Below, one piece after another: positions 1 through 64,000 of a DNA stretch of 64,000 bases. A program made the position numbers and the translations under genes. The DNA is from an uncultured Candidatus Saccharibacteria bacterium (GTDB lineage Bacteria; Patescibacteriota; Minisyncoccia; Minisyncoccales; Staskawiczbacteraceae). Positions within the stretch are counted from its first letter, which is position 1; every line of letters begins with the position of its first letter. The stretch is taken from positions 71,489 through 135,488 of the forward strand of contig CAYZNK010000002.1 in assembly GCA_964479955.1 (NCBI GenBank). The letters run 5' to 3'. The notes under the pieces were generated by a model, which saw nothing but the letters and a program-made list of their open reading frames with translations, was not told the origin of the DNA and ran no database searches.

Positions 1-345
1 TTTTTTTCATGGAAGTCATACGGGACAAAGCAAATTGAAAAAACCTGGGCCAAGATAAAAAGCAGGATTGATTCCGGGATTGAATCGGAATTAAAGCTTG
101 CCATAATTGAAGCAGATGATTTTTTAACCGGAATTTTAGACGAGAGGGGATATGAAGAGGGAGATTTTCAGGAAAAAATTAAAAACGCCGCAAATTCATC
201 AACCTTAAATTTGCCTCAAATCATTTGGGCGCACGAAACAAGGAATTCTGTTGTATATAATCCTGATTTTAAAATAAGCAAGGAAGACGCAATAAAAGTT
301 TTACAGACGTACAAAAACGCAATAGATAGTATGGGGTCTGCATAG
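1..345 (+). CDS. hypothetical protein, C-terminal fragment (5' end outside window)
   Basis: Frame 1 is open from base 1 to TAG at 343-345 (...KNAIDSMGSA*). A hairpin plus T-run follows. No family recognised. Confidence 0.5.
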   Translation, partial: FFSWKSYGTKQIEKTWAKIKSRIDSGIESELKLAIIEADDFLTGILDERGYEEGDFQEKIKNAANSSTLNLPQIIWAHETRNSVVYNPDFKISKEDAIKVLQTYKNAIDSMGSA

Positions 346-367
346 TTTTAATTTTTACAGCAAAATT

Positions 368-392
368 AACCGCTTTTCAGGGCGGTTTTTTT
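368..392 (+). terminator. intrinsic terminator
   Basis: aaccgc-ttttcag-gcggtt followed by a T-run. Confidence 0.6.
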
Positions 393-552
393 GTGTTAAG
401 ATTATTAAAATCGGATTTAGTCTACAGGGCTGGAGCTATAAGCAGTAAAACAGTGCTTATGGCAACAAGGCTTATCAGGACAGTCCATGTTATCCTGAAA
501 ATTGTTTTATGTTTGATTTTCATGGAAGTTATATTTTATAAAATATTATATA

Positions 553-963
553 ATGGATTTCAATAAAAAACAAAGGGGAGATATTTTTAAAAAGCTGTTT
601 TTAAAAGCCGGGGCTTTAATTATTACTCTTGTCCTTATAATTTTAATTATTGCAAATATTAAAATTTACAAAAAAAGAAAAAGCCTTGAGTCAGAAATTT
701 TAAGGTATGAACAGCAAATTCAGGAGCTAAAAGACAGAAATAAAGACATAGAAGAGCGTCTGGAAAACTCTGATAACTCAGAGTATATTGAAAAGATAGC
801 AAGAGAAGAGCAAGACATGCAAAAGCCCGGAGAAAGCGTAGTTGCTTTTATTATGCCAGATCAGCAAAACAAGCAAACGCCACAAGGAAATTTTGATTTC
901 ACTAATAAGTGGTTTGGCTGGGCGGCAAGTTTCTGGAGTCATATTTTAAGTATTTTTAAATAA
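553..963 (+). CDS. septum formation initiator (FtsB/DivIC-like)
   Basis: 136 aa with an N-terminal TM helix and a coiled coil. Contains a YIEKIAREEQDMQKPGE motif typical of FtsB/DivIC. Confidence 0.6.
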   Translation: MDFNKKQRGDIFKKLFLKAGALIITLVLIILIIANIKIYKKRKSLESEILRYEQQIQELKDRNKDIEERLENSDNSEYIEKIAREEQDMQKPGESVVAFIMPDQQNKQTPQGNFDFTNKWFGWAASFWSHILSIFK

Positions 964-989
964 TTTACACTGAAACAGTAGGTTGAAGT

Positions 990-1063
990 GCGGGTATAGT
1001 ATAATGGTAGTACACAACCTTCCCAAGGTTGGGGCGTGAGTCCGATTCTCATTACCCGCTCCA
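990..1063 (+). tRNA. tRNA-Gly(CCC), CCA encoded
   Basis: Manual cloverleaf: acceptor gcgggta/tacccgc, anticodon arm caacc-ttCCCaa-ggttg, T arm gtgag-tccgatt-ctcat. 74 nt. Confidence 0.85.
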
Positions 1064-1132
1064 AAATTAAACTTCCAGAACAACGAAAAAATTTTTATCG
1101 TGGAGCAGAATTGTATATATGTTCACGAATAA

Positions 1133-1204
1133 GCCGGAGTAACTCAGTGGTAGAGTAGCTACTTCGTAAGTAGCAAGCCGTGGGTTCAAATCCCACCTCC
1201 GGCT
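1133..1204 (+). tRNA. tRNA-Thr(CGU)
   Basis: Acceptor gccggag/ctccggc, anticodon arm gctac-ttCGTaa-gtagc, T arm gtggg-ttcaaat-cccac. No encoded CCA. Confidence 0.85.
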
Positions 1205-1299
1205 CAGTTGCCAAACACCTCACCCCGCCATGGCTGAGTGAGGTGTTTAGTTTGCAATGGTTGCTTTTTAAAATAATTTGTGTTATTATTAAAATGCGC

Positions 1300-1464
1300 G
1301 AAATTAATAATAAATCAATTGATATGCAGGCTCGGTTGAGCTGAGCACAGCTCCTTTTTAGGGAAAAGTATCCCGCGCCGCTTTTGCGGAATTAAAGCCG
1401 GCAGAAAAGTTATGCTCTCGAGCCCCAAGGGGCGTTGTGCGCGCAACAACGCCCCTCTTTTTTT
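1300..1464 (+). promoter_or_regulatory. structured leader or small RNA ending in a strong terminator, 30 nt upstream of prfB
   Basis: GC-rich block with local hairpins (gagct-gagcac-agctc) and a long-range ggctcg/cgagcc pairing. It ends in ggggcgttgtgc-gc-gcaacaacgcccc plus T7 (1429-1464). Confidence 0.4.
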
Positions 1465-1493
1465 ATATTTAAAAATATGATAATTTAAAATAA

Positions 1494-2613
1494 ATGGCAG
1501 AAAAAAACAGCAAAACAGAAGAATTGAAAAACAGGCTCCATCTTTTGATGGAGCGTCTTTGAGATTGATAGCAAAAAAATAAAGCTATCTGATTTGGAAA
1601 AGGAATCTTTAATGCCTGATTTTTGGAAAGACCCTCAAAAAGCGGCCGCAGTACAGCAGGAAATTTCTTTAATAAAAGAAGAAACTGAAGAAATAGAATC
1701 AACAGAAAAAGATTTGCTTGATTTGGAGTCTTTTGAAAAACTTTTATTAGAAGATAAAGAAATGGATCCGGAGATTGAAAAAAAACGGGGGGCCGTTGAA
1801 AAAAAAATAGAAAAGCAGGAATTTAAAGTTTTTCTCTCTGGAAAATATGATAAAAATAATGCTATATTGGAAATATACTCTGGGGCAGGAGGTCAGGATT
1901 CGCAGGATTGGGCAACAATGCTTTTGCGTATGTATGAAAAATATTGCGCAAGAAAAAGTTTCAAGATAAGCATTTTGCATCAGGCGTTTGGAGAGTCAGG
2001 AGGGCCAGAAGGAAGAATTGGCACAAAGAACGTTGTTGCGCAAATAAAAGGAAAATATGCATACGGATTTTTAAGAAGAGAAAGTGGCGTCCATAGGCTT
2101 GTAAGAATTTCTCCTTTTAATGCGCAAAAACTTAGGCACACTTCTTTTGCAATAGTTAATGTTCTGCCAGAATTGGATAACGCAGGCAATGAAATTAATA
2201 TTAGTCCGGATGATTTGAAAATTGATACATTTAAAGCTTCGGGTCCCGGCGGGCAATATGTAAATAAAACAGAGTCGGCTGTAAGGATAACGCATATTCC
2301 AACCGGAATTGTTGTTTCTTCGCAATCAGAGAGATTACAGGGGAGGAACAAAGAAAACGCAATGAAAATTTTGGAATCAAAACTTTACCAGTTAAAAGAA
2401 GAATCGCACGCAAAGGAATTAAAAGAAATAAAAGGAGACTTGGTTCCGGCAAGCTGGGGAAACCAAATAAGGTCATATGTTTTGCACCCTTATAAAATGG
2501 TTAAGGATTTGAGGACGCAGTATGAAACCTCAGACGCAGATTCTGTTTTGGAGGGAGATTTGGAGAAGTTTATAGAATCGCAACTGAGAACTATAACCAA
2601 CAAAAATGATTAA
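1494..2613 (+). CDS. prfB: peptide chain release factor 2 with programmed +1 frameshift: join(1494..1559,1561..2613)
   Basis: ORF0 MAEKNSKTEELKNRLHLLMERL ends at CTT TGA G (TGA 1560-1562). The +1 frame from GAG 1561 is the same frame as track ORF 1594..2613. SPF and GGQ motifs are present. Confidence 0.9.
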
Positions 2614-3286
2614 ATTTAATAATGTAACAAAAATTTATCCCCCAAAGTCAATTGTCCTGCAGGATATTTCTTTTGAGATAAAAAAGGGAGAGTTTGTTTC
2701 TGTGGTTGGAAAATCGGGGTCTGGAAAAACCAGCTTAACAAGGTTGATACTTGGTTTGGAAGAGCCCACAACAGGAGAGGTTTTTTTTGAAGACACAAAT
2801 ATGAGCAATATTGATTCTTTGCAGCTCCAGAAGATGAGAAGGAAAATTGGGGTTGTTTATCAGGATTATAAATTATTGCCCACAAAAACAGTTTGGGAAA
2901 ATGTTGCTTATGTTATGGCAGTGGAGGGCAAAAAAGACAGCGAAATAAATTCAGAAGTCCCAAAAATATTGAATATAATAGGGCTTGAGGGAAAAGAGTT
3001 AAATTTTCCTTCAGAGCTTTCAGGCGGAGAACAGCAAAGGCTTGCTATTGCCAGGGCGCTTGTAAATCATCCTGATTTAATTATTGCAGACGAGCCATGC
3101 GCAAACCTTGACCCTTATAACACATACGAAGTGATTTCGCTTTTACAAAAAATAAACCAGGCAGGCAAAACAATTATTCTTGCCACCCATGACAAAGAGA
3201 CAATAAACAAGTTAGGCAAAAGGGTGATTACCATTGAAAAGGGGAGAGTTGTAAGGGATGAAGAAGCCGGCAGGTTCATAATTTAA
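2606..3286 (+). CDS. ftsE: cell division ATP-binding protein FtsE
   Basis: Walker A GKSGSGKT, ABC signature LSGGEQQR and Walker B present. Followed by ftsX. Confidence 0.9.
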   Translation: MIKFNNVTKIYPPKSIVLQDISFEIKKGEFVSVVGKSGSGKTSLTRLILGLEEPTTGEVFFEDTNMSNIDSLQLQKMRRKIGVVYQDYKLLPTKTVWENVAYVMAVEGKKDSEINSEVPKILNIIGLEGKELNFPSELSGGEQQRLAIARALVNHPDLIIADEPCANLDPYNTYEVISLLQKINQAGKTIILATHDKETINKLGKRVITIEKGRVVRDEEAGRFII

Positions 3287-3418
3287 ATGAGGAAGGAGTG
3301 AAAATAAATTTTCACTCCGACCGAATGTAAAATTATATAAAAATTAAAATAGTTTTTCTATAATTTAAATGAGGAAGAAATGAAAATTTATTTTCATTTC
3401 GACTGAATGTAAAATTAT
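3278..3418 (+). repeat. tandem duplication (period 82 nt) of the ftsE stop region plus a hairpin
   Basis: ataatttaaatgagg...gaatgtaaaattat occurs twice. Hairpin 1 is ggagtgaaaa-taa-attttcactcc and hairpin 2 is gaaatgaaaa-ttt-attttcatttc (paired substitutions). Confidence 0.8.
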
Positions 3419-3452
3419 CAGGTTATAATCGTAAAATATTAAACCTTAAATA

Positions 3453-4367
3453 ATGATTACTTATTTAAAAAGGATTTTAAAATTTGCGTTTCAGGATTTT
3501 AACAGAAATAAGGGAATTTCCATTGCTGCAATTTTTGTTTTGATGATTACAATGATGCTTGTAAGCGGAATTTTTCTGACACAGGGAATGATGTCTTACT
3601 TAATTTCCGAAGTAAAAAATAAAATAGATATTACAGCATACTTTAAAGACGACACTTCAGAAGAAGAAATTTTGGCTGTCAAAGATGCAATATTGGCATC
3701 TTCTTCTGACATAAAAAACATAAAATATATTTCAAGGGAGCAGGCTCTGGTATCATTCAATCAAAAGCACGGAGACGATGCGGTTTTATTAAGGGCATTA
3801 GAGCAGGTTGGAGACAACCCGTTTTTGCCGTCTTTAAACATTGTCACAAATGGGGAGACAGCCCAGTATGAGCAGATTTCAAACACACTGGAAACTTCAA
3901 ATTATGCCAAGCTCATTGAAAAAGTTGATTATTCTGAAAAAAAAGATACAATAGAAAAGGTTTATTCAATTACCTCAAATGTCAATAAATTTGGCATAGT
4001 GGCCGGAATTGTTTTAATTATTATTGCAGTTTTAGTTGTTTTCAACACTATAAAGCTGGCTGTTGAGAGCTCAAAGGCGGAAATAAGTACAATGAGAATA
4101 GTTGGGGCTTCCGACTGGTTTGTAAAAGGGCCGTTTATAATCCAAGGGGTTATCTATGGGGTCATAGGATTTTTGATAAGCGCATTATTGCTGGGGATGT
4201 TTACTTATCTGCTCTCACCAAAAATTGCGCTAGTGCTTCCGGGATTTGATTTGTACGATTATTACTTTTCGCGATTTTGGCTCCTGTCTTTAATACAATT
4301 GATTTTTGGAGTTGGTGTGGGAATTGCCTCCAGCCTTATTGTAATAAAAAAGCATTTGGATATTTAG
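3453..4367 (+). CDS. ftsX: cell division permease-like protein FtsX
   Basis: 304 aa with an N-terminal TM, an extracytoplasmic domain and 3 C-terminal TMs. Sits downstream of ftsE. Confidence 0.85.
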   Translation: MITYLKRILKFAFQDFNRNKGISIAAIFVLMITMMLVSGIFLTQGMMSYLISEVKNKIDITAYFKDDTSEEEILAVKDAILASSSDIKNIKYISREQALVSFNQKHGDDAVLLRALEQVGDNPFLPSLNIVTNGETAQYEQISNTLETSNYAKLIEKVDYSEKKDTIEKVYSITSNVNKFGIVAGIVLIIIAVLVVFNTIKLAVESSKAEISTMRIVGASDWFVKGPFIIQGVIYGVIGFLISALLLGMFTYLLSPKIALVLPGFDLYDYYFSRFWLLSLIQLIFGVGVGIASSLIVIKKHLDI

Positions 4368-4381
4368 GAATTTAAAATCAT

Positions 4382-4452
4382 TGCGGGATCGTCTAATGGT
4401 AGGACATCGCCCTCTGGAGGCGAGTATCTTGGTTCGAATCCAAGTCCCGCAG
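4382..4452 (+). tRNA. tRNA-Gln(CUG)
   Basis: Acceptor tgcggga/tcccgca, anticodon arm tcgcc-ctCTGga-ggcga, T arm cttgg-ttcgaat-ccaag. 71 nt. Confidence 0.85.
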
Positions 4453-4454
4453 CA

Positions 4455-4619
4455 TTAGCAATCTTCAATATCTTTAGATATTGAAGATTGGTATTGTTAA
4501 GGCGGACTTTGTATGAGAACCAAGCCCCCGAATTGCGCCGAGCCAACAGGGAACCCCGCCACAGCGGGGCGAGGCGGCAATGCTTTCGAGAACTGCCTTC
4601 GAATCCAAGTCCCGCAGCA
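4455..4619 (+). repeat. tRNA-3'-end-associated hairpin element (copy at tRNA-Gln)
   Basis: Parts in order: a 15-bp AT palindrome (4459-4490), an inverted diverged copy of the tRNA-Gln 3' part, cccccgaattg, the hairpin cgaggc-ggcaat-gctttcg, then an exact 22-nt direct copy of the tRNA 3' end (4598-4619 = 4433-4454). Confidence 0.75.
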
Positions 4620-4739
4620 GTTTGAGTAAATTTTTAGGCGTTGCTAAATGCCTTAAAATTTACTCTTATAACAGCGGATTTTGTATAATAACCTTTAAAA
4701 TGGTTGAGTATATAATATTTCTATAGCGCGTTTTACTTT

Positions 4740-5372
4740 ATGAAAAATATTATGAAAAATAAAATAATAACAATAATAATCTTAATCGTTGTTGTTATAG
4801 TTTTGGCAGGAGGCATTGTTTATTATATAAAACAAAATAAACCAATGTCTGGAATCGGTATTACAGAAAATAATCAGACGGCTAATGAGGAGCAACTACC
4901 AAACAAAATAGTGACTGATGATTTTTCCATTACTCTTCCAATAGGATGGAGCAAAACTACTAATACGGTGCCAGGTGTTTTGGCTTTGGCTGCCAATCCT
5001 AATGAAAAGATTAATGACGAAGCAGCAGAAAAGATTAATTTTAAAAGTTATTTAGCAATAAGTTCCGAAGCGCTTTCCGGAAAAAATTTGGAAGAATATA
5101 TGCAATCTACCAAAAATGAAATACAAGCAACGATTTCCGGAACTATTTTTAGTAATGAAAATGCTTTAATAATAAACAATAGGTCTGCCCGCGCCGTTGA
5201 GGCAGAAATGACTCAGCAGGGAGTGGATTTTAAAGTTTTAATGGTTGTAATCAATGGAAACAGAGATAGTGTTTGGGTATTATCCTACAACACTACAAAA
5301 AATGATTGGGCTGGTTATAAAGATCATTTTGCCGAAAGCGCTAAAAGTTTTATCATAAAGAGTGAAAATTAA
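4740..5372 (+). CDS. membrane-anchored or exported hypothetical protein
   Basis: 210 aa with an N-terminal hydrophobic anchor. No motif recognised. Confidence 0.6.
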   Translation: MKNIMKNKIITIIILIVVVIVLAGGIVYYIKQNKPMSGIGITENNQTANEEQLPNKIVTDDFSITLPIGWSKTTNTVPGVLALAANPNEKINDEAAEKINFKSYLAISSEALSGKNLEEYMQSTKNEIQATISGTIFSNENALIINNRSARAVEAEMTQQGVDFKVLMVVINGNRDSVWVLSYNTTKNDWAGYKDHFAESAKSFIIKSEN

Positions 5373-5670
5373 AAATTGAAAAAAATCCGACAATAGAACA
5401 AAAAGACTTAATACCAATCTCAAGTCTTTTTTTAAGTTTATTTTTGTTTTATTCTTCTGTCTTTGCCGTGGCTTAAATCTAATCTTTTTGCCAAATTGGC
5501 AGGTATTGTTTTAACCCTTAAATTTTTTATAGGGCGGGGGATTGGTTTTTGCCCCTGATTTTTTTTGGAAAAATATTGATTCATGCCTTTATTATACACT
5601 AAAATTAAAAAGCTTTTAATTGCCAAAATTTTTTGTTAAAATAAAATAATAAAATTAAAATTTTAATATT

Positions 5671-5982
5671 ATGGCAAATATTGAAAAAAGAGACCCTGTG
5701 CTGGTTGTTATTTTAAGTATAATCACACTGGGCATATACATAATTTACTGGTTTGTAAAAACCAAAGAAGAAATGAAATCCCTTGGAGCCGATATTCCAA
5801 CAGCTTGGTTGATAATAGTTCCTGTTGCCAATGTTTATCTGCTTTATAAATACTGTGAAGGGTTTTCTGTTTATGTTAAAAAAGATAATATGGGGTCCGT
5901 ATGGTTTTTAGTTGCCTTGGCAATCCATATTTTAATAATTCCAATTATTCAAGTTGAGTTAAATAAATTGGCAGAAGCTTAA
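5671..5982 (+). CDS. small membrane protein (DUF4234-like)
   Basis: 103 aa with 3 TMs. The ILSIITLGIYIIYWF motif resembles DUF4234. Confidence 0.5.
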   Translation: MANIEKRDPVLVVILSIITLGIYIIYWFVKTKEEMKSLGADIPTAWLIIVPVANVYLLYKYCEGFSVYVKKDNMGSVWFLVALAIHILIIPIIQVELNKLAEA

Positions 5983-5985
5983 TTT

Positions 5986-6897
5986 ATGGCTTATTGGCTG
6001 ATTGTTATAATAATAGCGTATTTCTTTTTTGCTCTGTCTGCTCTTGGGGATAAGCTTGTTTTGGCTGGCCCCGCAAACCCCAAGGCATATGTGTTTTATG
6101 TTGGGTTATTGAGCATACTGGCTGTTTTTTTGATTCCGTTCGTTGGAATTAAAATTCCCACAACGGGCATGTTTTTTCTGATTGCACTTGATGCAATTAT
6201 TTTTTATATTGCTTTGTATTTTGGGTTTGTGGCAGTTGAAAAATTTGAGATTTCAAGGGTTGCTGTAACAATAGGGGCAACCCAGCCCATATTTATATTT
6301 TTTGTTTCATGGATTTTTTGGGGGTACCAGGGAATTGGATTTTTGGGATTTTTGGCGTTTATTTTTTTGTTTTTAGGAAGCATTATTGTTTCTTTTGACA
6401 AGAAGCTGGAATTTAAAAACAAATACCTGGCGCTTACTCTTTTTGCATCATTGATGTATTCTTTTGATTATTTGATGTCAAAATACATTTTTGAATATTT
6501 TTCCTTTTGGCACGGAATAATATTCAAAAGCGTATTTTTATTTTTAATTTCCATTAGCTTAATTTTAATAAAAAAGAACAGGCAGGAAATCTTAAAGAAA
6601 AATAAAAATTCAGAAAAACAGAAATCATTTGGCAAGTTATTTTTAGCAACGCAGGCATGCGGGGCAGGGGCTAATGTTTTGCAGAGTTTTGCTATTTTTC
6701 TAACGCCGGTGGGATTTTTGCCGGTTTTAAATTCATTAAGGGGATTGCAATATATTTTCTTGTTTACATTTACTTTGTTTATAACGCGTTTTTTCCCTAA
6801 AATCCTCAAAGAAAAAATTTCAAAGAAAACAATAACCAGAAAGGCATTTTCCATTCTTTTAATTATTCTTGGCCTGACGGCTTTGATTTTTTGCTAA
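5986..6897 (+). CDS. polytopic membrane protein, DMT/EamA-like
   Basis: 303 aa with about 10 hydrophobic helices. The family call is tentative. Confidence 0.45.
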   Translation: MAYWLIVIIIAYFFFALSALGDKLVLAGPANPKAYVFYVGLLSILAVFLIPFVGIKIPTTGMFFLIALDAIIFYIALYFGFVAVEKFEISRVAVTIGATQPIFIFFVSWIFWGYQGIGFLGFLAFIFLFLGSIIVSFDKKLEFKNKYLALTLFASLMYSFDYLMSKYIFEYFSFWHGIIFKSVFLFLISISLILIKKNRQEILKKNKNSEKQKSFGKLFLATQACGAGANVLQSFAIFLTPVGFLPVLNSLRGLQYIFLFTFTLFITRFFPKILKEKISKKTITRKAFSILLIILGLTALIFC

Positions 6898-6954
6898 ATA
6901 TTGACTTTAAGTGATTTTTTTATTAACCTATTATTAATCTAAACAAATTGAGCA

Positions 6955-7134
6955 AGCGTGCTTTTCCGGGGTGGCTTGGCAGATTCTTACCCCTTGACAT
7001 GCCAGAAGGTTAGGACCCTCCAAATTTTCCTGACTTTCTTTTGCCAGCCACCCTTTTGTTCTTTAAGGTTCCGCCCTTGGGCGGGTCCATCTTGCCCCGG
7101 GCCGCTGTGTCTTTATGACCCAGCGGCCTTTTTT
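6955..7134 (+). ncRNA. candidate structured small RNA, class unknown
   Basis: GC-rich island in an AT-rich spacer. Contains the helix ggggtggcttggcag/ctgccagccaccc and the hairpin ccgccc-ttg-ggcgg. Terminator is ggccgctg...cagcggcc plus T6 (7099-7134). Confidence 0.45.
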
Positions 7135-7179
7135 GATGAAATCTGAAAAATCTCACAGATTTGATTTACAGACAAGGGA

Positions 7180-7207
7180 TTGACAATCTTTTTTGTTTTG
7201 GTATGAT
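7180..7207 (+). promoter_or_regulatory. sigma70-type promoter
   Basis: TTGACA, 16-nt spacer, TATGAT. Confidence 0.55.
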
Positions 7208-7213
7208 TAAGAT

Positions 7214-7362
7214 AAACATCCTTGTGGGTGTGCTGGCGAACGGCGCTTGGAGCCCTTGCGCAGCCCTAGGCAAGGGCTCCTCTTTGCACTTTTATATTTC
7301 CTAATCATTCCGCTTTGAGCGGATTGCGTTCATTCTGGGGGTGCTGAAAAGTTCAGTACCCC
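7214..7362 (+). ncRNA. candidate structured small RNA, class unknown
   Basis: Lies downstream of the promoter above. Hairpins ggagcccttgc...gcaagggctcc and ccgc-tttga-gcgg. Strong terminator gggggtgctgaa-aa-gttcagtaccccc plus T-run. Confidence 0.5.
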
Positions 7363-7406
7363 CTATTTTTTTATAAAAAAAAGAAATAAAATAAAACTTT
7401 TATCAG

Positions 7407-7435
7407 TTGACCAACCTATATTTTTTTGTTAAAAT
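7407..7435 (+). promoter_or_regulatory. sigma70-type promoter of the tRNA-Ile locus
   Basis: TTGACC, 17-nt spacer, TAAAAT. Confidence 0.5.
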
Positions 7436-7455
7436 TTAAACAGGTTTTGTTGCTT

Positions 7456-7482
7456 GGGCATTAATTCAGTGGTAGAACGCTG
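7456..7482 (+). pseudogene. tRNA-Ile 5' fragment (positions about 1-28)
   Basis: gggcattaattcagtggtagaacgctg versus the gene's gggcgattagttcagtggtagaacgctg (1 indel, 1 mismatch). Confidence 0.7.
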
Positions 7483-7502
7483 AACTGGTTAGTGGAAATG
7501 GT

Positions 7503-7577
7503 GGGCGATTAGTTCAGTGGTAGAACGCTGTCCTGATAAGACAGAGGTCAAAGGTCCGATTCCTTTATCGCCCACCA
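7503..7577 (+). tRNA. tRNA-Ile(GAU), CCA encoded
   Basis: Acceptor gggcgat/atcgccc, anticodon arm ctgtc-ctGATaa-gacag, T arm aaagg-tccgatt-ccttt. 75 nt. Confidence 0.85.
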
Positions 7578-7622
7578 TTTCCACTAAAAGCGCACATATA
7601 AAAAATAAATAAAAAAGCTTTG

Positions 7623-7663
7623 TAAGACAGAGGCCAAAAGTCCGATTCCTTTATCGCCCACCA
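7623..7663 (+). pseudogene. tRNA-Ile 3' fragment (positions about 37-76 including CCA)
   Basis: taagacagaggccaaaagtccgattcctttatcgcccacca has 2 mismatches to 7537-7577. Confidence 0.75.
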
Positions 7664-7688
7664 AAGTTTTAAAAAACAAAACAAAAAT

Positions 7689-8033
7689 ATGAACAAAAAA
7701 AATCTTATAATATTATTAGCTGTTTTGGTTTTAGTATTGATTGTGGGGTTATTTTTGTTTAAAACTTTTGAAAACAATAATTCTGGAGTTGAAAATTCAC
7801 TTGGCGGAGCCAATACAGAATCTTTAAATAATGAAGATGAAAATCAAAATGAGACAACGCCGCAAATACAGGTAGAAGCAGAAGGACAAACGGGTCAGGG
7901 GGAGCTTCTTATTTGCGTTGACGAGTGCGGAAACGGGATTTGCCAAGAGCCTGCCCCGGATTGCGGAGAAGATGGAACTTATAACTGCGTATGCCCGGAA
8001 AATCCAGAGATTTGTCCGCAGGATTGTAATTAA
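7689..8033 (+). CDS. secreted or anchored small protein with a Cys-rich C-terminal module
   Basis: 114 aa with a signal/anchor. There are 9 Cys in the last 40 residues (CVDECGNGICQ...CPENPEICPQDCN). A terminator follows at 8040-8062. Confidence 0.65.
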   Translation: MNKKNLIILLAVLVLVLIVGLFLFKTFENNNSGVENSLGGANTESLNNEDENQNETTPQIQVEAEGQTGQGELLICVDECGNGICQEPAPDCGEDGTYNCVCPENPEICPQDCN

Positions 8034-8116
8034 AAAATAAACCGCCTTTTGGGCGGTTTTTGATTGCTTAATTGCGTATATAAAGGTAAAATTAAATAAT
8101 TAATCTTAAATTATAA

Positions 8117-8698
8117 ATGCCAGCTGAAGTAAAAATTTTAGTTAAAGGATACACTAATGCAGATTCTGCAGCGGAATTAGACAAAGAAAAAACTTGCGCT
8201 ACTGTAAGTCTTGTCAGGGACGGGGATTTGATAATGATTGTTGACCCGGGAGTTTTGGAAAACCGGCAGATTTTAATTGATGCATTAAAAAAAGAAGGAT
8301 TGGAAACAAAAGATATAAATGTTGTTTGTATAACCCATTCGCACATAGACCATTACTTAAATGCAGGGATATTTCCAAATGCAAAAATTTTGGAATTTTT
8401 TGGATTATGGGACGGAAATGCTGTCCAAGAATGGGATGGGCAGTTTTCTCCCAATATCAAAATTTTAAAGACGCCGGGACATGATTATACAAGCATAACG
8501 ATTTTTGTAAAAACAAAAGAGGGGGTTGTGGCAATATGCGGAGATGTTTTTTGGAAAGAAAATTTTCCCGAAAATCCGGAAGATGATATTTATGCCTCAG
8601 ACCATAAAAAGTTGAAAGAAAGCAGAAAAAAGGTTTTGGAATTATCAGATTGGGTAATACCCGGTCATTCGGGAATCTATAAACCGGCAAAAAAATAA
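8117..8698 (+). CDS. MBL-fold metallo-hydrolase
   Basis: HSHIDH (HxHxDH) motif in a 193-aa protein. Confidence 0.75.
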   Translation: MPAEVKILVKGYTNADSAAELDKEKTCATVSLVRDGDLIMIVDPGVLENRQILIDALKKEGLETKDINVVCITHSHIDHYLNAGIFPNAKILEFFGLWDGNAVQEWDGQFSPNIKILKTPGHDYTSITIFVKTKEGVVAICGDVFWKENFPENPEDDIYASDHKKLKESRKKVLELSDWVIPGHSGIYKPAKK

Positions 8699-8732
8699 AG
8701 GCCAAGTTTTTTAAACTTCAGCCAAAACGAAT

Positions 8733-10040
8733 ATGAATAAAAAAATATTATTTTTACTGTTTCTTGTAGGCTTTTGTTTTCTGATGCCATTGGCCATATC
8801 GGCGCACCGTCCGGTTATTGTTTTTTTATCTGAAGGAAATACACAGATACAAGAACCGCAAATTTCTCAAGCTTTTTATGATGAATTAAACGGAGTACCA
8901 AAAAGTTATTATATAGATTCTGGCGTTGATTTCAATCTATATATAAATCTTTTAGTTCCGGAATTTTCAAATAAAGACGGAAGATATTCAGCAAATATTT
9001 TTTTGATAACAAATGAATCCGAAGAGCAAATTTTTCAGCTTGACGGTTCTTTGGCTAAATGGGACGAATTTTATGAGCCTTTTGGCAGGGATTATTATTT
9101 AAAAGGACCTGAATCAGAAATTCCCCTTTCTTCTGGAAGCTACAGGATAGAGGTTTATTCTGCAGATAATGTCGGAAAATATGTCCTAGCTGTTGGTAAA
9201 GAAGAAAAGTATGATTTTCAGTCTTTGTTGAATATTTATTGGCAGTTACCACTGCTGAAAATCAAATTTTTTCAGACATCTGTTTGGGAATTTTTTCTTA
9301 CGCCCTTTGGAATAGCCGGAGTAGGAATTATAGGAGGCATTTTAATATTTATTGCTGTTTTAAATTATTTGATTCCCGCGGTAGTAGAAAAAATAAAGCA
9401 GAAAAAAGCTGGAGCAATTCTTTTAACTTCTTCTGGAATGAAGATGAAAGATGAAATAATAAAACTTTTGCAAAAGCCCGCTTATGACATAACTTTGGCA
9501 TTTATTACAACCGCCGCAAAACCGCAGGAAAATATTGATTATGCAAAGGAAGACTACAGGATTATGAAGGAGATGGGATTTAACATCCAGGAAGTTGATA
9601 TTGACAATAAAAAAGAGTCAGAACTAATGAAAATATTGGAATTAAAAGATATAATTTTTGTTGAGGGAGGAAATACATTTTATCTTTTGAGTTCAATGAG
9701 AAAATGCAATTTTGAAAAAATCGCTAAAAAATTGATTAAAAAAGGGAAGGTATACTTTGGTTCTTCGGCAGGAAGCATTGTTGCCGGAAAATCAATAAAA
9801 ACAGCCGGTTGGATTGGAGACGAGAATATAACCAAACTAAAAAATTTGAGGGGGCTAGGGTTGGTCTCGTTTAATATTTTTGTGCATTACAGCCCTGAAA
9901 TGGCAGAGAAAATAAAAAAGAAACTGCCTTTCAAGTGGCAGAGAAGAAAGTTTAAATTTTTGACAGATGAGCAGGCGATATTGGTGCAAAATAAAAATAC
10001 TATTTTATTGGGAGAAGGAGAAGAAATAATTATAAAATAA
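8733..10040 (+). CDS. membrane protein with a C-terminal peptidase S51 (PepE-like) domain
   Basis: Signal peptide, about 180-aa outer domain, a TM, then FVEGGNTFYLL...GSSAGSIVAG typical of S51 / class I amidotransferase-like proteins. Confidence 0.6.
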   Translation: MNKKILFLLFLVGFCFLMPLAISAHRPVIVFLSEGNTQIQEPQISQAFYDELNGVPKSYYIDSGVDFNLYINLLVPEFSNKDGRYSANIFLITNESEEQIFQLDGSLAKWDEFYEPFGRDYYLKGPESEIPLSSGSYRIEVYSADNVGKYVLAVGKEEKYDFQSLLNIYWQLPLLKIKFFQTSVWEFFLTPFGIAGVGIIGGILIFIAVLNYLIPAVVEKIKQKKAGAILLTSSGMKMKDEIIKLLQKPAYDITLAFITTAAKPQENIDYAKEDYRIMKEMGFNIQEVDIDNKKESELMKILELKDIIFVEGGNTFYLLSSMRKCNFEKIAKKLIKKGKVYFGSSAGSIVAGKSIKTAGWIGDENITKLKNLRGLGLVSFNIFVHYSPEMAEKIKKKLPFKWQRRKFKFLTDEQAILVQNKNTILLGEGEEIIIK

Positions 10041-10044
10041 TAAC

Positions 10045-10263
10045 ATGAAAATCAGCGTCAAGGCAAAACCAAATTCAAAGGAAGAAAAAATTGAAAAAAT
10101 AGATGAAACAAATTATGTTGTTTTTGTAAAAGAGCCTCCTGAAAAAGGCAAGGCAAACGGGGCTATAAGAAACGCTTTGGCGGTTTATTTTAAAATATCA
10201 TCTGCCAGGGTTAAAATTGTTGCAGGATATTCTTCAAGAAGCAAGATTATTGAGATACTTTAA
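10045..10263 (+). CDS. DUF167 (YggU) family protein
   Basis: 72 aa. KAKPNSK...PEKGKANGAIRNALA...VKIVAGYSSRSKIIEI matches the YggU pattern. Confidence 0.6.
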   Translation: MKISVKAKPNSKEEKIEKIDETNYVVFVKEPPEKGKANGAIRNALAVYFKISSARVKIVAGYSSRSKIIEIL

Positions 10264-10363
10264 CGGTCGCTCTCTAATTGAATAAAATAACAATTTGTGG
10301 TATAATATATTATCGCTGTTTTGCGGTAAAACAGCACGGCTCATTTACAAAAAGGACTTAAAC

Positions 10364-10696
10364 ATGAGACGGTTTCGACGCAAAGTTTTCTATGTTTTTG
10401 TGTTTGGCAGAAATGCCGATATAAGGGGAAGAATTGCAAGAAGGTTTCAACACGGAGAAGTTCGCATTCCAGGAACTTCTAGTTTTGAAGTAAGAATATG
10501 TTTAATAAAAAGCTTAAGAGAATTAAAGAGAGAGGTTAGAACGGCTACCCACTTTTATATTCTGGTGGATGCAGCTATGCCGGAAGACGAAAAGAAGGGT
10601 TTACATGACGCTTTGTGTGATGTCTGCGAGAATGAAACTGTTTCATTAAAGGCGGTAAATTTAATCCGCCAAGAAAGCGCTTTGTACGCTTTCTAA
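10364..10696 (+). CDS. orphan hypothetical protein (GC-richer cassette)
   Basis: ATG at 10364 is preceded by aaagga. Promoter is TTGAAT-17-TATAAT (10279-10307) and the terminator is gctttagc-cccg-gctaaagc plus T-run. The track start at 10295 lies inside the promoter. Confidence 0.55.
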   Translation: MRRFRRKVFYVFVFGRNADIRGRIARRFQHGEVRIPGTSSFEVRICLIKSLRELKREVRTATHFYILVDAAMPEDEKKGLHDALCDVCENETVSLKAVNLIRQESALYAF

Positions 10697-10781
10697 TTTG
10701 TACCTGTTGTTTTTGTATTTTTGCTTTAGCCCCGGCTAAAGCTTTTTTGTTTTTTTAAAAAGCGTTATAATAAATAAAAGT

Positions 10782-11066
10782 ATGGATTATATAACTTTAA
10801 TTCTTTATTTTTTAGCAGGCGTTGTCCAGGATTTTTTCTTTACATTAAATTCAAAGTACATTGCAAAAGAAAAAGTTTTGATGGCTGTTTTGTTTTCTTT
10901 TTTGACTATTTTGATGAGCATGCTTGTTTTATATAATATCTTAAATGATTTAGATTCAAGCAGGAGCCTTTTATCAATTATTGTTTATTCTGTTGGAATA
11001 GCCTGCGGAACCTATATTGCAATGAAAATACCTTCTCCAAAAAACAAAAAACGAAACAATAAGTAA
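10782..11066 (+). CDS. small membrane protein
   Basis: 94 aa with 3 hydrophobic helices. Family not assigned. Confidence 0.55.
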   Translation: MDYITLILYFLAGVVQDFFFTLNSKYIAKEKVLMAVLFSFLTILMSMLVLYNILNDLDSSRSLLSIIVYSVGIACGTYIAMKIPSPKNKKRNNK

Positions 11067-11232
11067 ATTGTCTCAATTTAATTGTTTAATTTTACTGCTT
11101 TTAATGAGGCATTTTTTTAAATAGCGCGCTTTAGTATTGACATTTTAAATATTTCTTTTAGAATAAAAATCAACGGATTTTTTGGTTCAAACCAAAAAAG
11201 ACATTTGGCTCTTTGAAAACGGAGACGGGAAA

Positions 11233-11745
11233 ATGGAAGAAACAAAAAGCTTTACGGAAAAGAGTTCAAGAGGGAGTTTTAACACGGAAGCTGTTTTCTT
11301 AAATGCTAAGCGCCTTGGGAACTTATGCAAAATTATTGCAGAATATTTTGCTTCCAAGGCAAAAAAAGAGGGAAAAATAATAGATGCGGTTGTGGGGCAC
11401 CAAATAATGGCTAGTTTTGTTGCCTATTGGCTGGCAGAAAAAGACCCAAGCGGGCATGATGTTTTGATTATTCCTGCAACTAAAAAGGAGATTTTTCATG
11501 AGCAAAAAAGACTCAGTGGTGTGATAATTGAACCCAGATATCGCATACACATGAAAAACAGGACGTGTTTGGTTGTTTGGGATAAGGCTGAGGCAGAAGA
11601 AATAGTAGAGATTTGCGAATCCGTGTATTTGATGATGGGTGACGTATTGGGGGTTGGCGTTTTTCGCAATGAGAGAAAGGGCGAAATCACTGCCGAATTT
11701 CTTGGTGTGCCGAAACTTTTTTGCGCAATTAACGGCGAGAAATAG
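11233..11745 (+). CDS. hypothetical protein, remote phosphoribosyltransferase-like pattern
   Basis: ATG at 11233 follows ggagacggg. Promoter TTGACA-16-TAGAAT lies at 11137-11164. CLVVWDKAEAEE occupies the place of a PRPP loop. Function uncertain. Confidence 0.45.
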   Translation: MEETKSFTEKSSRGSFNTEAVFLNAKRLGNLCKIIAEYFASKAKKEGKIIDAVVGHQIMASFVAYWLAEKDPSGHDVLIIPATKKEIFHEQKRLSGVIIEPRYRIHMKNRTCLVVWDKAEAEEIVEICESVYLMMGDVLGVGVFRNERKGEITAEFLGVPKLFCAINGEK

Positions 11746-11890
11746 TTATGGCAAGGCTTTAAATGCTGTGGGGAATCCCTGCGGCATTTTCTTTTCAAAT
11801 TTTATAAATATTGCACACATCAAATTCCAAGCCTTGATTTTATTATTCAACAAGGTAAACTGATATAATGATAATTAAAAGAATAAAGAA

Positions 11891-13480
11891 ATGCCCGCCA
11901 AGAAAAAAACAGCCAAGATACCCAAAAAGATTTTAAAAAACAGAAAAGCCCAAAAACCAGTTTTTAAAAAGGGGGTTTTACCAAAGAAAGCAAAGTCAAA
12001 GAAATTATTGCCATCTTTGAGTCAAAAATCCGGAAAAAAAACCGCATTGGCAAGCAACAAAAAATTAAAGAGGATAAAGCCGGAAAAATCACAAGAAAAA
12101 TCTCCTGAAAAACAAAATTTTGTTTTTTCTCCGGAAGCTGTTTTTAAGGCAAAAATAAAGGTTGTTGGAATAGGGGGTGGAGGCGGTTCAATTGTTTCAG
12201 AAATTGGAAAATATTTGGAAAAAGCAACTTTTTTGATTGCAGACACAGATATCAGGGCCTTAAAAAAAAGAACCGGAGTGAAACATCTTTGGTTTGGGGA
12301 AAAATTAACGCACGGCTTGGGAACAGGAGTTAATGTTGACTTGGCAAGACAGGCGGCTCAGGAAGCAAAAGAAAAATTTAAAAATATTTTTGAAGGTCAG
12401 GATATAGTAATTTTTATAGCTTCTCTTGGGGGAGGATTGGGGTCCGGAGCAACTCAGGTTTTTGTTGATGCCGCAAAGGAATTTAAAGGAATAACTCTGG
12501 GAATTTTTACTTTGCCGTTTAAGTTTGAAGGGAAGAATAAGAGCAAAATTGCGCTTGGAGCATTAAAGTCTTTGAAAGAATCCTTAAACATTTCACTTGT
12601 AATTCCAAATGAAAAAATATTTAAAGTCATAAATGTTAATACCCCCATAACAGACGCTTTTTCAATGGTTAACAGAAATTTAATAGGATTTTTGGAAAGT
12701 CTGATTGACTTGATTTACAATCCCGGAATAATTAATATTGATTTTGCGGACTTAAAGTCAATTTTAAAAGGGCAGGGGAATCAGGTGTTTTTAAACACCA
12801 TTGAGGAATCTGGTAAAAATAGGGCGGAAAAAACATGTCAAAATATTTTTACCAATCCATTATTACAAAACTCCAGCTTTACCGCTGAAAATATATTGTT
12901 TAACATATCTGGTTCAGAAAGCCTGTCTATGTTTGAGGTTGAAAAAATAAGCAGTAAAATTTCAGAATTAAATCCAAGAGCAAAAATTATTTTTGGAATT
13001 TCTAAAAATCCAAAATTGAAAGCCAGAATAAAGACAACTCTTTTGGCAACAGGGCCTGCAAAAAGCATAGATTTCCACAGGCATGAGCCGGGAGTAAATT
13101 CATCGGAAGCAGAATCCAAAGAAAGTCAGAATAAATTAAAAAACACAAACACCGCCAAACAAAATAAAAATAAATTAAATCAGAGAAATAAAAATAAGCA
13201 GCAAAACAATCCGCAGAAAATTTTAGAAAATAAATTAATTCCTGGCTTCAAAGAAAAAATCCTTGTATCATCTTCGCTTGCGGACAAAAGATTGGGCGCG
13301 ATTGATGAAGCGCTTTCTTCGGGCGATAATGGAAGCGGAACTTTTGCAAAACACGAAACAATAAGAAGGAGTGGGATAGAAATCAAAAAAGCCCAGGACC
13401 AAGAAGAAAAAAAGAAGCTGGAACAGGAAAAAGAATGGGAAATTCCGGCCTTTTTAAGGAGAATAAAATATAAGTCTTAA
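11891..13480 (+). CDS. ftsZ: cell division protein FtsZ with long basic N- and C-terminal extensions
   Basis: Contains VVGIGGGGGS and the tubulin signature SLGGGLGSGATQ. The first ~85 aa are Lys-rich. Confidence 0.9.
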   Translation: MPAKKKTAKIPKKILKNRKAQKPVFKKGVLPKKAKSKKLLPSLSQKSGKKTALASNKKLKRIKPEKSQEKSPEKQNFVFSPEAVFKAKIKVVGIGGGGGSIVSEIGKYLEKATFLIADTDIRALKKRTGVKHLWFGEKLTHGLGTGVNVDLARQAAQEAKEKFKNIFEGQDIVIFIASLGGGLGSGATQVFVDAAKEFKGITLGIFTLPFKFEGKNKSKIALGALKSLKESLNISLVIPNEKIFKVINVNTPITDAFSMVNRNLIGFLESLIDLIYNPGIINIDFADLKSILKGQGNQVFLNTIEESGKNRAEKTCQNIFTNPLLQNSSFTAENILFNISGSESLSMFEVEKISSKISELNPRAKIIFGISKNPKLKARIKTTLLATGPAKSIDFHRHEPGVNSSEAESKESQNKLKNTNTAKQNKNKLNQRNKNKQQNNPQKILENKLIPGFKEKILVSSSLADKRLGAIDEALSSGDNGSGTFAKHETIRRSGIEIKKAQDQEEKKKLEQEKEWEIPAFLRRIKYKS

Positions 13481-13503
13481 TTTTTTAAAAAAAATTTAAA
13501 AAT

Positions 13504-14388
13504 ATGGCAAAAGAATTGGAAATTAAAAAAGCAATCATTCCTTTGGCCGGTTTTGGAACAAGATTTTTGCCTTTGTCAAAATCATTGCCAAAAGAATTTT
13601 TTCCATTGGTTGACAAGCCGATTATCCAATATATTCTAAATGAGGTTAAAAAATCCGATATAGAAGAAGTAGTTTTTGTGGTAAGTCCAAGGCAAAAAAT
13701 GATTTTGGAGCATTTTAAAAAATCTCCTGATATAGAAAAATTTTTGGCAAAAAGAAACAAGCAGGAAATTTTAAAAGAGTTTAAAGAGTTTGAAAGCCTG
13801 TTTGAAGATATCACGTTTAATTTTGCCGTCCAAAAGGAAGCTTTGGGAGACGGTCATGCTCTATTGCAGGCCGCTCCAAAGATTAAAAATCAGCCGGTTG
13901 CCGTTTCTTTTGGAGATGATATTATTGACTGCGAAACCCCTGCTTTGTTGCAATTAATAAATATTTTTAAAACGTGTTCTGCGCCTGTAATTGGGTTGAA
14001 AGAATTGCCAAGAGAAAAAGTTCCGGCTTATGGATCTGTCGCAGTTGAAAAAATTGCCCATAATCTTTATAAAATCAAAAAAATAATTGAAAAGCCGTCT
14101 CCGTCTGAAATACGTTCAAATTTGGTGATAGCAGGAAAATATATTTTAACTCCGGATGTTTTTGATTATCTCAAAAAAGCCGAGCCCTCCCAAAAAGGGG
14201 AAATCATTTTGGCTGAAGTTTTTGACAAGATGCTGGATGACGGGAAAACAATTTACGGCTATGAACTAAAAGGCGAATGGCTTGAGTGTGGAGATAAAAT
14301 GAAATGGCTGAAGTCATTTTTGTACTTTTCTTTAAAAGACCCTAAATTTGGCAAGGAGTTAAAAGAGTATATAAAAACAATAAAGTAA
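13504..14388 (+). CDS. galU: UTP-glucose-1-phosphate uridylyltransferase
   Basis: AIIPLAGFGTRFLPLSKSLPKEF N-terminal signature. Confidence 0.85.
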   Translation: MAKELEIKKAIIPLAGFGTRFLPLSKSLPKEFFPLVDKPIIQYILNEVKKSDIEEVVFVVSPRQKMILEHFKKSPDIEKFLAKRNKQEILKEFKEFESLFEDITFNFAVQKEALGDGHALLQAAPKIKNQPVAVSFGDDIIDCETPALLQLINIFKTCSAPVIGLKELPREKVPAYGSVAVEKIAHNLYKIKKIIEKPSPSEIRSNLVIAGKYILTPDVFDYLKKAEPSQKGEIILAEVFDKMLDDGKTIYGYELKGEWLECGDKMKWLKSFLYFSLKDPKFGKELKEYIKTIK

Positions 14389-14441
14389 TATAAAATTTTC
14401 AACTCAATAGAAATTAAAAATTGTAAATTAGAAATTTGTTT

Positions 14442-15377
14442 ATGGTTTACGACTTAATAATCATTGGCGGAGGGCCGGCTGGAATAACAGCCGGAATTTA
14501 TGCCGGACGCCAACGGATGAATACGCTTTTGATAACAAAAGAGTTTGGCGGGCAGATGGCAAAAAAGGCTACAGAAGTTTGTAATTACCCGGGATTCCCA
14601 AAAGTTTCCGGAATTGAGCTTATAGAAAAATTTGTTGAGCATTTAAAAATACAGGAAACAGTTGAGATTAAAACAGCAGAAGTAGGAAAAATTGAAAAAC
14701 ATTCAGACGTTTTTACAATCATAACCACAGAGAACGAAAAGATAGAGGGCAGGTCTGTTATTATTGCAACAGGGGCTGACCCAAGGCCATTGGAGGCCAT
14801 AGGAGAAAAAGAGCTTATTGGTAAGGGTGTGGGATATTGCGTCACTTGCGACGGGCCTTTATTTAAAAATAAGACAGTGGCAGTTGTTGGCGGAGGAAAT
14901 TCCGGACTGGAAGCTGCTTTGTTTATGGCAAGGTATGCAAGTAAAATTTATGTTTTGGAATTTGGGTCAGAATTAAAGGCAGACCAGGAAAATAAAAATG
15001 ATGTTGAAAAATCAGATAAAATTGAGGTGATTATAAATGCGGCAGTAAAAGAAATCAAAGGGGACCCGTCAGCCGGTGGTATGGTTAGTTCTTTGGTTTA
15101 TGAAGACCAAATTTCAAAAGAAATGAAAACCCTAGAGGTTCAAGGGGTTTTTATAGAAATTGGCACACAACCTGCAACTTCTTTGGCAAAAGGCTTGGTT
15201 GATTTTACAAAAAGAGACGAAATTATGGTTGAAAGCGAATCTTTTGCAACAAAAACGCCGGGACTTTTTGCCGCCGGAGATAATAATTCGGGGCATCATA
15301 AACAAATAGTCACTGCCGCAGGAGAGGGATGCAAAGCGGCTTTGGCAGCTTACGAATATTTAAGGAAGTCAAAATAA
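14442..15377 (+). CDS. trxB: thioredoxin-disulfide reductase
   Basis: Has the GGGPAG FAD motif, the redox CVTCDG motif and GGGNSG. Confidence 0.85.
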   Translation: MVYDLIIIGGGPAGITAGIYAGRQRMNTLLITKEFGGQMAKKATEVCNYPGFPKVSGIELIEKFVEHLKIQETVEIKTAEVGKIEKHSDVFTIITTENEKIEGRSVIIATGADPRPLEAIGEKELIGKGVGYCVTCDGPLFKNKTVAVVGGGNSGLEAALFMARYASKIYVLEFGSELKADQENKNDVEKSDKIEVIINAAVKEIKGDPSAGGMVSSLVYEDQISKEMKTLEVQGVFIEIGTQPATSLAKGLVDFTKRDEIMVESESFATKTPGLFAAGDNNSGHHKQIVTAAGEGCKAALAAYEYLRKSK

Positions 15378-15378
15378 A

Positions 15379-16623
15379 ATGAGTAAAATAGTATCTGTAA
15401 CAGCAGAGGAAGTAAAAGATTCCAGGGGAAACCCTACCGTGAAAGCCATTGTGGAAACAGACAGGGGTGATTTTTTTGCAATGGTGCCAAGTGGGGCTTC
15501 AACAGGAAAAAATGAAGCTTTGGAATTAAGGGATGCGGATGGAAAAGGGGTTGAAAATGTCATTAAAAATGTAAACGAAATTATTGCTTCAAAGCTAAAG
15601 GGAAAAAATCCTGAAGATCAAAAAGAGATTGACAAACTTATGATCGAATTGGACGGAACAGAAAACAAGTCAAAATTGGGAGCAAATGCTATTTTGGCAG
15701 TATCTATGGCTGTTTGCAGGGCAGGAGCTGATGTAAAAAAGATTCCCTTATATAAACACATTGCAGAATTAGCGGAGAACGGGTCTCCGCTGTTTTCTCC
15801 TTTGCCGATGTTTAATATTTTGAACGGAGGAAGGCATGTCCGAAGGATTCTTACAGAAGGAGGAATCGCCGATAAATTGGATATTCAGGAATTTATGATA
15901 GTTCCGCATAAAAAAACAATGCAGGAAAATTTGATTATATGCAATGATATTTTTTTAAAATTAAAAGAAAATATCAGATTAAATTTTGGAGAAGACTGTC
16001 TTAATTTGGGAGATGAGGGGGGATTTGCTCCTCCTATTAAAAAAATAGACCAGGCATTATTTTTGCTCAAAAGTGTAAGCGAACTCCATAGCAAGGATGT
16101 AAAATTTGCCTTGGATTGTGCGGCTTCAGAATTTTATAAAAATGGCAAATATATATTGGAAGGGCAGGAGCTGGCTAAGTCGCAATTAATGGATTTTTAT
16201 AAAAATTTGGTAAAAGAATTTTCCATAATTTCTATTGAAGACCCGTTTTCAGAAGATGATTGGCAAGGATTTGAAGAAATTACAAAAGATTTAGGAAAAG
16301 AAATTATGATTGTGGGAGATGACCTGACAACAACAAACATTGAGAGGATTAAAGACGCCCACAACAAAAAAGCCATTAACGCCGTTTTAATAAAACTAAA
16401 TCAGATTGGGACTGTATCTGAAACAATTGACGCTATAAACATGACAAAAAGTTATGGCTGGAAAGTCATTGTTTCACATAGAAGCGGAGAAACTACGGAT
16501 GACTTTATTGCTGACTTGGCAGTTGGCGTTGGGGCTGACTTTATTAAAGCAGGCTCTCCCGCAAAAAAAGAAAGAATGGTAAAGTATCAAAGAGTAATAG
16601 AAATAGAAAAAGAAATAACATAA
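15379..16623 (+). CDS. eno: enolase
   Basis: SRGNPTV start and SHRSGETTD motif. Confidence 0.9.
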   Translation: MSKIVSVTAEEVKDSRGNPTVKAIVETDRGDFFAMVPSGASTGKNEALELRDADGKGVENVIKNVNEIIASKLKGKNPEDQKEIDKLMIELDGTENKSKLGANAILAVSMAVCRAGADVKKIPLYKHIAELAENGSPLFSPLPMFNILNGGRHVRRILTEGGIADKLDIQEFMIVPHKKTMQENLIICNDIFLKLKENIRLNFGEDCLNLGDEGGFAPPIKKIDQALFLLKSVSELHSKDVKFALDCAASEFYKNGKYILEGQELAKSQLMDFYKNLVKEFSIISIEDPFSEDDWQGFEEITKDLGKEIMIVGDDLTTTNIERIKDAHNKKAINAVLIKLNQIGTVSETIDAINMTKSYGWKVIVSHRSGETTDDFIADLAVGVGADFIKAGSPAKKERMVKYQRVIEIEKEIT

Positions 16624-16737
16624 AATAAAATCCCAAAGCCCAAAATCCAATGCCCACCCAATAATTAAGACGTTTTAGGATTTAGTCCGTCTAGGATTTA
16701 GTTGGGATTTGGAGTTTGGTATTTAGGATTTCAAAAT

Positions 16738-17400
16738 ATGGCTAAATTGTTTTTACAAAGGCATTTAAAATCACAATGGAATGTTGAAAACAGATTTTCC
16801 GGATGGGTGGATAATCCATTGTCTGAAGAGGGAATTTCGCAAGGGCAAGAGGCGGCCGATTTAATAAAAGACATTGAATTTGATAAAGTATATACTTCTC
16901 CATTATCTAGAAATAAACAAACAGTATCGCGTATTTTTCGGCTGGCCGGCGGGAAATACCCGGTATTTAAATATATGGACGGGAAAATGGGGAAATGGGG
17001 AAATATGTCAGGCCCTGAAAATTTTATGCCGGTTTATGTTTCTGAGGCATTAAACGAAAGATACTATGGAAAATTACAGGGGTTAAACAAATCAGAAACA
17101 ATAGAAAAATACGGAGAAGAACAAGTACATTTGTGGAGAAGAAGCTATAATATAGCTCCGCCGGGAGGGGAATCATTAAAAGATGTTTGTAAAAGAGTGA
17201 ATCCGTTTTTTAAAAAATATGCTGAAAAAGATTTGAAAGAGGGCAAAAATATTTTAATTGTTGCTAGCCACAATAGCTTGAGAGCCATAGTGAAATACGT
17301 TGAGAACATATCCAATGATAAAATAATGGATATTGAATTGCCCTTTGGGTCATTGATAAAATATGAATTTGAAAATAATAAATATAAAAAATTTGCATAA
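16738..17400 (+). CDS. gpmA: 2,3-bisphosphoglycerate-dependent phosphoglycerate mutase
   Basis: Contains RHLKSQWNVENRFSGW, LNERYYG and HNSLRAIVKY. ATG at 16738 was chosen over the TTG at 16702. Confidence 0.85.
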   Translation: MAKLFLQRHLKSQWNVENRFSGWVDNPLSEEGISQGQEAADLIKDIEFDKVYTSPLSRNKQTVSRIFRLAGGKYPVFKYMDGKMGKWGNMSGPENFMPVYVSEALNERYYGKLQGLNKSETIEKYGEEQVHLWRRSYNIAPPGGESLKDVCKRVNPFFKKYAEKDLKEGKNILIVASHNSLRAIVKYVENISNDKIMDIELPFGSLIKYEFENNKYKKFA

Positions 17401-17458
17401 AAACAATAATATATTATAATTGAAATTATTAACATCAAAAATTTAAATAAAAAATTAT

Positions 17459-18508
17459 ATGTTGGATAAAATAAAAGAAAAAGCAATAAACATTTTAGGT
17501 ATTATAATCGGTTTTATAAAAAAACAAGATAAGAAAACAATAACAATAGCGTCTGTGGTAATTGTTGTTATTTTGGCGGCTTTGCTGGCATTTATAAAAA
17601 CAGGTCCCGGATTTTCTGCTTTGAAATTTTGGACATTGGGCGATAAAAAAATTGCAGAAAAAGCAATAGAATATATAAATGATAATGACCTTGCAAGCTC
17701 TGAGGCTTCTTTAGTGAGCTACAGCAGAGAAAGCGGGCTTATTAAAATTAAAATAAAAATAGGGGCAACAGAATTTGATTCTTATATTACAAGGGATGGG
17801 AAATATTTGTTTCCCCAGGTAATTGAGATGAAGGAAGCAGAAGCCAAGAATACCGAAGAATCCACGCCTACTGTTTCTGTTGAAAGCTGTGAAGATATGA
17901 CAAAAACAGACAGCCCCATGCTTGAAGCATATGTGGTTTCAATGTGCCCTTATGGGTTACAGATGCAAAGGGCAATGGCTGACGCTGTAATCAGAGTGCC
18001 GGAATTGGCAAATTATATAAAAGTAAGATATATAGGTTCTGTTTCGGGAAATAAAATTACTGCAATGCACGGAGAAGATGAAGCAACAGAAAATTTCAGG
18101 CAAATTTGCATCAGGGAAGAACAGCCGTCAAAATATTGGAATTATGTTTCCTGCCAGATAAAAGCAGGGGATTCAAAGGGGTGCGAAGCACAGACAGGAG
18201 TAGATTCTTCAAAATTATCAGCTTGTTTGGCGGACAGCAGCAGGGGGATAGCCTATGCAAAAGAAGACTTTGATTTGAATTCCAAATATGGCGTAACAGG
18301 CTCTCCAACTTTGATGATGGCAGACTCCAGAATTTATGAGTCTTCTTTTGGTGGAAGGTCATCGGATGCAATAAAAGAAATAGTCTGTTGCGCGTCAACA
18401 ACAGAGCCGGGATTTTGTTCTCAAACACTTAATACAAGCTCAGCGGCATCGTCTTATTCAGAAAATTATTCAGGATCAGGCGCCACAACGTCAGCTAGCT
18501 GTCAATAG
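17459..18508 (+). CDS. membrane-anchored thioredoxin-fold (DsbA-like) protein with degenerate CPYG motif
   Basis: N-terminal TM. SMCPYG sits where CxxC is expected, and the C-terminal half has several Cys. Tentative. Confidence 0.4.
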   Translation: MLDKIKEKAINILGIIIGFIKKQDKKTITIASVVIVVILAALLAFIKTGPGFSALKFWTLGDKKIAEKAIEYINDNDLASSEASLVSYSRESGLIKIKIKIGATEFDSYITRDGKYLFPQVIEMKEAEAKNTEESTPTVSVESCEDMTKTDSPMLEAYVVSMCPYGLQMQRAMADAVIRVPELANYIKVRYIGSVSGNKITAMHGEDEATENFRQICIREEQPSKYWNYVSCQIKAGDSKGCEAQTGVDSSKLSACLADSSRGIAYAKEDFDLNSKYGVTGSPTLMMADSRIYESSFGGRSSDAIKEIVCCASTTEPGFCSQTLNTSSAASSYSENYSGSGATTSASCQ

Positions 18509-18510
18509 AA

Positions 18511-18744
18511 ATGATTAAAGTATATTCAACACCAACTTGCGTGTATTGCAAGACATTAAAAGGATATTTAAAAACAAACGGAAAAGAATTTGAAGATATT
18601 GATGTTTCCAAAGATGAATCAAAACTTCAGGAAATGATAAAAATGTCAGGCCAAATGGGGGTGCCTGTTTTGGATATTAACGGAGAAATTGTGGTTGGAT
18701 TTGATAAACCAAAAATTGATAAATTGCTTAATATTGTATCTTAA
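18511..18744 (+). CDS. glutaredoxin-like protein
   Basis: 77 aa with a CVYC active site near the N-terminus. Confidence 0.75.
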   Translation: MIKVYSTPTCVYCKTLKGYLKTNGKEFEDIDVSKDESKLQEMIKMSGQMGVPVLDINGEIVVGFDKPKIDKLLNIVS

Positions 18745-18768
18745 TATTAAAATAATAATTTTAAAATT

Positions 18769-19776
18769 ATGACAAAGGTTGCCATAAATGGATTTGGCCG
18801 AATAGGCCGCCAAACTTTTAGAAGGATATTGGAAAATCATTTAGAGCTGGATGTTGTTGCCATAAATGATTTAACAGATAATAAAACACTGGCTCATCTT
18901 TTAAAATATGATTCTGTTTATAAGACGTTAGATAAAGATGTAGGTTATGAAGATGACGGCATCTTGGTTGACGGCAAAAAATACAAAACTTTTTCAGAAA
19001 AAGAGCCAGAAAATTTGCCGTGGAAAGATTTGGGGGTTGATATAGTTTTAGAGTGCACAGGTCTTTTCACAAAAGCAGAGGACGCAAGAAAACATATTAA
19101 AGCCGGAGCCAAAAAAGTGATAATGTCAGCTCCGTCAAAAGATAAAGAAACCCCAGGTTTTGTGCTGGGGGTAAACGCTGATAATTTTGACCCAAAAACA
19201 GTTGATGTTATGGATATGGGTTCTTGCACAACAAACTGCGTGGCCCCCATTTCAAAAGTGCTAAATGATAACTTCAAGATAGTTAAAGGGTTTATGACAA
19301 CAATTCATAGTTATACAAATGACCAAAGAATTTTGGATCTGCCCCACAAAGATTTGAGAAGAGCAAGGTCAGCTGCAATAAATATAATTCCAACATCAAC
19401 GGGAGCTGCCAAAGCTCTTGGTAAAATGATTCCGGAGCTTGACGGAAAAATGGACGGAATTTCGGTAAGAGTGCCCACCCCAACTGTTTCATTGCTGGAT
19501 TTGGTTGTTCAAACAGAAAAACCAGCCACAAAAGAGGAAGTTAATGAAGTTTTCAAAAAAGCCGGCCAGTCAAAAGAATTAAAAGGAATTTTAAAAATTG
19601 AAGAAAACGAATTAGTTTCTTCTGACTTTATAGGAGACAGTTATTCTGCAATAGTTGATTTGGCAGAAACAATGGTAAAAGATAATATGATAAAAGTTGT
19701 TGCATGGTACGACAATGAGCGGGGGTATTCGTGCAGATTAGCCGAGTTTGCGGAGTTTGTGGGAAAGAGGTTGTAA
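18769..19776 (+). CDS. gap: glyceraldehyde-3-phosphate dehydrogenase
   Basis: INGFGRIGR and SCTTNC motifs. Confidence 0.9.
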   Translation: MTKVAINGFGRIGRQTFRRILENHLELDVVAINDLTDNKTLAHLLKYDSVYKTLDKDVGYEDDGILVDGKKYKTFSEKEPENLPWKDLGVDIVLECTGLFTKAEDARKHIKAGAKKVIMSAPSKDKETPGFVLGVNADNFDPKTVDVMDMGSCTTNCVAPISKVLNDNFKIVKGFMTTIHSYTNDQRILDLPHKDLRRARSAAINIIPTSTGAAKALGKMIPELDGKMDGISVRVPTPTVSLLDLVVQTEKPATKEEVNEVFKKAGQSKELKGILKIEENELVSSDFIGDSYSAIVDLAETMVKDNMIKVVAWYDNERGYSCRLAEFAEFVGKRL

Positions 19777-19800
19777 ATATTTGTTAAAATGTAAAAAAAG

Positions 19801-19835
19801 AGCGCCCAGGTGCCATTTGGCACGGGGCGCTTTTG
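19801..19835. terminator. bidirectional terminator shared by gap and the minus-strand cassette
   Basis: An A-run, then agcgccc-a-ggtgcc-attt-ggcac-g-gggcgct, then a T-run. Confidence 0.7.
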
Positions 19836-19846
19836 GGTAGCGGTTG

Positions 19847-20728
19847 CTACATAATAGAGAGTATTTCAATCTCCTCTCGGAGATTGTTGATTTCATCTGA
19901 GAGAAGGGAAATGACTCCCTCTGTCTCAGTGATTTGGGTTTTCAACGATATGCATTCCATTGCATATTGACGGCGGACTGTTATTGATTTGGCTTGTCGG
20001 TTCCAATAGTATCCGGGTGAAACCCAACTTGTATGAGCGTTGCGGGCCGCTTGGAGCATCTTGCTCCTGAGTTCAGCCAAGGTTGTTCTTTCTTCCTTCA
20101 GCTGGTTTTCCAGGCGTAAAAGAAGAACTCTTTTTTCAATCGAGTTTTCAGTAGGCTCGTCTACGGGTCCGATTGTTGACTGGTAGAACCCGCCAGACAA
20201 TGCCGTTGAGATTTCCTCAACCGCAACCTTAACCCGAGGATGGAAGTCCATGGGTTTTGACCGGACTTCCGAAAAGAAAACTCGCACAGGCTCGTTCATC
20301 TGGCGCAAGCACCAGAGAACGCGTTCTTTCATCTTTGAATTTCCTGTCGCAAAAGCGTCTGTGAGCTCTGATACAGCCGCCAAGTTTATAAGCTGTACGG
20401 CTGCTTCCTTGGCAACAGCTCCGTTTGAATCTCCAAGCGCCAAAATCAGCTCTTGGGTGCTTGGCGGAACGCGTATTGCCACTGGCGCAACAGGAACTGT
20501 TGATGCACTTGACGCCGCAGGCTCTTCTGCTGGAGGCCTTTCTGCTGTTGCATATGACTCTGGCACTGCTGGGGCCGTCACTGTTTCCGACGACTCCGAA
20601 GAAGACTCTGGTTTGGCTGGCTCCTTTTTACCCGAGCACGATTGCATGACTGCAAAAAGAATAACAATCAGCACGGCTATGCCTATCCAAGTCTTTTTAC
20701 TGAACAGGTCCACTTTCGGCAGTTTCAC
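19847..20728 (-). CDS. orphan lipoprotein-like protein with a HEAT-like repeat and C-terminal coiled coil (GC-richer cassette)
   Basis: 293-aa ORF in a visibly GC-richer block. GTG start is preceded by aaggagag. Has a signal/anchor ending in ...MQSCSG, a Pro/Ala/Ser/Glu-rich linker and an LILALGDSNGAVAKEAAVQL HEAT-like segment. Confidence 0.7.
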   Translation of the reverse strand: MKLPKVDLFSKKTWIGIAVLIVILFAVMQSCSGKKEPAKPESSSESSETVTAPAVPESYATAERPPAEEPAASSASTVPVAPVAIRVPPSTQELILALGDSNGAVAKEAAVQLINLAAVSELTDAFATGNSKMKERVLWCLRQMNEPVRVFFSEVRSKPMDFHPRVKVAVEEISTALSGGFYQSTIGPVDEPTENSIEKRVLLLRLENQLKEERTTLAELRSKMLQAARNAHTSWVSPGYYWNRQAKSITVRRQYAMECISLKTQITETEGVISLLSDEINNLREEIEILSIM

Positions 20729-20798
20729 TTTGACTCTCCTTATTGTGAATGTGCACAGGGGAAAACACCCCTAAATTTGACTTTTCATCTATATATTT

Positions 20799-20827
20799 AT
20801 CATATCATATTTTTAATTGTTTGTCAA
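20799..20827 (-). promoter_or_regulatory. sigma70-type promoter of the 19847..20728 cassette
   Basis: On the minus strand: TTGACA, 17-nt spacer, TATGAT. Confidence 0.6.
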
Positions 20828-20923
20828 TAGGTAAGATAGAAAGTTGTAAATATGGCATATGTGCATAATTCTGTTTGTTTGTTTTTGTTGTTTTTGTTAA
20901 AATATAATAATTTATAAAATAAT

Positions 20924-21493
20924 ATGAAAATCCAAGTTGAAGTTTCAGCCAGACACATACATATATCAGAAAAAGACGCAAAAATTATTTTTGGAGAAGA
21001 TTTTGAATTAACAAAACTAAAAGACCTTAGCCAGCCTTCTGAATTTGCGGCCAATGAAGTTTTGGATATTGAGGCAAATGGAAACAGAATTTCTAATATA
21101 AGGATTGTTGGTCCCGAGAGGGAAAAAACACAAATAGAGATAAGTAAAACAGATGCGTTTTACTTGGGTATAAACCCGCCCTTAAGATTGTCCGGGGATA
21201 TAGACGGCTCTGCGGGAATAAAAATAATCGGGCCAAAAGGGGGGCTGGAATTGCAGGAAGGGGTGATTATTGCAAAGCGACACATTCATTGCAACAAAGA
21301 CGAGGCCGATAGTTTAAAAATAAAAAACAATGATATTATCTCTGTTAAAATTGAAGGGGATAGAGCAGTTGTTTTTGAAAATGTGGCGGTAAGGGTTGGA
21401 GATAATTATAAGCTATCAATGCATATAGATACAGATGAAGGAAATGCCGCTGGAATTGACAAAATCGGCAGTGGTATAATTTTAAAAATTTAA
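20924..21493 (+). CDS. pduL: phosphate propanoyl/acetyl-transferase PduL
   Basis: Duplicated SARHIHIS / KRHIHC motifs. Confidence 0.8.
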   Translation: MKIQVEVSARHIHISEKDAKIIFGEDFELTKLKDLSQPSEFAANEVLDIEANGNRISNIRIVGPEREKTQIEISKTDAFYLGINPPLRLSGDIDGSAGIKIIGPKGGLELQEGVIIAKRHIHCNKDEADSLKIKNNDIISVKIEGDRAVVFENVAVRVGDNYKLSMHIDTDEGNAAGIDKIGSGIILKI

Positions 21494-21518
21494 AATTAGA
21501 AATTTAAAATTCGTTGAT

Positions 21519-22535
21519 ATGATACTTGTTTTAAATTGCGGAAGCCAATCCGTTAAATGGAAAATTTTTAGCGATAAATTAGAGCTTATAAGGGAAAATA
21601 AACTGGAATTTTTTGATATGTCTGATTTTGAAAGGATTTTAACCGATGAACTTTTAAAAATAAAGGAGGATGTTTCTTTGGTCGGGCACAGGGTTGTTCA
21701 TGGGGGTGAAAAATTCAGAAATCCCGCAGAAATAACAGATGAAACCTTAGAAGAGCTGGAGAAAATCAGTCATTTGGCGCCCCTACACAACCCTTATAAT
21801 ATTTTGGGAATTAAAATTTGCAAGAATATTTTTAAGCAAGCAAAACATATTGCTGTTTTTGATACGGAATTTTTTGCTGATTTGCCGGAGTACGCCCGTA
21901 CTTATGCTTTGCCAGAGTCAGTTTTAAAAGAACTTGGGATAAAAAAATATGGATTTCAGGGGATTTCCCATGAATATGTTGCCCAAAAAGCCGCTGAAAA
22001 ATTAGGAAGGCCGATTGAAGAATTAAGGATAATCACTTGCCATTTAGGCGGAGGGGCAAGTGTTTCTGCTGTTAAAAACGGGAAAGCAATTGATACCTCA
22101 ATGGGTTTTACTCCCCTGGAAGGGCTTGTTATGATGACAAGGTCCGGCAATATTGATGCGGGCATTGTATTTTATTTGGTAGAAAAATTTTCATTGGATA
22201 AAACCAAGGAAATTTTAAACAGAGAGTCAGGGATAAAAGGAATTTGCGGAGAAAGCGACATGCAAAAATTATTAAAAAGAATTGATGCCGGAAACAAGAA
22301 AGCTGAGCTGGCTTTTGATATTTTTGTCTATTCAATTAAAAAATATATCGGTGCATATTATGCTATTTTGGGGGGATGCGATACTTTGGTTTTTACCGGA
22401 TCTGTTGGTTCGGGAAACCCCAAAACGCGCGAGGCGGTTTGTAAAAATTTAAGTATTTTGTCTAATACAAAAATTTTATCAATTGAAACAGATGAAGAAT
22501 TGGCAATTGCCCAAAAAATTAACTCCGTTAAATAA
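21519..22535 (+). CDS. ackA: acetate kinase (short form)
   Basis: ILVLNCGSQSVKW start, HRVVHGG and ITCHLGGGASV motifs. 338 aa. Confidence 0.8.
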   Translation: MILVLNCGSQSVKWKIFSDKLELIRENKLEFFDMSDFERILTDELLKIKEDVSLVGHRVVHGGEKFRNPAEITDETLEELEKISHLAPLHNPYNILGIKICKNIFKQAKHIAVFDTEFFADLPEYARTYALPESVLKELGIKKYGFQGISHEYVAQKAAEKLGRPIEELRIITCHLGGGASVSAVKNGKAIDTSMGFTPLEGLVMMTRSGNIDAGIVFYLVEKFSLDKTKEILNRESGIKGICGESDMQKLLKRIDAGNKKAELAFDIFVYSIKKYIGAYYAILGGCDTLVFTGSVGSGNPKTREAVCKNLSILSNTKILSIETDEELAIAQKINSVK

Positions 22536-22604
22536 TTTTGTTCCGCAGAATAAATTTCAAAGAAATTTATTTAACGAGGTTAATAGAAACTAAATAATAA
22601 AATT

Positions 22605-25082
22605 ATGGAAGATAATAAGAGTATCAAAAATGTTTTATGGTTTTCGGAGCTTGGGATAAAGGATGTTCCGCTTGTTGGTGGGAAAAATGCTTCCTTGGGT
22701 GAGATGAGAAATAACTTGACCGCAAAAGGTGTTCCTATTCCTGATGGTTTTGCCACAACTGCGCCTGCTTTTTTTAAATTTTTGAAAGATACCGGGCTTG
22801 ATGGGAAAATTGAAAATATACTGAAAAATTTAGACACACATAATATAAAAGACTTGCAGACGGCCGGAAAAACTATCCGAACTTTAATTTTAGATTCAAC
22901 TTTGCCAGATGACCTGCAAAAAGACATTGTTGAAGCCTACCAAAAATTATCTTTGCAATATCAAACAGAAAATATTGATGTGGCAGTAAGGTCATCTGCA
23001 ACAGCTGAGGATTTACCGGGAGCCAGTTTTGCAGGTCAGCAGGAAACTTTTTTAAATATTTCAGGGCCAGAAAATGTTGTTTTGGCTGTTAAAAAATGTT
23101 TTGCTTCTTTGTTTACGGACAGGGCAATTGCATACAGAAAGGAAATGGGATTTTCTCATATGCAAGTGGGGCTTTCTGCGGGAGTACAAAAAATGGTAAG
23201 GTCTGACTTAGCTTCATCTGGAGTTATGTTTTCTTGCGACACAGAATCCGGATTTGGAGATGTTGTGTTAATCAACGCAAGTTATGGGCTTGGAGAAAAT
23301 GTTGTTTTGGGAAGGGTTGAGCCTGACCAATATTATGTTTTTCAAACAACTTTAAAAAAAGGATTTAAGCCTGTTTTGCAAAAACATGTTGGTTCAAAGA
23401 TGATTAAAATGATTTACGAAAAACAATCAGCATTAGGTAGGGGAAATAGCACCAAAAATATTACCACAACTAAAAAAGAAAAAGAAAGCTTTGTTTTGAC
23501 TGACGAAGAAATTTTGCAACTGGCAAAATATTCTTTGATTGTGGAAGAGCATTATAAAAGAGAAATGGATATGGAGTGGGCAAAAGACGGCAAGGACGGA
23601 AAACTTTATATTGTCCAGGCAAGGCCAGAGACCGTTCAAAGCAAAAAGAATTTGAAAGTTCTTGAAGAATACATGTTGCAAGTATCAAAAAACAACTTGC
23701 CGACTGACGGACAAAAACCAAAAATATTGGTGGCAGGATTAAGTGTGGGCAGTAAAATTGGAGCTGGAACAGCCCATAAAATAATGGATGCAAAGAATAT
23801 CACCGAATTTAAAAAAGGAGAAGTTTTGATTACAGATATGACAGACCCCGACTGGGTGCCTGCGATGAAATTGGCTTCAGCTATTATTACAGACGAGGGA
23901 GGCAGAACTGCCCATGCGGCAATTGTGTCCCGCGAATTAGGAATTCCATGCATTGTTGGCACAAAAAACGCCACAAAAATTATTAAGTCCGGTAACCCCG
24001 TAACAGTTGACTGCTCCCAAGGAGAGATTGGAAAAGTTTATGAAGGCAAAATTCCTTTTGAAATAAAGAAAACAGATATTTCAAATATTCCTGAAACAAA
24101 AACAAAAATTACAATGAATGTGGGCGAGCCGTCAAATGCGTTTAACTTAAGCTTTATTCCAAATGACGGAGTTGGTTTGGCAAGAGAAGAATTTATAATT
24201 GCAAATGAGATAAAAATTCATCCAAACGCTTTAATAAACTACAAAAAATTAAAACCCACCTTAAGAAAAAAAATTGATGCTTTGATGCTTGGATATGAAA
24301 ATAAAACCCAATTTTATGTTGATAAATTAGCTGAGGGGGTTGGAAAAATAGGGGCGGCTTTTTATCCAAAACCTGTTATTGTGAGGTTTTCGGATTTTAA
24401 AACAAATGAATATAGGTCTTTGGTAGGAGGAGAAATTTATGAGTCAGAAGAGGAAAATCCAATGATTGGATTTAGAGGAGCTTCCAGATATTATGATGAA
24501 AGGTTTAAAGACGCCTTCATATTGGAATGCAAAGCAATTAAAAAAGTCCGTGAAGAATTTGGCTTGGATAATGTTATTCCAATGGTTCCTTTTTGCAGAA
24601 CAGTTGAGGAAGGAAAAAAGGTTTTGCAAATAATGGAAGGGCAGGGGTTGAAAAGGGAACCCTTCGCCCCGCAGAGTGGGGCTCAGGGTCACATAAATCC
24701 TTTAAGGATTTATGTGATGTGTGAAATTCCTTCTAATGTTATTTTGGCTGAAAAATTTTTGGAAATTTTTGATGGATTTTCAATTGGTTCAAATGACTTA
24801 ACCCAATTGACTTTAGGATTGGACAGAGATAATTCGGGTTTGGCGCCAATTGGAAATGAAAAAAATGAGGCAGTAAAAGAGCTCGTTGAAGAAGCAATAA
24901 GAGTTTGCCAAAATAACGGAAAATATATTGGAATTTGCGGACAAGCGCCTTCTGACTTTCCTGATTTTGCGCAGTTTCTTGTTGAAAAAGGCATTGAGTC
25001 AATTTCATTAAATCCGGATTCTGTTTTAAAAACTAAAATTGCAATTGCAGAGACAGAAAGAGTAAATAAATTAAAGAAATAA
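22605..25082 (+). CDS. ppsA: phosphoenolpyruvate synthase (pyruvate, water dikinase)
   Basis: 825 aa with the phosphohistidine region GGRTAHAAIVSRELGIP and the C-terminal MCEIPSN...GSNDLTQ motif. Confidence 0.9.
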   Translation: MEDNKSIKNVLWFSELGIKDVPLVGGKNASLGEMRNNLTAKGVPIPDGFATTAPAFFKFLKDTGLDGKIENILKNLDTHNIKDLQTAGKTIRTLILDSTLPDDLQKDIVEAYQKLSLQYQTENIDVAVRSSATAEDLPGASFAGQQETFLNISGPENVVLAVKKCFASLFTDRAIAYRKEMGFSHMQVGLSAGVQKMVRSDLASSGVMFSCDTESGFGDVVLINASYGLGENVVLGRVEPDQYYVFQTTLKKGFKPVLQKHVGSKMIKMIYEKQSALGRGNSTKNITTTKKEKESFVLTDEEILQLAKYSLIVEEHYKREMDMEWAKDGKDGKLYIVQARPETVQSKKNLKVLEEYMLQVSKNNLPTDGQKPKILVAGLSVGSKIGAGTAHKIMDAKNITEFKKGEVLITDMTDPDWVPAMKLASAIITDEGGRTAHAAIVSRELGIPCIVGTKNATKIIKSGNPVTVDCSQGEIGKVYEGKIPFEIKKTDISNIPETKTKITMNVGEPSNAFNLSFIPNDGVGLAREEFIIANEIKIHPNALINYKKLKPTLRKKIDALMLGYENKTQFYVDKLAEGVGKIGAAFYPKPVIVRFSDFKTNEYRSLVGGEIYESEEENPMIGFRGASRYYDERFKDAFILECKAIKKVREEFGLDNVIPMVPFCRTVEEGKKVLQIMEGQGLKREPFAPQSGAQGHINPLRIYVMCEIPSNVILAEKFLEIFDGFSIGSNDLTQLTLGLDRDNSGLAPIGNEKNEAVKELVEEAIRVCQNNGKYIGICGQAPSDFPDFAQFLVEKGIESISLNPDSVLKTKIAIAETERVNKLKK

Positions 25083-25088
25083 AATTTT

Positions 25089-26123
25089 ATGTACGATATT
25101 ATAACTTTTGGGTCAGCGGCGCAGGATATAGGGATAAAATCAAAGGACTTTAAGGTTTTTGGAGATAATAAAGAATTTGCAACCGGGCAGGGGATTTGTT
25201 TTACGCTTGGTTCAAAGATAAACATTCAGGATATAAGCTTTACGTCAGGGGGAGGGGGGAGCAATGTTGCTGTTGCCTTTGCAAGGCAGGGTTTTAAAAT
25301 CGCTTTTTGCGGAGCGGTTGGGGCAGACAATACCGGCAGAGAAATAATAAAGGAATTAAAAAAAGAAAAAGTGGATGTTAGATTTGTGGTTGAAAAAAAA
25401 GAAAAACAAACAAATCAATCAATCATAATTTTTGATGAAAGCCAGGAGAGGACAATTTTAACATATAGGGGGGCGGCAGAATTATTGACAAGAGAAGATA
25501 TTCCATGGAAAAAAATAAAAGCAAGATGGATATATTTGGCTCCCATGACCGGTTTATTGTGCCTGCCTGACGGCAGACAGACGACACTCTTTGAAGATAT
25601 TGTTAACTTTGCCGCTGAAAATAAGATTAAAATTGCAATCAATCCTTCAAAACAGCAGTTGTCTCTGCCTGAAAATATGTTAAAAAATATTTTGCAAAAA
25701 ACAGATGTCTTGTTTTTAAATCAGGAGGAAGCGTCTTTTTTGACAAAGATTCCTTTTGAAAATGAAGAAGAAATTTTTAAAAAGACAGATGAATTGTGTT
25801 CCGGTGTTGTTGTTATGACAAAAGGCGGCCAGGGAGTTGTTGTTTCAGACGGTAAATATCTTTATTCTGCTTTGCCCAATAATGACAGAAAAATTGTTGA
25901 CACAACGGGGGCAGGAGATTCTTTTGCCGCAGGGTTTTTATCTGACTACATAAGACATAACGGAGATATAGAAAAATCCATACAATTTGGACTTGCAAAT
26001 TCAGAGGCAAATTTGGCAGAAGTTGGAGCAAAAACAGGGCTCTTAAAAAAAGGAGATAATTTTAGCAGGGTTAATGTTGCCAAAGAAGATTGCGGGGAAA
26101 ATAATTTATGCATAAAAAAATAA
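25089..26123 (+). CDS. PfkB-family carbohydrate kinase
   Basis: VDTTGAGDSFAAGF signature. Confidence 0.75.
   Translation: MYDIITFGSAAQDIGIKSKDFKVFGDNKEFATGQGICFTLGSKINIQDISFTSGGGGSNVAVAFARQGFKIAFCGAVGADNTGREIIKELKKEKVDVRFVVEKKEKQTNQSIIIFDESQERTILTYRGAAELLTREDIPWKKIKARWIYLAPMTGLLCLPDGRQTTLFEDIVNFAAENKIKIAINPSKQQLSLPENMLKNILQKTDVLFLNQEEASFLTKIPFENEEEIFKKTDELCSGVVVMTKGGQGVVVSDGKYLYSALPNNDRKIVDTTGAGDSFAAGFLSDYIRHNGDIEKSIQFGLANSEANLAEVGAKTGLLKKGDNFSRVNVAKEDCGENNLCIKK
25562..25586 (+). repeat. CCTGCCTG...CAGRCAGR palindromic element, copy inside the kinase CDS
   Basis: cctgcctgacggcagacagacgaca, translated in frame as CLPDGRQTT. Confidence 0.65.
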
Positions 26124-26127
26124 AGTA

Positions 26128-27030
26128 ATGCAGAGCCTTAAATATTATTTTTACAAAGCTAAAAACAAAAAGTGGGCTGTTCCGCAGTTTAATTTTTCTG
26201 ATTACACCCAGTTAAAGGGGATAGCAAATAAATGCAGCCAAATGAGGTCTCCTTTTATTTTGGGAACCTCTGAGGGCGAAAGTAAATTTTTTGGGTTGCA
26301 GGAAGCCGTGGTCTTGCGTAATACATTACGTAATACGTTACATATCCCGATTTTTTTAAACTTAGACCACGGAAAATCTTTTGAGTATATAAAAAAAGCA
26401 ATAGATGCAGGGTATGATATGGTGCATTTTGACGGTTCAAAATTGCCCATTGAAGAAAATATAGAGATGACAAAGCAAGTTAAAAAATATGCCAAGCATA
26501 AGCAAGGACTGTTTTCTTGCAGGAATATTTTAGTTGAAGGAGAAATAGGAAAAATCGCCACTGATTCTTCAAAAGTTTATGAAGGCAAATTTAAAATTAA
26601 TGAAGAGGATTTAACCTCTCCAATTGATGCCCAAAAATTTGTAAAAGAAACGGCAGTTGATTTGCTGGCAGTTTCAATTGGAAATTTTCACGGAATAGAG
26701 TCCTCTGGAATAAATCCGCCCTTAAGGCTGGATGTTTTAAAGAGTATAAGGGAAACCCTTCGACAAACTCAGAGTAAAACTAAAAATATATTTTTGGTTT
26801 TACACGGCGGGTCAGGAATTTCCGAGGAGAATATTAAAGAAGCAATAAAACAAGGGATTATTAAAATAAACATAAATACTGAATTAAGGCTGGCTTTTTC
26901 AAATAAATTAAAGTCCGAACTTTCAAAAGATGAAATTGTGCCGTATAAATATTTGGCAGAGCCGCAAAGAGAAGTTGAAAAAATAGTTGAGTCAAAAATT
27001 ACCCTGTTTGGCAGCGCAAATAGGGTGTAG
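26128..27030 (+). CDS. fba: class II fructose-bisphosphate aldolase
   Basis: LNLDHGKS and LHGGSG motifs. Confidence 0.85.
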   Translation: MQSLKYYFYKAKNKKWAVPQFNFSDYTQLKGIANKCSQMRSPFILGTSEGESKFFGLQEAVVLRNTLRNTLHIPIFLNLDHGKSFEYIKKAIDAGYDMVHFDGSKLPIEENIEMTKQVKKYAKHKQGLFSCRNILVEGEIGKIATDSSKVYEGKFKINEEDLTSPIDAQKFVKETAVDLLAVSIGNFHGIESSGINPPLRLDVLKSIRETLRQTQSKTKNIFLVLHGGSGISEENIKEAIKQGIIKININTELRLAFSNKLKSELSKDEIVPYKYLAEPQREVEKIVESKITLFGSANRV

Positions 27031-27129
27031 GGTTTACTTTTTAAAAGAAATATATTAATATATTTAATTATCCTGGCAAAGGCGTAATTTGGGCAATAAG
27101 CTCATTTTTGTTATTGCAGGATTCAAAAA

Positions 27130-27351
27130 ATGGCAAAAATAAAATTAGAAAGAGAAAAATGCATTGGTTGCGGGTCATGTACAGCAATATGCTCAAAATA
27201 TTTTGAAATGGCAGAAGACGGGAAGTCTCACATAAAAGACTCCGTAAAAGACGAAGGGACAAATATAGAAGAATTGGAAACAGAAAAAATAGAATGCGCA
27301 GAAACAGCATCAGAATCATGCCCGGCTCAGTGCATACAAATAGAAAAATAA
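27130..27351 (+). CDS. small ferredoxin
   Basis: CIGCGSCTAIC ... CPAQCI. Confidence 0.75.
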   Translation: MAKIKLEREKCIGCGSCTAICSKYFEMAEDGKSHIKDSVKDEGTNIEELETEKIECAETASESCPAQCIQIEK

Positions 27352-27412
27352 AAAACAAAGCACAAAAACCAAAGATAGAATTTTAATCTTGGATTTTTAA
27401 ATTAAATTTACT

Positions 27413-28072
27413 ATGATTTCGTTATCAGCAAAAATTAGAAAAGAAACAGGCAGAAAAACAAGCATACTGAGAAATGCGGGAAGAATTCCGGCTGTTGTTT
27501 ATGGTCACAAAAAAGACAATGTTCTTTTGGATTTAGACTCAAGGGAATTTGAAGAAGTTTACAAGAAAACAGGAGAAAGCTCTTTGATTGAATTAAGCGT
27601 AGAGGGGGAAAAGCAAAAAAAACTTGTTTTGATTCATGATATGCAAAAAGACCCTGTTTCAGATAAGATAGCTCACATTGATTTTTTCCAGGCGGCTTTG
27701 GATGAGGAAACAGAGGTAAGCGTTCCCTTGGTTTTTGAAGGAGAATCTTCGGCCGTCAAAGATTTGGGGGGAACCTTAGTTAAAAACATATCTGAAGTTC
27801 AAGCAAAAGCACTGCCACAAAACTTGCCGCATGAAATTAAGGTTTCAATTGAATCACTGAAAACTTTTGAAGACCATATTTTGATAAAAGATTTAGTTTT
27901 GCCAAAAGATGTAAAAATTATAGCTAGGCCCGAAGAGATTGTTGCTTCTGTTTTGGAACCGTCTAATGTTGAAGAAGAACTAGCAGAAGAAATAAAAGAA
28001 AACGTTGAAGACGTACAAAAAGTTGAAAAAGAAAAGAAAGAAGAAGAGCCAGTAGAGCAAGAAGAGAAATAA
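27413..28072 (+). CDS. rplY: 50S ribosomal protein L25/Ctc
   Basis: RKETGRKTSILRNAGRIPAVVYG start and an acidic C-terminal tail. A terminator follows at 28080-28105. Confidence 0.85.
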   Translation: MISLSAKIRKETGRKTSILRNAGRIPAVVYGHKKDNVLLDLDSREFEEVYKKTGESSLIELSVEGEKQKKLVLIHDMQKDPVSDKIAHIDFFQAALDEETEVSVPLVFEGESSAVKDLGGTLVKNISEVQAKALPQNLPHEIKVSIESLKTFEDHILIKDLVLPKDVKIIARPEEIVASVLEPSNVEEELAEEIKENVEDVQKVEKEKKEEEPVEQEEK

Positions 28073-28122
28073 TTCACAGCCCCGCCTTGGCGGGGTTTTT
28101 TTTATATGATATAAAAAAATAA

Positions 28123-29541
28123 ATGGCATTCTATAAACAAATTTTAACAACATTAGCGCTGGTCGGAATTTTTATTCCATTTTTTGCTTTGGCTGAAGAT
28201 TTGGAAACTACATGCCTTTCAATATCTGAATCAGAAAATGGATGCTCTGGGATGTCAGATCCTGCATGCAGAGAGCTTCTGCAAAAGTGCGCTGACTACT
28301 ATGACCAACAATCAGCCAAAATTACAGAAGATATTTCAAAAACTTCAGAACAAAAAACAACCCTGCAAACCCAAATATCTTCCTTAAAAAAGAAAATAAA
28401 AAATTTAAGCTACGAAATTAATCAGAGTAGCGTGATGGCAAAAAGCCTTAATATACAGATAGCGGATACAAAAGAATCAATAGAAAAAACATCGGAGGAT
28501 ATTAATGACGCCCAATATCAGATTAAGAGTGTTTTAAGGTCTATTTATGAAGAGGACCAGAAATCTTCTTTGGTTGTTTTATTGGAAGGAAGTTTATCCG
28601 ATTTTTTTAGTAATATTATTTATTTGGAGGGATTAAATTCAAAAATTGGCGACTTAATGGAAAGCACCCAAAATCTGCAGAATTACCTTGAAAATCAGAA
28701 AACTCAGATGGACAATGAAGTAGACCAACTGCAGAAAACAATTGCCTTGCAGTCTGCCCAAAAAGCAGAAAACGAGGCTAATAAAAAAACACAGGAAACA
28801 TATTTACAACTTACGGAAGCCCAGTATCAGGAACAGCTTGCAAGTAAAACAGAAATAGAAAAAAACAAAGCCAAGATTCAAGCTTTAATGTTTTCTTTGG
28901 CAGGCACTGATGATACAGAGGCGCCAAGTTTTGGCGAAGCAATAGAAATTGCAAAGAATGTCGGGAGCCTGGTTGGGATAAGGCCGGCATTCCTGCTGGC
29001 AATTATCAGTCAGGAATCCGCAATTGGGCGAAATGTAGGGCAATGCTATTTGTCAGACCCCGCAACCGGATCTGGAAAAAAAATATCAACAGGGGCAACA
29101 GTAATAAGAGTTATGAAACCGACAAGGGATGTACAGCCGTTCCTTTCTATTACAAATTCTCTTGGCAAGGACTCGTATAAAACTCCGGTTTCTTGTTGGA
29201 TACCTGCTTATGTTTCGGGAGTTCCGTACGGCTGGGGAGGGGCAATGGGGCCTGCTCAGTTTATTGCTTCTACATGGAATTTGTATGCTGATAAATTAAA
29301 AGCATTGCTGGGGCATACAGCAGACCCATGGTCAATCAGAGATTCTTTTACGGCTTCGGCTGTATATTTGTATGAATTGGGCGCTGGCGCTAAAACAACG
29401 GCAACAGAAAACAAGGCCGCTGCAAGATATTATGGTGCAGCAGGTTCTTATAATGCCAGCGTCATGAACCGGGCAAACTGTATTCAAACATTTATTGATG
29501 CGGGCACAATGTCAACTTATTGCCAAAATCTTATCTTTTAA
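28123..29541 (+). CDS. secreted coiled-coil protein with a C-terminal lytic-transglycosylase-like domain
   Basis: Signal peptide and a ~230-aa coiled coil. Contains ISQESAIG and GWGGAMGPAQFIASTW (SLT_2-like). Confidence 0.6.
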   Translation: MAFYKQILTTLALVGIFIPFFALAEDLETTCLSISESENGCSGMSDPACRELLQKCADYYDQQSAKITEDISKTSEQKTTLQTQISSLKKKIKNLSYEINQSSVMAKSLNIQIADTKESIEKTSEDINDAQYQIKSVLRSIYEEDQKSSLVVLLEGSLSDFFSNIIYLEGLNSKIGDLMESTQNLQNYLENQKTQMDNEVDQLQKTIALQSAQKAENEANKKTQETYLQLTEAQYQEQLASKTEIEKNKAKIQALMFSLAGTDDTEAPSFGEAIEIAKNVGSLVGIRPAFLLAIISQESAIGRNVGQCYLSDPATGSGKKISTGATVIRVMKPTRDVQPFLSITNSLGKDSYKTPVSCWIPAYVSGVPYGWGGAMGPAQFIASTWNLYADKLKALLGHTADPWSIRDSFTASAVYLYELGAGAKTTATENKAAARYYGAAGSYNASVMNRANCIQTFIDAGTMSTYCQNLIF

Positions 29542-29592
29542 AATCTATAAATTAAAAACCGCCTGATATAAAATACAAAAGGCGGTTTTTAA

Positions 29593-30459
29593 TTATTTCG
29601 GCTTTTCTTCTTTTGATATCTGGAAAGCTTTTATAACCGGTTCTAAATCTCCGTCAACTATTTTTTCCAAATTATGCCAGCTTTTGTTTATTCTGTGGTC
29701 TGTAATTCTGTTTTGAGGATAGTTATATGTTCTTATTTTTTCTGACCGTTTCGCCCAGCCAATTTGTTCTCTTCTTTCTATGGTTAATTTTGATAAATCA
29801 GCTTCTTCTTGTTTCCTTAATAGCCTGGCAGAGAGTAAAGACAAAGCCGTTTCTTTATTCTGCATTTGGTTCCTTTCTGATTGACAGGTAACAACAAGGC
29901 CTGTTGGCTTATGGACAATTCTTACAGCTGACTCTGTTTTGTTTACATATTGTCCGCCGGGACCTGAAGCTTTGTAAGTTGAAATTTCCAGATCAGAAGG
30001 GGAGATATTCACTTCGGTTTTTTGGGGTTTTAACAAAACCGCAACAGTTGCGGTTGAGGTGTGAACCCTGCCTTGCTTTTCTGTTCTGGGGATTCTCTGA
30101 ACCCTATGGACACCGCCTTCATTTTGCAATTCATCATAAGTTCCATTACCTGATAATTCAAAAATAATTTCTTTATATCCGCCTATCGTTGACTGATTGG
30201 AATCCAAAATTCTTTCTTTCCACCCTTTTTTTTGTCCGTATTTAGAGTACATTCTATATAAGTCAGCTGCAAAAAGACCGGCTTCATCTCCTCCTGTGCC
30301 TGCACGTATTTCAATAATCGCTGACTGCTTTTCTCCGGATTCAAAATTAGCGGACATCAAGTCTCCGTTGTTTTTCATTTGTTCTCCGTAGTTTTTCCAA
30401 TCTTCTGCTGTAAACTTTGAAAAATCTGGTTGTTCCATTTTATTCATAAATATTATCAC
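29593..30459 (-). CDS. prfA: peptide chain release factor 1, N-terminally short
   Basis: GGQ motif and RIPRTEKQGRVHTS (PxT position). Only 288 aa, and the AGTGGDEAGLF motif sits at about residue 55. Confidence 0.8.
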   Translation of the reverse strand: MIIFMNKMEQPDFSKFTAEDWKNYGEQMKNNGDLMSANFESGEKQSAIIEIRAGTGGDEAGLFAADLYRMYSKYGQKKGWKERILDSNQSTIGGYKEIIFELSGNGTYDELQNEGGVHRVQRIPRTEKQGRVHTSTATVAVLLKPQKTEVNISPSDLEISTYKASGPGGQYVNKTESAVRIVHKPTGLVVTCQSERNQMQNKETALSLLSARLLRKQEEADLSKLTIERREQIGWAKRSEKIRTYNYPQNRITDHRINKSWHNLEKIVDGDLEPVIKAFQISKEEKPK

Positions 30460-30622
30460 AAAGAGTATATATTGGCAAACTCGTCAGGCAGTAGAATTTT
30501 GGCTTGCTTCGCAAATGGCCGGAGGTCAGCTAAAATTTTACTGCCCGGCTTGATTTTAGAAAGATTTTCTGTTATAAAAATATTGGTTTTGTTATTTAAA
30601 ATAACAAGAGAGGAGGGTATCA

Positions 30623-30835
30623 ATGCCATACTGCAATACCTGTAAAAAAGAAAATAATGACGCTTTGCTTTCAGACGGAAGAAGGTGCTTAAAGTGCCAA
30701 AGAGTGATGGATAACTCAACTGACAACTACTGCAGAATTTGTTCGGAAAAAGAATCTGTTTGCCAGCTTTGTGGCGCCTCTATTGACCCTACAAAGAAAG
30801 GATTTTTTAATGGGGCAGGTTTTAAGTTTCCCTAA
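30623..30835 (+). CDS. small zinc-ribbon protein (4 CxxC pairs)
   Basis: 70 aa with a strong gaggaggg motif 5 nt before the ATG. Candidate promoter TTGATT-17-TATAAA. Terminator gggcgg...cgccc. Confidence 0.6.
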   Translation: MPYCNTCKKENNDALLSDGRRCLKCQRVMDNSTDNYCRICSEKESVCQLCGASIDPTKKGFFNGAGFKFP

Positions 30836-30947
30836 CTAAGTATGGGCGGACGACTGTTCGCCCTTTATATTTAATCCCCGTAGGTTGCCTTTTTCAAAAA
30901 AGTTTGCTATTATAAAAACTATTAAATACTAATCTGTACAAATAGCT

Positions 30948-30981
30948 AATACGTATTGTAATACGTATTACAATACGTATT
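30948..30981. promoter_or_regulatory. operator-like array: 3 copies of the palindrome AATACGTATT at 12-nt spacing
   Basis: Copies at 30948-57, 30960-69 and 30972-81. The whole array is a near-perfect ~38-bp palindrome ending 17 nt upstream of the rpmE ATG. Confidence 0.55.
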
Positions 30982-30998
30982 AATTAGGTAGAATAATA

Positions 30999-31226
30999 AT
31001 GAAAAAAGATATTCATCCAAAATATTACCCAAATTCATCGGTCCGTTGCGCATGCGGGAATTCTTTTAGTGTTGGCTCTACCAAGGAATTTATAGAAACT
31101 GAAGTTTGTTCAAACTGCCATCCATTTTATACCAAAAAAGAAAAAATAATGGATACAACTGGAAGAGTTCAAAAATTCAAAGAAAGGCTTGCAAAGAAAA
31201 AAACAACATCAAAAAAGAAGAAATAA
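30999..31226 (+). CDS. rpmE: 50S ribosomal protein L31
   Basis: MKKDIHPKYY start with two Cys pairs (CACGN / CSNCHPFYT). Confidence 0.9.
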   Translation: MKKDIHPKYYPNSSVRCACGNSFSVGSTKEFIETEVCSNCHPFYTKKEKIMDTTGRVQKFKERLAKKKTTSKKKK

Positions 31227-31349
31227 TATTTAATAAAAGAGGTAAAGCCCTGAGCGACAGCAAAGCGACAAGTCGAAGGGTTTGTATAATTCTTGCGTTC
31301 TTATTTTAATAAGCCCGCACGCAATTATATCCAAATCTCTTACAAATAA

Positions 31350-32054
31350 ATGGCAAAAGGAGAAATTAAAATCAATGTTGAAGAAATGGCAGCGGCCGGA
31401 GTTGGCTTTGGTCATAAAGTTTCAAAGCTTCATCCAAAAATGAAGCAGTATGTGTCTGGCATTAAAAACAATGTCCACACTTTTGATTTAAACAAAACAG
31501 CCATTGAGCTTCAGAAAACGCTTAACTTCATTTCAAAGTTTGTTTCTGAAAATAAACAGATAATATTTGTTGGCACAAAAATCCAGGTACGGGAAATGGT
31601 CAAGTCAGCCGCAAAAGAATGCGGAGTTCCTTATGTTACAGAAAGGTGGCTTGGGGGAACTTTCACAAATTTTGAAACAATTTCAAAAAGGGTTGAATAT
31701 TACAAACAGTTGGAAAGAAAAAAATTGACAGGAGAGCTGGAAAAATATACAAAAAAAGAAAGGCTTATGTTTGATAGAGAAATAGAATCCCTAAGGGTCA
31801 AGTTTGAAGGGATAAAAGATATGGCAAAACTTCCTGATGCGGTTTTTATTTTTGATATGATAAAAGATGAAACATGCGTAAGGGAAGCAAAAATCAAAAA
31901 AATAAAAATTATTGGAATAGCGGATACAAATACAAATCCAGATGTTGCGGACTATCCAATACCCGCAAACGATGACTCAATATCTTCTGTTGGATATATA
32001 TTAGAAAAGACAACAGAGGCAATATTAAACGCAAAAGAAACAATAAAAAAATAA
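31350..32054 (+). CDS. rpsB: 30S ribosomal protein S2
   Basis: GVGFGHKVSKLHPKM and RWLGGTFTNF motifs. Confidence 0.9.
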   Translation: MAKGEIKINVEEMAAAGVGFGHKVSKLHPKMKQYVSGIKNNVHTFDLNKTAIELQKTLNFISKFVSENKQIIFVGTKIQVREMVKSAAKECGVPYVTERWLGGTFTNFETISKRVEYYKQLERKKLTGELEKYTKKERLMFDREIESLRVKFEGIKDMAKLPDAVFIFDMIKDETCVREAKIKKIKIIGIADTNTNPDVADYPIPANDDSISSVGYILEKTTEAILNAKETIKK

Positions 32055-32139
32055 TTTAAGCTAAACCAAAACTCAAAAACCAAAACTCAAAAATATAAAC
32101 TAATTTTGGTCTTTGGTATTTGGTCTTTGATCTTTTTCA

Positions 32140-32724
32140 ATGGTTACTATTGAGCAAATCAAAAAACTTCGCGACGAAACAGGAATTTCTTTGGCAGAAA
32201 TCAAAAAGGCCTTGGAAGAATCAGGAGGAGATGTTGACAAAGCTAGGGATATTTTGAGGATAGTGGGGCAGAAAGTTCTTTATAAAAAAACAGACAGGGA
32301 GACAAGGGCAGGGTTAATTGAATCTTATATCCATCCAACTGGAACAACGGGCGTTTTGCTTGATATAAGATGTGAAACTGATTTTGTTGCTAAAAATCCT
32401 GATTTTAAAAATTTGGCCCATGAAATTTGTTTGCAAATAGTTGCAATGAAGCCTTTGTATGTAAAAGAAGGGGAAATTCCGGAAGAAGCTTTGGATGGAG
32501 AAACTAAAATTTATAAAGAACAGTTGAAAGATTCCGGAAAACCGGAAAATATAGTAAACCAAGTTTTAGAAGGCAAACTAAAAAAATACAAACAGGAAAT
32601 TTCTTTGTTGTCTCAGCCGTGGATTAAAGATGACGCAAAAACAATCCAGAATTTAATTGAGGATACTGTTGGGAAAATAGGGGAGAACATAGAGATAAAA
32701 AGATTCAGCCGTTTTGAAATTTAA
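32140..32724 (+). CDS. tsf: elongation factor Ts (short form)
   Basis: IKKLRDETGISLAEIKKALEESGGD UBA-like start. Lies downstream of rpsB. Confidence 0.85.
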   Translation: MVTIEQIKKLRDETGISLAEIKKALEESGGDVDKARDILRIVGQKVLYKKTDRETRAGLIESYIHPTGTTGVLLDIRCETDFVAKNPDFKNLAHEICLQIVAMKPLYVKEGEIPEEALDGETKIYKEQLKDSGKPENIVNQVLEGKLKKYKQEISLLSQPWIKDDAKTIQNLIEDTVGKIGENIEIKRFSRFEI

Positions 32725-32748
32725 TTTCATATTAAAATTTTTTAGCAG

Positions 32749-33066
32749 ATGATAGAATTATTTTTTTTAATAATTTTAATCGTAAGCTTTGGAGGGATAG
32801 TATTTATTGCTCAGCGCCATTTTAGCGATTTGAATTCTTTGCCCAAGAATGCAACTCACGGGATAAAAAAACACCGTATTATCCTGAATATAGAAGATAA
32901 GCTAAAAGATATTTTTCTTATCATTGAAAAACAGGTGTACTTGCATAAATTTCTTTCCTGGTTAAGGTCAATTATATTGAAGCTTGAGGTTAAGATTGAT
33001 TATTTTTTGCATAATATACGCAAAAAAGCCCAGCAAATTGATAAGATAAGAAAAGAAAAGAAATAG
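32749..33066 (+). CDS. small membrane-anchored hypothetical protein
   Basis: 105 aa with one N-terminal TM. Confidence 0.5.
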   Translation: MIELFFLIILIVSFGGIVFIAQRHFSDLNSLPKNATHGIKKHRIILNIEDKLKDIFLIIEKQVYLHKFLSWLRSIILKLEVKIDYFLHNIRKKAQQIDKIRKEKK

Positions 33067-33077
33067 AAAAATTTGGC

Positions 33078-33149
33078 GCCATTCTAGCTCAACAGCAGAG
33101 CAATGCTTTTGTAAAGCATAGGTTCCGAGTGCAAATCTCGGGAATGGCT
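33078..33149 (+). tRNA. tRNA-Thr(UGU)
   Basis: Acceptor gccattc/gaatggc, D arm gctc-aacagca-gagc, anticodon arm atgct-ttTGTaa-agcat, T arm ccgag-tgcaaat-ctcgg. 72 nt. Confidence 0.8.
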
Positions 33150-33208
33150 CATTGTGCGACAAGAGCCTCTTACGAGGCTTTTGTTTTAATTTATGGTATA
33201 ATATATTA

Positions 33209-34024
33209 ATGCCACGAGATTTTTATAACAACATAGAATATAAAGAAAGGCAGAGTGCGATAATGAAAGATAATTGGAAAAAGGGGGTTTTTGATTCTTT
33301 GCGAAAGAGTTTAAAAAGAAAATGTAAAATTTGTAATAAAATTTTTGAAGTTAAGCCAAGCAATCCAAAAATTTATTGCTCTCATAAATGTTCTGCCGTA
33401 GCAAGTAATACTGGTAGAATTCAATCAGAAGAGACAAAATTAAAAATTAGAAAAGCTTCGTTGGGCCGAAAAAGTCCTTATAAGGGAATAACAAAAACAC
33501 CAAGAGTTAATATTGTTTGTGAAAATCCCAAATGCAAAAAAGAATTTTTAGCAGAAAAATTTAGAAATAGAAAATATTGTAGCAACAAATGCCACATGGC
33601 AGTAACTGGTGGAAAGCCGACCTCGCCAAGAGCTTCAAGGGGCATGGCAGGAATCAGAAAAGATATAAACGATAAAATTTATTTTTATTCGCGCTGGGAA
33701 GCAAATTATGCGCGCCTGCTGAATTATATTGGAATTGAATGGGAATACCAGCCAAAAACTTTTGATTTAAAAACTCAGCACTACACGCCGGATTTTTATT
33801 TGCCCAAAGCCGACACTTATATTGAAATTAAAAATTTTTTGTGGAAATATTCTAAAATTCGCGACGAAAAATTTAGAAAATTATATCCCGCCATAAAACT
33901 AACTTTACTTTTGAAAGACGATTATTTAAAATTAGAAAATAAATATTCACATTTAATCAAAAACTGGGAATACAGAAATAGTCCATTTGAAGGTGGGTGT
34001 AAAATTCAAAAATTAATTGTTTAA
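33209..34024 (+). CDS. free-standing nuclease-like protein: Zn-ribbon repeats, NUMOD3-like motif and a C-terminal PD-(D/E)xK motif
   Basis: Contains CKICNK...YCSHKC, CENPKCKK...YCSNKC, SEETKLKIRKASLGRKSPYKG and YTPDFYLPKADTYIEIK. The ATG at 33209 lies 7 nt after TATAAT (33197-33202), so it may be leaderless. Confidence 0.55.
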   Translation: MPRDFYNNIEYKERQSAIMKDNWKKGVFDSLRKSLKRKCKICNKIFEVKPSNPKIYCSHKCSAVASNTGRIQSEETKLKIRKASLGRKSPYKGITKTPRVNIVCENPKCKKEFLAEKFRNRKYCSNKCHMAVTGGKPTSPRASRGMAGIRKDINDKIYFYSRWEANYARLLNYIGIEWEYQPKTFDLKTQHYTPDFYLPKADTYIEIKNFLWKYSKIRDEKFRKLYPAIKLTLLLKDDYLKLENKYSHLIKNWEYRNSPFEGGCKIQKLIV

Positions 34025-34034
34025 AATTGCATTT

Positions 34035-34325
34035 ATGAAGCAATTAATCATAGGCATAATAGTAAATACCCTGTTTTTTGGCTATATGGCTATTTTAAAT
34101 GAAAAAACAGGCATTATTTTATCGAGAACAAAATTTTATAAAATATTAGACATAATTGCAACAACTGGCTATTCGTTTAGTTTTTTTATTATTATATTAT
34201 CGCCTGGGAATTTAATTGTAAATATCATAATTTGTCTCTTCCTACAATTCTTCATGAATCATGTTATTTGGGGTAGTCTATCGGGAATCATTATTGGAAA
34301 TGCTATAAAAAATAAATTAAAATAA
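34035..34325 (+). CDS. small membrane protein
   Basis: 3 hydrophobic helices. The start is ambiguous (34017 or 34035). Confidence 0.5.
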   Translation: MKQLIIGIIVNTLFFGYMAILNEKTGIILSRTKFYKILDIIATTGYSFSFFIIILSPGNLIVNIIICLFLQFFMNHVIWGSLSGIIIGNAIKNKLK

Positions 34326-34329
34326 ATTT

Positions 34330-34887
34330 ATGGAGCAAGAAAAAATTTTATCACTGCCGATTGAATTAAAGTTTTTTAATCAGGCAGTTACTTTTACAAT
34401 AATTTCAGTTGTTTCTTTTTTTGTTCCCTTTTTTATGGGGCATCCGCAATGGCTGGTTGGCATAATTGTAAATGCCGGATTGTTTTTATCCGCGTTATAT
34501 CTGCCAAAAAAATATTTTTTGCCAATTGCAATTTTTCCAAGCTTAGGAGTCTTGGCAAGAGGATTGGTTTTCGGCCCGCTTACAGCTTTTCTAATTTATT
34601 TTTTGCCGTTTATTTGGTTGGGAAACTTAGTTTTAATTTTAGTATTCAGATTTATTTATTCTAATTTTTTTCAAAATTTTGGGATTGCCGCAATTGTTTC
34701 AGCAATAGTGAAGTTTGCTATGTTGTTTCTGATAGCCAATATTTATTTTAAATTTAATTTTGCGCCGGCAGTTTTTTTGCAGTTAATGGGATTAAACCAG
34801 CTTGCCACAGCCTTAGCTGGCGGAGCAATTGCTTTTATATTTTTAAAATTTAACTTATCTGCCGATAAGGTAGAAACTAAAAATTAA
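34330..34887 (+). CDS. polytopic membrane protein
   Basis: 185 aa with 5-6 TMs. Family not assigned. Confidence 0.55.
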   Translation: MEQEKILSLPIELKFFNQAVTFTIISVVSFFVPFFMGHPQWLVGIIVNAGLFLSALYLPKKYFLPIAIFPSLGVLARGLVFGPLTAFLIYFLPFIWLGNLVLILVFRFIYSNFFQNFGIAAIVSAIVKFAMLFLIANIYFKFNFAPAVFLQLMGLNQLATALAGGAIAFIFLKFNLSADKVETKN

Positions 34888-35682
34888 ATGCCAGAAGAAT
34901 TATCGCCAGAAGCAAGTGAATTAATGGGTTTGATTGATCGTCGGGAAAAAATAGTTGCCATGTTGGCCCCCTCTTTTCCTGTTGTTTTTAATTATCCTGA
35001 AATTGTGGGAATGTTAAAAAGGCTTGGCTTTAAATATGTAGTTGAAGTGGCAAGGGGGGCCGAAGAAACAAATAAACAGCTTTTGGCCCTGATGAAACTG
35101 CACCCTGACAGAAAATATATAACAAATCCCTGTCCAACTATTGTACGGTTGATAAGGAATAAGTATCATTATCTTGTAAGATATTTATCTCCCATTGATT
35201 CTCCTATGATAGCTACAGCCAAAATTGTTGCAAAAGATTATCCAAAATACAAAAAAGTTTTTATAGGACCCTGCCTAGCAAAAAAACTTGAGGCAAAAGA
35301 AGATTATCCGGAGCTTGATATTTTAGTGTTAACATACAAAGAATTACAGGATATCTTTAAATATAAAAATATATCTCCTGAAAAAAAGGACGTATCTGCG
35401 CATTTTGATTTAATAGGGCAGGAAACAAGGCTGTATCCTGTTTCAGGGGGATTGTCCCAGTCTTCTGCAATAATTAAAAAATTTACAGATCCTGAATACG
35501 ATGTAATTTCCGGGCCAGAGCTTTCAAAAAAAGCTTTGGATGAGTTTATTGCCAATTATGACTTGAAAATTTTGGATATTTTAAATTGCGACGGGGGATG
35601 CATAAATGGGCCTGGAATTGTTTCATCGGATTCCCTTGACAGGAGAAGGCAAAAGGTTATAAATTATTGGAATAAGCGTTAG
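34888..35682 (+). CDS. [FeFe]-hydrogenase large-subunit C-terminal-domain-like protein
   Basis: MLAPSFP, NPCPT, FIGPCLAKK and CDGGCINGPG motifs. Confidence 0.6.
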   Translation: MPEELSPEASELMGLIDRREKIVAMLAPSFPVVFNYPEIVGMLKRLGFKYVVEVARGAEETNKQLLALMKLHPDRKYITNPCPTIVRLIRNKYHYLVRYLSPIDSPMIATAKIVAKDYPKYKKVFIGPCLAKKLEAKEDYPELDILVLTYKELQDIFKYKNISPEKKDVSAHFDLIGQETRLYPVSGGLSQSSAIIKKFTDPEYDVISGPELSKKALDEFIANYDLKILDILNCDGGCINGPGIVSSDSLDRRRQKVINYWNKR

Positions 35683-35685
35683 CTA

Positions 35686-35713
35686 TTGACAAGAATTTAT
35701 TTTGGATTAAGAT
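35686..35713 (+). promoter_or_regulatory. 16S rRNA promoter
   Basis: TTGACA, 16-nt spacer, TAAGAT. The same -10 hexamer occurs at the 23S promoter. Confidence 0.6.
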
Positions 35714-36094
35714 ACATATATAACAATTAAAAACATAAAGACAAAATCACTATATATTCTTCCCGTCATTGCGGGATCCCCCGCTAAGCGGGGGAAAAAC
35801 TAAACAGCGTTTTAAGAATATCCGTGAAGGCAGGTTTTAAAGGTCTGTCTTCACGGGTATTTTTTCTTCTTGGCTGAACGGAAAGCCTTTTGATAATTGA
35901 ATAATGGAAACCAGTTTTAAAAACTGGGAAAAAATTGAATTAGCGGAGTGTCCACAGTACTGAAAATTTCTACGAAAATTTTAGCGCTGAGAGAATTCAC
36001 TTCGTGTAATTCGTTTCTTAAAGTTGTTTCGAATCAAAGCTTGTCGAGTGCTTAACTCGACAGTAGTTTATTCTAACTAGAGTAATCAACTTTT

Positions 36095-37556
36095 TTTTGA
36101 GAGTTTGATCCTAGCTCAGGGTGAACGCTGGTAACGTGGATACCGGCATGCAAGTCGAGCGGACCGCAAGGTCAGCGGCGAACGGCATAGTAACACGTGG
36201 GTACAAACCCTTTTCTCGGGTATAGCCAGCCGAAAGGTTGGGTAATTCCCGATAGTTCTCGCAAGAGTAAAGTCGCAAGACGGAAAAGGATTGGCCCGCG
36301 GCCTATCAGATTGTTGGCAGGGTAACGGCCTACCAAGTCTATGACGGGTAGGGGGCGTGAGAGCGCGACCCCCATGAATGGCACTGCGACACGGGCCATA
36401 CTCCTACGGGAGGCTGCAGTCGAGAATCTTCCGCAATGGGCGAAAGCCTGACGGAGCGACGTTACGTGAATGAAGAAGCCCTTCGGGGTGTAAAGTTCTT
36501 TTATGTGGGAATAAGTTATTGAAGGTACCACATGAATAAGAGGATCCTAATTCTGTGCCAGCAGGAGCGGTAATACAGAATCCTCAAGCGTTACCCGGAT
36601 TTATTGGGCGTAAAGGGTCCGTAGGTGGTAAAGTAAGTTTTGAGTTAAACCTCATCGGCTTAACCTTTGAGCTATTCAAAATACTGCTTTACTTGAGGGC
36701 GTTATGGGTGAACGGAACCGACGGAGTAGGGGTGAAATCCGTTGATATCGTCGGGAACACCAAAAGCGAAGGCAGTTCACTGGGGCGACCCTGACACTGA
36801 GGGACGAAAGCGTGGGTAGCAAAAAGGATTAGATACCCTTGTAGTCCACGCCGTAAATGATGAATACTAGCTATTGGCAGTGTCGACCCTGCCAGTGGCG
36901 AAGCTAACGCGTTAAGTATTCCGCCTAGGAAGTACGGTGGCAACACTAAAACTCAAAGGAATAGACGGGGACTCACACAAGCGGTGGACCATGTGGCTTA
37001 ATTCGACAACAAACGAAGAACCTTACCAGGTCTAGAAATCTGCATGAAAGCCTTCAGAAACGTTGGCCCTTCACAAGACATGCAGACAGGTGCTGCATGG
37101 TTGTCGTCAGTTCGTGTCTTGAGACGTACCGTTAATTCGGGTAACGAACGCAACCCTTGCCGTGTGTTTTAAATGTCACACGGGACTGCCCGAGATAATT
37201 GGGAGGAAGGCGAGGATGACGCCAAATCAGCATGGCCCTTTGATGACCTGGGCCGCACACGTGGTACAATGGCCGGTACAATGGGTTTCGATGCCGCAAG
37301 GCGGAGATTAATCTCATCAAAACCGGTCTCAGTTCGGATTGAGGGCTGAAACCCGCCCTCATGAAGCTGGAATCGCTAGTAATCGCCAATCAGCTATGTG
37401 GCGATGAATACGTTCCTGAGTCTTGTACTCACCGCCCGTCAAGCCAAGCGAGCTGGGGATAGCCGAAGTGCCCGCAAGGGCCCTAAGCTAGATTCAGTAA
37501 GAGGGGCTAAGTCGTAACAAGGCACGGCTAGCGGAAGCTGGTCGTAGATCATTTTT
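36095..37556 (+). rRNA. rrs: 16S rRNA (stand-alone; no linked tRNA or 23S)
   Basis: Starts near gagagtttgatcctagctcag and ends ...aagtcgtaacaaggcacggctagcggaagctggtcgtagatcattttttt. Flanked by a processing stem (36013-36036 pairs with 37690-37713) and a terminator at about 37762-37790. Confidence 0.9.
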
Positions 37557-37840
37557 TTAAAATTTTGTATAGAAACCTTTTGGTTTATATACAAAATGGA
37601 ATGTAGTCGGCTCAGAGTGATTCGATAAACTCAGTTCGATGAGTATATCGAATTGTTCTGAAGCATTTTAGCAGATTTGCTTGAAAATCGCATTCGAAAC
37701 AACTTTAAGAAACTAATTTTTCCACAGAAAAATTATCCTGAGATTTTCGAAGGGTAAGACATTACTCCGTCAAAAGCGGAGTTTTGTTTTGATTAAGGTT
37801 GTTCTTGAAAATTAGTTGGAAAAGAATTAAGCTATCTTAT

Positions 37841-38284
37841 ATGGTTCAATATTTTACCTGTGAGGGTTTGCAAAAAATTAAAGACGAATTAAAAGACATA
37901 AAAGAAAATCAGGTGAGAGAAACAAAAAAGCTTATTAAAGAAGCGGCGGCTTTTGGCGACTTAAAAGAAAATGCTGCGTACCACGACGCAAGGGATAAGA
38001 TGTCTTTTTTGAAAGGCAGGATTGAACAATTGGAATGTGCAATCAACGAGGCTGTGATAAGAGAGAAAGATGGAAATGATACGGTTCAGATTGGCTCTGA
38101 AATAAAAATTTTATTTGGCAACTCAGAAGAGAATTATACAATTACATCTCCTACAGAGGCTGATGTTTTAAAAAACAAAATTTCTTATCAGTCGCCCTTG
38201 GGTAAAGAGCTCATGGGTAAAAAAGTGGGTGATAAATTTAAATTCAACGGTAAAACAGAAATAAAAATCTTAGAAATAAAATAA
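37841..38284 (+). CDS. greA: transcription elongation factor GreA
   Basis: GDLKENAAYHDARDK motif. ATG at 37841. Confidence 0.85.
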   Translation: MVQYFTCEGLQKIKDELKDIKENQVRETKKLIKEAAAFGDLKENAAYHDARDKMSFLKGRIEQLECAINEAVIREKDGNDTVQIGSEIKILFGNSEENYTITSPTEADVLKNKISYQSPLGKELMGKKVGDKFKFNGKTEIKILEIK

Positions 38285-38400
38285 ATTATAAAAAACAGAC
38301 GATAGATTTGCCTGTTTTTTTAATTATTCACACTTTTACTATTGCATTGTTTCATTTTTTTTATTTTAATTAAAAAATAGTTTTTATTTTTTTAAAAAAA

Positions 38401-39555
38401 ATGCAATATGATTTTATTGTCATTGGAGCTAACGGAGTGCAGGGAAAAATAGTTGCAAAAGACCTTTTACTTAGTGGATACTCTGTCCTTTTAGCTGCGA
38501 CCGATGACTATAATTTAGACTCTTTGATTGATTTGAAAAAATCGGATTTTACAAATCTTAATTTGGAAAACATTACAAAGGCAAAAAGGGTGATAAAAAA
38601 ATCCGGTGCCCCCGTTGTTGTTAATTGCTCAATAGATGATTACAATTTAGTCGTCACAAAGGTTTGCTTGGAGCTTGGGGTCAATTATATTGATTTGGGC
38701 TCTGAAGAAGATATGACATATGAGCAGTTAAAACTAGATAAAGATTTTAAGGAAAAAAGCATAATAGCCATAACGGGGCTTGGTTCAACTCCAGGAATAA
38801 ACAATGTGATGTTAAGGTCAATTAAAGATGAGTTTGACGCGATAGAAACAGTTAAGCTTGGTTTTGCGTGGAGTTCTAATATGGATAAATTTGTTGTTCC
38901 GTTTTCCATAGATGCTATTGCCTGCGAATTTTCAGAGCCTGCCAAGGTTTTTGAAAACGGAAAATATGTAGAAAAAATGCCAGAAGATTGCAAAGAAAAT
39001 TTTGAGTACAGGGGTCTTGAAAAGCAAAGAACTTTGTTTACAAAACATATAGAGCATCATACATTCCGCGATTTTTTACGAGACAAAGGTATTAAAAATA
39101 TTTTTGTTTATTCAAGTTTTCCCGAATTTTCGTATAGGACAATAAAAACCTTGATCGACTTGGGGCTTGTTTCAAAGCAAAAAATAGATTTTCAAGGGAC
39201 TAAAATCAGTCCGCTTGATTTTACTTCAGAAGCTTTAAAAAGAATTCCTTTTCCTGAAAAATATAAAGAAAAAGAAGTTATATGGCTCAATGTTTCAGGC
39301 AAGAAAGACAGCAAAGACAAGGCTATAAAAATGGAAGCTTTGGCTGAAACTTTGCCAGGATGGGAAGATGCAACCTGTAACATTGATACCGGAATGCCCG
39401 CTTCAATAGCAGCCCAGATGATTTTAAAAGGAGAAATTCCAGAAAAGGGAGTTTTTACGCCAGAGTTTGTGATTCCTCCGGAGCCCTTTTTTAAAGAGCT
39501 TAGTAAAAGAAAGATATTTATTTATAAAGACGGAAAAGTAATAAACCAAAACTAA
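38401..39555 (+). CDS. saccharopine-dehydrogenase-like NAD(P)-binding protein
   Basis: FIVIGANGVQGKIV Rossmann start. 384 aa. Confidence 0.5.
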   Translation: MQYDFIVIGANGVQGKIVAKDLLLSGYSVLLAATDDYNLDSLIDLKKSDFTNLNLENITKAKRVIKKSGAPVVVNCSIDDYNLVVTKVCLELGVNYIDLGSEEDMTYEQLKLDKDFKEKSIIAITGLGSTPGINNVMLRSIKDEFDAIETVKLGFAWSSNMDKFVVPFSIDAIACEFSEPAKVFENGKYVEKMPEDCKENFEYRGLEKQRTLFTKHIEHHTFRDFLRDKGIKNIFVYSSFPEFSYRTIKTLIDLGLVSKQKIDFQGTKISPLDFTSEALKRIPFPEKYKEKEVIWLNVSGKKDSKDKAIKMEALAETLPGWEDATCNIDTGMPASIAAQMILKGEIPEKGVFTPEFVIPPEPFFKELSKRKIFIYKDGKVINQN

Positions 39556-39600
39556 CTAAAAACCACCTTAGATCAGGTGGTTTTTTTGTGTTTTAAAATT

Positions 39601-39696
39601 CTGGTGGACCCGGGGAGGAGTTGCCCGAAGGCATTGCTGTCGCCTTCGGCGCCACAATTCGGGGGGATTCTCCCCGCGCCACTAAATAAAATTTAG
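39601..39696 (-). repeat. tRNA-3'-end-associated hairpin element (copy at tRNA-Ala)
   Basis: Minus-strand order: AT palindrome actaaat-aaa-atttagt, inverted copy ggcgcggggagaatc, ccccccgaattg, hairpin gaaggc-gacagcaat-gccttc, then a direct copy ctccccgggtccac plus CA. 39604-39617 is identical to 39696-39709. Confidence 0.7.
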
Positions 39697-39767
39697 TGGA
39701 CCCGGGGAGAATCGAACTCCCAGCTTCTCGTTGCAAACGAGATGTGTTGCCACTATACCACGGGCCC
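39697..39767 (-). tRNA. tRNA-Ala(UGC)
   Basis: Acceptor gggcccg/cgggtcc with the G3:U70 pair, anticodon arm tctcg-ttTGCaa-cgaga, T arm gggag-ttcgatt-ctccc. Confidence 0.8.
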
Positions 39768-39859
39768 TCATATTGATTTTTATTTTATCTTAATTCTCGG
39801 TTTTTTTCAAGTTAATTGATGTTTGTTGTAAAAGATGATAATTTTAAATCAAATCAGAT

Positions 39860-41899
39860 ATGTGGCAGAGCTTTAGAAAAAATCCCAGCAACAATGCGGT
39901 TTTGACAATTGAAGATAATGGTTTTAAAAAATCAGAAACTTTTGTTTTTAAAACGGGCGGATTGATTTGGGCAACGCCGGTAATTGATGAAAAAGAAACA
40001 ATATATGTGGGGTCAGCAGACAAATATTTTTATTCAATTGACAACACGGGAAACTTAAATTGGAAGTACAAAATTACAGATAGTTTGGACTCTTTGATAG
40101 ATTCTGCGGGAGTTATACTGGATGACAAAGTTGTTATTCCCGGAGGAGATGGGTATATCCACGCAGTTAACAGGGAGACAGGAGAGTTGATTTGGAAATT
40201 TAAAGCTTATCACGCAAAAGATTCAGAGCAAGCAAGCGGCGAATTAGTCAATTCTCTTGAAGGAAATATAGCAATAAATAACGGCCTTTTGTATGCGGGT
40301 TCAGACAATGGCTATATGTATTGCTTGGACAAAAACGGCAAAGAAATCTGGAATTTTAAAACAGGGATGATGATTTGGTCTTGCCCCTGTTTTTTTGATG
40401 AAAAAATAGCATTTGGGTCTTTAGACGGATATTTATATTTGCTGGATTCTTCAAACGGGAAACTATTAGATAAGAAAAAAATAGGGGAGATAAAGGCCTC
40501 ACCTGTTTATGACAAAGAAAATAATTTGATATTTGTGGGCACAAGCTCTGGAAAAATGTATTCCTTCAAAATACTTCAGGGAAAATTAAAAAAGAGATGG
40601 GTTTTAAATTTTAAAAAAGAAATTTATTCTTCTGCTGCATATTATCAAAACAATCTTTATTTTGCCGCAGGAAATAGTTTTTATTCTGTGGATTATAACG
40701 GAAAAACTTTGTGGAAGTACAATACATTTTCTAAAGTTTCATCTTCTCCTGTTATTATTGAAGGCCAAGGCGTAATTTTTGGGGCAGAAAACGGAAAACT
40801 TTATGCTTTGAATTTTGAGGGCCAAAGAATTTGGTCTTTCAAAACTTCAGACGGTTTGCATAAGGTAAATTTGGATTCTTCTCCTGCCATAAGCAAAAGT
40901 GGAAACATATATGTTGGCTCTTATAATGGAAATGTTTATAAAATTCCCTATGAATATTGCCTAAAAAATAACGATGAAAAATGCGAGTTTGGCGGCATAT
41001 CTGATGAGCCAATTTATGAAGGCAAAAATTTTAAATTTGAAGACGCAGACTCAAATTTAAAAGACAATTTTGGGGCGGGCCTGTCAGAACCATTAAGAAT
41101 TAAAATGTTTGCCTTTAAAAATGGAAGCTACTTGGAAAATTCTGCTTTGAATTCTGTAAAAATAAGCGTAAGCCCCAATGTAAGCTTTACATATCAAATA
41201 TCTTCTGACGGAAAATACATAGATATTATTCCAAATGATTTTTGGCAAGAAAAAACAGATTACAAAATATCTATAAAAGCAAATTATTATCAAAAAACTA
41301 ATTTTATTTTTGATTTATTTAAGAGTTTCTTTTTGCCCAAAATTGAAGGCACTTTAAGTTTTTCAACAAAAGAAAAAGGATGTGAAAATTTTCAAGAGCA
41401 AAAGTTTTTTATAAAAGACCTTTCTTTGTATCAGCCTTTGGCAATGAATACTTTGGTGGCGGCTGCCCTAGACGGGCAAAAATACATTGCAGAGTTTTCA
41501 TTAAAAGAAGAAAATAAAATTGGAATAATTTTAAACCCGGCATATGAATCTGACGGAAAATTTTTAAAAATGCCCGCCTCATCGGCGGGTGAAAAAATTC
41601 AAAGCAGGCAGATAGTTTTGAGCGGAATTTTAAACGGAAAATATTTTGTTGCAAAGGGAAGCCTTGAATTGTCTGCAATGGGCGGAACAATACCATTTAA
41701 AGATGCAGTATTTTCCGGTAAAATTGAAAACAACAAAATTGAAAACGGAATGTTTTTTACAAAAATAAACTGCCTTAAAATAAAGGGAAACTCAAAAAAT
41801 TACAATTTGCCGTTTAATATAATAAGCGAAATCTGCGGCAGAGACCTTAATATAACAGTTCTGGCGGGTTTTTCAGGAGAAAGCATTGTTGAATTTTAA
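39860..41899 (+). CDS. PQQ-like beta-propeller repeat protein
   Basis: Repeated YVGS.DG.(L/M)Y.(L/I)D...G...W blades. 679 aa. Confidence 0.7.
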   Translation: MWQSFRKNPSNNAVLTIEDNGFKKSETFVFKTGGLIWATPVIDEKETIYVGSADKYFYSIDNTGNLNWKYKITDSLDSLIDSAGVILDDKVVIPGGDGYIHAVNRETGELIWKFKAYHAKDSEQASGELVNSLEGNIAINNGLLYAGSDNGYMYCLDKNGKEIWNFKTGMMIWSCPCFFDEKIAFGSLDGYLYLLDSSNGKLLDKKKIGEIKASPVYDKENNLIFVGTSSGKMYSFKILQGKLKKRWVLNFKKEIYSSAAYYQNNLYFAAGNSFYSVDYNGKTLWKYNTFSKVSSSPVIIEGQGVIFGAENGKLYALNFEGQRIWSFKTSDGLHKVNLDSSPAISKSGNIYVGSYNGNVYKIPYEYCLKNNDEKCEFGGISDEPIYEGKNFKFEDADSNLKDNFGAGLSEPLRIKMFAFKNGSYLENSALNSVKISVSPNVSFTYQISSDGKYIDIIPNDFWQEKTDYKISIKANYYQKTNFIFDLFKSFFLPKIEGTLSFSTKEKGCENFQEQKFFIKDLSLYQPLAMNTLVAAALDGQKYIAEFSLKEENKIGIILNPAYESDGKFLKMPASSAGEKIQSRQIVLSGILNGKYFVAKGSLELSAMGGTIPFKDAVFSGKIENNKIENGMFFTKINCLKIKGNSKNYNLPFNIISEICGRDLNITVLAGFSGESIVEF

Positions 41900-41964
41900 T
41901 AAAAATTGATGATATTTATTGGGTTTATTATTGAAAAGCCGTCCTTAATTGGGCGGTTTTTGCG

Positions 41965-41993
41965 TTGACAAAAAATAGCGCAACGAGTAAAGT
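41965..41993 (+). promoter_or_regulatory. sigma70-type promoter of cassette 42057..43073
   Basis: TTGACA, 17-nt spacer, TAAAGT. Confidence 0.55.
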
Positions 41994-42056
41994 AAAAATG
42001 TGTTCTTTACATATTGCCCTAAATAGCTGGGCGTAATCAAGTTTGGGAGTTTTGCC

Positions 42057-43073
42057 ATGAGTAATGTTGTTTCCACAAAGTCTGTAGAAGAAGCGAAACC
42101 CGTTCACCCGTTGGCTAATTTTATGCCAACATCTTTCCAGTCGTTTGACGATTGGCTTGCAAGGTGGAATAGTGCTACAGTTACGCAGGAAAGATTGGGA
42201 TTGCTTCATTGTATGCAAACTATTGAATATTGGCTTGAGAAAACCGAGCAATCCGTGTTTTTTCTTCTTGACGTAGCTAACGGATGGGAAACAGGAAACC
42301 CTTTTCGTTGTTATCATCGTCATTACAATGCTGATGACATCAATAAGAGTCGCGAAATCATTTCGCGCAAGGCATTTGATGTCTTATGCGTTAAATTGTT
42401 TGCTTCTGGCAAACAAGATTACCCGCCTTTATGGTGGTGGATGTTGGAAAAACAAGAGACTTTTGACAAACTTCTTAACTTTTGCGGCCCCGAAGCTAGG
42501 AATTATTATAAACCGTTTGCAGGAGGGCAGGTGAGCCACCAGGTGGAGGTGTATGGCAGTTTTCTGCAAGAGTTTAGCCGTTTGGGATGGACTTATTCGC
42601 GGCGCTCCAATAGACAAGGCGAGGTTGCAAACGAGGATGAAATTCGGGCGCGCCTTGTTGCTGCCCGACCTCAATTTATAGATATCCTTAGGTATTTGGG
42701 TCAACTTAATTGGCTTAATCGGCCGATGGGTTGTTATGGTGGTGACTTTCCAGAGCTTGATAAACCCTCTATTAGTAAATTGAGGGAAATCGTTTTTGAG
42801 ACAGAATTATTGCTCCCCCCACAGGATTTTCATTCGCCGGCAGAGCATAGCCGTAAGCCGAAGAATTTGCGCGAAGCTATTCTCGGAGCTTCTGTTGCTG
42901 CAGAAGTTCTTGTATTAAATGATATCCGTCTGGCAGAGCGCAATAGAATTAAGGCAGCTTGGAGAAAATCTAGGCGCAAACACGAAAATATGGAACGTAT
43001 AAGCCGCCTGGAAAAAATTGAAAAAGCAAAAAGGACTTTGGATGAGGAGGCCGCGCGGCTTACCGGCCAATAG
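42057..43073 (+). CDS. orphan hypothetical protein (GC-richer cassette)
   Basis: 338-aa ORF with tgggag 7 nt before the ATG. Trp-rich with a basic coiled-coil tail. Terminator cctccgc...gcggagg plus T7. No family recognised. Confidence 0.7.
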   Translation: MSNVVSTKSVEEAKPVHPLANFMPTSFQSFDDWLARWNSATVTQERLGLLHCMQTIEYWLEKTEQSVFFLLDVANGWETGNPFRCYHRHYNADDINKSREIISRKAFDVLCVKLFASGKQDYPPLWWWMLEKQETFDKLLNFCGPEARNYYKPFAGGQVSHQVEVYGSFLQEFSRLGWTYSRRSNRQGEVANEDEIRARLVAARPQFIDILRYLGQLNWLNRPMGCYGGDFPELDKPSISKLREIVFETELLLPPQDFHSPAEHSRKPKNLREAILGASVAAEVLVLNDIRLAERNRIKAAWRKSRRKHENMERISRLEKIEKAKRTLDEEAARLTGQ

Positions 43074-43120
43074 GGATTTTAGTTTGAGTCCCAATCCTCC
43101 GCTGATACATTAAGCGGAGG

Positions 43121-43187
43121 TTTTTTTATTGCAATTTTATAAAATAAAAGTTAAATTAAATAAATTGAAATATGAGCTTATCAATTC
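43121..43187 (+). repeat. duplicated copy of the ychF promoter and first 5 codons (decayed copy)
   Basis: About 65 nt with 4 mismatches to 43669-43733. It reads ATGAGCTTATCAATT and then diverges to a stop. Confidence 0.8.
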
Positions 43188-43370
43188 AGCTTTGTGATTA
43201 AAATCCTACCGCGGAGATATGAAAAAATTATAACAAGTCGAGACGAATAGGAAAGAATCGTTCATTTAATATTGGTTTGATAGGGTGATGCTTGGTTGAC
43301 ATTAGCGATTTCAAGTGATAAAGTTTTAATTGGCTCTTCTTAACTCTAAACAAGAAAGGAAAGGTGAGTC

Positions 43371-43610
43371 ATGGCAAATAAAATGCCAACAGTTTATCAA
43401 CTTATACCGCCACTCGCGGTAAGAATGACCCAAGAAGTTCACATCGGAATGGGCCCTGAAGGATTTTCCCTCAAAAAGCACGAACGAGGAATTGCTTCTG
43501 GTACTCTCGGATTTTGCACAATCGAAGGGAGACCCAGATTGGGATTCCAGGTCACTTTCGCGGGTTTGGACTTTGTTCTTCCACAAGAGTTCATAGAGCT
43601 CGTTCCGTAA
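43371..43610 (+). CDS. orphan small protein (GC-richer cassette)
   Basis: 79 aa with aggaaaggtgag just before the ATG. Promoter TTGACA-17-TAAAGT at 43296-43324. Terminator ggggtggctgaacagtcaccc plus T-run. Confidence 0.6.
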   Translation: MANKMPTVYQLIPPLAVRMTQEVHIGMGPEGFSLKKHERGIASGTLGFCTIEGRPRLGFQVTFAGLDFVLPQEFIELVP

Positions 43611-43668
43611 TAAAGTGAATCTCAATCCTTCCATGGTTTGTGCCTATGGGGTGGCTGAACAGTCACCC

Positions 43669-43733
43669 TTTTTTATTGCAATTTTGTGAAATAAAAGTTA
43701 AATTAAATGAATTGAAATATGAGTTTATCAATT
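43669..43733 (+). repeat. native copy of the duplicated ychF 5' region
   Basis: See 43121-43187. Confidence 0.8.
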
Positions 43734-44789
43734 GGGATTGTGGGGTTGCCGAATGTGGGCAAGTCTACTTTATTCAAAACTCTAACTAAAAAGGAAGTTG
43801 ATATCGCAAACTATCCTTTTTGTACCATTGACCCTAATGTTGGGGTTGTTTTGGTTCCTGACCAGAGGGTTGATAAGTTAGCTGAAATATCAAAATCAAA
43901 AAAGAAAATTTATGCAACAGTGGACTTTGTGGATATTGCGGGCCTTGTAAAAGGAGCTTCGCAAGGAGAGGGTTTGGGAAACAAATTTTTGTCGCATATC
44001 CGCGAAGTGGATGCTGTGCTTTACGTTTTGCGGGCATTTAAAAATTCAGATATTATAAATACCCAACAGGATATTGACCCCTTAAGAGATAAAGAAATTT
44101 TGGATGTGGAGCTTATTTTAAAAGATTTGGAAACAATAAATAAAAGAATTGACGGATTAGAAGGTGATGTAAGAGCAGGAAAAAAAGATGCGATTAAGGA
44201 AATGGCTATTTTGCAAAAAGCAAAAGAATTTTTAACTCAGGAAAAATTATTGTGCGACATTAATTTTTTAGATGAAGAAAAAGAAATTTTAAATAGTTTT
44301 CAGCTTTTGACCTTAAAGCCAAGATTGTATTTGTTGAACGGAAAAGAGGAAGAAATAGAAGAGAGCGTAATGCAGTCCTTCGCCTCGGGCTTGGGACAAA
44401 AAAATTCCGTTTTTTTGGACGTGCAATCTGAATACGAGAGCGAAGGATTATCGCCAGAAGAAAGAGTTGAACTGGGATTGCCCGGATTGTCTGAAACAGA
44501 TGTTTTGGTAAAAAAATCTTATGAGCTTTTAAGTCTTATAACTTTTTTGACAACAGGAGAAGATGAAACACGAGCATGGACAATAAAGAGAGGGGATATG
44601 GCCCCTGTTGCGGGAGCTGCAATTCATAGCGATTTTCAGGAAAAATTTGTAAAAGCAGAAGTTGTTTTTTGGGAAGATTTAATTAAGAGCGGAGGGTACG
44701 CCAAAGCCCGCGAAAAAGGACTTATTCGCACAGAGGGAAAAGAATATGTTGTGCAAGATGGCGATGTCATCGAGTTTAAGCATGGTTAA
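43719..44789 (+). CDS. ychF: redox-regulated ATPase YchF
   Basis: [12 protein letters not shown] and [10 protein letters not shown] motifs with a C-terminal TGS-like end. Confidence 0.9.
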
Positions 44790-44932
44790 AATATATTAAA
44801 ATATATAAAGATTCAATCATACTGAGGAGCGTTAGCGACGAATGGGTTATTGAATTTAGACACGGATAACATCAACGAATAACGAATTCCGCCTGCGGCG
44901 GATTACGAATATACGAATTCATAAAAGCGAAA

Positions 44933-45235
44933 ATGGAATTTACTATCAATAATATAGAAGAAAATGTTGTAGTTGTTGCCAGGAGAATTGGTTATTTGAT
45001 TATTGATACAAAAGAAAATGGGGAATATAATTTAGTTAGGAGATTAACGCAGGGAAATTATCCAAGGTTTCATATTTACGCAAAAGTTCAGGGAGATAAA
45101 TATATTTTTAGTTTGCACTTAGACCAAAAAGCTCCCATATATAAAGGGAGTCATGCGCACAGCGGAGAATATGCCGGGCCTGTTGTGGACGCTGAAGCAG
45201 ATAGAATTTGCGAAGTGTTAGGAAAATCAGAATAA
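44933..45235 (+). CDS. hypothetical protein
   Basis: 100-aa ORF with AT-rich backbone composition. No family recognised. Confidence 0.55.
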   Translation: MEFTINNIEENVVVVARRIGYLIIDTKENGEYNLVRRLTQGNYPRFHIYAKVQGDKYIFSLHLDQKAPIYKGSHAHSGEYAGPVVDAEADRICEVLGKSE

Positions 45236-45370
45236 AACCCTATCACCAATTTCAGCCAAGTTAAAAGGTAAGATATACTTTGAAGGCGAAGTGCCTTCGG
45301 CTGTTAATTTTGTAATATAAAGTCAGCGGTGAAATTGGTGAGGGGTTATTGCGACGGTAAGGTATAAATC
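45236..45370. repeat. hairpin-core element, copy A
   Basis: About 80% identical by eye to 57591-57732. Terminal inverted repeat is aaccctatcaccaatttc / gaaattggtgaggggtt, and the inner hairpin is gaagg-cgaagtg-ccttc. Confidence 0.75.
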
Positions 45371-45499
45371 CTTCGACTTCGCTCAGGCCTTCGGCTCTGA
45401 TAGTCTCGGACTCGAAGAGATATTTTCTGCGGAAAATAAAAGCCCTGCAAACCGTAGAAGAGCAGTGAGCAGGGCATAAAGAAGGATGAATCCGACGGA

Positions 45500-45823
45500 T
45501 TATTCAACGTATCCGCAAGAGTTTTCAATGGAGTAGTAAAGAGTGATTTCTGCACCCTCCTTGATCTTTTCGTGACAGAATTCTCCTTTGCAAGATAATC
45601 CTTTTATCCTGCAGACCAATTTGAAAAGCTGGAATTTGGTTTCGTCAAAGACGATAGACATCACCTCTGCTGAAATGGCAGTTGACTTCTCCTGATAAGA
45701 CAGGAAGAAAACAGGAAGATTTCCGGGACGCCTTTTAATGAGGGCTTCCCATAAGGGTAGGTTGGTTGGACCGTCTTTGACCAAGATTTTTTCCGTTTCT
45801 ATTTCCAATGCGGCGTTACTCAT
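45500..45823 (-). CDS. orphan hypothetical protein (GC-richer cassette)
   Basis: 107 aa with agggaga 5 nt before the ATG. Terminator gccctgc...gcagggc plus T-run at 45440-45478 (minus strand). Confidence 0.65.
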   Translation of the reverse strand: MSNAALEIETEKILVKDGPTNLPLWEALIKRRPGNLPVFFLSYQEKSTAISAEVMSIVFDETKFQLFKLVCRIKGLSCKGEFCHEKIKEGAEITLYYSIENSCGYVE

Positions 45824-45871
45824 TGCAATCTCCCTAAAGAGCGTGTTTTGTAAATTTACTCCCTATTATTT

Positions 45872-45900
45872 ATTATATCATAATAAAATACCTATGTCAA
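45872..45900 (-). promoter_or_regulatory. consensus sigma70-type promoter of cassette 45500..45823
   Basis: On the minus strand: TTGACA, 17-nt spacer, TATAAT. Confidence 0.65.
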
Positions 45901-45947
45901 ATCTTTCACCATTGAAAAATACTTTTTAAAAATAAACATAAAGAATC

Positions 45948-46760
45948 ATGAATTTATATAATCTAAAGCAAAAATACAGCCAGTATGATGAAGATTCAAT
46001 ATTAAAAGTTTTATATGAAGATAATCATATAATTGCCGTTGTAAAGCCAGCTAGTGTTTTAACGCAAGCTGATGGGTCAGGAGAAAAATGTTTAATGGAC
46101 ATTGTTAAAGATTATTTAAAAGAAAAATATAAAAAACCGGGAAATATTTTTTTGGGATTGGTGCATAGGTTAGACAAGCCGGTGCAGGGGATTGTGCTGT
46201 TTGCAAAAACTTCAAAAGGGGCTTCAAGGCTGTCAGAGCAGTTTAGAAACCACACTATACAAAAAACTTACCACGCTGTTGTTTTTGGCAAGCCAAAAAT
46301 GGACAAGGGAGAAATTAAAGAAAAAATAAATAAAATTTCTTTTTTTGCAGAAGGCTTTGCAGAAAAATCAGATAAAGAGCTTTTGGAAGAAATTAAAAAG
46401 GCAACAAAAACAAGGACAGCTGAGCTTAGCTGGGAAGTTATAAAATGTGGAAAACCCTTCGACACGGCTCAGGGCAAAAGTTGTTACACACTTTTGAAAG
46501 TTTTACCAAAGACCGGAAGGTTTCATCAAATAAGGGTGCAAATGGCAAATATGGGAAACCCTATTTTGGGAGATAGAAAATATATCCCCGATTCTATTAC
46601 CTGCCTGTCCGGCAGGCAGGTGCGACAAACTAAAGATATATGGAAAGATGAAAAATCAATTGCGCTGGCTGCTACGGGAATTGTTTTTAAAACAGCCACA
46701 GGAGATAAACAAATCAGCTTGGAAATTCCTTTACCTGAAGAATGGAAAAAATATATATAG
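45948..46760 (+). CDS. RluA-family pseudouridine synthase
   Basis: HRLDKPVQGIVLFAKT catalytic motif and FHQIRVQM. Carries two GC-rich in-frame inserts. Confidence 0.8.
   Translation: MNLYNLKQKYSQYDEDSILKVLYEDNHIIAVVKPASVLTQADGSGEKCLMDIVKDYLKEKYKKPGNIFLGLVHRLDKPVQGIVLFAKTSKGASRLSEQFRNHTIQKTYHAVVFGKPKMDKGEIKEKINKISFFAEGFAEKSDKELLEEIKKATKTRTAELSWEVIKCGKPFDTAQGKSCYTLLKVLPKTGRFHQIRVQMANMGNPILGDRKYIPDSITCLSGRQVRQTKDIWKDEKSIALAATGIVFKTATGDKQISLEIPLPEEWKKYI
46600..46629 (+). repeat. CCTGCCTG...CAGGCAGG palindromic element, copy inside the RluA-family CDS
   Basis: cctgcctg-tccgg-caggcagg-tgcgacaaa with a 9-bp perfect stem, translated as CLSGRQVRQ. Confidence 0.7.
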
Positions 46761-47001
46761 GTATAGCCAAACGCCTTATATTTCATCTGCTAGTTTGCGG
46801 GATATCAATCCTTCGACACGGCTCAGGATCTCCGCTCGTTGTTGCTCGCTACGAGTTATCCACAGTGTTAAGGGTTGATTTGTTTTTTCAAAATAGGGAT
46901 AATAATATAATATGCAAAAAGGTCGATTTATCCGTTAAATCGCCGAAAGGCATCGGATAATTTAGATTTAATTTGCTTTATCAACTAATATAATAAAAAA
47001 T

Positions 47002-47688
47002 ATGACATATAGTGAATGGTTTTTATCAATTATCCAGCCGTTTTTGCAGGAATTTATATTCTTTTTGGCTAATTTGTTATTAGCTATTATTGTTTTCGTA
47101 ATAGGATATCTGATTTCTGCTGGAATTGGGAAATTGATATCAGAAATATTAAGAAGCCTAAGGTTTAACAAGCTCTTTGAAAAAGAGGGATGGAGAAAGG
47201 CATTGCAAAGGGCAAACATAGAGGTTAACCCTGCCGAATTTATAGGGGCAATTTTCAAATGGATTTTTGTGGTTGTTTCTTTGGCAGTTGCCGTTGATGT
47301 TTTAAACCTTACAATGTTTACAGGGCTTTTGACGCAGGTGATTAATTACTTGCCAAACCTGATTGCAGCCGTATTGGTATTTATTGTTGCAATAATCATT
47401 TCTGATATTATAGAAAAAATTGTCAGGATTACAGTTGAAAGATTAAAAGTAAATTATGGATATGTTGCTTCGTCAATTGTAAAATGGGCAATTTGGGTTT
47501 TTGCTTTTTTCTTGATATTGGACAGCCTTTTGCCTGCATCTCTTTTGGTTAAAACCTTGTATACCGGAATAGTTTACGGAGTAATAGGAGCTTTGGCATT
47601 AGGCATTGGATTGGCAATTGGACTGGGCGGAAAGGAAACTGCCGCAAAAATTATTTCAGAAATGCACAGAAGGTTTGAAGAAAGATAA
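47002..47688 (+). CDS. membrane protein with TM-helix repeats (mechanosensitive-channel-related pattern)
   Basis: 228 aa with 5-6 TMs. Tentative family call. Confidence 0.45.
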   Translation: MTYSEWFLSIIQPFLQEFIFFLANLLLAIIVFVIGYLISAGIGKLISEILRSLRFNKLFEKEGWRKALQRANIEVNPAEFIGAIFKWIFVVVSLAVAVDVLNLTMFTGLLTQVINYLPNLIAAVLVFIVAIIISDIIEKIVRITVERLKVNYGYVASSIVKWAIWVFAFFLILDSLLPASLLVKTLYTGIVYGVIGALALGIGLAIGLGGKETAAKIISEMHRRFEER

Positions 47689-47921
47689 AACATAGATATT
47701 TGACTGCCTCATTATTTTGAGGCTTATAAAAGATAAACGCTCTCCTTAAAGATTTTGGAGAGTGAAACAAAAAGACGCGTACGTACCGCGCCTTTTTGTT
47801 TATATCCATACTACATTTTATTGTGCGATAGCTGTCAAATTCATTTAGAATTTTGAAAACAAAAAGAGAGCTGGTCAGTGCTCTTATTGTTTAACGACCG
47901 GCAACTTACTGTCGCCTTGAT

Positions 47922-48068
47922 TTAATCAGGAAGTAAAGCGCCGCACCTGTTGCAGGAATGCAACACTCGGCCGTACTTATATCGATGGGGGATTGGCGTG
48001 TGGTATCCGCCATTGGGACAGCCACAAAGCCATACAACACGAATGTACTCCCAAATCTTTTTTAGCAT
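47922..48068 (-). CDS. orphan 48-aa zinc-ribbon-like peptide (GC-richer cassette)
   Basis: Own translation: MLKKIWEYIRVVWLCGCPNGGYHTPIPHRYKYGRVLHSCNRCGALLPD*. aaaggaaaa lies upstream. Minus-strand terminator is agagc-actgacca-gctct plus T-run. Below the ORF-track size cutoff. Confidence 0.4.
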   Translation of the reverse strand: MLKKIWEYIRVVWLCGCPNGGYHTPIPHRYKYGRVLHSCNRCGALLPD

Positions 48069-48345
48069 GGCAGTTTTTCCTTTCTTGTTATAGAAAATTT
48101 GACTCGCCGATATGTGGTTGGTAGATTAACTACTATTAAGTTAATAATATCATATATAAAATACTTTGTCAATAGTAAATTTAAGATTGAGAAAGATTAA
48201 AAATTTAAAATTCCGACTGAACACAGCGGGGGCGGTTTGGCTATTGAGTCTTCACCATTTGTAACGGAGAACTTGCGATAGGTGTTTAAACAAACCTTGT
48301 AAATAGCAATACCATAGATTTTTTTCATTGGGAAATGGTGAAGAC

Positions 48346-48374
48346 TTGACAGGGGTTTAAAAATAAATTAAGAT
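48346..48374 (+). promoter_or_regulatory. 23S-5S rRNA promoter
   Basis: TTGACA, 17-nt spacer, TAAGAT. The right arm of a 14-bp inverted repeat abuts the -35 element. Confidence 0.55.
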
Positions 48375-49020
48375 ATAATTACATGATGAAAAAACAAACC
48401 AATAAATTTAACAAAACAAGCGGATGATTGTCTGACTTTTTGTGTTAGTAGATGACCGCTTGAATAAGCGGTTTTAAATTTATTGAAAATCAGTTTGCCG
48501 GCGATTGAAAATATAAATTGTTTTCAGCCGCGGGTTAATTGATTGAAGCGGAAGCAAAGATTGCTTTTTGAAAATTTAACCCTGTTAAATGTTTTAAATA
48601 ACAAATTGCCTACCAGCAATTTTTAACAGGTTCTTCCCAATTAATTTTAGACATGGGGTCTTTTTAATTGGGGAAAGTAGGTAAGTCCTGTTAAAATTTT
48701 AACAGGATAAAGCATAAAATTAAGTTCACATTTGCGTTGATGATTCAGCGCAAAAAAGTAAACTTACGCAAAAAGATAAGCTTAACAATTAAGTTTATCG
48801 AAGGATAGGTTATAAGCGAATGGCGGATGCCTTGGGATATTGATGCGATGAAGGACGTGGCGTGCCTGCGATAAGCATCGGGGAGGTGGCTAGCAACCTT
48901 TGATCCGGTGATTTCCGAATGGGAAAACCTTATTGTGTTAATCCACAATAACCCCGCCTTGGCGGGGAGCGTACCCGGTGAAGTGAAACATCTCAGTAGC
49001 CGGAGGAAAAGAGAACAAAA

Positions 49021-49289
49021 GTCCTACAACTTACAAATTTTATCAATTTAGCGAAGCGAATTTTGAGACAAATTCGCGACGCGAGGAGCAGTGCGTGCCA
49101 AGTGGCACGAGAGCGACGAAGCAACAAAGAATTTGGCCAAAATTCGTTCGCCCGAAGGGAAACGAAAAAAATGGCTGATTTCTTTGTTGCAACTTCGTTA
49201 ACGTAGTTAACACTATGTTTCCTCGTTGCGCCTCGAAATCATCACATTTTTTCGTTTCTAAATATGACGAAATTTGTAAGTTGTAGGAC
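49021..49289 (+). other. 23S insertion sequence 1 (IVS-like), closed by a 20-bp perfect helix
   Basis: gtcctacaacttacaaattt (49021-40) pairs with aaatttgtaagttgtaggac (49270-89). It lies between GAGGAAAAGA and AGTAGTGGCGAGCGAA. Confidence 0.75.
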
Positions 49290-49346
49290 AAGTTATATCC
49301 TTAGTAGTGGCGAGCGAAAAGGATACAGCCTAAACTAATTTTTTTA

Positions 49347-49505
49347 CACCGCTACTTTTTGATAATTTTCGTAACGAAATAAAATAATTTTGCGCGAGAA
49401 TTTGGAAATGCAAGGAGGTTTGCCAAGTGGCAAGCCGACGAGCAGTTACAAATTTGTAGCCGAAATTATTAATTGCAGTAGAAAAGTTATCAGAAAGTAG
49501 CGGTG
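49347..49505 (+). other. 23S insertion sequence 2 (IVS-like), closed by a 19-bp helix
   Basis: caccgctactttttgataa pairs with ttatcagaaagtagcggtg (one G-U pair). It shares a gccaagtggca...cgacga.gca block with insertion 1. Confidence 0.7.
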
Positions 49506-49861
49506 AAATTAGGGTTGTAAGGTTGTAGCGTCAGGAGCGTTATTTATTCTTCGTATAGTCGAAGAACGAATAATGCTTGCTGAGAGAGAAAATTTAGATA
49601 AAGGTTTTAATAGAAGCACTCTGGAAAGAGGCGCCATAGAAGGTAATAGCCCTGTATATAAAAAAACTATTTATGCTCTTTGCTATGATACTTGAGTACT
49701 GTCGGGCATGATAACCTGGCAGGAATCTACCGGAACTATCCGGTAAGGCTAAATAATCAATATCACCGATAGTGAACCAGTACCGTGAGGGAAAGGTGAA
49801 AAGCAGGGGGTTGACCCCGATGAAATAGTACCTGAAACCATTTGCTTACAAAGAGTCGGAG

Positions 49862-49943
49862 GTCTTCACCTTTTGGGTGTTGAGTTTAATTGTGGAACAA
49901 AACAATTTCCACAAAAATAATTTGACCTTCAAAAGGTGAAGAC
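49862..49943 (+). other. 23S insertion sequence 3 in the helix-25 region
   Basis: gtcttcacctttt pairs with aaaaggtgaagac, a 13-bp perfect stem. Confidence 0.7.
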
Positions 49944-50586
49944 TGACGGCGTGCTTTTTGTAGAACGAGCCAACGAGTTTGAATAATCAATAGTCTAAGC
50001 CCTTACGGGGCGGAGGCACAGCGAAAGCGAGTGTTAAAAGCGCGAAAAATTATATTGGTTGTTCAAGACCCGAAGCCAGACGAGCTTACCGCGAGCAGGA
50101 TGAACCCGGGCGAAAGCCAGGGGGAGGTCCGAACCAGTGAGTCGTGCAATTCTCTTGGATGACTTGTGGTAAGGAGTGAAAAGCTAATCGAGTTTGGTAA
50201 TAGCTGGTTCTTCCCGAAACAGCTTTGGGGCTGGCGTGTACAAACTATTTTCCGGGGGTAGAGCACTGAATAGAATTCCGTGGAGTTTCTCCAGGTCTTC
50301 TAATCAAACTCCGAATACCGGAAAAACTATGTATGCAGTAAGAACGCGGGGGCTAAGCTCCGCGCTCAAAACGGAAACAGCCGAGATCATCGTCTAAGGT
50401 CCCTAAATTAGGCTAAGTGCTAAGAAGGAGGTATTTTACCCTTGACAGGCAGAAAGTTAGCTTAGAGGTAGCTATCTTTTAAAGAGTGTGTAACAACCCA
50501 CTGCCCAAACTTTCCCGCTTGCGGGAGAGAGGGGTGAGATGCGCCAAAGATTTCCGGGGCTAAAGTCTAATACCGAAGACATGGAT

Positions 50587-50712
50587 TCATTCGCATCACA
50601 CTGCGTGTGATGTTAAATGACCAAAAACCAAAAACCAAAAATATTTAATATTTTGGGATTTGAGAATTGGAATTTGGGAATTTAAGCATCGTGCGAAGCG
50701 CGATGCGAGTGA
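50587..50712 (+). other. 23S insertion sequence 4 in the helix-45 region
   Basis: tcattcgcatc pairs with gatgcgagtga. It contains a CA-repeat / UG-repeat hairpin (50621-50683). Confidence 0.65.
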
Positions 50713-51003
50713 GTGGTAGGGAAGCATTCTGAGGGCATTGAAGCAGGAGGGTAACCGACTGTGGAGCGCTCAGAAGAGAGAATGTTGGCCTGAGTAACCG
50801 CATTGCGCGTGAAAGCCGCGCACACCGAAAGTCCAAGGTTTCCTTGGCAATGGTATTCAACCAAGGGTTAGGCGGTCCTAAGGCAAACCTGAAAGGGGTA
50901 GCTGACGGACAGTTGGTTAATATTCCAACCCTTTTTTATCCGTTCAATAAAGTGCGGAATTTAGTAGGTAAAGCGATTTATTGGATTATCGTTGTTAGTC
51001 AGA

Positions 51004-51030
51004 CCTGTCTGCCGTCAGGCAGGCGCAAGA
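51004..51030 (+). repeat. CCTGYCTG...CAGGCAGG palindromic element, copy inside 23S
   Basis: cctgtctg-ccgt-caggcagg-cgcaaga. Confidence 0.6.
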
Positions 51031-51420
51031 ATGGCTAACGGAAGGTCTCTTTATGGGGCTGACTTTACTGAGCAAGTTTCCAAGAAAAGCTTTATTTAAA
51101 TAGGATAAAGAAACCGTACCGTAAACCGACACAGGTGGACAAGCGTAAGTATGCTAAGGTGAACGGGTGAAACCTCGTTAAGGAACTCGGCAAATCAGTG
51201 GCCGTAAGTTCGCAATATGGCCTGCCCGACACGCAAGTGTTTAGGGCTGCAACAAACGTACTTCAACCGACTGTTTATCAAAAACACAGCTCTCTGCTAA
51301 CTCGTAAGAGGATGTATAGGGGGTGAGGCCTGACCAGTGTTGGAATGTTAAGTTTGGGGGTCCAAGCCGCAAGGTTTGGGCTCACTGAATGAAGCACCAA
51401 TGAACGTCGGCGATAACTAT

Positions 51421-52151
51421 AGACTGACGATTGTAGTTATAAAATTTGGCTATATGCTGGAAACTCCGGGTATGTTGAACTACTATCCGTTACTATGATA
51501 AAATATATAGTAATGGAAGTAAAAATGTTTAAACGCGGACAATCAGCAGGAAAGACTTTTGACGAGAAACTCGCTAACTACTTGAGCGGTTTTACTGATG
51601 GCGAAGGAAGCTTCAATATTTCAGTAATTAATCGTGAGAAAGACTATAAACACGGCTGGAAAATCAGCTTGTGTTTCAATATTTCTCAAAAAGATGACAC
51701 AATACCAAGATTATTTAAGGATTTTCTTGATTGCGGTAAAATAAGATACCGCAAAGATGGAATTTGTTATTTTGATGTTAGAAAAACAAAAGATTTAACA
51801 AATATTGTTGTGCCATTCTTTAAAAAATTTCCAGTGCGTTCAAAGAAAAATGAAACTTTTCAGATTTTTTGTGAGGCGTTGGAGATTGTTAAATGTAAAA
51901 AACATTTAACAAAATCCGGAATGAAAAAAATTCTGGATTTGAGAAATAAAATTGTAGTTGGCAGAAAAAGAAAGTATACAAATTCAGAGATACTTTCTAC
52001 TTATAATCAAAAGAATCCTCAGAGACTATACGCCAAACCCCGCTTAGCGGGGAAGATATAGTCCGACCTGCATAGCGATATGCAGAATATAATAGAAATA
52101 TTATATCAAGATACTAAAACTGACTTAATTTAGTATTAGTAACATAAAAAG
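51421..52151 (+). mobile_element. group I intron in the helix-69 loop (after the U equivalent to E. coli U1917)
   Basis: The exon ends ...gataactaT and resumes aatcgtccaaaggtagcg. Intron guide gtagttat (51433-40) pairs with the 8 exon nt ataactat via G-U at the splice site. The intron ends in G and has the core motif aagatatagtccgacc. Confidence 0.8.
51495..52061 (+). CDS. LAGLIDADG homing endonuclease (intron-encoded)
   Basis: YLSGFTDGEGSFNISV motif. The ORF lies inside intron 1 and ends within the core motif. Confidence 0.8.
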   Translation: MIKYIVMEVKMFKRGQSAGKTFDEKLANYLSGFTDGEGSFNISVINREKDYKHGWKISLCFNISQKDDTIPRLFKDFLDCGKIRYRKDGICYFDVRKTKDLTNIVVPFFKKFPVRSKKNETFQIFCEALEIVKCKKHLTKSGMKKILDLRNKIVVGRKRKYTNSEILSTYNQKNPQRLYAKPRLAGKI

Positions 52152-52815
52152 AATCGTCCAAAGGTAGCGTAATCCCTTGCCGGGTAAGTTCCGGCCCGCA
52201 TGAATGGCTTAACGAGTTGAAGACTGTCTCAACGAGGTGCCCGGTGAAAATGCAATAGCAGTGAAGATGCTGCTTACCTGCGGCTAGACGGGAAGACCCC
52301 GGAAGCTTTACTGTAGTTTGATATTGGGTTATGGTTTTTAATGCGTAGCGTAGTGGGGAGGATATGAAACGGCATTTTCGGATGTCGCGGATCCGCCAAT
52401 GAAACACCCATCTTTGGGAATTATAATTCTAATCCACGCCTCAACGGCGGGTGACAGTGTTAAACGGGCAGTTTAAGTGGGGCACTTGCCTCCTAAAAAG
52501 TAATGGAGGCGTTTAAAGGTCAGCTAGCTTCGGATGGAAATCGAAGCGATAGTGTAAAGGCAAAAGCTGGCTTTACTGCAAGACGGCTATGTCACGCAGT
52601 TGCGAAAGCAGAACTTAGTGAACCGACTTGTTTTTATAGAAAACAAGAAGATCATCAGCCAAAAGCTACTCCGGGGATAACAGGCTGGTAGAGCCCGAGC
52701 GTCCATAGCGACGGCTCTGTTCGGCACCTCGATGTCGGCTCAACTTATCCTGGGGCTGGAGCAGGTCCCAAGGGTCCGGCTGTTCGCCGGTTAAAAAGTT
52801 ACGCGAGCTGGGTTC

Positions 52816-52846
<31 letters not shown>

Positions 52847-52884
52847 ACCGCAGGCGTTGAGTTTTGAGGAGATTTGTTCCTAGT

Positions 52885-53667
52885 AAAATTTTGCTACTTC
52901 GTAAAGTAATTTACGATGACAATTCGGCTAATAACGGTGAAACCTTAAAAGTTATGGTTCGTTGATAATCATTATTGAATTCGGTCCAATAATAATGGTA
53001 CAATTAACTTGAGGACCAATAATAATTTAAGGCAATACCGTGGGAAGTCAATCTAAAATAAATTTATCATATATAGCAGGTTTTCTGGACGGAGATGGCA
53101 GTCTTATGTTTCAAATAAAGAAGCGCAAAGATTGCAAATTAAAAAGTAGATTTATGGCAACTGTTTGTTTTTACCAAGACGGTCGCCACGAAAAACCACT
53201 TTTTTGGATCAAAAGAATTCTCGGTATCGGTTTTATTTCCCGTCGTAAAGATGGAATGACCGAACTGAGAATAAATGGCTTTAAACAAGTAAAAGAAATT
53301 TTGCAAAAGTTAATGCCGTTCATTAGATTTAAAAGAGAACAGGCAAAAGCCCTTTATGGAGCTGTTAGTCTTTTAAATCAAAAAGAAACAAGGTTATTAG
53401 ACAAAAAAGATTTACTAAAATTAGTGAATTTTATAATAACCATCCAAAAAAATAATTACATCGCCAGAAAAAAGAAAACCAAAGCAGATATTTTTAAAAT
53501 TTTAGGTCTGACCCCGTAACGACTGATCCTGAGTCCTGAGTTTATTGAAGGACGAAGGAGAGATAGAAGTGAGATATCTTCTATAACATGCCGACTCCCC
53601 AATTCGCCAGTTGGCGAAAGGGAGAAGATATAGTCTATGCACGTGGTGACACGTGGTTTAAAACATG
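52885..53667 (+). mobile_element. group I intron inside the sarcin-ricin loop (after the U equivalent to E. coli U2656)
   Basis: The exon reads ...ttcctagT | intron | ACGAGAGGACCGG. Guide gcta (52893-96) pairs with exon tagt via G-U. The intron ends in G and has the core motif agaagatatagtc. Confidence 0.7.
53040..53519 (+). CDS. LAGLIDADG homing endonuclease (intron-encoded)
   Basis: YIAGFLDGDGSLMFQI motif. 159 aa with a GTG start, inside intron 2. Confidence 0.8.
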   Translation: MGSQSKINLSYIAGFLDGDGSLMFQIKKRKDCKLKSRFMATVCFYQDGRHEKPLFWIKRILGIGFISRRKDGMTELRINGFKQVKEILQKLMPFIRFKREQAKALYGAVSLLNQKETRLLDKKDLLKLVNFIITIQKNNYIARKKKTKADIFKILGLTP

Positions 53668-53985
53668 ACGAGAGGACCGGAATGAACTGACCTCTGGTGT
53701 ACCAGTTGTTCTGCCAAGAGCATCGCTGGGTAGCTAAGTCGGGAATAGATAAGCGCTGAAAGCATATAAGCGCGAAACTAACTCCAAGATGAGAACTCAA
53801 GACCCTTAAAGGTCTAATGATTCCCCGCAGATGACGGGGTTGATAGGCTCCAGGTGTAAGTCCCGTAAGGGATTCAGCCGGGGAGTACTAATAAATCATT
53901 TATCCTTCGATATACTTAGTTTTTAAGTTATCGGGTAAGTTTACAGAACTTAATTTTAAATTTTCAAATCCGGAAATTGAGTTTT

Positions 53986-54098
53986 CCGGTGGCGACTATG
54001 CTGGAGTTGTCCCACCTGATCCCATTCCGAACTCAGAAGTGAAATACTCTAAGGCCGATGGTAGCGCTTATGCGCGAGAGTAGGTAGTTGCCACCAGA
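53986..54098 (+). rRNA. rrf: 5S rRNA
   Basis: ccggtggcgactatgc...cccattccgaactcagaagtgaaa...gtaggtagttgccaccag. Confidence 0.85.
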
Positions 54099-54113
54099 GA
54101 ACTCAATAAAAAA

Positions 54114-54143
54114 AACGCCTTAAAAATCAAGAGCGTTTTTTTT
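54114..54143 (+). terminator. terminator of the 23S-5S unit
   Basis: aacgc-cttaaaaatcaaga-gcgtt plus T8. Confidence 0.6.
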
Positions 54144-54204
54144 GTTGCATATTAAAAGATGTTGATGTAAAATAACTTTGATTACCTTAAATTGTTTTTA
54201 TCAA

Positions 54205-55041
54205 ATGGAATTTTTTGCGCCCAAAACAAACAACAAGAAAAAGAAAATAAAAAAAATAGCTGTAATTACAGTTATTCTGTGCATAGTTATTTTTACAGTT
54301 GCTTTTTTTAATTTCCAAATAAAGAATTTTTTTTATACTTCTTCCCAGCCAATCAGAAATTATTTTTTGTCAGCAGGATTATCAGCTTCAAATCAGATTA
54401 ATTCTTTATTCAATTTTTCAAAAGTATACAGAGAAAACGAAGAGCTTAAAGAAAAAAATTACGAACTTTTAGCAAAAATATCATTGTTGCTTAAAAATCA
54501 GGAAGAAAATAGGGCCATAAACGACGTATTTCCTGTCTGCCAGGAAAAAAGTTTTACCGTTGTCATGGCAAAGATGTCAGGGTATGACAATCAGGATATG
54601 ATTTCTATAGACAGAGGAGCAGAAGATGGCATAGAAGAGGGCATGCCTGTTATAAATCAGCACAATGTCCTTTTTGGAAAAATATATAAAGTTTATAAAA
54701 ATTTTTCCCAGGTGATGCTCATTTCAAATAAAAACAGTGTTGTAAGCGCTCAAATTCAGCAGCAGAATTTAGAAGATATTGCAGTTAAGGGTTCAATAAA
54801 AGGAGAGGGGGGTCTTTCTGCTCTCTTGGACCTTGTCCCAATTGACTCTCCTATAAGTTCCGGCCAGACATTGACAGTGTCCGCGCTTGACCAGACGTTT
54901 CCAAAAGATATCTTAGTGGGAGAAATATCCGAAGTTTTGAAAAATGATCAAAAGCCTTTTCAACAGGCAAAAATAAGTCTGTTTTTTGATCTAAAAAACG
55001 CAGAAAACCTGTTTGTTATAACAAATTATAAGAAAAATTAA
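54205..55041 (+). CDS. mreC: rod shape-determining protein MreC
   Basis: N-terminal TM and a coiled coil. Lies upstream of mreD and PBP2. ATG at 54205 was preferred over the TTG at 54178. Confidence 0.75.
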   Translation: MEFFAPKTNNKKKKIKKIAVITVILCIVIFTVAFFNFQIKNFFYTSSQPIRNYFLSAGLSASNQINSLFNFSKVYRENEELKEKNYELLAKISLLLKNQEENRAINDVFPVCQEKSFTVVMAKMSGYDNQDMISIDRGAEDGIEEGMPVINQHNVLFGKIYKVYKNFSQVMLISNKNSVVSAQIQQQNLEDIAVKGSIKGEGGLSALLDLVPIDSPISSGQTLTVSALDQTFPKDILVGEISEVLKNDQKPFQQAKISLFFDLKNAENLFVITNYKKN

Positions 55042-55583
55042 TGTGGATAAAAATTTTAATCTCTGCCATTTTGTTTTATTTTATCGTGCTTCTGCAGAAC
55101 AGTTTTTTTGTTTATTTTAATATTTTTGGGGCGGTTCCAAACTTTATTTTTATTTTTTTCTTTTTTCTGGTTTTCTTCAGCAAAAAAAAAGATTATTATG
55201 AAACAATTTTTTATTCTCTGACTGCCGGGTTTTTTTCGGATATTTTTTCCCCATTCAAAATGGGAATTTCAATTGCTCTGCTTTTAATGATTGGGGTTCT
55301 GATTAAGAAAGTTATTTTAACTTTAAGAGAAAGGGAGGAAAAATATCCTCTTATTTATTTTGTTGCAATATTTACAGCATCATTTTTGGCTTATTGCGTA
55401 TCGCTGGAGATTTACTTGTGCATTTTAAGCCAATGCCAAATTTTATCAATTTTTAGCGCAAGCTTTTTAACAGAATTTTTTTATACGCTATTTTTTGCGG
55501 CGCTTATTTTTTTAATTTGCAAAAAATTTTTGAAAAATAAAAAAGACAGCTTGCAAACAGGCTTATTAAAAAATGTTTTCTAA
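55041..55583 (+). CDS. mreD: rod shape-determining protein MreD
   Basis: 180 aa with about 5 TMs. The start overlaps the mreC stop and the gene sits between mreC and PBP2. Confidence 0.65.
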   Translation: MWIKILISAILFYFIVLLQNSFFVYFNIFGAVPNFIFIFFFFLVFFSKKKDYYETIFYSLTAGFFSDIFSPFKMGISIALLLMIGVLIKKVILTLREREEKYPLIYFVAIFTASFLAYCVSLEIYLCILSQCQILSIFSASFLTEFFYTLFFAALIFLICKKFLKNKKDSLQTGLLKNVF

Positions 55584-57495
55584 TAAATACAGATTAAAAA
55601 AGGCTTTTGCCGACATTGAAACACACGAAGTTTTTTTGGACAAACTGGCAAAAGCAAAAGAGCAGGAACTTGGAATATCGGAAAAAAAGTTGGAAGTTCC
55701 TTTGCAGGAAAAAATATCCTATGTGCTTTTGTTTATTTTTTTGCTGATAGAGATTATTTTCTTGTCAAAAACTTTTTACCTACAAATTATTGACGGAAAA
55801 AAGCTTTATACTGCAGCAGAAAATAATAAAGGAAACGAAAGCCTTATAATTCCGGAAAGGGGAATAATATACGACATTAACTTAAAAAAACTTGTTTCAA
55901 ATTCTCCTGCCTATGACCTGGTTTGTGACAAAAGGTTTTTTTCATATTCATCTTTGCAGGCAATAAGCGAAATAAATTCAATATCGGAAATATTGGGGTT
56001 AAATCCAATGGAATTGCAAAAACAAATTGAAAATTCAAAATCTTCTGAAATTATTATTTCAGAAGGATTGGACCATGAAAGCCTTCTTGTTTTAGAGTCT
56101 AAAATAGGAAACCTTGAAGGGTGCAGAATAGTTCAAAACACAATAAGGAATTATCAATATGGGCAGATTCTCTCGCATATTTTGGGATATATGGGGAGAA
56201 TAAACAGCGATGAATACAGTAATCTTAAAGGGTATGCCATAAATGATAAAATTGGGAAATTGGGGATTGAAAAATATTATGAAGATTATCTAAGAGGAAC
56301 GCCGGGACAATCAAGAATTATAAAGTCTGCAACAGGGGAAAAGGAGCAGAAAGAAACAATTTCAGAGCCTGTTGCCGGCAATAATCTGGTTTTAAACATA
56401 AACGCGGACTTACAAAAAAAAGTTTATGAGGCCTTAGAATCAAGTATAAAAAATCTTGGCTCAAAAAAGGGGGCTGCAGTTGCAATAGACCCAAGGACAG
56501 GGGCTGTTTTAGCTCTGGTTTCTTATCCTTCTTATGACGACAATTTATTTTCAGGCGGAATTTCTTCTGAAGATTACAGCCTTATAGAAAAAGAAGAATC
56601 TCTTTTTAACAGGGCGATTCAAGCAAAATATCCTACTGGCTCTACAATCAAGCCTTTTGAAGCCGCAGGGGCTTTGGAGGAAAATATTATTTCTCCGGAA
56701 AAAAAGATAAACGACATAGGCTATATAGAAGTCAAAAGCAAATACGACCCCAATGTTGTCTGGAGGTATGGAGGGGTAACGCCCCATGGATGGGTTGATA
56801 TGAAAGAAGCCATTGCTGTTTCTTCAAACATATATTTTTATACAGTTGGCGGAGGCTATGAAGACCAGCAGGGATTGGGACCCGCAAGAATCAAAGAATA
56901 TCTTGAATTATTTGGCTGGGGAAAGAAAACAGGGGTTGACCTGCCCAATGAATTTGAGGGATTTATACCAACTCCGGAATGGAAACAGCAGAATATAAAA
57001 GAATCCTGGTGGGACGGAGACACTTATAACCTTTCAATTGGACAAAGCTATCTTGAAGTAACTCCTTTGCAAGTGGCTTATGCATATTCTGCAATTGCAA
57101 ACAGCGGAACTTTGTATAAGCCCCAGATTATAAACAAAATAATTGAATCGGCGGAGAACAATGACATATTATTAAAAAGTTTTGCGCCTGAAATTATTAG
57201 AGAAAATTTTATTGATAAAGAAAATTTGCAAATTGTAAGAGAGGGCATGAGAGATTGCGTTCAGGAAAGCTATGGCTCTGCATATTATTTAAACAGCTTG
57301 CCCGTTGACGTTGCGGCAAAAACAGGTACAGCAGAAACTGGCAGAGACGGATATTACAACGCATGGATTTCAACTTTTGCTCCATATGAAAATCCGGAAA
57401 TTGTTTTTGTTGCCACAATTGAAAATGTTGAGGGATTAAGGTCTGCAACTCTGCCGGTTGCGTATAATGTACTTGACTGGTATTTCAGTAGATAA
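55573..57495 (+). CDS. mrdA: penicillin-binding protein 2 (elongation transpeptidase)
   Basis: STIKPF (SxxK), SSN and KTGTAE motifs. 640 aa. Confidence 0.85.
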   Translation: MFSNKYRLKKAFADIETHEVFLDKLAKAKEQELGISEKKLEVPLQEKISYVLLFIFLLIEIIFLSKTFYLQIIDGKKLYTAAENNKGNESLIIPERGIIYDINLKKLVSNSPAYDLVCDKRFFSYSSLQAISEINSISEILGLNPMELQKQIENSKSSEIIISEGLDHESLLVLESKIGNLEGCRIVQNTIRNYQYGQILSHILGYMGRINSDEYSNLKGYAINDKIGKLGIEKYYEDYLRGTPGQSRIIKSATGEKEQKETISEPVAGNNLVLNINADLQKKVYEALESSIKNLGSKKGAAVAIDPRTGAVLALVSYPSYDDNLFSGGISSEDYSLIEKEESLFNRAIQAKYPTGSTIKPFEAAGALEENIISPEKKINDIGYIEVKSKYDPNVVWRYGGVTPHGWVDMKEAIAVSSNIYFYTVGGGYEDQQGLGPARIKEYLELFGWGKKTGVDLPNEFEGFIPTPEWKQQNIKESWWDGDTYNLSIGQSYLEVTPLQVAYAYSAIANSGTLYKPQIINKIIESAENNDILLKSFAPEIIRENFIDKENLQIVREGMRDCVQESYGSAYYLNSLPVDVAAKTGTAETGRDGYYNAWISTFAPYENPEIVFVATIENVEGLRSATLPVAYNVLDWYFSR

Positions 57496-57503
57496 ATTTA
57501 TTG

Positions 57504-57533
57504 CCTGCCTGCCGGTAGGCAGGTACGACAAAA
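57504..57533 (+). repeat. CCTGCCTG...AGGCAGG palindromic element, intergenic copy
   Basis: cctgcct-gccggt-aggcagg-tacgacaaaa. Confidence 0.65.
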
Positions 57534-57590
57534 TAGTCATTGCGGTTTCTGACACCGCAATGACTATTTTTATTTGCAGCAGATAAAATA

Positions 57591-57732
57591 AACCCCATCA
57601 CCAATTTCATTCAAATAAAAGGTAAGACATAGTTTTGAAAGGCGAAGCGCTTTCGGCTGTCAGTGTTGCGATACAAAGTCAGTGGTAAAATTGGTGAGGG
57701 GTTTTGCGGCGGTAAATGTAATTATCCGCCGC
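57591..57732. repeat. hairpin-core element, copy B
   Basis: Terminal inverted repeat aaccccatcaccaatttc / aaaattggtgaggggtt and inner hairpin gaaag-gcgaagcg-ctttc. Homologous to 45236-45370. Confidence 0.75.
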
Positions 57733-58449
57733 AAAAAAAAGAGCGCCGTGCTATGCTCTTCCCAGTGCCGCCTTATGGAATTGGGCGGGGATTTTTTAAG
57801 GGTGAGCGATAAACACGGCGCAAAATGCAGCAAAGCCTCATTTTCGAGAGCTCGTAGGGATAGGGTTTTCCACCATAACAGGTACCGTCCCCGTAGCCCA
57901 ACATCACTGCATTTGAATGATAGACTGACAGGAGGCCCGCTTGTGCACAACAACGGGCTTTTGTGTTTGCGTTCTTGCCGCAGGCAAACTCTTTACGGGC
58001 GGTACAATATTTCCGCCGGTTGAAGCTGTGCCACACTAAGTTGGCCAAATATCAAACCGTGTGGATGGGATGCCCCATTTGCTCTGCTCAACTGCGTCTA
58101 GGAGCATAATGGGATATTCTGGGCTGATCCTTCACTTCCGCTAGATCCCGCGAACTTAGTTGAGCTGAGTTGCGATACGCAAGGTAAGTGAAGGACTGCA
58201 TCAGCGCAGTAGAATTTTTCCAATTTCACGGTAGTCGCTATAGGATGCGAAATCCTGCCAACTCCCTGTCAGTCTTGTATGAAAAGTGCATGCGAGTTTC
58301 TTGCTTGGTCCTTTACAGGATGGGGAGAAACTCTATTTTTTGTTTTGCAACACTAGTCTGTACCCCAAAACTAGCGAAGATTCCAGCTGTCTTTTTTTCG
58401 AGGCATCTCCCGCCGGAATTTACGGAAATGCACGCTATTTTGAAAAGAT
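57733..58449 (-). ncRNA. candidate ~700-nt non-coding transcript, or a decayed cassette; class unknown
   Basis: GC-richer block with a minus-strand promoter at 58456-58484 and a weak stem plus U8 at 57733-57759. It has only overlapping 90-113 aa ORFs on both strands with non-protein-like sequences. Several long-range helices are present (for example tccttcactt / aagtgaagga). Confidence 0.4.
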
Positions 58450-58455
58450 GTTTTT

Positions 58456-58484
58456 ATCTTAGCATATAGCAATTCTCCTGTCAA
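58456..58484 (-). promoter_or_regulatory. sigma70-type promoter driving the 58449->57733 unit
   Basis: On the minus strand: TTGACA, 17-nt spacer, TAAGAT. A second TTGACA lies 20 nt upstream. Confidence 0.55.
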
Positions 58485-58600
58485 GGGTTGTGCTAGTTTG
58501 TCAAGTTTGTTATTATTAATAAAATAAAATATTTAAAAAAATAAAAATATAATTATTTAGCAGAAAGTTGATTTTTAAAGTTGAATTTCTGCTACCCGAT

Positions 58601-60058
58601 ATGGCAACTATTGATGAATTAAGAAAAATTAGAATTGAAAAATTAAGAAAACTGCAGGCAGCCGGAATTTTGGCATACCCGGCAAAAACCAATAGAACCC
58701 ACACCATAAAAGAAGCCTTAGAGCAGTTTTCAAAGTTGGAAAAATCAAAAGAAACAATTGTTTTGGCAGGCAGGATAATGGCGCAAAGGGGGCACGGAAA
58801 AGCTTCTTTTATTGATATATATGACGGAGATAAAATTCAGGTAATTTTAAAAGAAGATAAATTGGGGGAAAAAGGATACAAGTTTTTTGCAGATATTTTT
58901 GACATTGCTGATTTTGTTGAGATAAAAGGAACGCTTTTTACAACTCAAAAAGGAGAAAAAACAATTGAGGCAGAAGATTATAAAATGTTGGCAAAAACCC
59001 TATTGCCTTTGCCTGAAAAATGGCACGGAATTTGCGATGTTGAAGAATGTTTGAGAAAAAGATATTTGGACATTCTGTTTAATCCGGAAGTAAAAGAAAT
59101 GGTTGAAAAGAGAACTGTTTTTTGGGCCTCAATGCGTGAATTTTTGGTTAAAAAAGGATTTATGGAAGTTGAAACGCCTGTTTTGGAAACAACACCCGGG
59201 GGAGCTGATGCCAGACCCTTTATAACTCATCACAACGCATTGGATATGGACTTATATTTAAGGATTTCAATGGGTGAATTATGGCAAAAAAAATTGATGG
59301 TTGCAGGTTTTCAAAAGACATTTGAAATTGGAAGGCAGTTCAGAAACGAGGGCATGGACCAAGAGCATTTGCAGGATTATACGCAGGTAGAATTTTATTG
59401 GGCGTATGCTGACGCGCAGATGGGCATGGAGTTGGCAGAACAAATGTATAAATATGTTGCAGAAAAAACTTTTGGAAAATTAAAATTTAAAATCCGAGGA
59501 CTTGATGTTGATTTTGGAAAAAAGTGGGAAAAGTATGACTATAAAACAGAAATATCAAAGCACACAAAAGTGAATATAGAAGAAGCAAGCTTGAATGAAA
59601 TGGAAAAAGCTTTGCAAAAATTGGAGATTGAATACGATAAAAAAGGGTTTAATAAGATAAGGGCAATGGATTGCTTGTGGAAATATTGCCGCAAAAAAAT
59701 TGCAGGACCGGGATTTTTAGTGCATCAGCCAATAGATCTTGACCCTTTGGCAAAAAAAGACGAAAAAAATCCAAATTATTCTCAAAGATTCCAGATAATT
59801 ATTGCAGGGTCAGAAATGGGAAAGGGATACTCTGAATTAAACGACCCCATTGACCAGGAAAAAAGATTTCAGGAACAACAGGAATTGCGCGAAAAGGGAG
59901 ATGAAGAGGCGCAGAGATACGACAAGGATTTTGTTGAGGCTTTAGAGCATGGCATGCCTCCAACCTGCGGATTTGGGGTTTCTGAAAGACTGTTTGCATT
60001 TTTAATGGATAAGCCCGCAAGAGAATGCCAGATTTTTCCTTTGATGAGACCAAAATAA
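58601..60058 (+). CDS. lysS: lysine-tRNA ligase (class II)
   Basis: FRNEGMD motif 2 region, GGADARPF, and a C-terminal motif 3 region. ATG at 58601. Confidence 0.9.
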   Translation: MATIDELRKIRIEKLRKLQAAGILAYPAKTNRTHTIKEALEQFSKLEKSKETIVLAGRIMAQRGHGKASFIDIYDGDKIQVILKEDKLGEKGYKFFADIFDIADFVEIKGTLFTTQKGEKTIEAEDYKMLAKTLLPLPEKWHGICDVEECLRKRYLDILFNPEVKEMVEKRTVFWASMREFLVKKGFMEVETPVLETTPGGADARPFITHHNALDMDLYLRISMGELWQKKLMVAGFQKTFEIGRQFRNEGMDQEHLQDYTQVEFYWAYADAQMGMELAEQMYKYVAEKTFGKLKFKIRGLDVDFGKKWEKYDYKTEISKHTKVNIEEASLNEMEKALQKLEIEYDKKGFNKIRAMDCLWKYCRKKIAGPGFLVHQPIDLDPLAKKDEKNPNYSQRFQIIIAGSEMGKGYSELNDPIDQEKRFQEQQELREKGDEEAQRYDKDFVEALEHGMPPTCGFGVSERLFAFLMDKPARECQIFPLMRPK

Positions 60059-60123
60059 AACTAAATCGCGAATTAAACGCCTCATACTGGTCCGCCGACT
60101 GGCGGATGAGGCGTTTGTGTTGC

Positions 60124-60378
60124 TTAAAATAGTAAAAAAAAGCCCCTTTTGCAAACTCGGGGCATAAAAGAGGCAACTTGATGTATTCCGCAAAAATTTT
60201 CTTTTCCGGCAGTTTCAATAATTTTTTGCCAGAAAAGAGATATGAGGAATATTGCGAGCGCGTTAAAGAACAAAATCTTGGGCACCCATAACAGAGAGAC
60301 AGGAGCATGATGCTCCAAAGCTATCCCTGCTACTACATAACTGATTGAAACTGCGCAGGTGATGAGATTTTTTTTCAT
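60124..60378 (-). CDS. small two-TM protein, paralog 1
   Basis: 84 aa with gggggaag before the ATG and promoter TTGACA-17-TATTAT. Loop motif ALEHHAPV. Caveat: the 3' end overlaps a terminator-like hairpin. Confidence 0.45.
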   Translation of the reverse strand: MKKNLITCAVSISYVVAGIALEHHAPVSLLWVPKILFFNALAIFLISLFWQKIIETAGKENFCGIHQVASFMPRVCKRGFFLLF

Positions 60379-60436
60379 TTTTCTTCCCCCGTTGAGTGTT
60401 CTGTATATTTTATAATATTATGTGTTAAGTTTTTTG

Positions 60437-60622
60437 TCAAGGGTTTGGCTGGATTTTTTTTATTGTTAGAATTGTAATCCAGAGACCAAAGAATATTGAG
60501 GTTAAAATAATGGCCTCATCCCACCAGCAGTCCGGAGTTTTGAGAGGCGATAAAGAAAGGATGAATAAAAAGTATATGATCAGAACTGAAATCATTAGGG
60601 TTGTTTTGAGGAAAACGGACAT
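60437..60622 (-). CDS. small two-TM protein, paralog 2
   Basis: 61 aa with tggaga before the ATG and the same TM-loop-TM layout. Confidence 0.45.
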   Translation of the reverse strand: MSVFLKTTLMISVLIIYFLFILSLSPLKTPDCWWDEAIILTSIFFGLWITILTIKKIQPNP

Positions 60623-60801
60623 GATTATGTCTCCAGGTAAAGATATAAATTAAATTGTCCAACGAGCTGTTTTTATTTTATTATTTATAAAGTATTTGTG
60701 TCAAGCATATGCAAAAAAAGACCCCGTAAAATCGCTTGCGCTATTGCGGGGTATATAATAAGGCCGATAGGCCACCTTTTGTTGGGACATTTTTGCCATA
60801 T

Positions 60802-61113
60802 CTAATTTATCTGGAGTAGGCGGTCGTATTTCTCGCAATAACTATTTGGCAAACCGCAGCAAGAGAGGTAGCGAAGTTTCTTTTGGCTAATCGGAAACAC
60901 TTCGCCACATTTATTGCACCGGAAGGTTTCTCCAATTTTCACGATTTTGGCAAACAAAAACTTGACTACCGGTATGCCGCCAAACAGGACAGTTATAACC
61001 AAACATGCGTCAATAATCGGCACCGGAGTATGTATTTCCAGCGCAAGAGTCAGGAGAACAAACCATCCAACGAGCATCAATGTCACCAGGGTAATCTTCA
61101 GGATTTCAAGCAT
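60802..61113 (-). CDS. small two-TM protein with a C-terminal Cys cluster, paralog 3
   Basis: 103 aa with aaggaaaag before the ATG. Loop motif ALEIHTPV, then CNKC...CC...C. Terminator accccg...cggggt plus T7. Confidence 0.55.
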   Translation of the reverse strand: MLEILKITLVTLMLVGWFVLLTLALEIHTPVPIIDACLVITVLFGGIPVVKFLFAKIVKIGETFRCNKCGEVFPISQKKLRYLSCCGLPNSYCEKYDRLLQIN

Positions 61114-61343
61114 CGTCTTTTCCTTTTAAAATAGGGGATTGTATGTTAAAGTTCAATATATTTTTATATCATATCTTTTATTTATTAGTCAAGATGTTGT
61201 AGGGTTTGTTTAACTTTGATATTATAAATAAATAATGTAATTTTATAAGATAAATAGAAGTTGCCCCTCGCCCCTCGTCGCTTTGCTCCTCGGGGTTTGC
61301 TGACCTGCGGGCTCGGGACGATTTCTTACTTCGTAGAAATCGC

Positions 61344-62591
61344 ATGTTAGATATTAATTTTATAAGAAATAACCCAGACAAAGTTAAACAGGCCTGCAAG
61401 AATAAAAATGTCCAAATTAGCGTTGAGCTGGTTTTGGATTTGGATAAAGAAAAAAGACAATTGCTTACAGAGATTGAAAATTTAAAGGCAGAACAAAATA
61501 AAATTTCAAGGGGAGGAAAGGACAACAAAGTTTTAATTAGCCAGGCAAAAGAAATAAAAGAAAAAATAAAATCCCTGGAACCTGATTTGGAAAGGGTTGA
61601 CTTGGAATTTAAAGATTTGCTTTTGCAGTTGCCCAACATTCCGTTTGAAGATGCACCCGTTGGCAAGGATGATTCTGAAAATGTTATTGTGCGACAAGTC
61701 GGGAAAAAACCAATTTATTTGGGATTCAAGCCAAAAGACTATATGGAATTGGGAGAAAAGTTAGATGTTATTGATACTGAAAGAGCAGGAAAAGTTGCGG
61801 GTTCAAGATTCGGATATTTAAAGGGTTCTTTGCCTTTGCTTGAATTTGCTTTAATAAAATTGGTAATGGACACAGTGATAAAAGAGGGGTTTATACCTGT
61901 GATTCCTCCTGTTATGCTAAAAAATCAAATGGCAAGAGGTACGGGATATTTTGAGGCAGCTGACGAAAAAGAGGCATATTATTTGCCGCAAGATGATATG
62001 TATTTGGCAGGAACTTCGGAGCAGTCGCTGGTTTCAATGCACGCAAACGAAATTTTAGAATTAAAAAATTTGCCAAAAAGATATGTTGGGTTCTCAACAT
62101 GTTTTAGAAGAGAAGCGGGGAGTTATGGAAAAGATACAAGGGGAATTTTAAGGGTCCACCAGTTTGATAAGCTGGAAATGGTAATTTTTTCAAAGCCGGA
62201 AGACTCAAAAGAAGAACATAAATTGCTTTTATCAATCGAAGAAAAATTGATGAAAGCTTTAAAATTGCCTTATCGGGTTATAAATATTTGCACAGGAGAT
62301 TTAGGAAGGCCGGCTGCAAAAAAATATGACATTGAAACATGGCTACCATCAGAAGGAAAATACAGGGAAACGCATTCTTGTTCAAACTGCACGGACTTTC
62401 AAGCAAGAAGACTGAATATAAGATGTAAAGATGGTAAAAATAAAATAAATTTTGTACATACACTAAATGGAACAGCTTTTGCAATAGGAAGAATTTTAAT
62501 AATGATAATGGAAAATTATCAGCAGAGAGACGGTTCAATAAAGGTGCCGAAGGTTTTGCAAAAATACGCAGGAATAAAAAAAATAAAATAG
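61344..62591 (+). CDS. serS: serine-tRNA ligase
   Basis: N-terminal coiled coil, FRREAGSYGKDTRG and TLNGTA motifs. Confidence 0.9.
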   Translation: MLDINFIRNNPDKVKQACKNKNVQISVELVLDLDKEKRQLLTEIENLKAEQNKISRGGKDNKVLISQAKEIKEKIKSLEPDLERVDLEFKDLLLQLPNIPFEDAPVGKDDSENVIVRQVGKKPIYLGFKPKDYMELGEKLDVIDTERAGKVAGSRFGYLKGSLPLLEFALIKLVMDTVIKEGFIPVIPPVMLKNQMARGTGYFEAADEKEAYYLPQDDMYLAGTSEQSLVSMHANEILELKNLPKRYVGFSTCFRREAGSYGKDTRGILRVHQFDKLEMVIFSKPEDSKEEHKLLLSIEEKLMKALKLPYRVINICTGDLGRPAAKKYDIETWLPSEGKYRETHSCSNCTDFQARRLNIRCKDGKNKINFVHTLNGTAFAIGRILIMIMENYQQRDGSIKVPKVLQKYAGIKKIK

Positions 62592-62594
62592 CCA

Positions 62595-63344
62595 GTGGAA
62601 AAAATAATCAACGGAATCAAAACAAATTATTTAGTTTTTGGAGAAGGCAAGCCCTTTTTGATTTTGCATGGATGGGGGTCTGCGTCTAACAGGTGGATTG
62701 TTGAGGCTGAAATAATAGCCAAAAAAGGATATAAAGTTATTGTGCCCGACTTGCCAGGATTTGGAGAAAGCGGAAAACTGACAAGGCCGTGGAAAGTTAA
62801 TGATTATGTAAAATGGGCAGAAGATTTTTTAGATAGTCTTGAGGTGCAAAATTTTTATCTATTAGGGTACTCGTTTGGTGGAGCCTTGGCTGCAAAAATA
62901 GCCATTAAGTATCCGCAAAGAGTGCAAAAACTTTTTTTGGCGGCATCTGCTGTCATAAGAAAGAAGACGGCAAAGAAAAGTTTTGCCGGGAAATTGGCAA
63001 AAATTGTAAAGATATTTTACTTTCTGCCCCTTTATTCTTTTTTTAGGAAAGCGGTATACAAATTTATCATAAGAAAAAGCGACTATATATACACAGAGGG
63101 AATAATGAAAGAAACGTATTTGAATATAATAGAGGACGATGTCTCATACAAGCTGTCGTTTATAAAAGTTTCCACTGTTATCATCTGGGGGGACAGAGAC
63201 CAGTCAGTTCCCATTGAAAACGCCAAGACAATAAATCAAAAAATAAAAAATTCAAAACTGATAATAATACCCGGGGCAGACCATTTAATGCATAAAAATT
63301 TACCGGAAACTTTAGCTGAGAAGATAACCGACAATTTGGATTGA
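62595..63344 (+). CDS. alpha/beta hydrolase
   Basis: HGWG and the GYSFGG nucleophile elbow. GTG start. Confidence 0.7.
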   Translation: MEKIINGIKTNYLVFGEGKPFLILHGWGSASNRWIVEAEIIAKKGYKVIVPDLPGFGESGKLTRPWKVNDYVKWAEDFLDSLEVQNFYLLGYSFGGALAAKIAIKYPQRVQKLFLAASAVIRKKTAKKSFAGKLAKIVKIFYFLPLYSFFRKAVYKFIIRKSDYIYTEGIMKETYLNIIEDDVSYKLSFIKVSTVIIWGDRDQSVPIENAKTINQKIKNSKLIIIPGADHLMHKNLPETLAEKITDNLD

Positions 63345-63390
63345 TAAATTTTAGAAAACTGGCCAATAAAAAAGCTATTAAATTTTTCTT

Positions 63391-64000
63391 ATGTTTCTTT
63401 TTTTTAATATTGTTTGTTACATCAGAAACTCAAAATATATTTTGTTTTGGTTGTATTTGTGGCAGTTAAAAGAATATCATATAGGGAGATTTTTAGACCA
63501 TTTCAGAACACATAACGGCAAAAAGCTTATAGTTAACCCTCTTTTTCTGGCAAAGATTGCTCTTTTAATATTATTTTATTTTTTGTCATCAAAATCTTGG
63601 GCGTGGTATTCTTTACTTTCCATAATTTATCTTTTTGAATCAATTTTGTTCTTGGGGCAAATATTCAAAAAAACATATAAGAGCCCGGTCAGAACAACCA
63701 AAATTTTGTTTTTGACATGCGCTTCTTTTTCCGTTGCTATAATTTATTTTTCCCTGATTTTAATATTTTCTCCATTTCAATTATTCCCGTTTTGGTTTTT
63801 ACTTTTTGATATTTTGGCTCCTATTTTTGTTTCTTTTCCGGTGCTTTTATTTCAGCCGTTATCTGTTTTTGCAAGAAATATTATTTTAAAAAAAGCTAAG
63901 GATAAAATTTCTAAATTCAAGGATTTAAAAGTTATCGCCATTACGGGGTCATACGGAAAAACAACAACAAAAGAGTTTTTAACAACCATTCTATCTCAAA
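63391..64000 (+). CDS. murF: Mur ligase (MurF-like) with N-terminal membrane domain, 5' part (runs off the window)
   Basis: Own translation from ATG 63391 is open to the window end. It has 5-6 hydrophobic helices and then VIAITGSYGKTTTKEF (Mur ligase P-loop). Confidence 0.65.
   Translation, partial: MFLFFNIVCYIRNSKYILFWLYLWQLKEYHIGRFLDHFRTHNGKKLIVNPLFLAKIALLILFYFLSSKSWAWYSLLSIIYLFESILFLGQIFKKTYKSPVRTTKILFLTCASFSVAIIYFSLILIFSPFQLFPFWFLLFDILAPIFVSFPVLLFQPLSVFARNIILKKAKDKISKFKDLKVIAITGSYGKTTTKEFLTTILSQ

Follow-up and report, generated by a model that had tools for sequence, protein, structure and literature searches.

To our knowledge, few factors that mediate surface or partner-cell interaction are known in the episymbiotic Patescibacteria. 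In E. coli, the mRNA of the envelope gene lpp has been described as extensively base-paired. The gene lpp is constitutively transcribed, its mRNA is stable (half-life of ~10 min) and the encoded protein is very abundant (PMC5924895). The locus described here was compared with lpp and with S-layer/ompA-type genes, with the PBS-type HEAT repeat families, with genomic islands, and with TonB/TolA-like and prophage Ltp-type proteins. It holds a 293-aa minus-strand gene (gene X) placed antisense between gap and pduL-ackA, opposite to the direction of the surrounding operon, which we read, with somewhat more confidence than doubt, as an old, vertically kept envelope-protein gene with a heavily paired and probably long-lived mRNA. 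The window refers throughout to the whole stretch of DNA that was analyzed (64,000 nucleotides), its locus is labeled W, and related loci are labeled L001, L003 and so on. A total of 11 loci and 29 proteins of the gene X family were analyzed. The gene and its expression signals were located as follows:

19847..20728, minus strand: coding sequence of gene X from the list of open reading frames (293 aa, GTG start, GC 0.49, GC3 0.48, densely base-paired mRNA)
20799..20827, minus strand: sigma-70-type promoter with -35 TTGACA, a 17-nt spacer and an extended -10 TGaTATGAT
20757..20772, minus strand: 5'-UTR hairpin AGGGG-TGTTTT-CCCCT (AGGGGTGTTTTCCCCT), ~20 nt from the predicted 5' end of the transcript
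20734..20741, minus strand: Shine-Dalgarno sequence AAGGAGAG, 5 nt upstream of the GTG, read from the sequence
19794..19831, no single strand: hairpin terminator common to gene X and the convergent gap (hairpin at 19801-19831, U7 on the minus side and UUUU on the plus side)

The -35 hexamer (20827-20822) and the -10 hexamer (20804-20799, with its TGn extension) matched 11 of 12 consensus positions, and together they formed the top promoter-like site within 18.5-21.6 kb. This promoter was kept in all five aligned loci (W, L001, L003, L005 and L006), with an invariant -35 and a conserved -10 and spacing. A leader hairpin of 5-6 bp was observed at the same position in each of the five, a number of sequences too small for statistical support, and its stems differed between loci (AGGGA/TCCCT in L003, ATGGA/TCCAT in L005, AAGGGG/CCCCTT in L006). 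The leader as a whole was no more stable than its shuffles (z ~-0.6). A GGAG-type Shine-Dalgarno sequence was found at the equivalent position in the orthologues. At the other end of the gene the terminator had a folding energy of -28.4 kcal/mol (z -6.3) when read on the minus strand and of -32.0 kcal/mol (z -4.7) on the plus strand, and an equivalent hairpin with a T-run was observed downstream of the gene in L003 and L005; it was absent from the list produced by a simple terminator scan. The NCBI gene call (P0001) begins at an internal GTG and gives 275 aa, and we favored the upstream start because in L003 the corresponding position is an ATG preceded by the same Shine-Dalgarno sequence. A hidden gene on the opposite strand was considered and is judged improbable, as the 174-aa plus-strand ORF there is the chance yield of a GC-rich antisense frame and the sense codon signature is clear.

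The initial annotation of this DNA had described the 293-aa ORF with its GTG start, the TTGACA-17-TATGAT promoter, and the leader hairpin and strong Shine-Dalgarno sequence before the GTG, and we found the ORF to be real and each of these signals in place. Its leader of ~75 nt had been counted from the -10 hexamer and measures ~60-65 nt from the predicted transcription start. Its bidirectional terminator, common to gene X and gap, is a reasonable description, since the hairpin is followed by seven U on the minus strand and four on the plus strand. By these signals, gene X is a self-contained monocistronic unit consisting of a promoter, a 5'-UTR hairpin, a strong Shine-Dalgarno sequence, the coding sequence and a strong terminator.

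The gene had also been described as GC-richer than the backbone, and the deviation could be quantified. Its GC was 0.491 compared with a mean of 0.36 for the ORFs of the window, and its GC3 was ~0.48 compared with ~0.31-0.33 in the window ORFs and backbone, making it the GC-richest ORF of the window apart from spurious rRNA-internal ORFs and a 113-aa ORF at 57.7 kb. The GC-rich island has two causes, one being a Pro/Ala-rich amino-acid composition and the other a deviant choice and order of synonymous codons. The low-complexity linker of the protein, whose length varies across the family, had a GC1 and GC2 of 0.66-0.67. The deviant codon choice was apparent from an observed GC3 of 0.478 where 0.335 was expected from the same amino acids under backbone codon usage, and from the use of CGN for 75% of arginines compared with 14% in the backbone. 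Among the nine loci with scorable neighbors, GC3 exceeded that of the neighboring genes by 0.14-0.25 in eight, including pairs in which dS was saturated. As the excess is undecayed in lineages with saturated synonymous divergence, it is a maintained trait rather than a remnant.

Excess folding of the coding sequence was observed in 10 of the 11 orthologues, with z-scores between -3.6 and -12.3 relative to dinucleotide shuffles and between -4.5 and -8.5 relative to synonymous permutation. The window gene itself gave -8.0 and -5.3 in these two tests, and -4.8 in a block-restricted test in which only synonymous codons were permuted, within 40-codon blocks. The six orthologues to which the block-restricted test was applied gave z-scores of -4.5 to -7.8, compared with -0.6 to -2.0 in controls, and 11 control genes from the window had folding z-scores of +1.3 to -3.75 (one gene reached -3.75). 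The native mRNA was 80 kcal/mol more stable than an mRNA encoding the same protein in backbone codons, with ~40 kcal/mol of this gain attributable to codon choice and ~40 kcal/mol to codon order, and the segment 19801-20100 ranked second of 319 minus-strand segments for folding excess. The trait was not unique to gene X, as a radical-SAM gene at L011 gave z-scores of -5.7 and -4.4. The orthologue at L094 had excess GC3 without excess folding (z -0.6) and the one at L095 folded well at just 39% GC, indicating that GC excess and folding are partly uncoupled.

Most helices were perfect short palindromes with loops of 3-5 nt. No family-wide consensus structure was found among the 11 sequences (SCI ~0), the helices turning over between orthologues, and the SCI was not clearly above that of controls once identity was considered. 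In the two best-conserved hairpins the formal count gave 82% paired compared with 80.6% in shuffles, 82 of the 500 shuffles were as high, and a single double-sided change was present, so that selection for particular helices is not demonstrated. Conserved helices with compensatory changes had looked promising by eye and failed the formal pair count.

These properties bear on an explanation that we regard as unlikely, namely that the GC3 excess and the dense inverted repeats arose as side effects of local mutation or recombination rather than through selection on the mRNA, for instance by quasi-palindrome template switching, by GC-biased gene conversion at a hotspot of recombination or by an effect of head-on orientation. 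The folding excess was nearly strand-symmetric (mean of -48 vs -42 kcal/mol), and given this near symmetry the inverted repeats may have a DNA-level or mutational origin. Such an origin also agrees with the short perfect palindromes, with the turnover of helices and the non-significant covariation, with the position of the gene at an insertion hotspot (see below), and with the dS between W and L001, which was 0.16-0.35 in the 5' two-thirds of the gene and 1.31 in the coiled coil, a mosaic that hints at intragenic recombination. The effect stops at the borders of the coding sequence, however, and no spill-over of the GC3 excess was found in the ends of gap and pduL, 70-200 nt away. Moreover, prfB, the other minus-strand gene, has a normal GC and a z-score of +1.3, nearby GC-rich orphan ORFs under less constraint are unstructured, and the larger folding excess fell on the sense strand in 8 of 10 orthologues. 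We also consider it unlikely that the transcript itself has been selected, with an mRNA of ~0.9 kb kept densely hairpinned through the choice and order of synonymous codons across a family of ~30% identity while the individual helices turn over. If this were true, an apparent horizontal-transfer island would really be an 'RNA-structure island', and the mRNA would be one built to persist extremely long in a slow-growing episymbiont poor in RNases or, in a more radical version, a dual-function RNA with a separate role for its folded form.

All 11 loci were consistent with a fixed slot between gap and pduL, down to 24-35% protein identity. Six of these showed both flanks or the gap-side genes, three showed one flank, and the remaining two were uninformative or interrupted by an island. 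The gene was absent from all 80 pduL-anchored representative loci, and gap directly adjoined pduL without it in L007, L010, L013, L014 and L015; it is thus an extra gene relative to several related genomes. On a PduL tree the genomes bearing gene X were interleaved with genomes lacking it, and their monophyly was recovered in 0 of 100 bootstraps, so that one has to assume losses or else transfers into this slot. The PduL and Gap proteins of the window resembled those of Ca. Staskawiczbacteria, a similarity that is the basis of the taxonomic placement.

Between W and L001 the dS of gene X was 0.50, compared with 0.52-0.98 for its neighbors. The dN/dS of the gene was 0.21-0.26, compared with 0.07-0.15 for the neighbors. 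Substitutions were most frequent at third codon positions, followed by first and then second positions. The gene is under purifying selection, and it evolves 2-3 times faster than its neighbors. The identities of gene X and PduL were correlated (Spearman 0.44, p = 0.02). A search for related loci with an alignment of five family sequences retrieved four metagenome loci and no viral locus. No homologues were found in phage, plasmid and viral collections (including tblastn against phage and plasmid sequences), nor were any found outside this lineage. Taken together, the comparisons point to an old, lineage-restricted accessory gene of Staskawiczbacteria-like Patescibacteria in a fixed slot, which would have been inherited vertically with occasional loss or replacement.

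The spacer between gene X and gap collects islands, and the locus is in this sense an insertion hotspot. In L088 and L089 the genes after gene X encode a tyrosine recombinase of 305 aa, an AAA_13 ATPase and two DNA methyltransferases of the N6/N4 type, and in L090-L092 the orthologous recombinase (92% identical) comes next. An unrelated ORF with 58% GC followed the gene in L003 and L004, and in L087 the spacer to gap measured 590 nt. We considered whether islands here are GC-rich as a whole, which was ruled out by the backbone GC of the recombinase, AAA_13 and methyltransferase genes of L088. The very GC-rich ORFs beside gene X in L003/L004 and in L090-L092 were neither related to each other nor did they share the folding trait.

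Such neighbors raise the question of whether gene X itself marks the edge of an integrative element or island as its conserved gene, encoding a membrane protein of the lysogenic-conversion or superinfection-exclusion type, with the spacer between gap and pduL as the attachment site and the window retaining the edge gene alone. The recombinases, the 58%-GC ORF and the long spacer of L087 are all in keeping with this possibility, as is the architecture of the protein (anchor, linker and helical domain), which we take to resemble that of prophage exclusion lipoproteins. We nevertheless consider it rather unlikely. The recombinase and its cargo have backbone GC and are missing from most loci with gene X, and gene X is only 41% identical where the recombinases are 92% identical, indicating that the two are not co-evolving as one element. 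The variable material was always on the gap side, while the side facing pduL was constant, a pattern that fits islands inserting beside a resident gene. The lack of phage, viral and plasmid homologues in the collections searched also counts against an edge gene.

The protein was divided into four segments, given here with the coordinates of their coding sequence:

20636..20698, minus strand: N-terminal transmembrane helix or signal anchor, aa 11-31 (AF2 helix), ending in a lipobox-like ...AVMQS-C31
20462..20635, minus strand: disordered linker rich in Pro, Ala, Ser and Glu, aa 32-89 (pLDDT below 60)
20195..20461, minus strand: conserved helical module, aa 90-178, with two PBS-type HEAT-like repeats and capping helices (pLDDT ~97)
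19853..20149, minus strand: C-terminal antiparallel coiled-coil hairpin, helices aa 194-233 and 242-292 (AF2 pLDDT ~95)

The helical module carried the signature LIxxLxxxDGxxAxEAAxRL...KxRxLWCLxxMGEPxR...NPxxxxP. Searches of Pfam, NCBIfam and PDB sequences with the single protein returned nothing meaningful, and HEAT was not matched in Pfam by the single protein at E <= 1. The family profile was more informative, matching PDB alphaRep chains (E = 9e-17, 2e-8 and 6e-6) over two repeat units at profile positions 96-160, and retrieving proteins with multiple HEAT_2 and HEAT_PBS repeats at E = 4e-9 to 1e-3. The Pfam gathering threshold was not reached, the best family member (P0010) scoring 16.8 bits against a cut-off of 27.7. 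The AF2 model showed paired helices at high confidence. The top Foldseek matches were alphaRep proteins and CpcE/F with a probability of 0.9-1.0, a best E of 0.015 and TM-scores that were low because the AF2 query model is multi-domain. No full-length structural analogue was found by Foldseek with two AF2 models against the PDB and a viral library, the coiled-coil hairpin gave generic coiled-coil matches only, and a homologue search with the 29-sequence family profile was dominated by low-complexity words and yielded no further members. The product belongs to no named family. The anchor, the linker, the HEAT-like segment and the coiled coil named in the initial annotation were all found in the protein, and the predicted layout suggests a protein-binding or scaffolding architecture.

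The annotation had further called the product surface-exposed and lipoprotein-like. In support of the former, the transmembrane helix of the window protein is flanked by charges of +4 on its N-terminal side and -1 on its C-terminal side, and the positive-inside rule was satisfied in nearly all 29 family members. By this rule alone the protein is very probably membrane-anchored in an N-in/C-out orientation, with its bulk outside the cytoplasm. The second claim was examined with a PROSITE-type lipobox pattern, {DERK}(6)-[LIVMFWSTAG](2)-[LIVMFYSTAGCQ]-[AGS]-C, which places the Cys at 15-35 and requires K or R near the N-terminus. The window protein fits this pattern (...IVILFA-VM-Q-S-C31, K2 and K5 supplying the basic residues), but only 5 of the 29 family members do so; in close orthologues position -2 is occupied by K, E or N, or position -1 by K, and the Cys is wholly absent in many members. 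The lipobox is hence not a conserved feature of the family and the lipoprotein label is weak; a Cys directly past the transmembrane helix may serve as a lipid anchor in some lineages.

An opposite topology, with the protein on the cytoplasmic side as a scaffold tethered to the membrane and comparable to EzrA or to DivIVA-type division and envelope organizers, seems quite improbable to us. HEAT-like repeats and long coiled coils occur more often in proteins of the cytoplasm, and neither a conserved lipobox nor evidence of a cleavable signal was found to set against it. The positive charge N-terminal to the helix in nearly all members argues for the reverse orientation, however, and a Pro-rich low-complexity spacer together with fast, lineage-specific evolution is characteristic of proteins that span the wall or lie at the surface.

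A GC-rich island in an AT-rich genome is a classic signature of structured RNA, and we asked how far the RNA itself might be the selected object, either as a structured non-coding or dual-function RNA or as an antisense 'excludon' that insulates gap from pduL-ackA, the ORF being secondary. The folding excess is comparable to that of segments containing rRNA or tRNA, and the gene is antisense to the surrounding operon. Against this stand a clear coding signature and a conserved protein domain, the absence of an Rfam match at the gathering threshold or at E <= 1, and the failure to find a family consensus structure or covariation, and we consider the proposal very improbable.

Least credible is the foreign origin put forward in the initial annotation, read here as the view that gene X is a recently acquired cargo cassette between gap and pduL with the unameliorated signature of a GC-richer donor: its atypical composition and codon usage, its absence from the five loci where gap abuts pduL, the presence of a dedicated promoter and terminator and, at both borders, a 16/18-nt AT-rich direct repeat (~0.2 such matches expected by chance, a rough estimate) agree with it, but it is largely refuted by the same slot in every readable relative to ~30% identity, by dS equal to that of the neighbors and an identity rank order that follows PduL, by a GC3 excess that survives saturated synonymous divergence (the opposite of amelioration), by the lack of homologues outside the lineage or in viral, phage and plasmid collections, and by the finding of no integrase, tRNA or significant repeat around the gene in the window. 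Synteny is conserved in the relatives, and the composition is not backbone-like.

The reading that we prefer, of an old envelope-protein gene with a heavily paired mRNA, accommodates both of these properties. The choice and order of codons would maximize intramolecular pairing within the transcript, in the form of numerous short hairpins of local range. Heavy pairing, the 5' hairpin and the terminator would in turn yield a nuclease-resistant, long-lived mRNA, and by analogy with lpp and S-layer genes such an mRNA could support a high and steady output of envelope protein. The position of the leader hairpin, ~20 nt from the predicted 5' end and further from it than classical 5' stabilizers, counts against this explanation. 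At the protein level, the Pro/Ala-rich spacer would hold the HEAT-like module and the coiled-coil hairpin at a distance from the membrane on its extracytoplasmic side. The protein would then most likely serve at the surface as an adaptor or scaffold that may touch a host or partner cell, an extracellular role that we infer. The cell-cell interaction cargo suggested in the initial annotation is a conjecture.

Gene X provides a counter-example to the use of GC and codon deviation as evidence of foreign origin, as its deviation is stable over deep divergence and tied to RNA folding, and island-prediction methods would mis-call it. If selection for mRNA pairing is confirmed, the family would be an unusually strong gene-specific case in bacteria, and it bears on how ultra-small CPR cells achieve a high and steady output of envelope proteins. 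The analysis also defines a previously unannotated, fast-evolving, membrane-anchored family with a predicted extracytoplasmic HEAT-like module and coiled coil, and its fixed but dispensable slot beside an island hotspot is of the kind expected for genes of surface or partner-cell interaction in episymbiotic Patescibacteria.

Compared with the known systems, ~65 central residues of the protein resemble the PBS-type HEAT proteins (HEAT_PBS, PF03130; HEAT_2, PF13646; alphaRep; CpcE/F) in forming two repeats of ~31 residues. Unlike these proteins, gene X encodes only two repeats with family-specific caps and the signature K-x-R-x-LWCL-xx-MGEP ... NP-xxxx-P, its product joins this module to an N-terminal membrane anchor, a Pro-rich spacer and a coiled-coil hairpin, with a predicted location outside the cytoplasm, and no lyase or other enzymatic context accompanies it. 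The layout of an N-terminal anchor, a Pro-rich spacer and a distal helical domain presumably resembles that of TonB/TolA-like proteins and of prophage Ltp-type exclusion lipoproteins, but no homology to either was detected and the gene is not in a prophage; we know of no outer membrane in CPR cells on which a TonB/TolA role could act. With genomic islands the gene shares a deviant GC and codon usage, a polymorphic presence among related genomes, a promoter and terminator of its own and a nearby island hotspot, while it differs from them in being syntenic, in co-diverging with its flanks and in a composition that is not decaying, and neither a mobility gene or significant repeat in the window nor a donor or mobile-element homologue was found. 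As for lpp and the S-layer/ompA-type genes, gene X has no relation to lpp in sequence or fold, adds a HEAT-like module and a long spacer, and has an unconserved lipobox. It is like them a small monocistronic envelope gene with a strong promoter and terminator and an N-anchored coiled coil, and the mRNA features of the lpp and S-layer type, consisting of a strong promoter, a 5' stem-loop, extensive pairing and a strong terminator, were all recovered for it computationally.

Gene X lies on the minus strand, antisense between gap and pduL-ackA:

18769-19776, plus strand, gap
19847-20728, minus strand, X, 293 aa with a GTG start
20924-21493, plus strand, pduL (Pfam PTAC)
21519-22535, plus strand, ackA (Pfam Acetate_kinase)

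Sequence reading and folding recovered every element listed in the initial annotation (ORF, GTG, promoter, hairpin, SD and terminator). The promoter, TTGACA-17-TATGAT with a TG extension, matched at 11 of 12 positions and was the best promoter-like site of the region, the leader contained the hairpin AGGGGTGTTTTCCCCT, and the SD AAGGAGAG was located 5 nt before the GTG. The terminator hairpin was very stable (dG -28.4 kcal/mol, z -6.3) and preceded a U-run, and it also folded on the plus strand, downstream of gap. NCBI's public annotation begins the protein at an internal GTG and gives it 275 aa (positions concerned, 20674-20728), but the promoter, the SD and an ATG at the homologous site in the related locus L003 support the 293-aa start at 20728. 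An AT-rich direct repeat (16/18 nt identical) was observed at both borders of the unit, right after the gap stop codon (19780-19797) and right before the pduL start (20893-20910); at a rough estimate 0.2 such matches are expected by chance, and we do not take it as evidence of target-site duplication.

Compared with its orthologues, X changed most at third and least at second codon positions, with a dN/dS of 0.21-0.26 against 0.07-0.15 for the neighbours (gap, pduL, ackA, ppdk and a GILT-like gene), and it is a real protein-coding gene under purifying selection two to three times looser than theirs. Single-sequence searches with the protein gave no match in Pfam, NCBIfam or PDB. An AlphaFold model built with a 29-sequence alignment of the X family (mean pLDDT 84) contained the following parts:

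residues 11-31, TM helix
residues 32-89, disordered Pro/Ala/Ser/Glu linker
residues 90-178, confident helical-repeat domain
residues 194-233 and 242-292, two long helices forming an antiparallel hairpin

The family profile matched alphaRep (consensus PBS-type HEAT-like repeat proteins; E = 9e-17 and 2e-8, two repeat units) and also retrieved genuine multi-HEAT_2/HEAT_PBS proteins from a 1.8-billion-protein library, and the top Foldseek matches, below significance, were alphaRep proteins and CpcE/F. The alphaRep match and the helix hairpin bear out the HEAT-like segment and C-terminal coiled coil first read from the sequence, and the protein is a new, unannotated variant assembled from these known parts (PBS-type HEAT-like repeats and coiled coil). 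In nearly all 29 members the TM helix was flanked by a net charge of +2 to +5 on the N side and about 0 on the C side; because these charges follow the positive-inside rule, an N-in/C-out topology is predicted, with the bulk of X outside the cytoplasm, and the surface exposure proposed earlier is plausible. The lipoprotein label is not a family trait, as the PROSITE lipobox pattern, which matched at VMQS-C31 in the window protein, fitted only 5 of the 29 members. Many of the distant members (P0012, P0014, P0015, P0016, P0023, P0024, P0026, P0027) carried a short Pro-rich C-terminal tail that contains basic residues and either one or two Cys (...SCPP, ...CCR, ...SCRYR, ...QCR, ...YCPPRGPWYSKR), missing in the window clade, which may be a sorting or anchoring signal.

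The window has a GC content of about 36%, nearly all of its genes lie on the plus strand, and its 16S rRNA is unlinked from both 23S and 5S:

36093-37559, 16S rRNA
48803-52881, 23S rRNA, exceeding the Rfam model by about 1.15 kb
53988-54096, 5S rRNA

Separation of 16S from 23S is typical of CPR genomes, and the window resembles a genome of the CPR/Patescibacteria. Between 16S and 23S lie about 11 kb of genes, a minus-strand tRNA-Ala among them. One LAGLIDADG endonuclease ORF was observed inside the 23S rRNA (51495-52061, Pfam E = 4e-23) and a second between the 23S end and 5S (53040-53519).

The GC-richer character initially noted for X was confirmed in measure, with an ORF GC of 0.49 and GC3 of 0.48 against window ORF means of 0.36 and 0.33. 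From its amino acids a GC of 0.42 would be expected, against 0.36 for the backbone, so that amino-acid composition explains about half of the excess and codon usage the rest (GC3 0.478 observed, 0.335 expected). Arg was encoded as CGN in 75% of cases compared with 14% in the backbone (the typical genes of the window), Leu codons were CTC and CTG where the backbone has TTA and TTG, and GAG and AAG were doubled. Nine loci had neighbours that could be scored, and in eight of them X had a GC3 of 0.38-0.58 against 0.22-0.39 for its neighbours, an excess of 0.14-0.25 that held also in pairs with saturated synonymous sites. The anomaly ended at the CDS borders, and island genes next to X in the related locus L088 had backbone GC. 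The anomalous composition is maintained, and a decaying foreign signature does not account for it.

Excess folding was likewise found across the family. The CDS gave z-scores of -3.6 to -12.3 against dinucleotide shuffles in 10 of 11 orthologues, and -4.5 to -8.5 in the same ten against synonymous-codon permutation, which keeps protein and codon usage fixed; L094 was the sole exception (z -0.6), and 11 window control genes ranged from +1.3 to -3.75. With permutation restricted to 40-codon blocks, which preserves regional composition, the six orthologues tested gave -4.5 to -7.8 and controls -0.6 to -2.0. The native mRNA folded at -307.5 kcal/mol against -227.5 +/- 7.6 for the same protein in backbone codons, a gain divided between codon choice (40.5 kcal/mol) and codon order (39.5). 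Its structure consisted of many short local hairpins (stems 7-14 bp, loops 3-5 nt, median pair span about 25 nt) in which, as one example, rare Leu-CTC codons pair with Glu-GAG codons. In a scan of 300-nt windows covering the minus strand, the 3' window of X ranked second of 319, behind 23S rRNA.

No consensus structure was found across the 11 orthologues (SCI about 0), and the SCI of the close clade (0.29 at 59% nucleotide identity) was not clearly above controls. In a formal pair count the two best-conserved 3' hairpins did no better than shuffles (82% paired versus 80.6%, a level that 82 of the 500 shuffles reached), and a single change was double-sided. What is conserved is dense pairing as a property, not particular helices, and the key mechanistic claim for the mRNA rests on in-silico folding statistics. 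Composition and folding were partly uncoupled, in that L094 had excess GC3 without excess folding and L095 folded well at 39% GC. The trait was not unique to X, being found also in a GC-rich radical-SAM/SPASM gene near the X-less slot of L011 (z -5.7/-4.4) and in the TM/coiled-coil gene that occupies this slot (-3.6/-4.1). The inverted repeats may instead come from a DNA-level or mutational process, such as template switching or biased conversion at a hotspot; the folding excess was larger on the sense strand in 8 of 10 orthologues, and only modestly so (mean -48 vs -42 kcal/mol).

Other minus-strand windows also had a large folding excess of -22 to -30 kcal/mol (45201-45500, 7001-7700, 4401-4700, 1201-1500, 47601-48900); several of them border on tRNA genes or on the 5' flank of 23S, and those at 45.2 kb and 7.0-7.5 kb lack an evident cause. 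A second GC-richer ORF (42057-43073, 338 aa, GC 0.44, GC3 0.40, no Pfam match) had an mRNA that, unlike that of X, was not unusually structured (z -2.2, block permutation -0.6). A GC-rich patch at 57682-58023 (0.51), holding a 113-aa ORF without Pfam match, was well folded on either strand (z about -4.3 and -4.6) and matched no Rfam family at E < 0.01; it may represent a structured RNA that is undescribed or divergent.

Close homologues of X numbered only five among 5.8 billion proteins, and an exhaustive profile search added about 25 relatives of similar size and layout (TM anchor, linker, HEAT-like module, coiled coil), none with an annotated name beyond "hypothetical protein". Every relative with readable context occupied the same antisense slot between gap and pduL-ackA, including members that share only 24-35% identity with X (L001, L003/4, L005, L087, L093, L094). 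Between the window and L001, dS was 0.50 for X and 0.52-0.98 for its neighbours, and the identity of X tracked that of PduL (Spearman 0.44, p = 0.02). The conserved slot, matching dS and tracking identity argue for vertical co-inheritance with fast protein evolution. Within X, dS against L001:10043-10924 was mosaic, at 0.16-0.35 over the TM, linker and HEAT regions and 1.31 in the coiled coil, beside 0.5-1.0 in flanking genes; codon numbers were small, and the pattern could come from recombination within the gene or from constraint on synonymous sites towards its 5' end.

The nearest species representatives (Ca. Staskawiczbacteria and other Patescibacteria; L007, L010, L013, L014, L015) lacked X, and in them only an ordinary spacer, about 14-190 nt long, separates gap from pduL; the family HMM found zero members in 80 pduL-anchored loci. 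The gene is thus dispensable. X-bearing and X-less genomes interleaved in a PduL tree (monophyly in 0/100 bootstraps), which suggests an old gain followed by losses, although a tree of this single protein (190 aa) resolves little.

On its gap side, the spacer next to X is an insertion hotspot. In L088/L089 it contained an island (L088:1894-7661) that looks like a defence or RM-like module, with genes for a tyrosine recombinase (305 aa), an AAA_13 ATPase (759 aa) and two DNA methyltransferases of the N6/N4 type. An orthologous recombinase was observed there in L090-L092 (L090:1620-2537), 92% identical between L088 and L090 where the adjacent X proteins were merely 41% identical. Small ORFs of 57-58% GC and GC3 0.71-0.75 adjoined X in L003:5110-5625/L004:3309-3842 (gap side, 58% GC) and L090:2975-3433/L092:2925-3440, on contigs otherwise of roughly 35% GC. 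The two sets were unrelated to each other, lacked Pfam matches and excess mRNA folding, and look like truly foreign insertions at this hotspot. A Ca. Staskawiczbacteria MAG (L011:2532-5835) has other genes in the slot upstream of pduL: a GC-richer antisense gene distinct from X for a TM/coiled-coil protein of 188 aa (mRNA z -3.6/-4.1), and one for a polytopic membrane protein of 153 aa; of gap, only a 23-aa remnant is left. Searches of IMG/VR, GenBank phages and PLSDB plasmids gave no homologue of X itself, and its borders in the window carried no recombinase, tRNA or significant repeat. The foreign cassette first proposed is rejected as a recent event, given the shared slot, neighbour-like dS, retained GC3 excess and lack of a phage or plasmid homologue, and survives in that X is an extra gene relative to some relatives.

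In the best-supported reading X is an accessory gene that is old in this lineage and evolves fast. Its product would be an adaptor or scaffold anchored in the membrane, with the HEAT-like and coiled-coil parts outside the cytoplasm, and the gene forms an autonomous unit of strong promoter, 5' hairpin, strong SD, heavily paired CDS and strong terminator. Its behaviour is unusual, as a compositional island that mimics horizontal transfer yet is stably maintained and linked across the family to excess pairing of the mRNA, and X thereby goes beyond the usual orphan gene for a surface protein. Architecture, synteny, maintained GC3 and excess folding are established by the analysis, and mRNA longevity, protein abundance and a role at the surface or in partner interaction are inferred. 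By analogy with lpp, which X resembles in the layout of its expression unit, we would expect a long-lived mRNA with steady high output. S-layer genes follow this pattern too, as does lpp with its heavily paired mRNA. The lpp gene is transcribed constitutively, its mRNA has a half-life of about 10 min, and its product is among the most abundant envelope proteins (PMC5924895).

Follow-up and report, generated by a model that had tools for sequence, protein, structure and literature searches.

The 3' end of the 16S rRNA gene at this locus prompts one to ask whether a bacterial ribosome has lost the anti-Shine-Dalgarno (anti-SD) core CCUCC and, if so, how start codons are selected and how the genome maintains the programmed +1 frameshift of prfB, the site where elongating ribosomes normally need SD:anti-SD pairing. 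The stretch of DNA analysed, hereafter the window, is 64,000 nucleotides long, and positions are counted from its first letter. The original prediction from this sequence held that helix 45 is recognisable and that the tail behind it has no CCUCC; both the Rfam alignment and a direct reading bear this out.

The 16S rRNA gene (36093..37559, + strand) matches Rfam model RF00177 with 1346 bits over model positions 1-1533, a full-length small-subunit fold including helix 45 with its GGAA loop. Helix 45 (37524..37545, + strand) is a stem of 9 bp, ACGGCTAGC-GGAA-GCTGGTCGT in DNA and ACGGCUAGC-GGAA-GCUGGUCGU in RNA. It is followed by AGATCA (37546-37551), T7 (37552-37558) and A4 (37559-37562), and then by TTTTG. 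The Rfam alignment thus delimits a 3' tail AGAUCA-U7-A4 (37546..37562, + strand). In the 3'-end alignment, gGAUcACCUCCUUu of the model is set against AGAUCAUUUUUUUA with maximal posterior probability, and AGAUCAUUUUUUUA stands at the position of GGAUCACCUCCUUU in the model, again with high posterior probability. Of the two elements of the canonical tail, GAUCA and CCUCC, only GAUCA is present (37547-37551); UUUUU (37552-37556) takes the place of CCUCC, giving AGAUCAUUUUUUUAAAA. In the ribosome this tail may be trimmed, or it may be longer.

The + strand contains no CCTCC between 37206 and 39475, a span that includes the 1.9 kb downstream of the 16S gene, and the next occurrence, at 39475, lies within a saccharopine-dehydrogenase-like gene. 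A pre-16S processing stem, its 3' strand foreseen at 37690-37713, was found with its 5' arm at 36008..36034 and its 3' arm at 37692..37718 (+ strand; 27 nt, 96% complementary), and no CCUCC occurs between the tail and the 3' arm. A displaced anti-SD ahead of the processing stem is therefore excluded, in agreement with what had been claimed for this region, and a displaced or downstream anti-SD was rejected as a candidate.

The top 16S matches among GTDB species representatives (91-94% identity) are Staskawiczbacteria-type MAGs, whose lineage runs from the Patescibacteria group to the Parcubacteria group. The nearest species have identities of 94.4% (L091), 92.7% (L103), 91.6% (L036) and 91.3% (L048), several of them labelled Staskawiczbacteria. 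By this affiliation, the window belongs to a Staskawiczbacteria-like genome of the Parcubacteria, within Patescibacteria/CPR. Run SRR8925719 provides an independent Logan assembly (L200), located via the neighbouring greA gene, which shows no difference from the window over helix 45, the tail and the spacer. GATCA-T7/8-A3-6 is common to all of the closest GTDB species (91-94% 16S identity), and similarity among relatives collapses 3' of this element. An inspection of the rrs genes of relatives, recommended with the original prediction, returned six related species with the same tail, and an assembly error at this end of the gene, which had been raised as a possible refutation, is excluded by L200 and these relatives. 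Compared with the relatives (ACGGGUAGC/GCUGCUCGU), the fifth pair of helix 45 has changed from C-G to G-C; this swap is compensatory and indicates that the 16S gene is under selection. The shared tail and the compensatory swap together argue for purifying selection on the gene and for inheritance of the tail. Judged by these comparisons, the anti-SD core appears to be lost from a functional 16S rRNA, with a U-run in place of CCUCC, and the loss is best described as an inherited, lineage-wide trait, neither an error nor the mark of a pseudogene.

The spread of such tails was assessed by a scan of one genome per GTDB species using 16S helix-45 anchors with GATCA and then five A/T bases behind them, which returned at least 119 loci. 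An A/U-only pentamer replaces CCUCC in at least 119 GTDB species, nearly all Patescibacteria. The groups listed are Paceibacterota and Staskawicz-, Nealson-, Lipton-, Harrison- and Jorgensenbacteria, and also among the matches are the cultured Minisyncoccus archaeiphilus and many MAGs that bear a Saccharibacteria label. Among the matches listed, the replacement pentamers are ATTAA (52), TTTAT (17), TTTTT (16), ATTAT (10) and others.

The window holds one rRNA set, with a single rrs copy in the 64 kb. The 23S gene (48803-52881) lies 11 kb from the 16S gene, and the 5S gene is at 53988-54096. Insertions are frequent in CPR rRNA genes, and the 23S gene here carries ~1.1 kb of them. A 23S gene was found within 8 kb of the 16S gene in just 7 of 119 A/U-tail loci among the matches listed; unlinked rRNA genes are the rule among these listed loci.

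The U/A stretch may have no function if the mature 16S rRNA stops with GAUCA or shortly behind it and processing removes the remainder as spacer. The replacements vary among lineages while always being A/U-only, as would fit a relaxed sequence or a nuclease-accessible linker, and a variable hairpin lies directly 3' of the tail. In the window it spans 37562..37597 (+ strand; 16-nt arms and a 4-nt loop, from an inverted-repeat search); at the corresponding position, relatives have either no hairpin or a non-homologous one. But within the family T7-8 A3-6 is conserved like rRNA, the next bases being unalignable, and GATCAATTAAACTA (AUUAAACUA) recurs in at least 52 species, including some with genomes of ~54% GC, which points to constraint over drift. 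We consider a functionless tail unlikely. As a weaker addition to the reading of the prfB hairpin given below, the conserved A/U tails (U7A4 here and AUUAAACUA in the at least 52 species) may have gained some new function.

Gene starts in the window were assessed with 53 curated starts, which include those of enolase, GAPDH, PPDK, aldolase, acetate kinase and FtsZ, as well as S2, EF-Ts, L25, GreA and YchF. At every position from -20 to -1, G amounts to 2-23% and A to 40-60%. The G profile over these positions has no SD peak upstream of the 53 starts, and GGAGG does not occur upstream of any of them, so the tail does match an absence of SD motifs at gene starts, as originally proposed. SD-like 4-mers are present at 15% of the 53 starts versus 5% in shuffles, a slight excess. 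Most of them belong to minus-strand ORFs that have no Pfam match and a GC content of 42-49% versus 34-38%; these higher-GC ORFs look foreign. The G profile is equally flat and low in 495 genes that neighbour an anti-SD-less 16S gene in relatives, whichever the tail class.

Start regions are also the least structured, with a mean MFE of -3.3 versus ~-6 kcal/mol per 50 nt (p = 1e-4). The GC content at start regions is 23% and the MFE z-score against shuffles is ~0; the weak structure is thus a composition effect. Initiation in this genome appears to be SD-independent, since SD motifs are lost alongside the anti-SD. In our reading, which draws on composition and predicted folding, the genome would rely mainly on A-rich unstructured leaders, plus some leaderless mRNAs.

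The A-richness of these leaders had suggested that the U-run tail could act as a new anti-SD that pairs with upstream A-runs and positions the mRNA. Several counts agree with such pairing. In the window, 66% of the -22..-1 regions contain an A4 run versus 49% in shuffles (z +3.4), and 21% versus 8% contain TTTAAA, a part of the exact tail complement (z +3.3); A-run coverage climbs to 23-25% at -10..-1. In the ATTAT-tail class, AAAAA is found at 47% of starts (z +5.0). But the profile of pairing free energy is flat: at all positions between -50 and -1, the mean duplex energy of GAUCAUUUUUUUAAA with 12-nt mRNA windows lies in the range -1.0 to -1.2 kcal/mol, without a trough at SD distance over the 53 starts. 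The sole dip is over the AUG itself, which pairs with CAU of the tail. A5 and A6 runs do not exceed expectation from composition (A5 z -0.2). For 19 of the 53 genes, the gap between the closest A-run and the ATG is 0-4 nt, less than SD geometry requires, and extended tail complements number 24 in the window versus 27 +/- 5 expected. A variant in which the tail CAUUUU pairs with an A-run plus AUG was also rejected; an A-run directly abuts the ATG in only 3 of 53 genes.

Comparison of tail classes speaks against the pairing as well. When tail classes were set against motifs, with the mean length of the longest match to the complement of each tail as the score, no diagonal emerged, and no complementary motif is specific to a tail. 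For the 233 genes of the ATTAA class, z is -0.5 with the complement of their own tail but +6.7 to +8.0 with those complements of other tails that are A-rich and contain ATAAT; in the U-rich TTTAT class, A-runs are not enriched. The same AAAA motif was judged unlikely to function by Amin et al. (2018), who dealt with other organisms lacking the anti-SD. With a flat energy profile, no diagonal and A-runs close to the ATG, the window lacks the marks of a covaried alternative SD:anti-SD pair. Upstream A-richness would be a general property of these lineages, not the partner of a tail, and the proposal that the U-rich tail is a replacement anti-SD for A-runs is not supported by these comparisons; we regard it as very improbable.

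A narrower proposal is that the tail is kept for one or a few specific mRNAs, as in Flavobacteriales, where alternative anti-SD sequences covary with the SD of rpsU. This precedent, the conservation of the tail within the family, and a complement with two mismatches at 1468-1482, 12-26 nt upstream of the prfB start, fit the proposal. Against it, tail complements are not enriched in the window, no bS21 gene is found in its 64 kb, and the single bS21-like gene beside an anti-SD-less 16S gene (L024) has no tail complement upstream. We find such a dedicated role hardly credible. Finally, an artefact or a non-working gene, be it an assembly error, a pseudogene, or a locus complemented by another rrs copy or a spliced segment with CCUCC, can be set aside almost entirely: only a single rrs copy is visible in 64 kb and CPR rRNA insertions are common (~1.1 kb in the 23S gene here), but the tail is the same in an independent assembly and six related species, helix 45 carries a compensatory change, A/U tails occur in at least 119 species, the Rfam match is full length with no CCTCC for 1.9 kb downstream, SD motifs are absent at gene starts, and the loss at clade level has been published.

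The second component of the preferred reading, leaderless transcription, is suggested by the position of promoter-like hexamers. A -10 box located 6-8 nt before the start codon is the classic signature of a leaderless transcript. In genes of relatives, -10-like hexamers have a sharp peak 6-8 nt before the ATG (71 of 495 genes), with 33, 15 and 23 occurrences at spacings of 6, 7 and 8 nt and about 5 at each other position. In the ATTAA class, 44 of 233 genes have such a hexamer at this spacing. The peak is weak in the window (6 of 53 genes) and in its own tail class (4 of 63). The top candidates in the window are the start at 33209, with TGGTATAAT followed by 6 nt and ATG (33194..33211, + strand), and the start at 47002 of a mechanosensitive-channel gene, with TATAAT followed by 7 nt and ATG (46989..47004, + strand). 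It looks as if a sizeable share of transcripts in related anti-SD-less lineages is leaderless.

The prfB gene (RF2; 1494..2613, + strand) presents an apparent remnant of the SD system. Its cassette consists of a short ORF0 (1494-1562) ending in CUU UGA (1557-1562), with the body of the gene in the +1 frame to 2613. ORF0 ends in ...AUG GAG CGU CUU UGA, and GGAG (1550-1553) stands 3 nt before CUU (1557-1559). This had been put forward as evidence against the loss of the anti-SD, as the canonical position of an SD-like stimulator. The sequence and its spacing are as described, and their interpretation has changed: GGAG lies within the 3' strand of a covarying hairpin, GCUCCAUC-UUUU-GAUGGAGC (1535..1554, + strand), of 8 bp, which ends 2 nt before CUU. 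The predicted MFE of the hairpin is -15.2 kcal/mol (z -2.96), and none of 200 shuffles is equally stable. The hairpin was not flagged as an intrinsic terminator on the + strand, and this identity was rejected.

Of the 80 loci obtained by scanning metagenomes with RF2, 63 have an in-frame CTTTGA. A hairpin in the same register was found in 19 loci, with RF2 identities of 51-76% and quite different stems (UCCUC/GAGGA, UCCGAC/GUCGGA, UCCCGA/UCGGGA, UCGCUC/GAGCGA, UCCUGG/CCAGGA and UCUCA/UGAGA). The genes flanking the hairpin loci are SD-free, with 9-20% G, and the anti-SD status of these 19 relatives is taken from their flanks, not from their own 16S genes. In the alignment of the 19 loci, 80% of cells are paired versus 59.7% in shuffles (0 of 500), and the covariation score is 0.533 versus 0.170 in shuffles (0 of 500), with slid controls at or below 0.10. 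The six core pairs are 91% paired; one pair is AU in 6 sequences, CG in 6, UA in 6, GC in 1 and GU in 1, and is unpaired in none. In both strands of the stem, the changes also replace encoded amino acids, which indicates that selection acts on the RNA, and an excess of G-U over A-C pairs in the core (5 versus 2) mildly favours the + strand RNA. Most relatives have GGAC, which is not an SD, at the position of GGAG.

As a negative control, we used 36 more distant RF2 loci, the flanks of 31 of which were checked and have an SD bump, with 33-38% G at -12..-5. The hairpin is absent from these SD-using relatives: pairing (33%) and covariation (0.070) in the 36 sequences are both at shuffle level, and an invariant UGG(U/A)GC is found 3 nt before CUU instead. 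An attempt to link prfB to the 16S tail within contigs of relatives failed, as release-factor hits in the 16S loci have only 34-41% identity, too low to count as prfB, and are presumably RF1. Among the prfB loci, a 16S fragment is present in just one and has no 3' end, and the prfB hairpin and a 16S tail occur on one contig in the window only.

GGAG is not an SD-like stimulator that pairs with 16S rRNA, because there is no anti-SD, it is not conserved as an SD, and it is paired in cis. From the covariation and published in vitro work with engineered hairpins, we infer that the prfB hairpin replaces the SD:anti-SD duplex as the stimulator of frameshifting. The autoregulatory +1 frameshift of prfB has probably survived in anti-SD-less Parcubacteria through a transfer of the stimulatory duplex to the mRNA itself. 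In the literature searched, no natural prfB hairpin is reported; a 2025 survey of prfB frameshifting in more than 12,000 genomes and a study of F. johnsoniae prfB mention neither hairpins nor CPR.

Taken together, we think it likely that this lineage combines an inherited 16S rRNA without an anti-SD, SD-independent initiation, no pairing of the tail with A-runs, and a hairpin acting in cis at prfB. Start codons lying in G-poor, A-rich and weakly structured regions would guide SD-independent initiation, presumably in an upstream-adenine, low-structure mode like that of Bacteroidia, and some transcripts may start leaderless. At prfB, an mRNA hairpin of 6-8 bp that ends 2-4 nt before CUU UGA and adjoins the E site would supply the stimulatory duplex in cis. 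Probably, the former SD-like element lives on in its 3' strand, and its 5' strand serves as an anti-SD in cis.

The loss of the anti-SD in this clade is already published, and this core finding is known but not widely absorbed. New here are the families of replacement tails and their breadth, the leaderless signatures of the clade, and the covarying prfB hairpin, which explains the apparent SD remnant. Because at least 119 species-level lineages, nearly all Patescibacteria and among them the cultured M. archaeiphilus, lack the anti-SD, the clade is a natural system for the study of SD-free start selection; it also suits the question of what else the 16S tail is needed for. In practice, gene finders and the annotation of 16S 3' ends should not presume SD pairing in these genomes, although the effect is modest. 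The prfB hairpin, if confirmed, would be an elongation-phase function of the anti-SD rescued in cis after loss of the rRNA partner. It would then be the first natural case of a hairpin mimicking the SD, earlier cases being engineered constructs only.

The closest known case is that of Tsurumaki, Saito, Tomita and Kanai (2022, RNA 28:1041), who found the anti-SD motif in only 48% of Parcubacteria, with the loss in a subgroup overlapping uL1-lacking lineages, where SD helices are presumably not formed. Clade and trait are the same, CCTCCT being missing from the 16S 3' end, and the window shares both the Parcubacteria affiliation and this absence with the subgroup. No rplA (uL1) gene is found among the annotated ORFs of the 64-kb window, which is one part of the genome. 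Their study concerns absence only, whereas replacement sequences, gene starts and prfB are covered here; the literature searched holds nothing beyond it on anti-SD loss in CPR.

In Bacteroidia, with their SD-blind ribosomes (F. johnsoniae; NAR 2026, RNA 2024), genes are likewise without SD motifs, and starts are distinguished, as in the window, by A residues upstream and by low structure. The difference is that CCUCC persists in Bacteroidia, where bS21, bS18 and bS6 sequester it, and that prfB and rpsU still have an SD there. In the window the anti-SD is gone, neither retained nor sequestered, and prfB has a hairpin instead.

Lim et al. (2012) and Amin et al. (2018) described the absence of CCUCCU in Chryseobacterium and relatives, Blattabacterium, Mycoplasma and Carsonella; in neither study did a covaried replacement SD come to light, and AAAA motifs that complement the variant tails were explicitly dismissed. 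In these organisms, as here, loss or change of the anti-SD accompanies the absence of SD motifs, but they belong to other phyla and are mostly host-restricted or Flavobacteriales, and CPR were outside these surveys. In some Flavobacteriales an alternative anti-SD covaries with the rpsU SD, and according to the 2026 NAR paper CCUCC is nearly invariant, with exceptions mainly in Flavobacteriales.

For prfB, the E. coli cassette consists of the SD-like AGGGGG, 3 nt and CUU UGA, and shares with the window the shift site and a duplex at the E site. In a reconstituted 70S system, Huang, Cho and Chang (2018) obtained ~60% of SD-stimulated +1 shifting on CUUUGA with a stable engineered hairpin at the E site, with stimulation only in the absence of RF2, and described it as 'functional mimicry' of SD:anti-SD. 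Compared with both, the hairpin of the window, known from its sequence, is natural, intramolecular, 6-8 bp long and located in an anti-SD-less host. Finally, although it belongs to an organelle ribosome and its loss is evolutionarily independent, the mammalian mitochondrial small-subunit rRNA offers the same combination of a missing anti-SD with a retained helix 45 and an adjacent conserved single-stranded site.

The substitutes for CCUCC at the 16S rRNA 3' ends of loci L001–L119, obtained in a scan of GTDB species, form conserved families. The GATCAATTAAACTA tail is present in at least 52 species, including some genomes with a GC content of about 54%; further replacement families have the tails TTTATTTTTT and ATTATTTTTT. 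This conservation hints that the new A/U tails are under some constraint. In the ATTAT class (the classes are named by the pentamer at the CCUCC position), AAAAA occurs ahead of 47% of starts (z +5.0). Among genes flanking the anti-SD-less 16S genes of the same loci, -10-like hexamers have a sharp maximum 6–8 nt upstream of ATG (71 of 495 genes), and within the ATTAA class 19% of genes carry a hexamer at this distance. This maximum suggests that leaderless mRNAs may be widespread in anti-SD-less Paceibacteria.

Among the matches listed, a few A/U-tailed 16S genes come from MAGs that bear the labels Cytophagales, Desulfosporosinus, Omnitrophota or Gastranaerophilales (loci L064, L067, L036, L040 and L015). 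These genes are likely binning contaminants; helix 45 is of the CPR type (CAC...GTG) in all of these MAGs except the Cytophagales one. For L064, a true Bacteroidota origin is possible.

In the window, a hairpin with 16-bp arms (37562–37597) begins directly after the 16S tail and might serve in processing or in protecting the 3' end. At this position, relatives carry either no hairpin or one of unrelated sequence, and a conserved GTAGTCGRCT block comes next. Between the 16S and 23S genes lie 11 kb with protein genes and a tRNA. The 23S rRNA (48803–52881) extends over 4079 nt versus 2925 nt in the model, so insertions make up about 1.1 kb of it. It encloses one LAGLIDADG endonuclease ORF (51495–52061), and a second LAGLIDADG ORF is located between its end and the 5S gene (53040–53519).

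Five window ORFs without Pfam matches (19847–20728, 43326–43634, 45500–45823 and 60802–61113 on the minus strand; 42057–43073 on the plus strand) have a GC content of 42–49%, compared with 34–38% for the backbone. SD-like motifs (AAGGAGAG, AGGGAGA, GGGAG and AAAGGAAAAG) stand upstream of several of them. These ORFs are probably foreign DNA, with SD signals that the host ribosome could not read through pairing.

The window contains a second class-I release factor gene (29593–30459, minus strand) with PCRF and RF-1 domains, presumably RF1. The PCRF match begins only at profile position 63, so either the N-terminal domain is short or the start codon has been placed wrongly.

Upstream of prfB, TTTAAAAATATGATA (1468–1482, 12–26 nt before the start) is complementary to the 16S tail with two mismatches, which is probably a coincidence. 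The same segment shares bases with a -10-like TATGAT box.

Ahead of the prfB +1 frameshift site (hairpin and site together span 1535–1562) there is a covarying hairpin in place of an SD-like stimulator, which is also found in 19 relatives with SD-free flanks (alignment A2, a subset of the RF2 metagenome scan loci L120–L197). A literature search found no report of a natural prfB hairpin in place of the SD-like stimulator. SD-using relatives retain UGG(U/A)GC at prfB and lack the hairpin. The hairpin looks like a natural cis substitute for the SD:anti-SD duplex.

Follow-up and report, generated by a model that had tools for sequence, protein, structure and literature searches.

In tRNA-targeting integrative elements, the 3' segment of the target tRNA gene flanks the insertion on both sides as a repeat, and the copy brought in makes the gene whole again; in many cases the repeat begins at the T-loop, and seamless absence is possible. 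These features are shared by the insert described here, which lies behind tRNA-Ala(UGC) in a 64-kb stretch of DNA (the window, meaning the whole stretch that was analysed) and belongs to a family found behind many tRNA genes. However, the family differs from integrative elements in its size of 92-190 bp without an integrase or any other gene, in having one conserved structured core behind 24 tRNA species together with an antisense arm matched to the tRNA, and in an interior that exhibits RNA-type covariation, strand-specific structure and purifying selection.

Seamless excision is a feature of the IS200/IS605 insertion sequences. Like these, and like PATEs and the REP elements associated with RAYT transposases, the insert is small and non-coding, folds on one strand, has hairpins near both ends (H on the left, the core hairpin towards the right) and can be lost seamlessly. 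In the right end of IS608, a guide on the 5' side of the hairpin foot base-pairs with the site of cleavage, which lies where the element ends (PMC3201880); in the present element an internal sequence 5' of a hairpin would likewise pair with the sequence of the element end. Unlike in IS200/IS605, this pairing extends over 12-26 bp rather than about 4 nt, the left flank has the same sequence as the right end, the copies appear to be long-lived orthologous residents, and genes for a Y1 transposase or TnpB were not seen. Mobile group II introns are at least 400 nt long. As in their exon-binding-site/intron-binding-site pairing, a stretch within the element is antisense to the sequence just before the insertion point and pairs with it, and specificity shifts when the pairing segment changes; the element, at about 100-190 nt, nevertheless has no six-domain structure, no intron-encoded protein and no group II match in Rfam.

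Two groups of RNAs are also comparable. HDV-like theta ribozymes of gut phages resemble the element in being small, structured and located right at the 3' ends of many tRNAs mostly without an encoded CCA (PMC10879173), whereas the element is found in bacterial chromosomes, lacks an HDV-like double pseudoknot or Rfam match, and has tRNA-matched arms and a tRNA repeat. As in the tRNA-like minihelix domains of tmRNA and YrlA, the predicted helix between arm X and repeat copy A2 resembles an acceptor stem stacked on a T stem and terminates in discriminator-C(CA), with the T-loop sequence kept in most members. In contrast to those RNAs, the element copies the neighbouring tRNA rather than a fixed sequence, and its T-loop is opened by an insert of ~90 nt.

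The insert at tRNA-Ala(UGC) and its sister at tRNA-Gln(CUG)

The anatomy of both window copies is given in Table 1. For the Ala copy, the 14-nt repeat leaves the exact ends of the insert ambiguous, and therefore 39618-39709 is an equivalent description of it. Hairpin H begins right behind position 74 of the tRNA, stacking onto the pairing of A1 with X, and represents a short form, as most family members have an AT-rich, terminator-like hairpin of ~40 nt. The original prediction had read the palindrome of H on the plus strand. Compared with the exact reverse complement GTGGACCCGGGGAGAATC, arm X has two substitutions and lacks one base. All of the sequence blocks listed in the original prediction were found at their places, GGGCAACTC being situated between CCCCCGAATTG and the direct repeat CTCCCCGGGTCCAC. 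The prediction that the direct copy is extended to CCA where the gene reads CTA was also borne out: position 75 of the tRNA-Ala(UGC) gene is T instead of the native C, and A2 runs on into the native downstream flank. The core, on the other hand, does not adopt the hairpin first proposed for it (GAAGGC and GCCTTC around a loop). The pairs supported across 49 distinct copies are P1 (CCCGAA/TTCGGG), P2 (TTGY/GCAA) and a variable P3, which in the Ala copy correspond to P1, a TGCC bulge, P2 TTGT/GCAA and P3 CGCC-GAA-GGCG.

Table 1. Coordinates of the Ala and Gln copies and of adjacent signals, in positions of the window
Feature	Position	Strand	Basis
tRNA-Ala(UGC) gene	39696-39767	minus	ARAGORN; Rfam tRNA, 60 bits
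Repeat copy A1, CTCCCCGGGTCCAC, final 14 nt of tRNA-Ala(UGC)	39696-39709	minus	sequence
Whole insert (H, X, core, linker, A2), 92 nt, non-coding	39604-39695	minus	alignment with empty allele L120
Hairpin H, palindrome TAAAT-TTT-ATTTA	39683-39695	minus	sequence
Arm X, GTGGCGCGGGGAGAATC, imperfect antisense of T-loop, T-stem and acceptor 3' strand	39666-39682	minus	sequence; duplex energy
Conserved core, CCCCCGAATTG...GCAATGCCTTCGGG, bulged hairpin	39624-39665	minus	family pair counts, 49 distinct copies
Block CCCCCGAATTG opening the core	39655-39665	minus	sequence
Linker CAACTC, conserved, single-stranded, core to A2	39618-39623	minus	family alignment
Repeat copy A2, CTCCCCGGGTCCAC, 14 nt at 39604-39617, plus native CA completing CCA	39602-39617	minus	sequence
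Promoter-like site TTGAAA-17-TAAAAT just upstream of tRNA-Ala	39782-39810	minus	consensus scan, 10/12 matches; pattern match only
Native bidirectional terminator, 11-bp stem and T tract on each strand	39558-39585	.	terminator scan
tRNA-Gln(CUG) gene, host of sister element	4382-4453	plus	ARAGORN; Rfam tRNA
tRNA-Gln repeat copy A1	4433-4454	plus	sequence
Sister element as a whole	4454-4619	plus	sequence; covariance model
Sister H	4459-4490	plus	
Sister X	4502-4524	plus	
Sister core, P3 with additional hairpin CCCCGC-CACA-GCGGGG	4525-4597	plus	
Sister A2, TTCGAATCCAAGTCCCGCAGCA, 22 nt	4598-4619	plus	

The order at the Ala locus is promoter-like site, tRNA-Ala, element and native terminator, the last being common to a convergent saccharopine dehydrogenase gene and closing the unit of tRNA-Ala plus element. 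This position, together with the consensus matches of promoter and terminator, suggests that the element lies inside the tRNA transcription unit. In another locus (L132), the element forms the entire spacer between tRNA-Ile and tRNA-Ala within one promoter-to-terminator unit.

A contig of a near-identical strain (L120, from Logan), 100% identical to the window in the flanks, has the same tRNA-Ala gene intact, with CCA and without the insert, its end reading ...GGGTCCACCAGAATT. The presence or absence of the insert is precise relative to this allele, and the tRNA gene behind which it lies is complete. Precise loss, as was seen, can occur between the two direct repeats, as can gain, through recombination across the repeat.

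The two host tRNAs score 60 and 61.6 bits with the Rfam tRNA model, so that the upstream copies form complete tRNAs; in the Gln copy, CCA is encoded by neither repeat. The homology of the two elements, claimed originally from shared blocks that were confirmed here, was examined with a covariance model for which eight further members of the family were used and both window copies left out. Across the whole window this model found two sites only, the Ala copy (39593-39692, 48.6 bits, E=9.5e-11) and the Gln copy (4494-4623, 54.4 bits, E=2.1e-12). Their likeness is thus well above chance, and many further copies were found, so neither of the outcomes named beforehand as refuting the relationship (similarity no better than in shuffled controls, or no additional members) occurred. 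The core showed no similarity to rRNA or other sequence of the window. The window also holds a separate, more classical-looking duplication of a tRNA 3' half at tRNA-Ile.

Distribution, tRNA-matched arms and selection

The scan of metagenomic contigs (Logan) yielded 42 loci, three of which were judged to be chance matches, and combined with covariance model R1 it gave 56 copies, 49 of them distinct. The hosts comprise 24 anticodon species for 14 amino acids, and the element is always on the tRNA strand. Family members measure about 90-190 nt, with a direct repeat mostly of 20-24 nt (14 in Ala, 22 in Gln), start 0-3 nt from the discriminator base and keep the part order H, X, core, linker, A2. 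A2 is usually an exact second copy of the tRNA 3' part, from the T-loop (the T-stem in the Ala form) to the 3' end, and the repeat starts exactly at the T-loop in most members; A1 and A2 differ at some loci (e.g. L146 and L164). The conserved unpaired nucleotides are GAGAAYC, the UGCC bulge and CAACUC. Tandem arrays of the unit A-H-X-core are present at three loci (L153, L138, L149), orphan and chimeric copies at three others (L125, L133, L161), and copies within a single genome are not identical to each other.

Within a lineage of Patescibacteria (CPR), the family is attached to tRNA genes at their 3' ends, and it is apparently undescribed. In homologues of the neighbouring gene at 62-75% identity, synteny was lost and the element was absent. 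Among the matches listed for the pattern CCCCCGAATTGN{0,3}CGCCGA in GTDB genomes there were only chance matches, mostly in GC-rich genomes; viral contigs scanned with two core patterns gave one chance match per pattern, and blastn against phage and plasmid collections gave nothing above E~1. The literature search found no description of the element, the nearest paper being one on group I introns located in Patescibacteria tRNAs at position 35/36 (PMC13011429). Rfam was searched at gathering and permissive thresholds with both window copies and eight further loci. At the gathering threshold only tRNA and rRNA families passed, and as no Rfam family of any kind matched the element, neither did any IS605-associated RNA family held there. 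The best YrlA score was 27 bits against a cut-off of 69 bits and was located on the tRNAs themselves, and the element was not matched in the ARAGORN tmRNA search. It is regarded as a real tRNA-trailer element that apparently no known mobile-element or RNA class explains.

Arm X is antisense to tRNA positions ~49-74, with abundant G·U wobbles. In 24 of 33 cases its best partner is the cognate tRNA, the mean duplex energy being -25.4 kcal/mol for cognate and -15.6 for non-cognate combinations; for the Ala arm the values are -29.4 and a non-cognate mean of -16.7 kcal/mol. Pairing of X with A2 would give a 12-bp acceptor-plus-T-stem helix that ends in the discriminator and has a conserved mismatch at the 52:62-equivalent position. 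Both-side changes are found in all 12 of its pairs, with 75% of cells paired in the 49 distinct copies, and its covariation score is 0.311, compared with 0.100 in shuffles and at most 0.08 with the partners slid, in an alignment by a covariance model fitted to the proposed structure and with the reservation that any model deriving X and A2 from the tRNA predicts such covariation. The suggestion that the tRNA-derived arms are re-tailored to each host is thus supported by the cognate preference, the both-side changes and the 24 anticodon species. Fresh copying of the arm from the target at each insertion was rejected, since the deviations of X from an exact complement follow a fixed pattern, also in the copy for which an empty-site allele exists.

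The strand bias is consistent across the parts of the element. The X·A pairing folds more stably on the sense strand than on its complement in 26 versus 7 cases, and the sense strand is likewise preferred for H (25 versus 5, p=1e-4) and for the core (29 versus 4, p=8e-6). U·G intermediates are present in H and P1; for instance, H shows a compensatory series from TAAAC-AAA-GTTTA (L121) through TAAAT-GAA-GTTTA (L160 and L125) to TAAAT-TTT-ATTTA in the window. Comparison of the window with its relative L121 gives 67% identity at third codon positions in the neighbouring gene and 76-79% in intergenic DNA, while X-core-A2 is identical at 78 of 79 positions and arm X at 100%; five of the six changes in the element lie in the tip of H, with the stem preserved. 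The wobble bias, the compensatory changes and the 78/79 conservation show the tRNA-sense strand to be the one that folds under selection, and X, core and A2 are shown to be under purifying selection almost as tight as that on the tRNA itself. The original prediction had included neither this strand-specific, selected structure nor the empty-site allele, nor the extent of X over tRNA positions 49-74. Two further motifs were considered and rejected: a K-turn, as X resembles Kt-7 (GGCGAAGAACC) by eye but in a register that does not fit, and a pseudoknot of the UGCC bulge with GGCG in X, which showed no covariation.

Possible modes of action

The preferred explanation, to which a probability of about 0.5 may be given, is that the element works in cis as RNA, as a tRNA trailer mimicking the acceptor and T stems. 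The tRNA would fold first and H next, and X would then capture A2 during its emergence, so that a helix of 12 bp, imitating an acceptor stem stacked on a T stem, closes the conserved hairpin. The duplicated 3' part would in this way be kept from competing with the real one for the tRNA body, and the trailer would become a tRNA-like minihelix, releasable by the enzymes of tRNA end processing (RNase Z, RNase P and the CCA-adding enzyme), with the conserved core as a putative docking site for a factor. It is purely our inference that RNase Z and RNase P would process the trailer. The masking role accounts for X, but it does not explain the near-invariant core or the identity of A2 with A1. Moreover, if H, which is similar to an intrinsic terminator in most members, is efficient, little X-core-A2 RNA would be made.

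In computed folds, the element by itself forms H and an X·A2 stem closing the core. For the whole precursor, another conformation was preferred in seven of seven minimum free energy (MFE) predictions. There the 5' acceptor strand of the tRNA has A2 as its partner, and X forms a long hairpin with tRNA positions 49-74, capped by H. X also has five further pairs with tRNA positions 49-53 that A2 cannot supply. Given this conformation and these extra pairs, X may target the tRNA itself and not A2. If the element acts as RNA, these ultra-small bacteria would provide many of their tRNAs with a dedicated, tRNA-specific structured trailer conserved like the tRNA, which would point to a new step in tRNA maturation, quality control or regulation. 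Ultra-small bacteria of this lineage lack many standard RNA-processing enzymes.

An unlikely alternative, although the one that survives best, is a non-autonomous, transposon-like mobile element with X as its internal guide. X would pair with the 3' third of the tRNA gene, as single-stranded DNA or RNA, setting the insertion point at the tRNA end, and would also pair with A2, marking the element's own right end, while an enzyme encoded elsewhere would read the conserved hairpin, cut and join. Such a logic resembles the 'peel and paste' of IS200/IS605 or the exon-binding-site pairing of group II introns, and the succession of X, hairpin, linker, A2 and end reproduces the right-end topology of IS608 (PMC3201880). 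Folding of a single strand, the seamless loss or gain relative to the empty allele, the tandem arrays and the orphan and chimeric copies are consistent with this proposal; the near-invariant core suggests sequence-specific recognition, and the five pairs of X with tRNA positions 49-53 could provide a toehold from which the target is invaded.

The search for a mobilising enzyme, however, argues against it. A Pfam scan of 58 window ORFs and of the neighbourhoods of both copies detected no integrase, and none of the 58 ORFs matched a transposase or reverse transcriptase; as candidates for a mobilising enzyme it found only LAGLIDADG endonucleases, in and behind the 23S rRNA gene. Neither the 64-kb window nor the flanking DNA of 45 loci yielded a Y1 (HUH) transposase, and the clustered ORFs of these loci contained no recurrent recombinase or mobilising enzyme. 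Their recurring families are syntenic housekeeping genes (GreA, FtsX/FtsE, L19, an RluA-like pseudouridine synthase, RecG and FtsH), which were rejected as partner proteins, reflecting synteny with particular tRNAs. Group II introns have been reported absent from Patescibacteria (PMC13011429). Furthermore, copies at the same type of tRNA are orthologues in diverged genomes (GreA with tRNA-Ala, FtsX with tRNA-Gln) and experience purifying selection, not turnover; copies within one genome differ, the fixed imperfections of X speak against fresh copying from each target, and the single empty allele could have arisen by slippage at the 14-nt repeat. That the family constitutes a natural programmable insertion system, in which an X guide of ~26 nt and an enzyme acting in trans on the invariant hairpin bring about seamless insertion and excision at tRNA 3' ends, is doubtful, and slightly more so than guided mobility as such. 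If the element is mobile DNA, it would be non-coding, with a target set by base pairing of an internal arm, and would insert without damage to genes; the smallest bacterial genomes would then contain a new class of mobile DNA, directed by a guide, retargeted by a change of arm and directly relevant to programmable genome insertion.

It is improbable that the element is an intron of the T-arm, with a functional tRNA made of the 5' body and A2, and with the segment from the T-loop of A1 through the linker removed from the RNA. Removal of one repeat and the interior would indeed leave an uninterrupted tRNA; the MFE conformation of all seven precursors pairs the 5' acceptor strand with A2 and places A1 in the long hairpin with X, the Ala copy has CCA only after A2, and Patescibacteria are rich in introns (PMC13011429). 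Splicing would nevertheless be unneeded, because the upstream copy is already a complete, high-scoring tRNA (60 bits), and in the Gln copy CCA follows neither repeat. The ~60-80 nt behind X were judged too short for a group I or II catalytic core, no bulge-helix-bulge motif was apparent by eye at the junctions, and no Rfam intron matched at E<=10 (both window copies) or E<=0.5 (eight further loci), nor did any ribozyme.

A self-cleaving ribozyme that trims the tRNA 3' end, as proposed for HDV-like theta ribozymes beside phage tRNAs, is very improbable, even though small ribozymes exactly at tRNA 3' ends are known (PMC10879173), the element begins close to the discriminator base, and it contains the conserved unpaired nucleotides. 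HDV, hatchet, twister, pistol, hammerhead and hairpin ribozyme models gave no match under the same thresholds as the introns. The supported fold is a plain bulged hairpin in a closing stem and not a nested double pseudoknot, the junction lies within a continuous helix instead of a loop, and a ribozyme could do without the tRNA end being duplicated. Threading by eye onto the HDV-like fold failed because P2 pairs locally, and the hairpin ribozyme loop A (AGAA in X against AGUC in the T-loop) failed as position 59 is not conserved as G.

The reading as an integrase scar, with A1 and A2 as attL and attR and the interior as the remnant of attP arms after deletion of cargo, is largely refuted: the gene-restoring direct repeat is a classic signature of tRNA integration, its start at the T-loop in most members is a known crossover sublocation, and the tRNA-Ile duplication shares the window, but, as the original prediction held, adaptation to different tRNAs is not expected of the remnant of a single integrase, the same ~60-nt core stands behind 24 tRNA species and no integrase was found next to the two window copies, in the scanned ORFs or recurrently at the 45 loci, independent deletions would not end at identical points each time, the interior has compensatory changes of RNA type and strand-specific wobbles and is conserved far above neutral sites, the tRNA-matched antisense arm has no role in an att site, and a double-stranded circle of 92 bp would presumably be too stiff to recombine readily.

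Under either the cis-acting RNA or the mobile DNA explanation, the element constitutes a sequence-defined family that could enter RNA databases, represented by 49 distinct members, among them tandem arrays and chimeras, together with a covariance model and an empty site. The family further accounts for the tRNA 3' fragments found beside tRNA genes in these genomes, as well as for assembly breaks and rearrangements at such genes. Several contigs terminate within an element, and the chimeras combine the arm of one tRNA with the repeat of another.

Two related elements and their family

The 92-nt insert following tRNA-Ala(UGC) and the element following tRNA-Gln(CUG) exhibit the same order of parts, namely a hairpin (H), an antisense arm (X), a core, a linker and a direct repeat (A2) of the tRNA's own 3' copy (A1). 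In the Ala copy, X is antisense to the T-loop, T-stem and 3' acceptor strand of the tRNA, two substitutions and one absent base apart from a perfect match. Its A2 is a second copy of the final 14 nt of tRNA-Ala and continues into CA, so that the downstream copy ends in CCA and the tRNA copy instead in CTA. The 3' ends of tRNA genes in the window (990-1063, 1133-1205, 4382-4453, 7503-7577, 33078-33150) are inconsistent: CCA is encoded by the Gly, Ile and native Ala genes, and both Thr genes and Gln carry discriminator-C-A with the second C absent.

Features of the window, with positions and strands
Feature	Position	Strand	Sequence	Basis or remark
tRNA-Ala(UGC)	39696-39767	minus		ARAGORN; Rfam tRNA, 60 bits
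Ala element, H (small palindrome)	39683-39695	minus	TAAAT-TTT-ATTTA	sequence
Ala element, X (antisense arm)	39666-39682	minus	GTGGCGCGGGGAGAATC	sequence
Ala element, core 5' block	39655-39665	minus	CCCCCGAATTG	sequence
Ala element, core middle	39638-39654	minus	TGGCGCCGAAGGCGACA	sequence
Ala element, core 3' block	39624-39637	minus	GCAATGCCTTCGGG	sequence
Ala element, linker	39618-39623	minus	CAACTC	sequence
Ala element, A2 (direct repeat)	39604-39617	minus	CTCCCCGGGTCCAC	sequence
Promoter-like site	39810-39782		TTGAAA-17-TAAAAT	upstream of tRNA-Ala
Native bidirectional terminator	39558-39585			beyond Ala element
tRNA-Gln(CUG)	4382-4453	plus
Gln element, H	4459-4490	plus
Gln element, X	4502-4524	plus
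Gln element, core	4525-4597	plus
Gln element, A2	4598-4619	plus		22-nt repeat
tRNA-Ile(GAU)	7503-7577	plus		CCA encoded
tRNA-Ile(GAU) with its repeat	7503-7663	plus	TAAGACAGAGGCCAAAAGTCCGATTCCTTTATCGCCCACCA (repeat)	repeat ends at 7663
rRNA genes, whole span	36093-54096
16S rRNA	36093-37559
23S rRNA region	48803-53519	plus
LAGLIDADG ORF in 23S insertion	51495-52061	plus
LAGLIDADG ORF between 23S and 5S	53040-53519	plus
RluA-like pseudouridine synthase	45948-46760	plus		recognised by its HRLD motif

All blocks that the original prediction had listed for the Ala element were present on checking the sequence, and the homology it proposed with the Gln element is borne out. The core 5' block is identical in both and has no third site in the window with one mismatch allowed. 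A covariance model built from eight members, with both window copies left out, independently found the Gln copy (54.4 bits, E=2.1e-12) and the Ala copy (48.6 bits, E=9.5e-11), and no other scoring site in the window.

A metagenome scan with the pattern CCCCYGAATTGN{14,44}GCAATGCYTTCG returned 42 loci, three of which were judged chance matches, having neither a tRNA nor flanking similarity; nearly all the others have a tRNA immediately upstream on the same strand. In the window and 43 loci, the covariance model identified 56 copies, 49 of them distinct. The family is hosted by 24 anticodon species of tRNA: Ala (UGC, CGC), Arg (UCG, CCG), Asn (GUU), Asp (GUC), Gln (CUG, UUG), Gly (GCC, UCC), Ile (GAU, UAU), Leu (UAA, GAG), Lys (CUU, UUU), Pro (UGG), Ser (UGA, GCU, CGA), Thr (UGU), Trp (CCA) and Val (GAC, UAC). 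Most members exceed the Ala copy in length: typically, H is an AT-rich palindrome of ~40 nt whose tip is GC, and A2, of 20-24 nt, begins exactly at T-loop position 54. The Ala(UGC) lineage (the window and contigs L121-123, L160 and L162) is a short form.

Host-matched arms, core structure and selection

X is an imperfect antisense of tRNA positions ~49-74. As had been predicted, the tRNA-derived arms differ with the host: the predicted X·tRNA duplex averages -25.4 kcal/mol for cognate tRNAs versus -15.6 for tRNAs of other types, and the cognate tRNA is the top-ranked partner in 24 of 33 elements. Across the 49 distinct aligned copies, every one of the 12 base pairs in helix X·A2 has changed on both sides, paired cells amount to 84% overall versus 69% in shuffles, and the covariation score is 0.311 versus 0.100 shuffled and <=0.08 with partners slid, in an alignment fitted to the proposed structure model and with X/A2 covariation also expected under any scheme deriving both from the tRNA. 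That X is a fresh copy of its target is ruled out by a conserved mismatch in the X·A2 helix at the equivalent of tRNA pair 52:62 and by the motif GYGAGAAYC within X, conserved regardless of host tRNA.

The core, located between X and A2, is a bulged hairpin. Its P1 helix (CCCGAA/UUCGGG) is invariant, the sole exception being C/U facing G, and is followed by a 4-base bulge, UGCY; P2 (UUGY/GCAA) shows a few double changes and precedes a 1-base bulge. P3 is free to vary, both in sequence and in length, with pairing always kept; its base has either G-C pairs or tandem G·A. P3 reads CGCC-GAA-GGCG in the Ala copy and CUCGCC-CGCU-GGCGAG in the 88% relative, and has an extra hairpin in the Gln copy. 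The inner hairpin GAAGGC/GCCTTC originally proposed does not belong to the conserved fold.

For the X·A fold (26 elements to 7), H (25 to 5; p=1e-4) and the core (29 to 4; p=8e-6), the tRNA-sense strand has a systematic advantage in folding energy over the complementary strand, of the kind that G·U wobbles give. Between the window and the related contig L121, identity is 67% at third codon positions of the neighbour gene and 76-79% in flanking intergenic DNA, versus 72/72 in the tRNA, 86/92 in the element and 78/79 in X, core and A2 alone. Of the six differences within the element, five fall in the tip of H and leave its stem intact, in a series from TAAAT...ATTTA through TAAAT...GTTTA, a U·G intermediate, to TAAAC...GTTTA. 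Gene conversion was rejected as the source of the identity of X, since X has no second donor copy in the genome. These comparisons show that purifying selection acts on the element as a single-stranded structure.

The insert is seamlessly present or absent. In L120, a Logan contig with a saccharopine dehydrogenase protein identical to the window's and matching DNA at every aligned base on both flanks, tRNA-Ala ends ...GGGTCCACCAGAATTTT and the insert is wholly absent. The window is longer by exactly 92 nt, which the 14-nt repeat allows to be placed at 39604-39695 or, equally well, at 39618-39709. Such a repeat should not collapse in an assembly with k=31, and we therefore take L120 as a true empty allele. 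The pair is evidence of a seamless event, either gain or loss. In a second lineage, 90% identical in the same protein (L121-L124, L162), all contigs are filled.

A proposed co-transcribed trailer and the alternatives

The elements lie inside transcription units. tRNA-Ala and its element lie between a promoter-like site and the native bidirectional terminator. In contig L132 a promoter-like site, tRNA-Ile, an element forming the entire spacer, tRNA-Ala and a strong terminator make a single unit; other tRNA-cluster spacers are likewise occupied, with five copies within 2.6 kb in L134. H scores as terminator-like in many members, and cannot terminate fully in operons, as the downstream tRNA must be made. 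The element is probably transcribed with its tRNA.

Folded alone, the element is predicted to form H and an X·A2 stem closing the core, a 12-bp imitation of stacked acceptor and T stems that ends in discriminator-C. For whole precursors (7/7 tested), the minimum-energy fold pairs the tRNA 5' acceptor strand with A2, and tRNA positions 49-74 with X as one long hairpin capped by H; X gains five additional pairs with positions 49-53, not available from A2. The co-transcriptional order (tRNA, then H, X and A2) favours the X·A2 conformation, which may be the pairing that forms in the cell.

We commit to an RNA-level reading, in which the element serves as a trailer or spacer transcribed together with the tRNA. 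X would capture the duplicated tRNA 3' part, and the two would form a minihelix resembling a tRNA, built around the conserved hairpin, for which docking is the putative role; this would keep the duplicate from competing against the real tRNA 3' end and may offer tRNA-processing enzymes, if they recognize it, defined ends for cutting. Masking leaves the near-invariant core and the A2/A1 identity unexplained, and a further function or partner must therefore exist.

Several copies depart from this arrangement. In the chimeras L133 (50-265, minus) and L161 (138-206, minus), X fits the upstream tRNA (Arg and Gln, respectively) and A2 is the 3' end of another tRNA. L142 (35-141, plus) has almost the same A2 and downstream flank as L133, which suggests that elements at separate tRNA loci have recombined; such exchange would rearrange the genome. 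L153 (49-290, minus) carries two head-to-tail units spaced 133 nt apart, with a third H starting past the second A2, and in L138 (1494-1892, minus) and L149 (~680-900, minus) a second H-like hairpin directly follows A2. In L149 and L154/L167 the element stands behind a bare 3' fragment of tRNA-Ala and not a whole gene. Orphans, in which the core is intact and no tRNA lies directly upstream, were identified in L125 (2702-2809, minus; the same as L165), L145 (1434-1543, plus) and L156 (3116-3223, minus; the same as L126). L125 comes from a relative 88% identical to the window locus; it has lost tRNA-Ala, of which CCAC alone is left before H, and its A2 has decayed to CTCCTAGGTCCAC; L156/L126 has the tRNA-Asn element of L159 behind unrelated sequence ending ...GCGAGC.

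The tandem arrays (L153, L138, L149), the two chimeras and L125/L165 would fit a guide-programmed mobile element with a logic of guide, hairpin and cleavage site analogous to that of IS200/IS605 (PMC3201880). We consider this unlikely, however, as the enzyme is missing and the copies are long-lived, orthologous and under selection. No integrase, transposase or reverse transcriptase was found among the 58 window ORFs, where LAGLIDADG endonucleases alone turned up, in and after the 23S rRNA gene; none recurs next to other loci, the recurring neighbours of which are housekeeping genes in synteny. A T-arm intron is improbable. A self-cleaving ribozyme, by analogy with theta ribozymes at phage tRNA ends (PMC10879173), is more doubtful still. 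An integrase scar is the least credible.

A duplicated tRNA 3' part is common to this element and to tRNA-targeting integrative elements, and its order of guide, hairpin and end follows the topology of IS608 ends. It fails defining tests for the former and is probably not one of the latter. Both window copies and eight further loci matched no Rfam family at gathering or permissive thresholds. Searches of phage and plasmid collections, and of viral contigs with two core patterns, gave nothing similar. No description was found in the literature; the closest paper is on group I introns that sit at position 35/36 of tRNAs in Patescibacteria, a phylum for which it reports group II introns to be absent (PMC13011429). 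We rate the element as apparently undescribed on this sequence evidence.

Other features of the window

Past tRNA-Ile(GAU), an AT-rich spacer of ~45 nt is followed by a ~41-nt direct repeat of the gene's own 3' half, starting in the anticodon loop, with 2-3 mismatches. The family core is absent here and the covariance model gives no match; the repeat resembles an att duplication of the classical anticodon-loop type, or what is left of one. The syntenic contig L140 carries a full family element on the orthologous tRNA-Ile instead.

The rRNA genes are unlinked, with 16S and 23S ~11 kb apart. Between them lie protein genes and tRNA-Ala, which is on the opposite strand; nearly all remaining genes of the window are on the plus strand. 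The 23S match spans 4079 nt versus a 2925-nt model, implying ~1.15 kb of insertions, one of which encodes a LAGLIDADG endonuclease. The RluA-like gene recurs in eight element-bearing loci, a pattern that looks less like a link in function than like synteny with the L19 / tRNA-Leu / tRNA-Val cluster.
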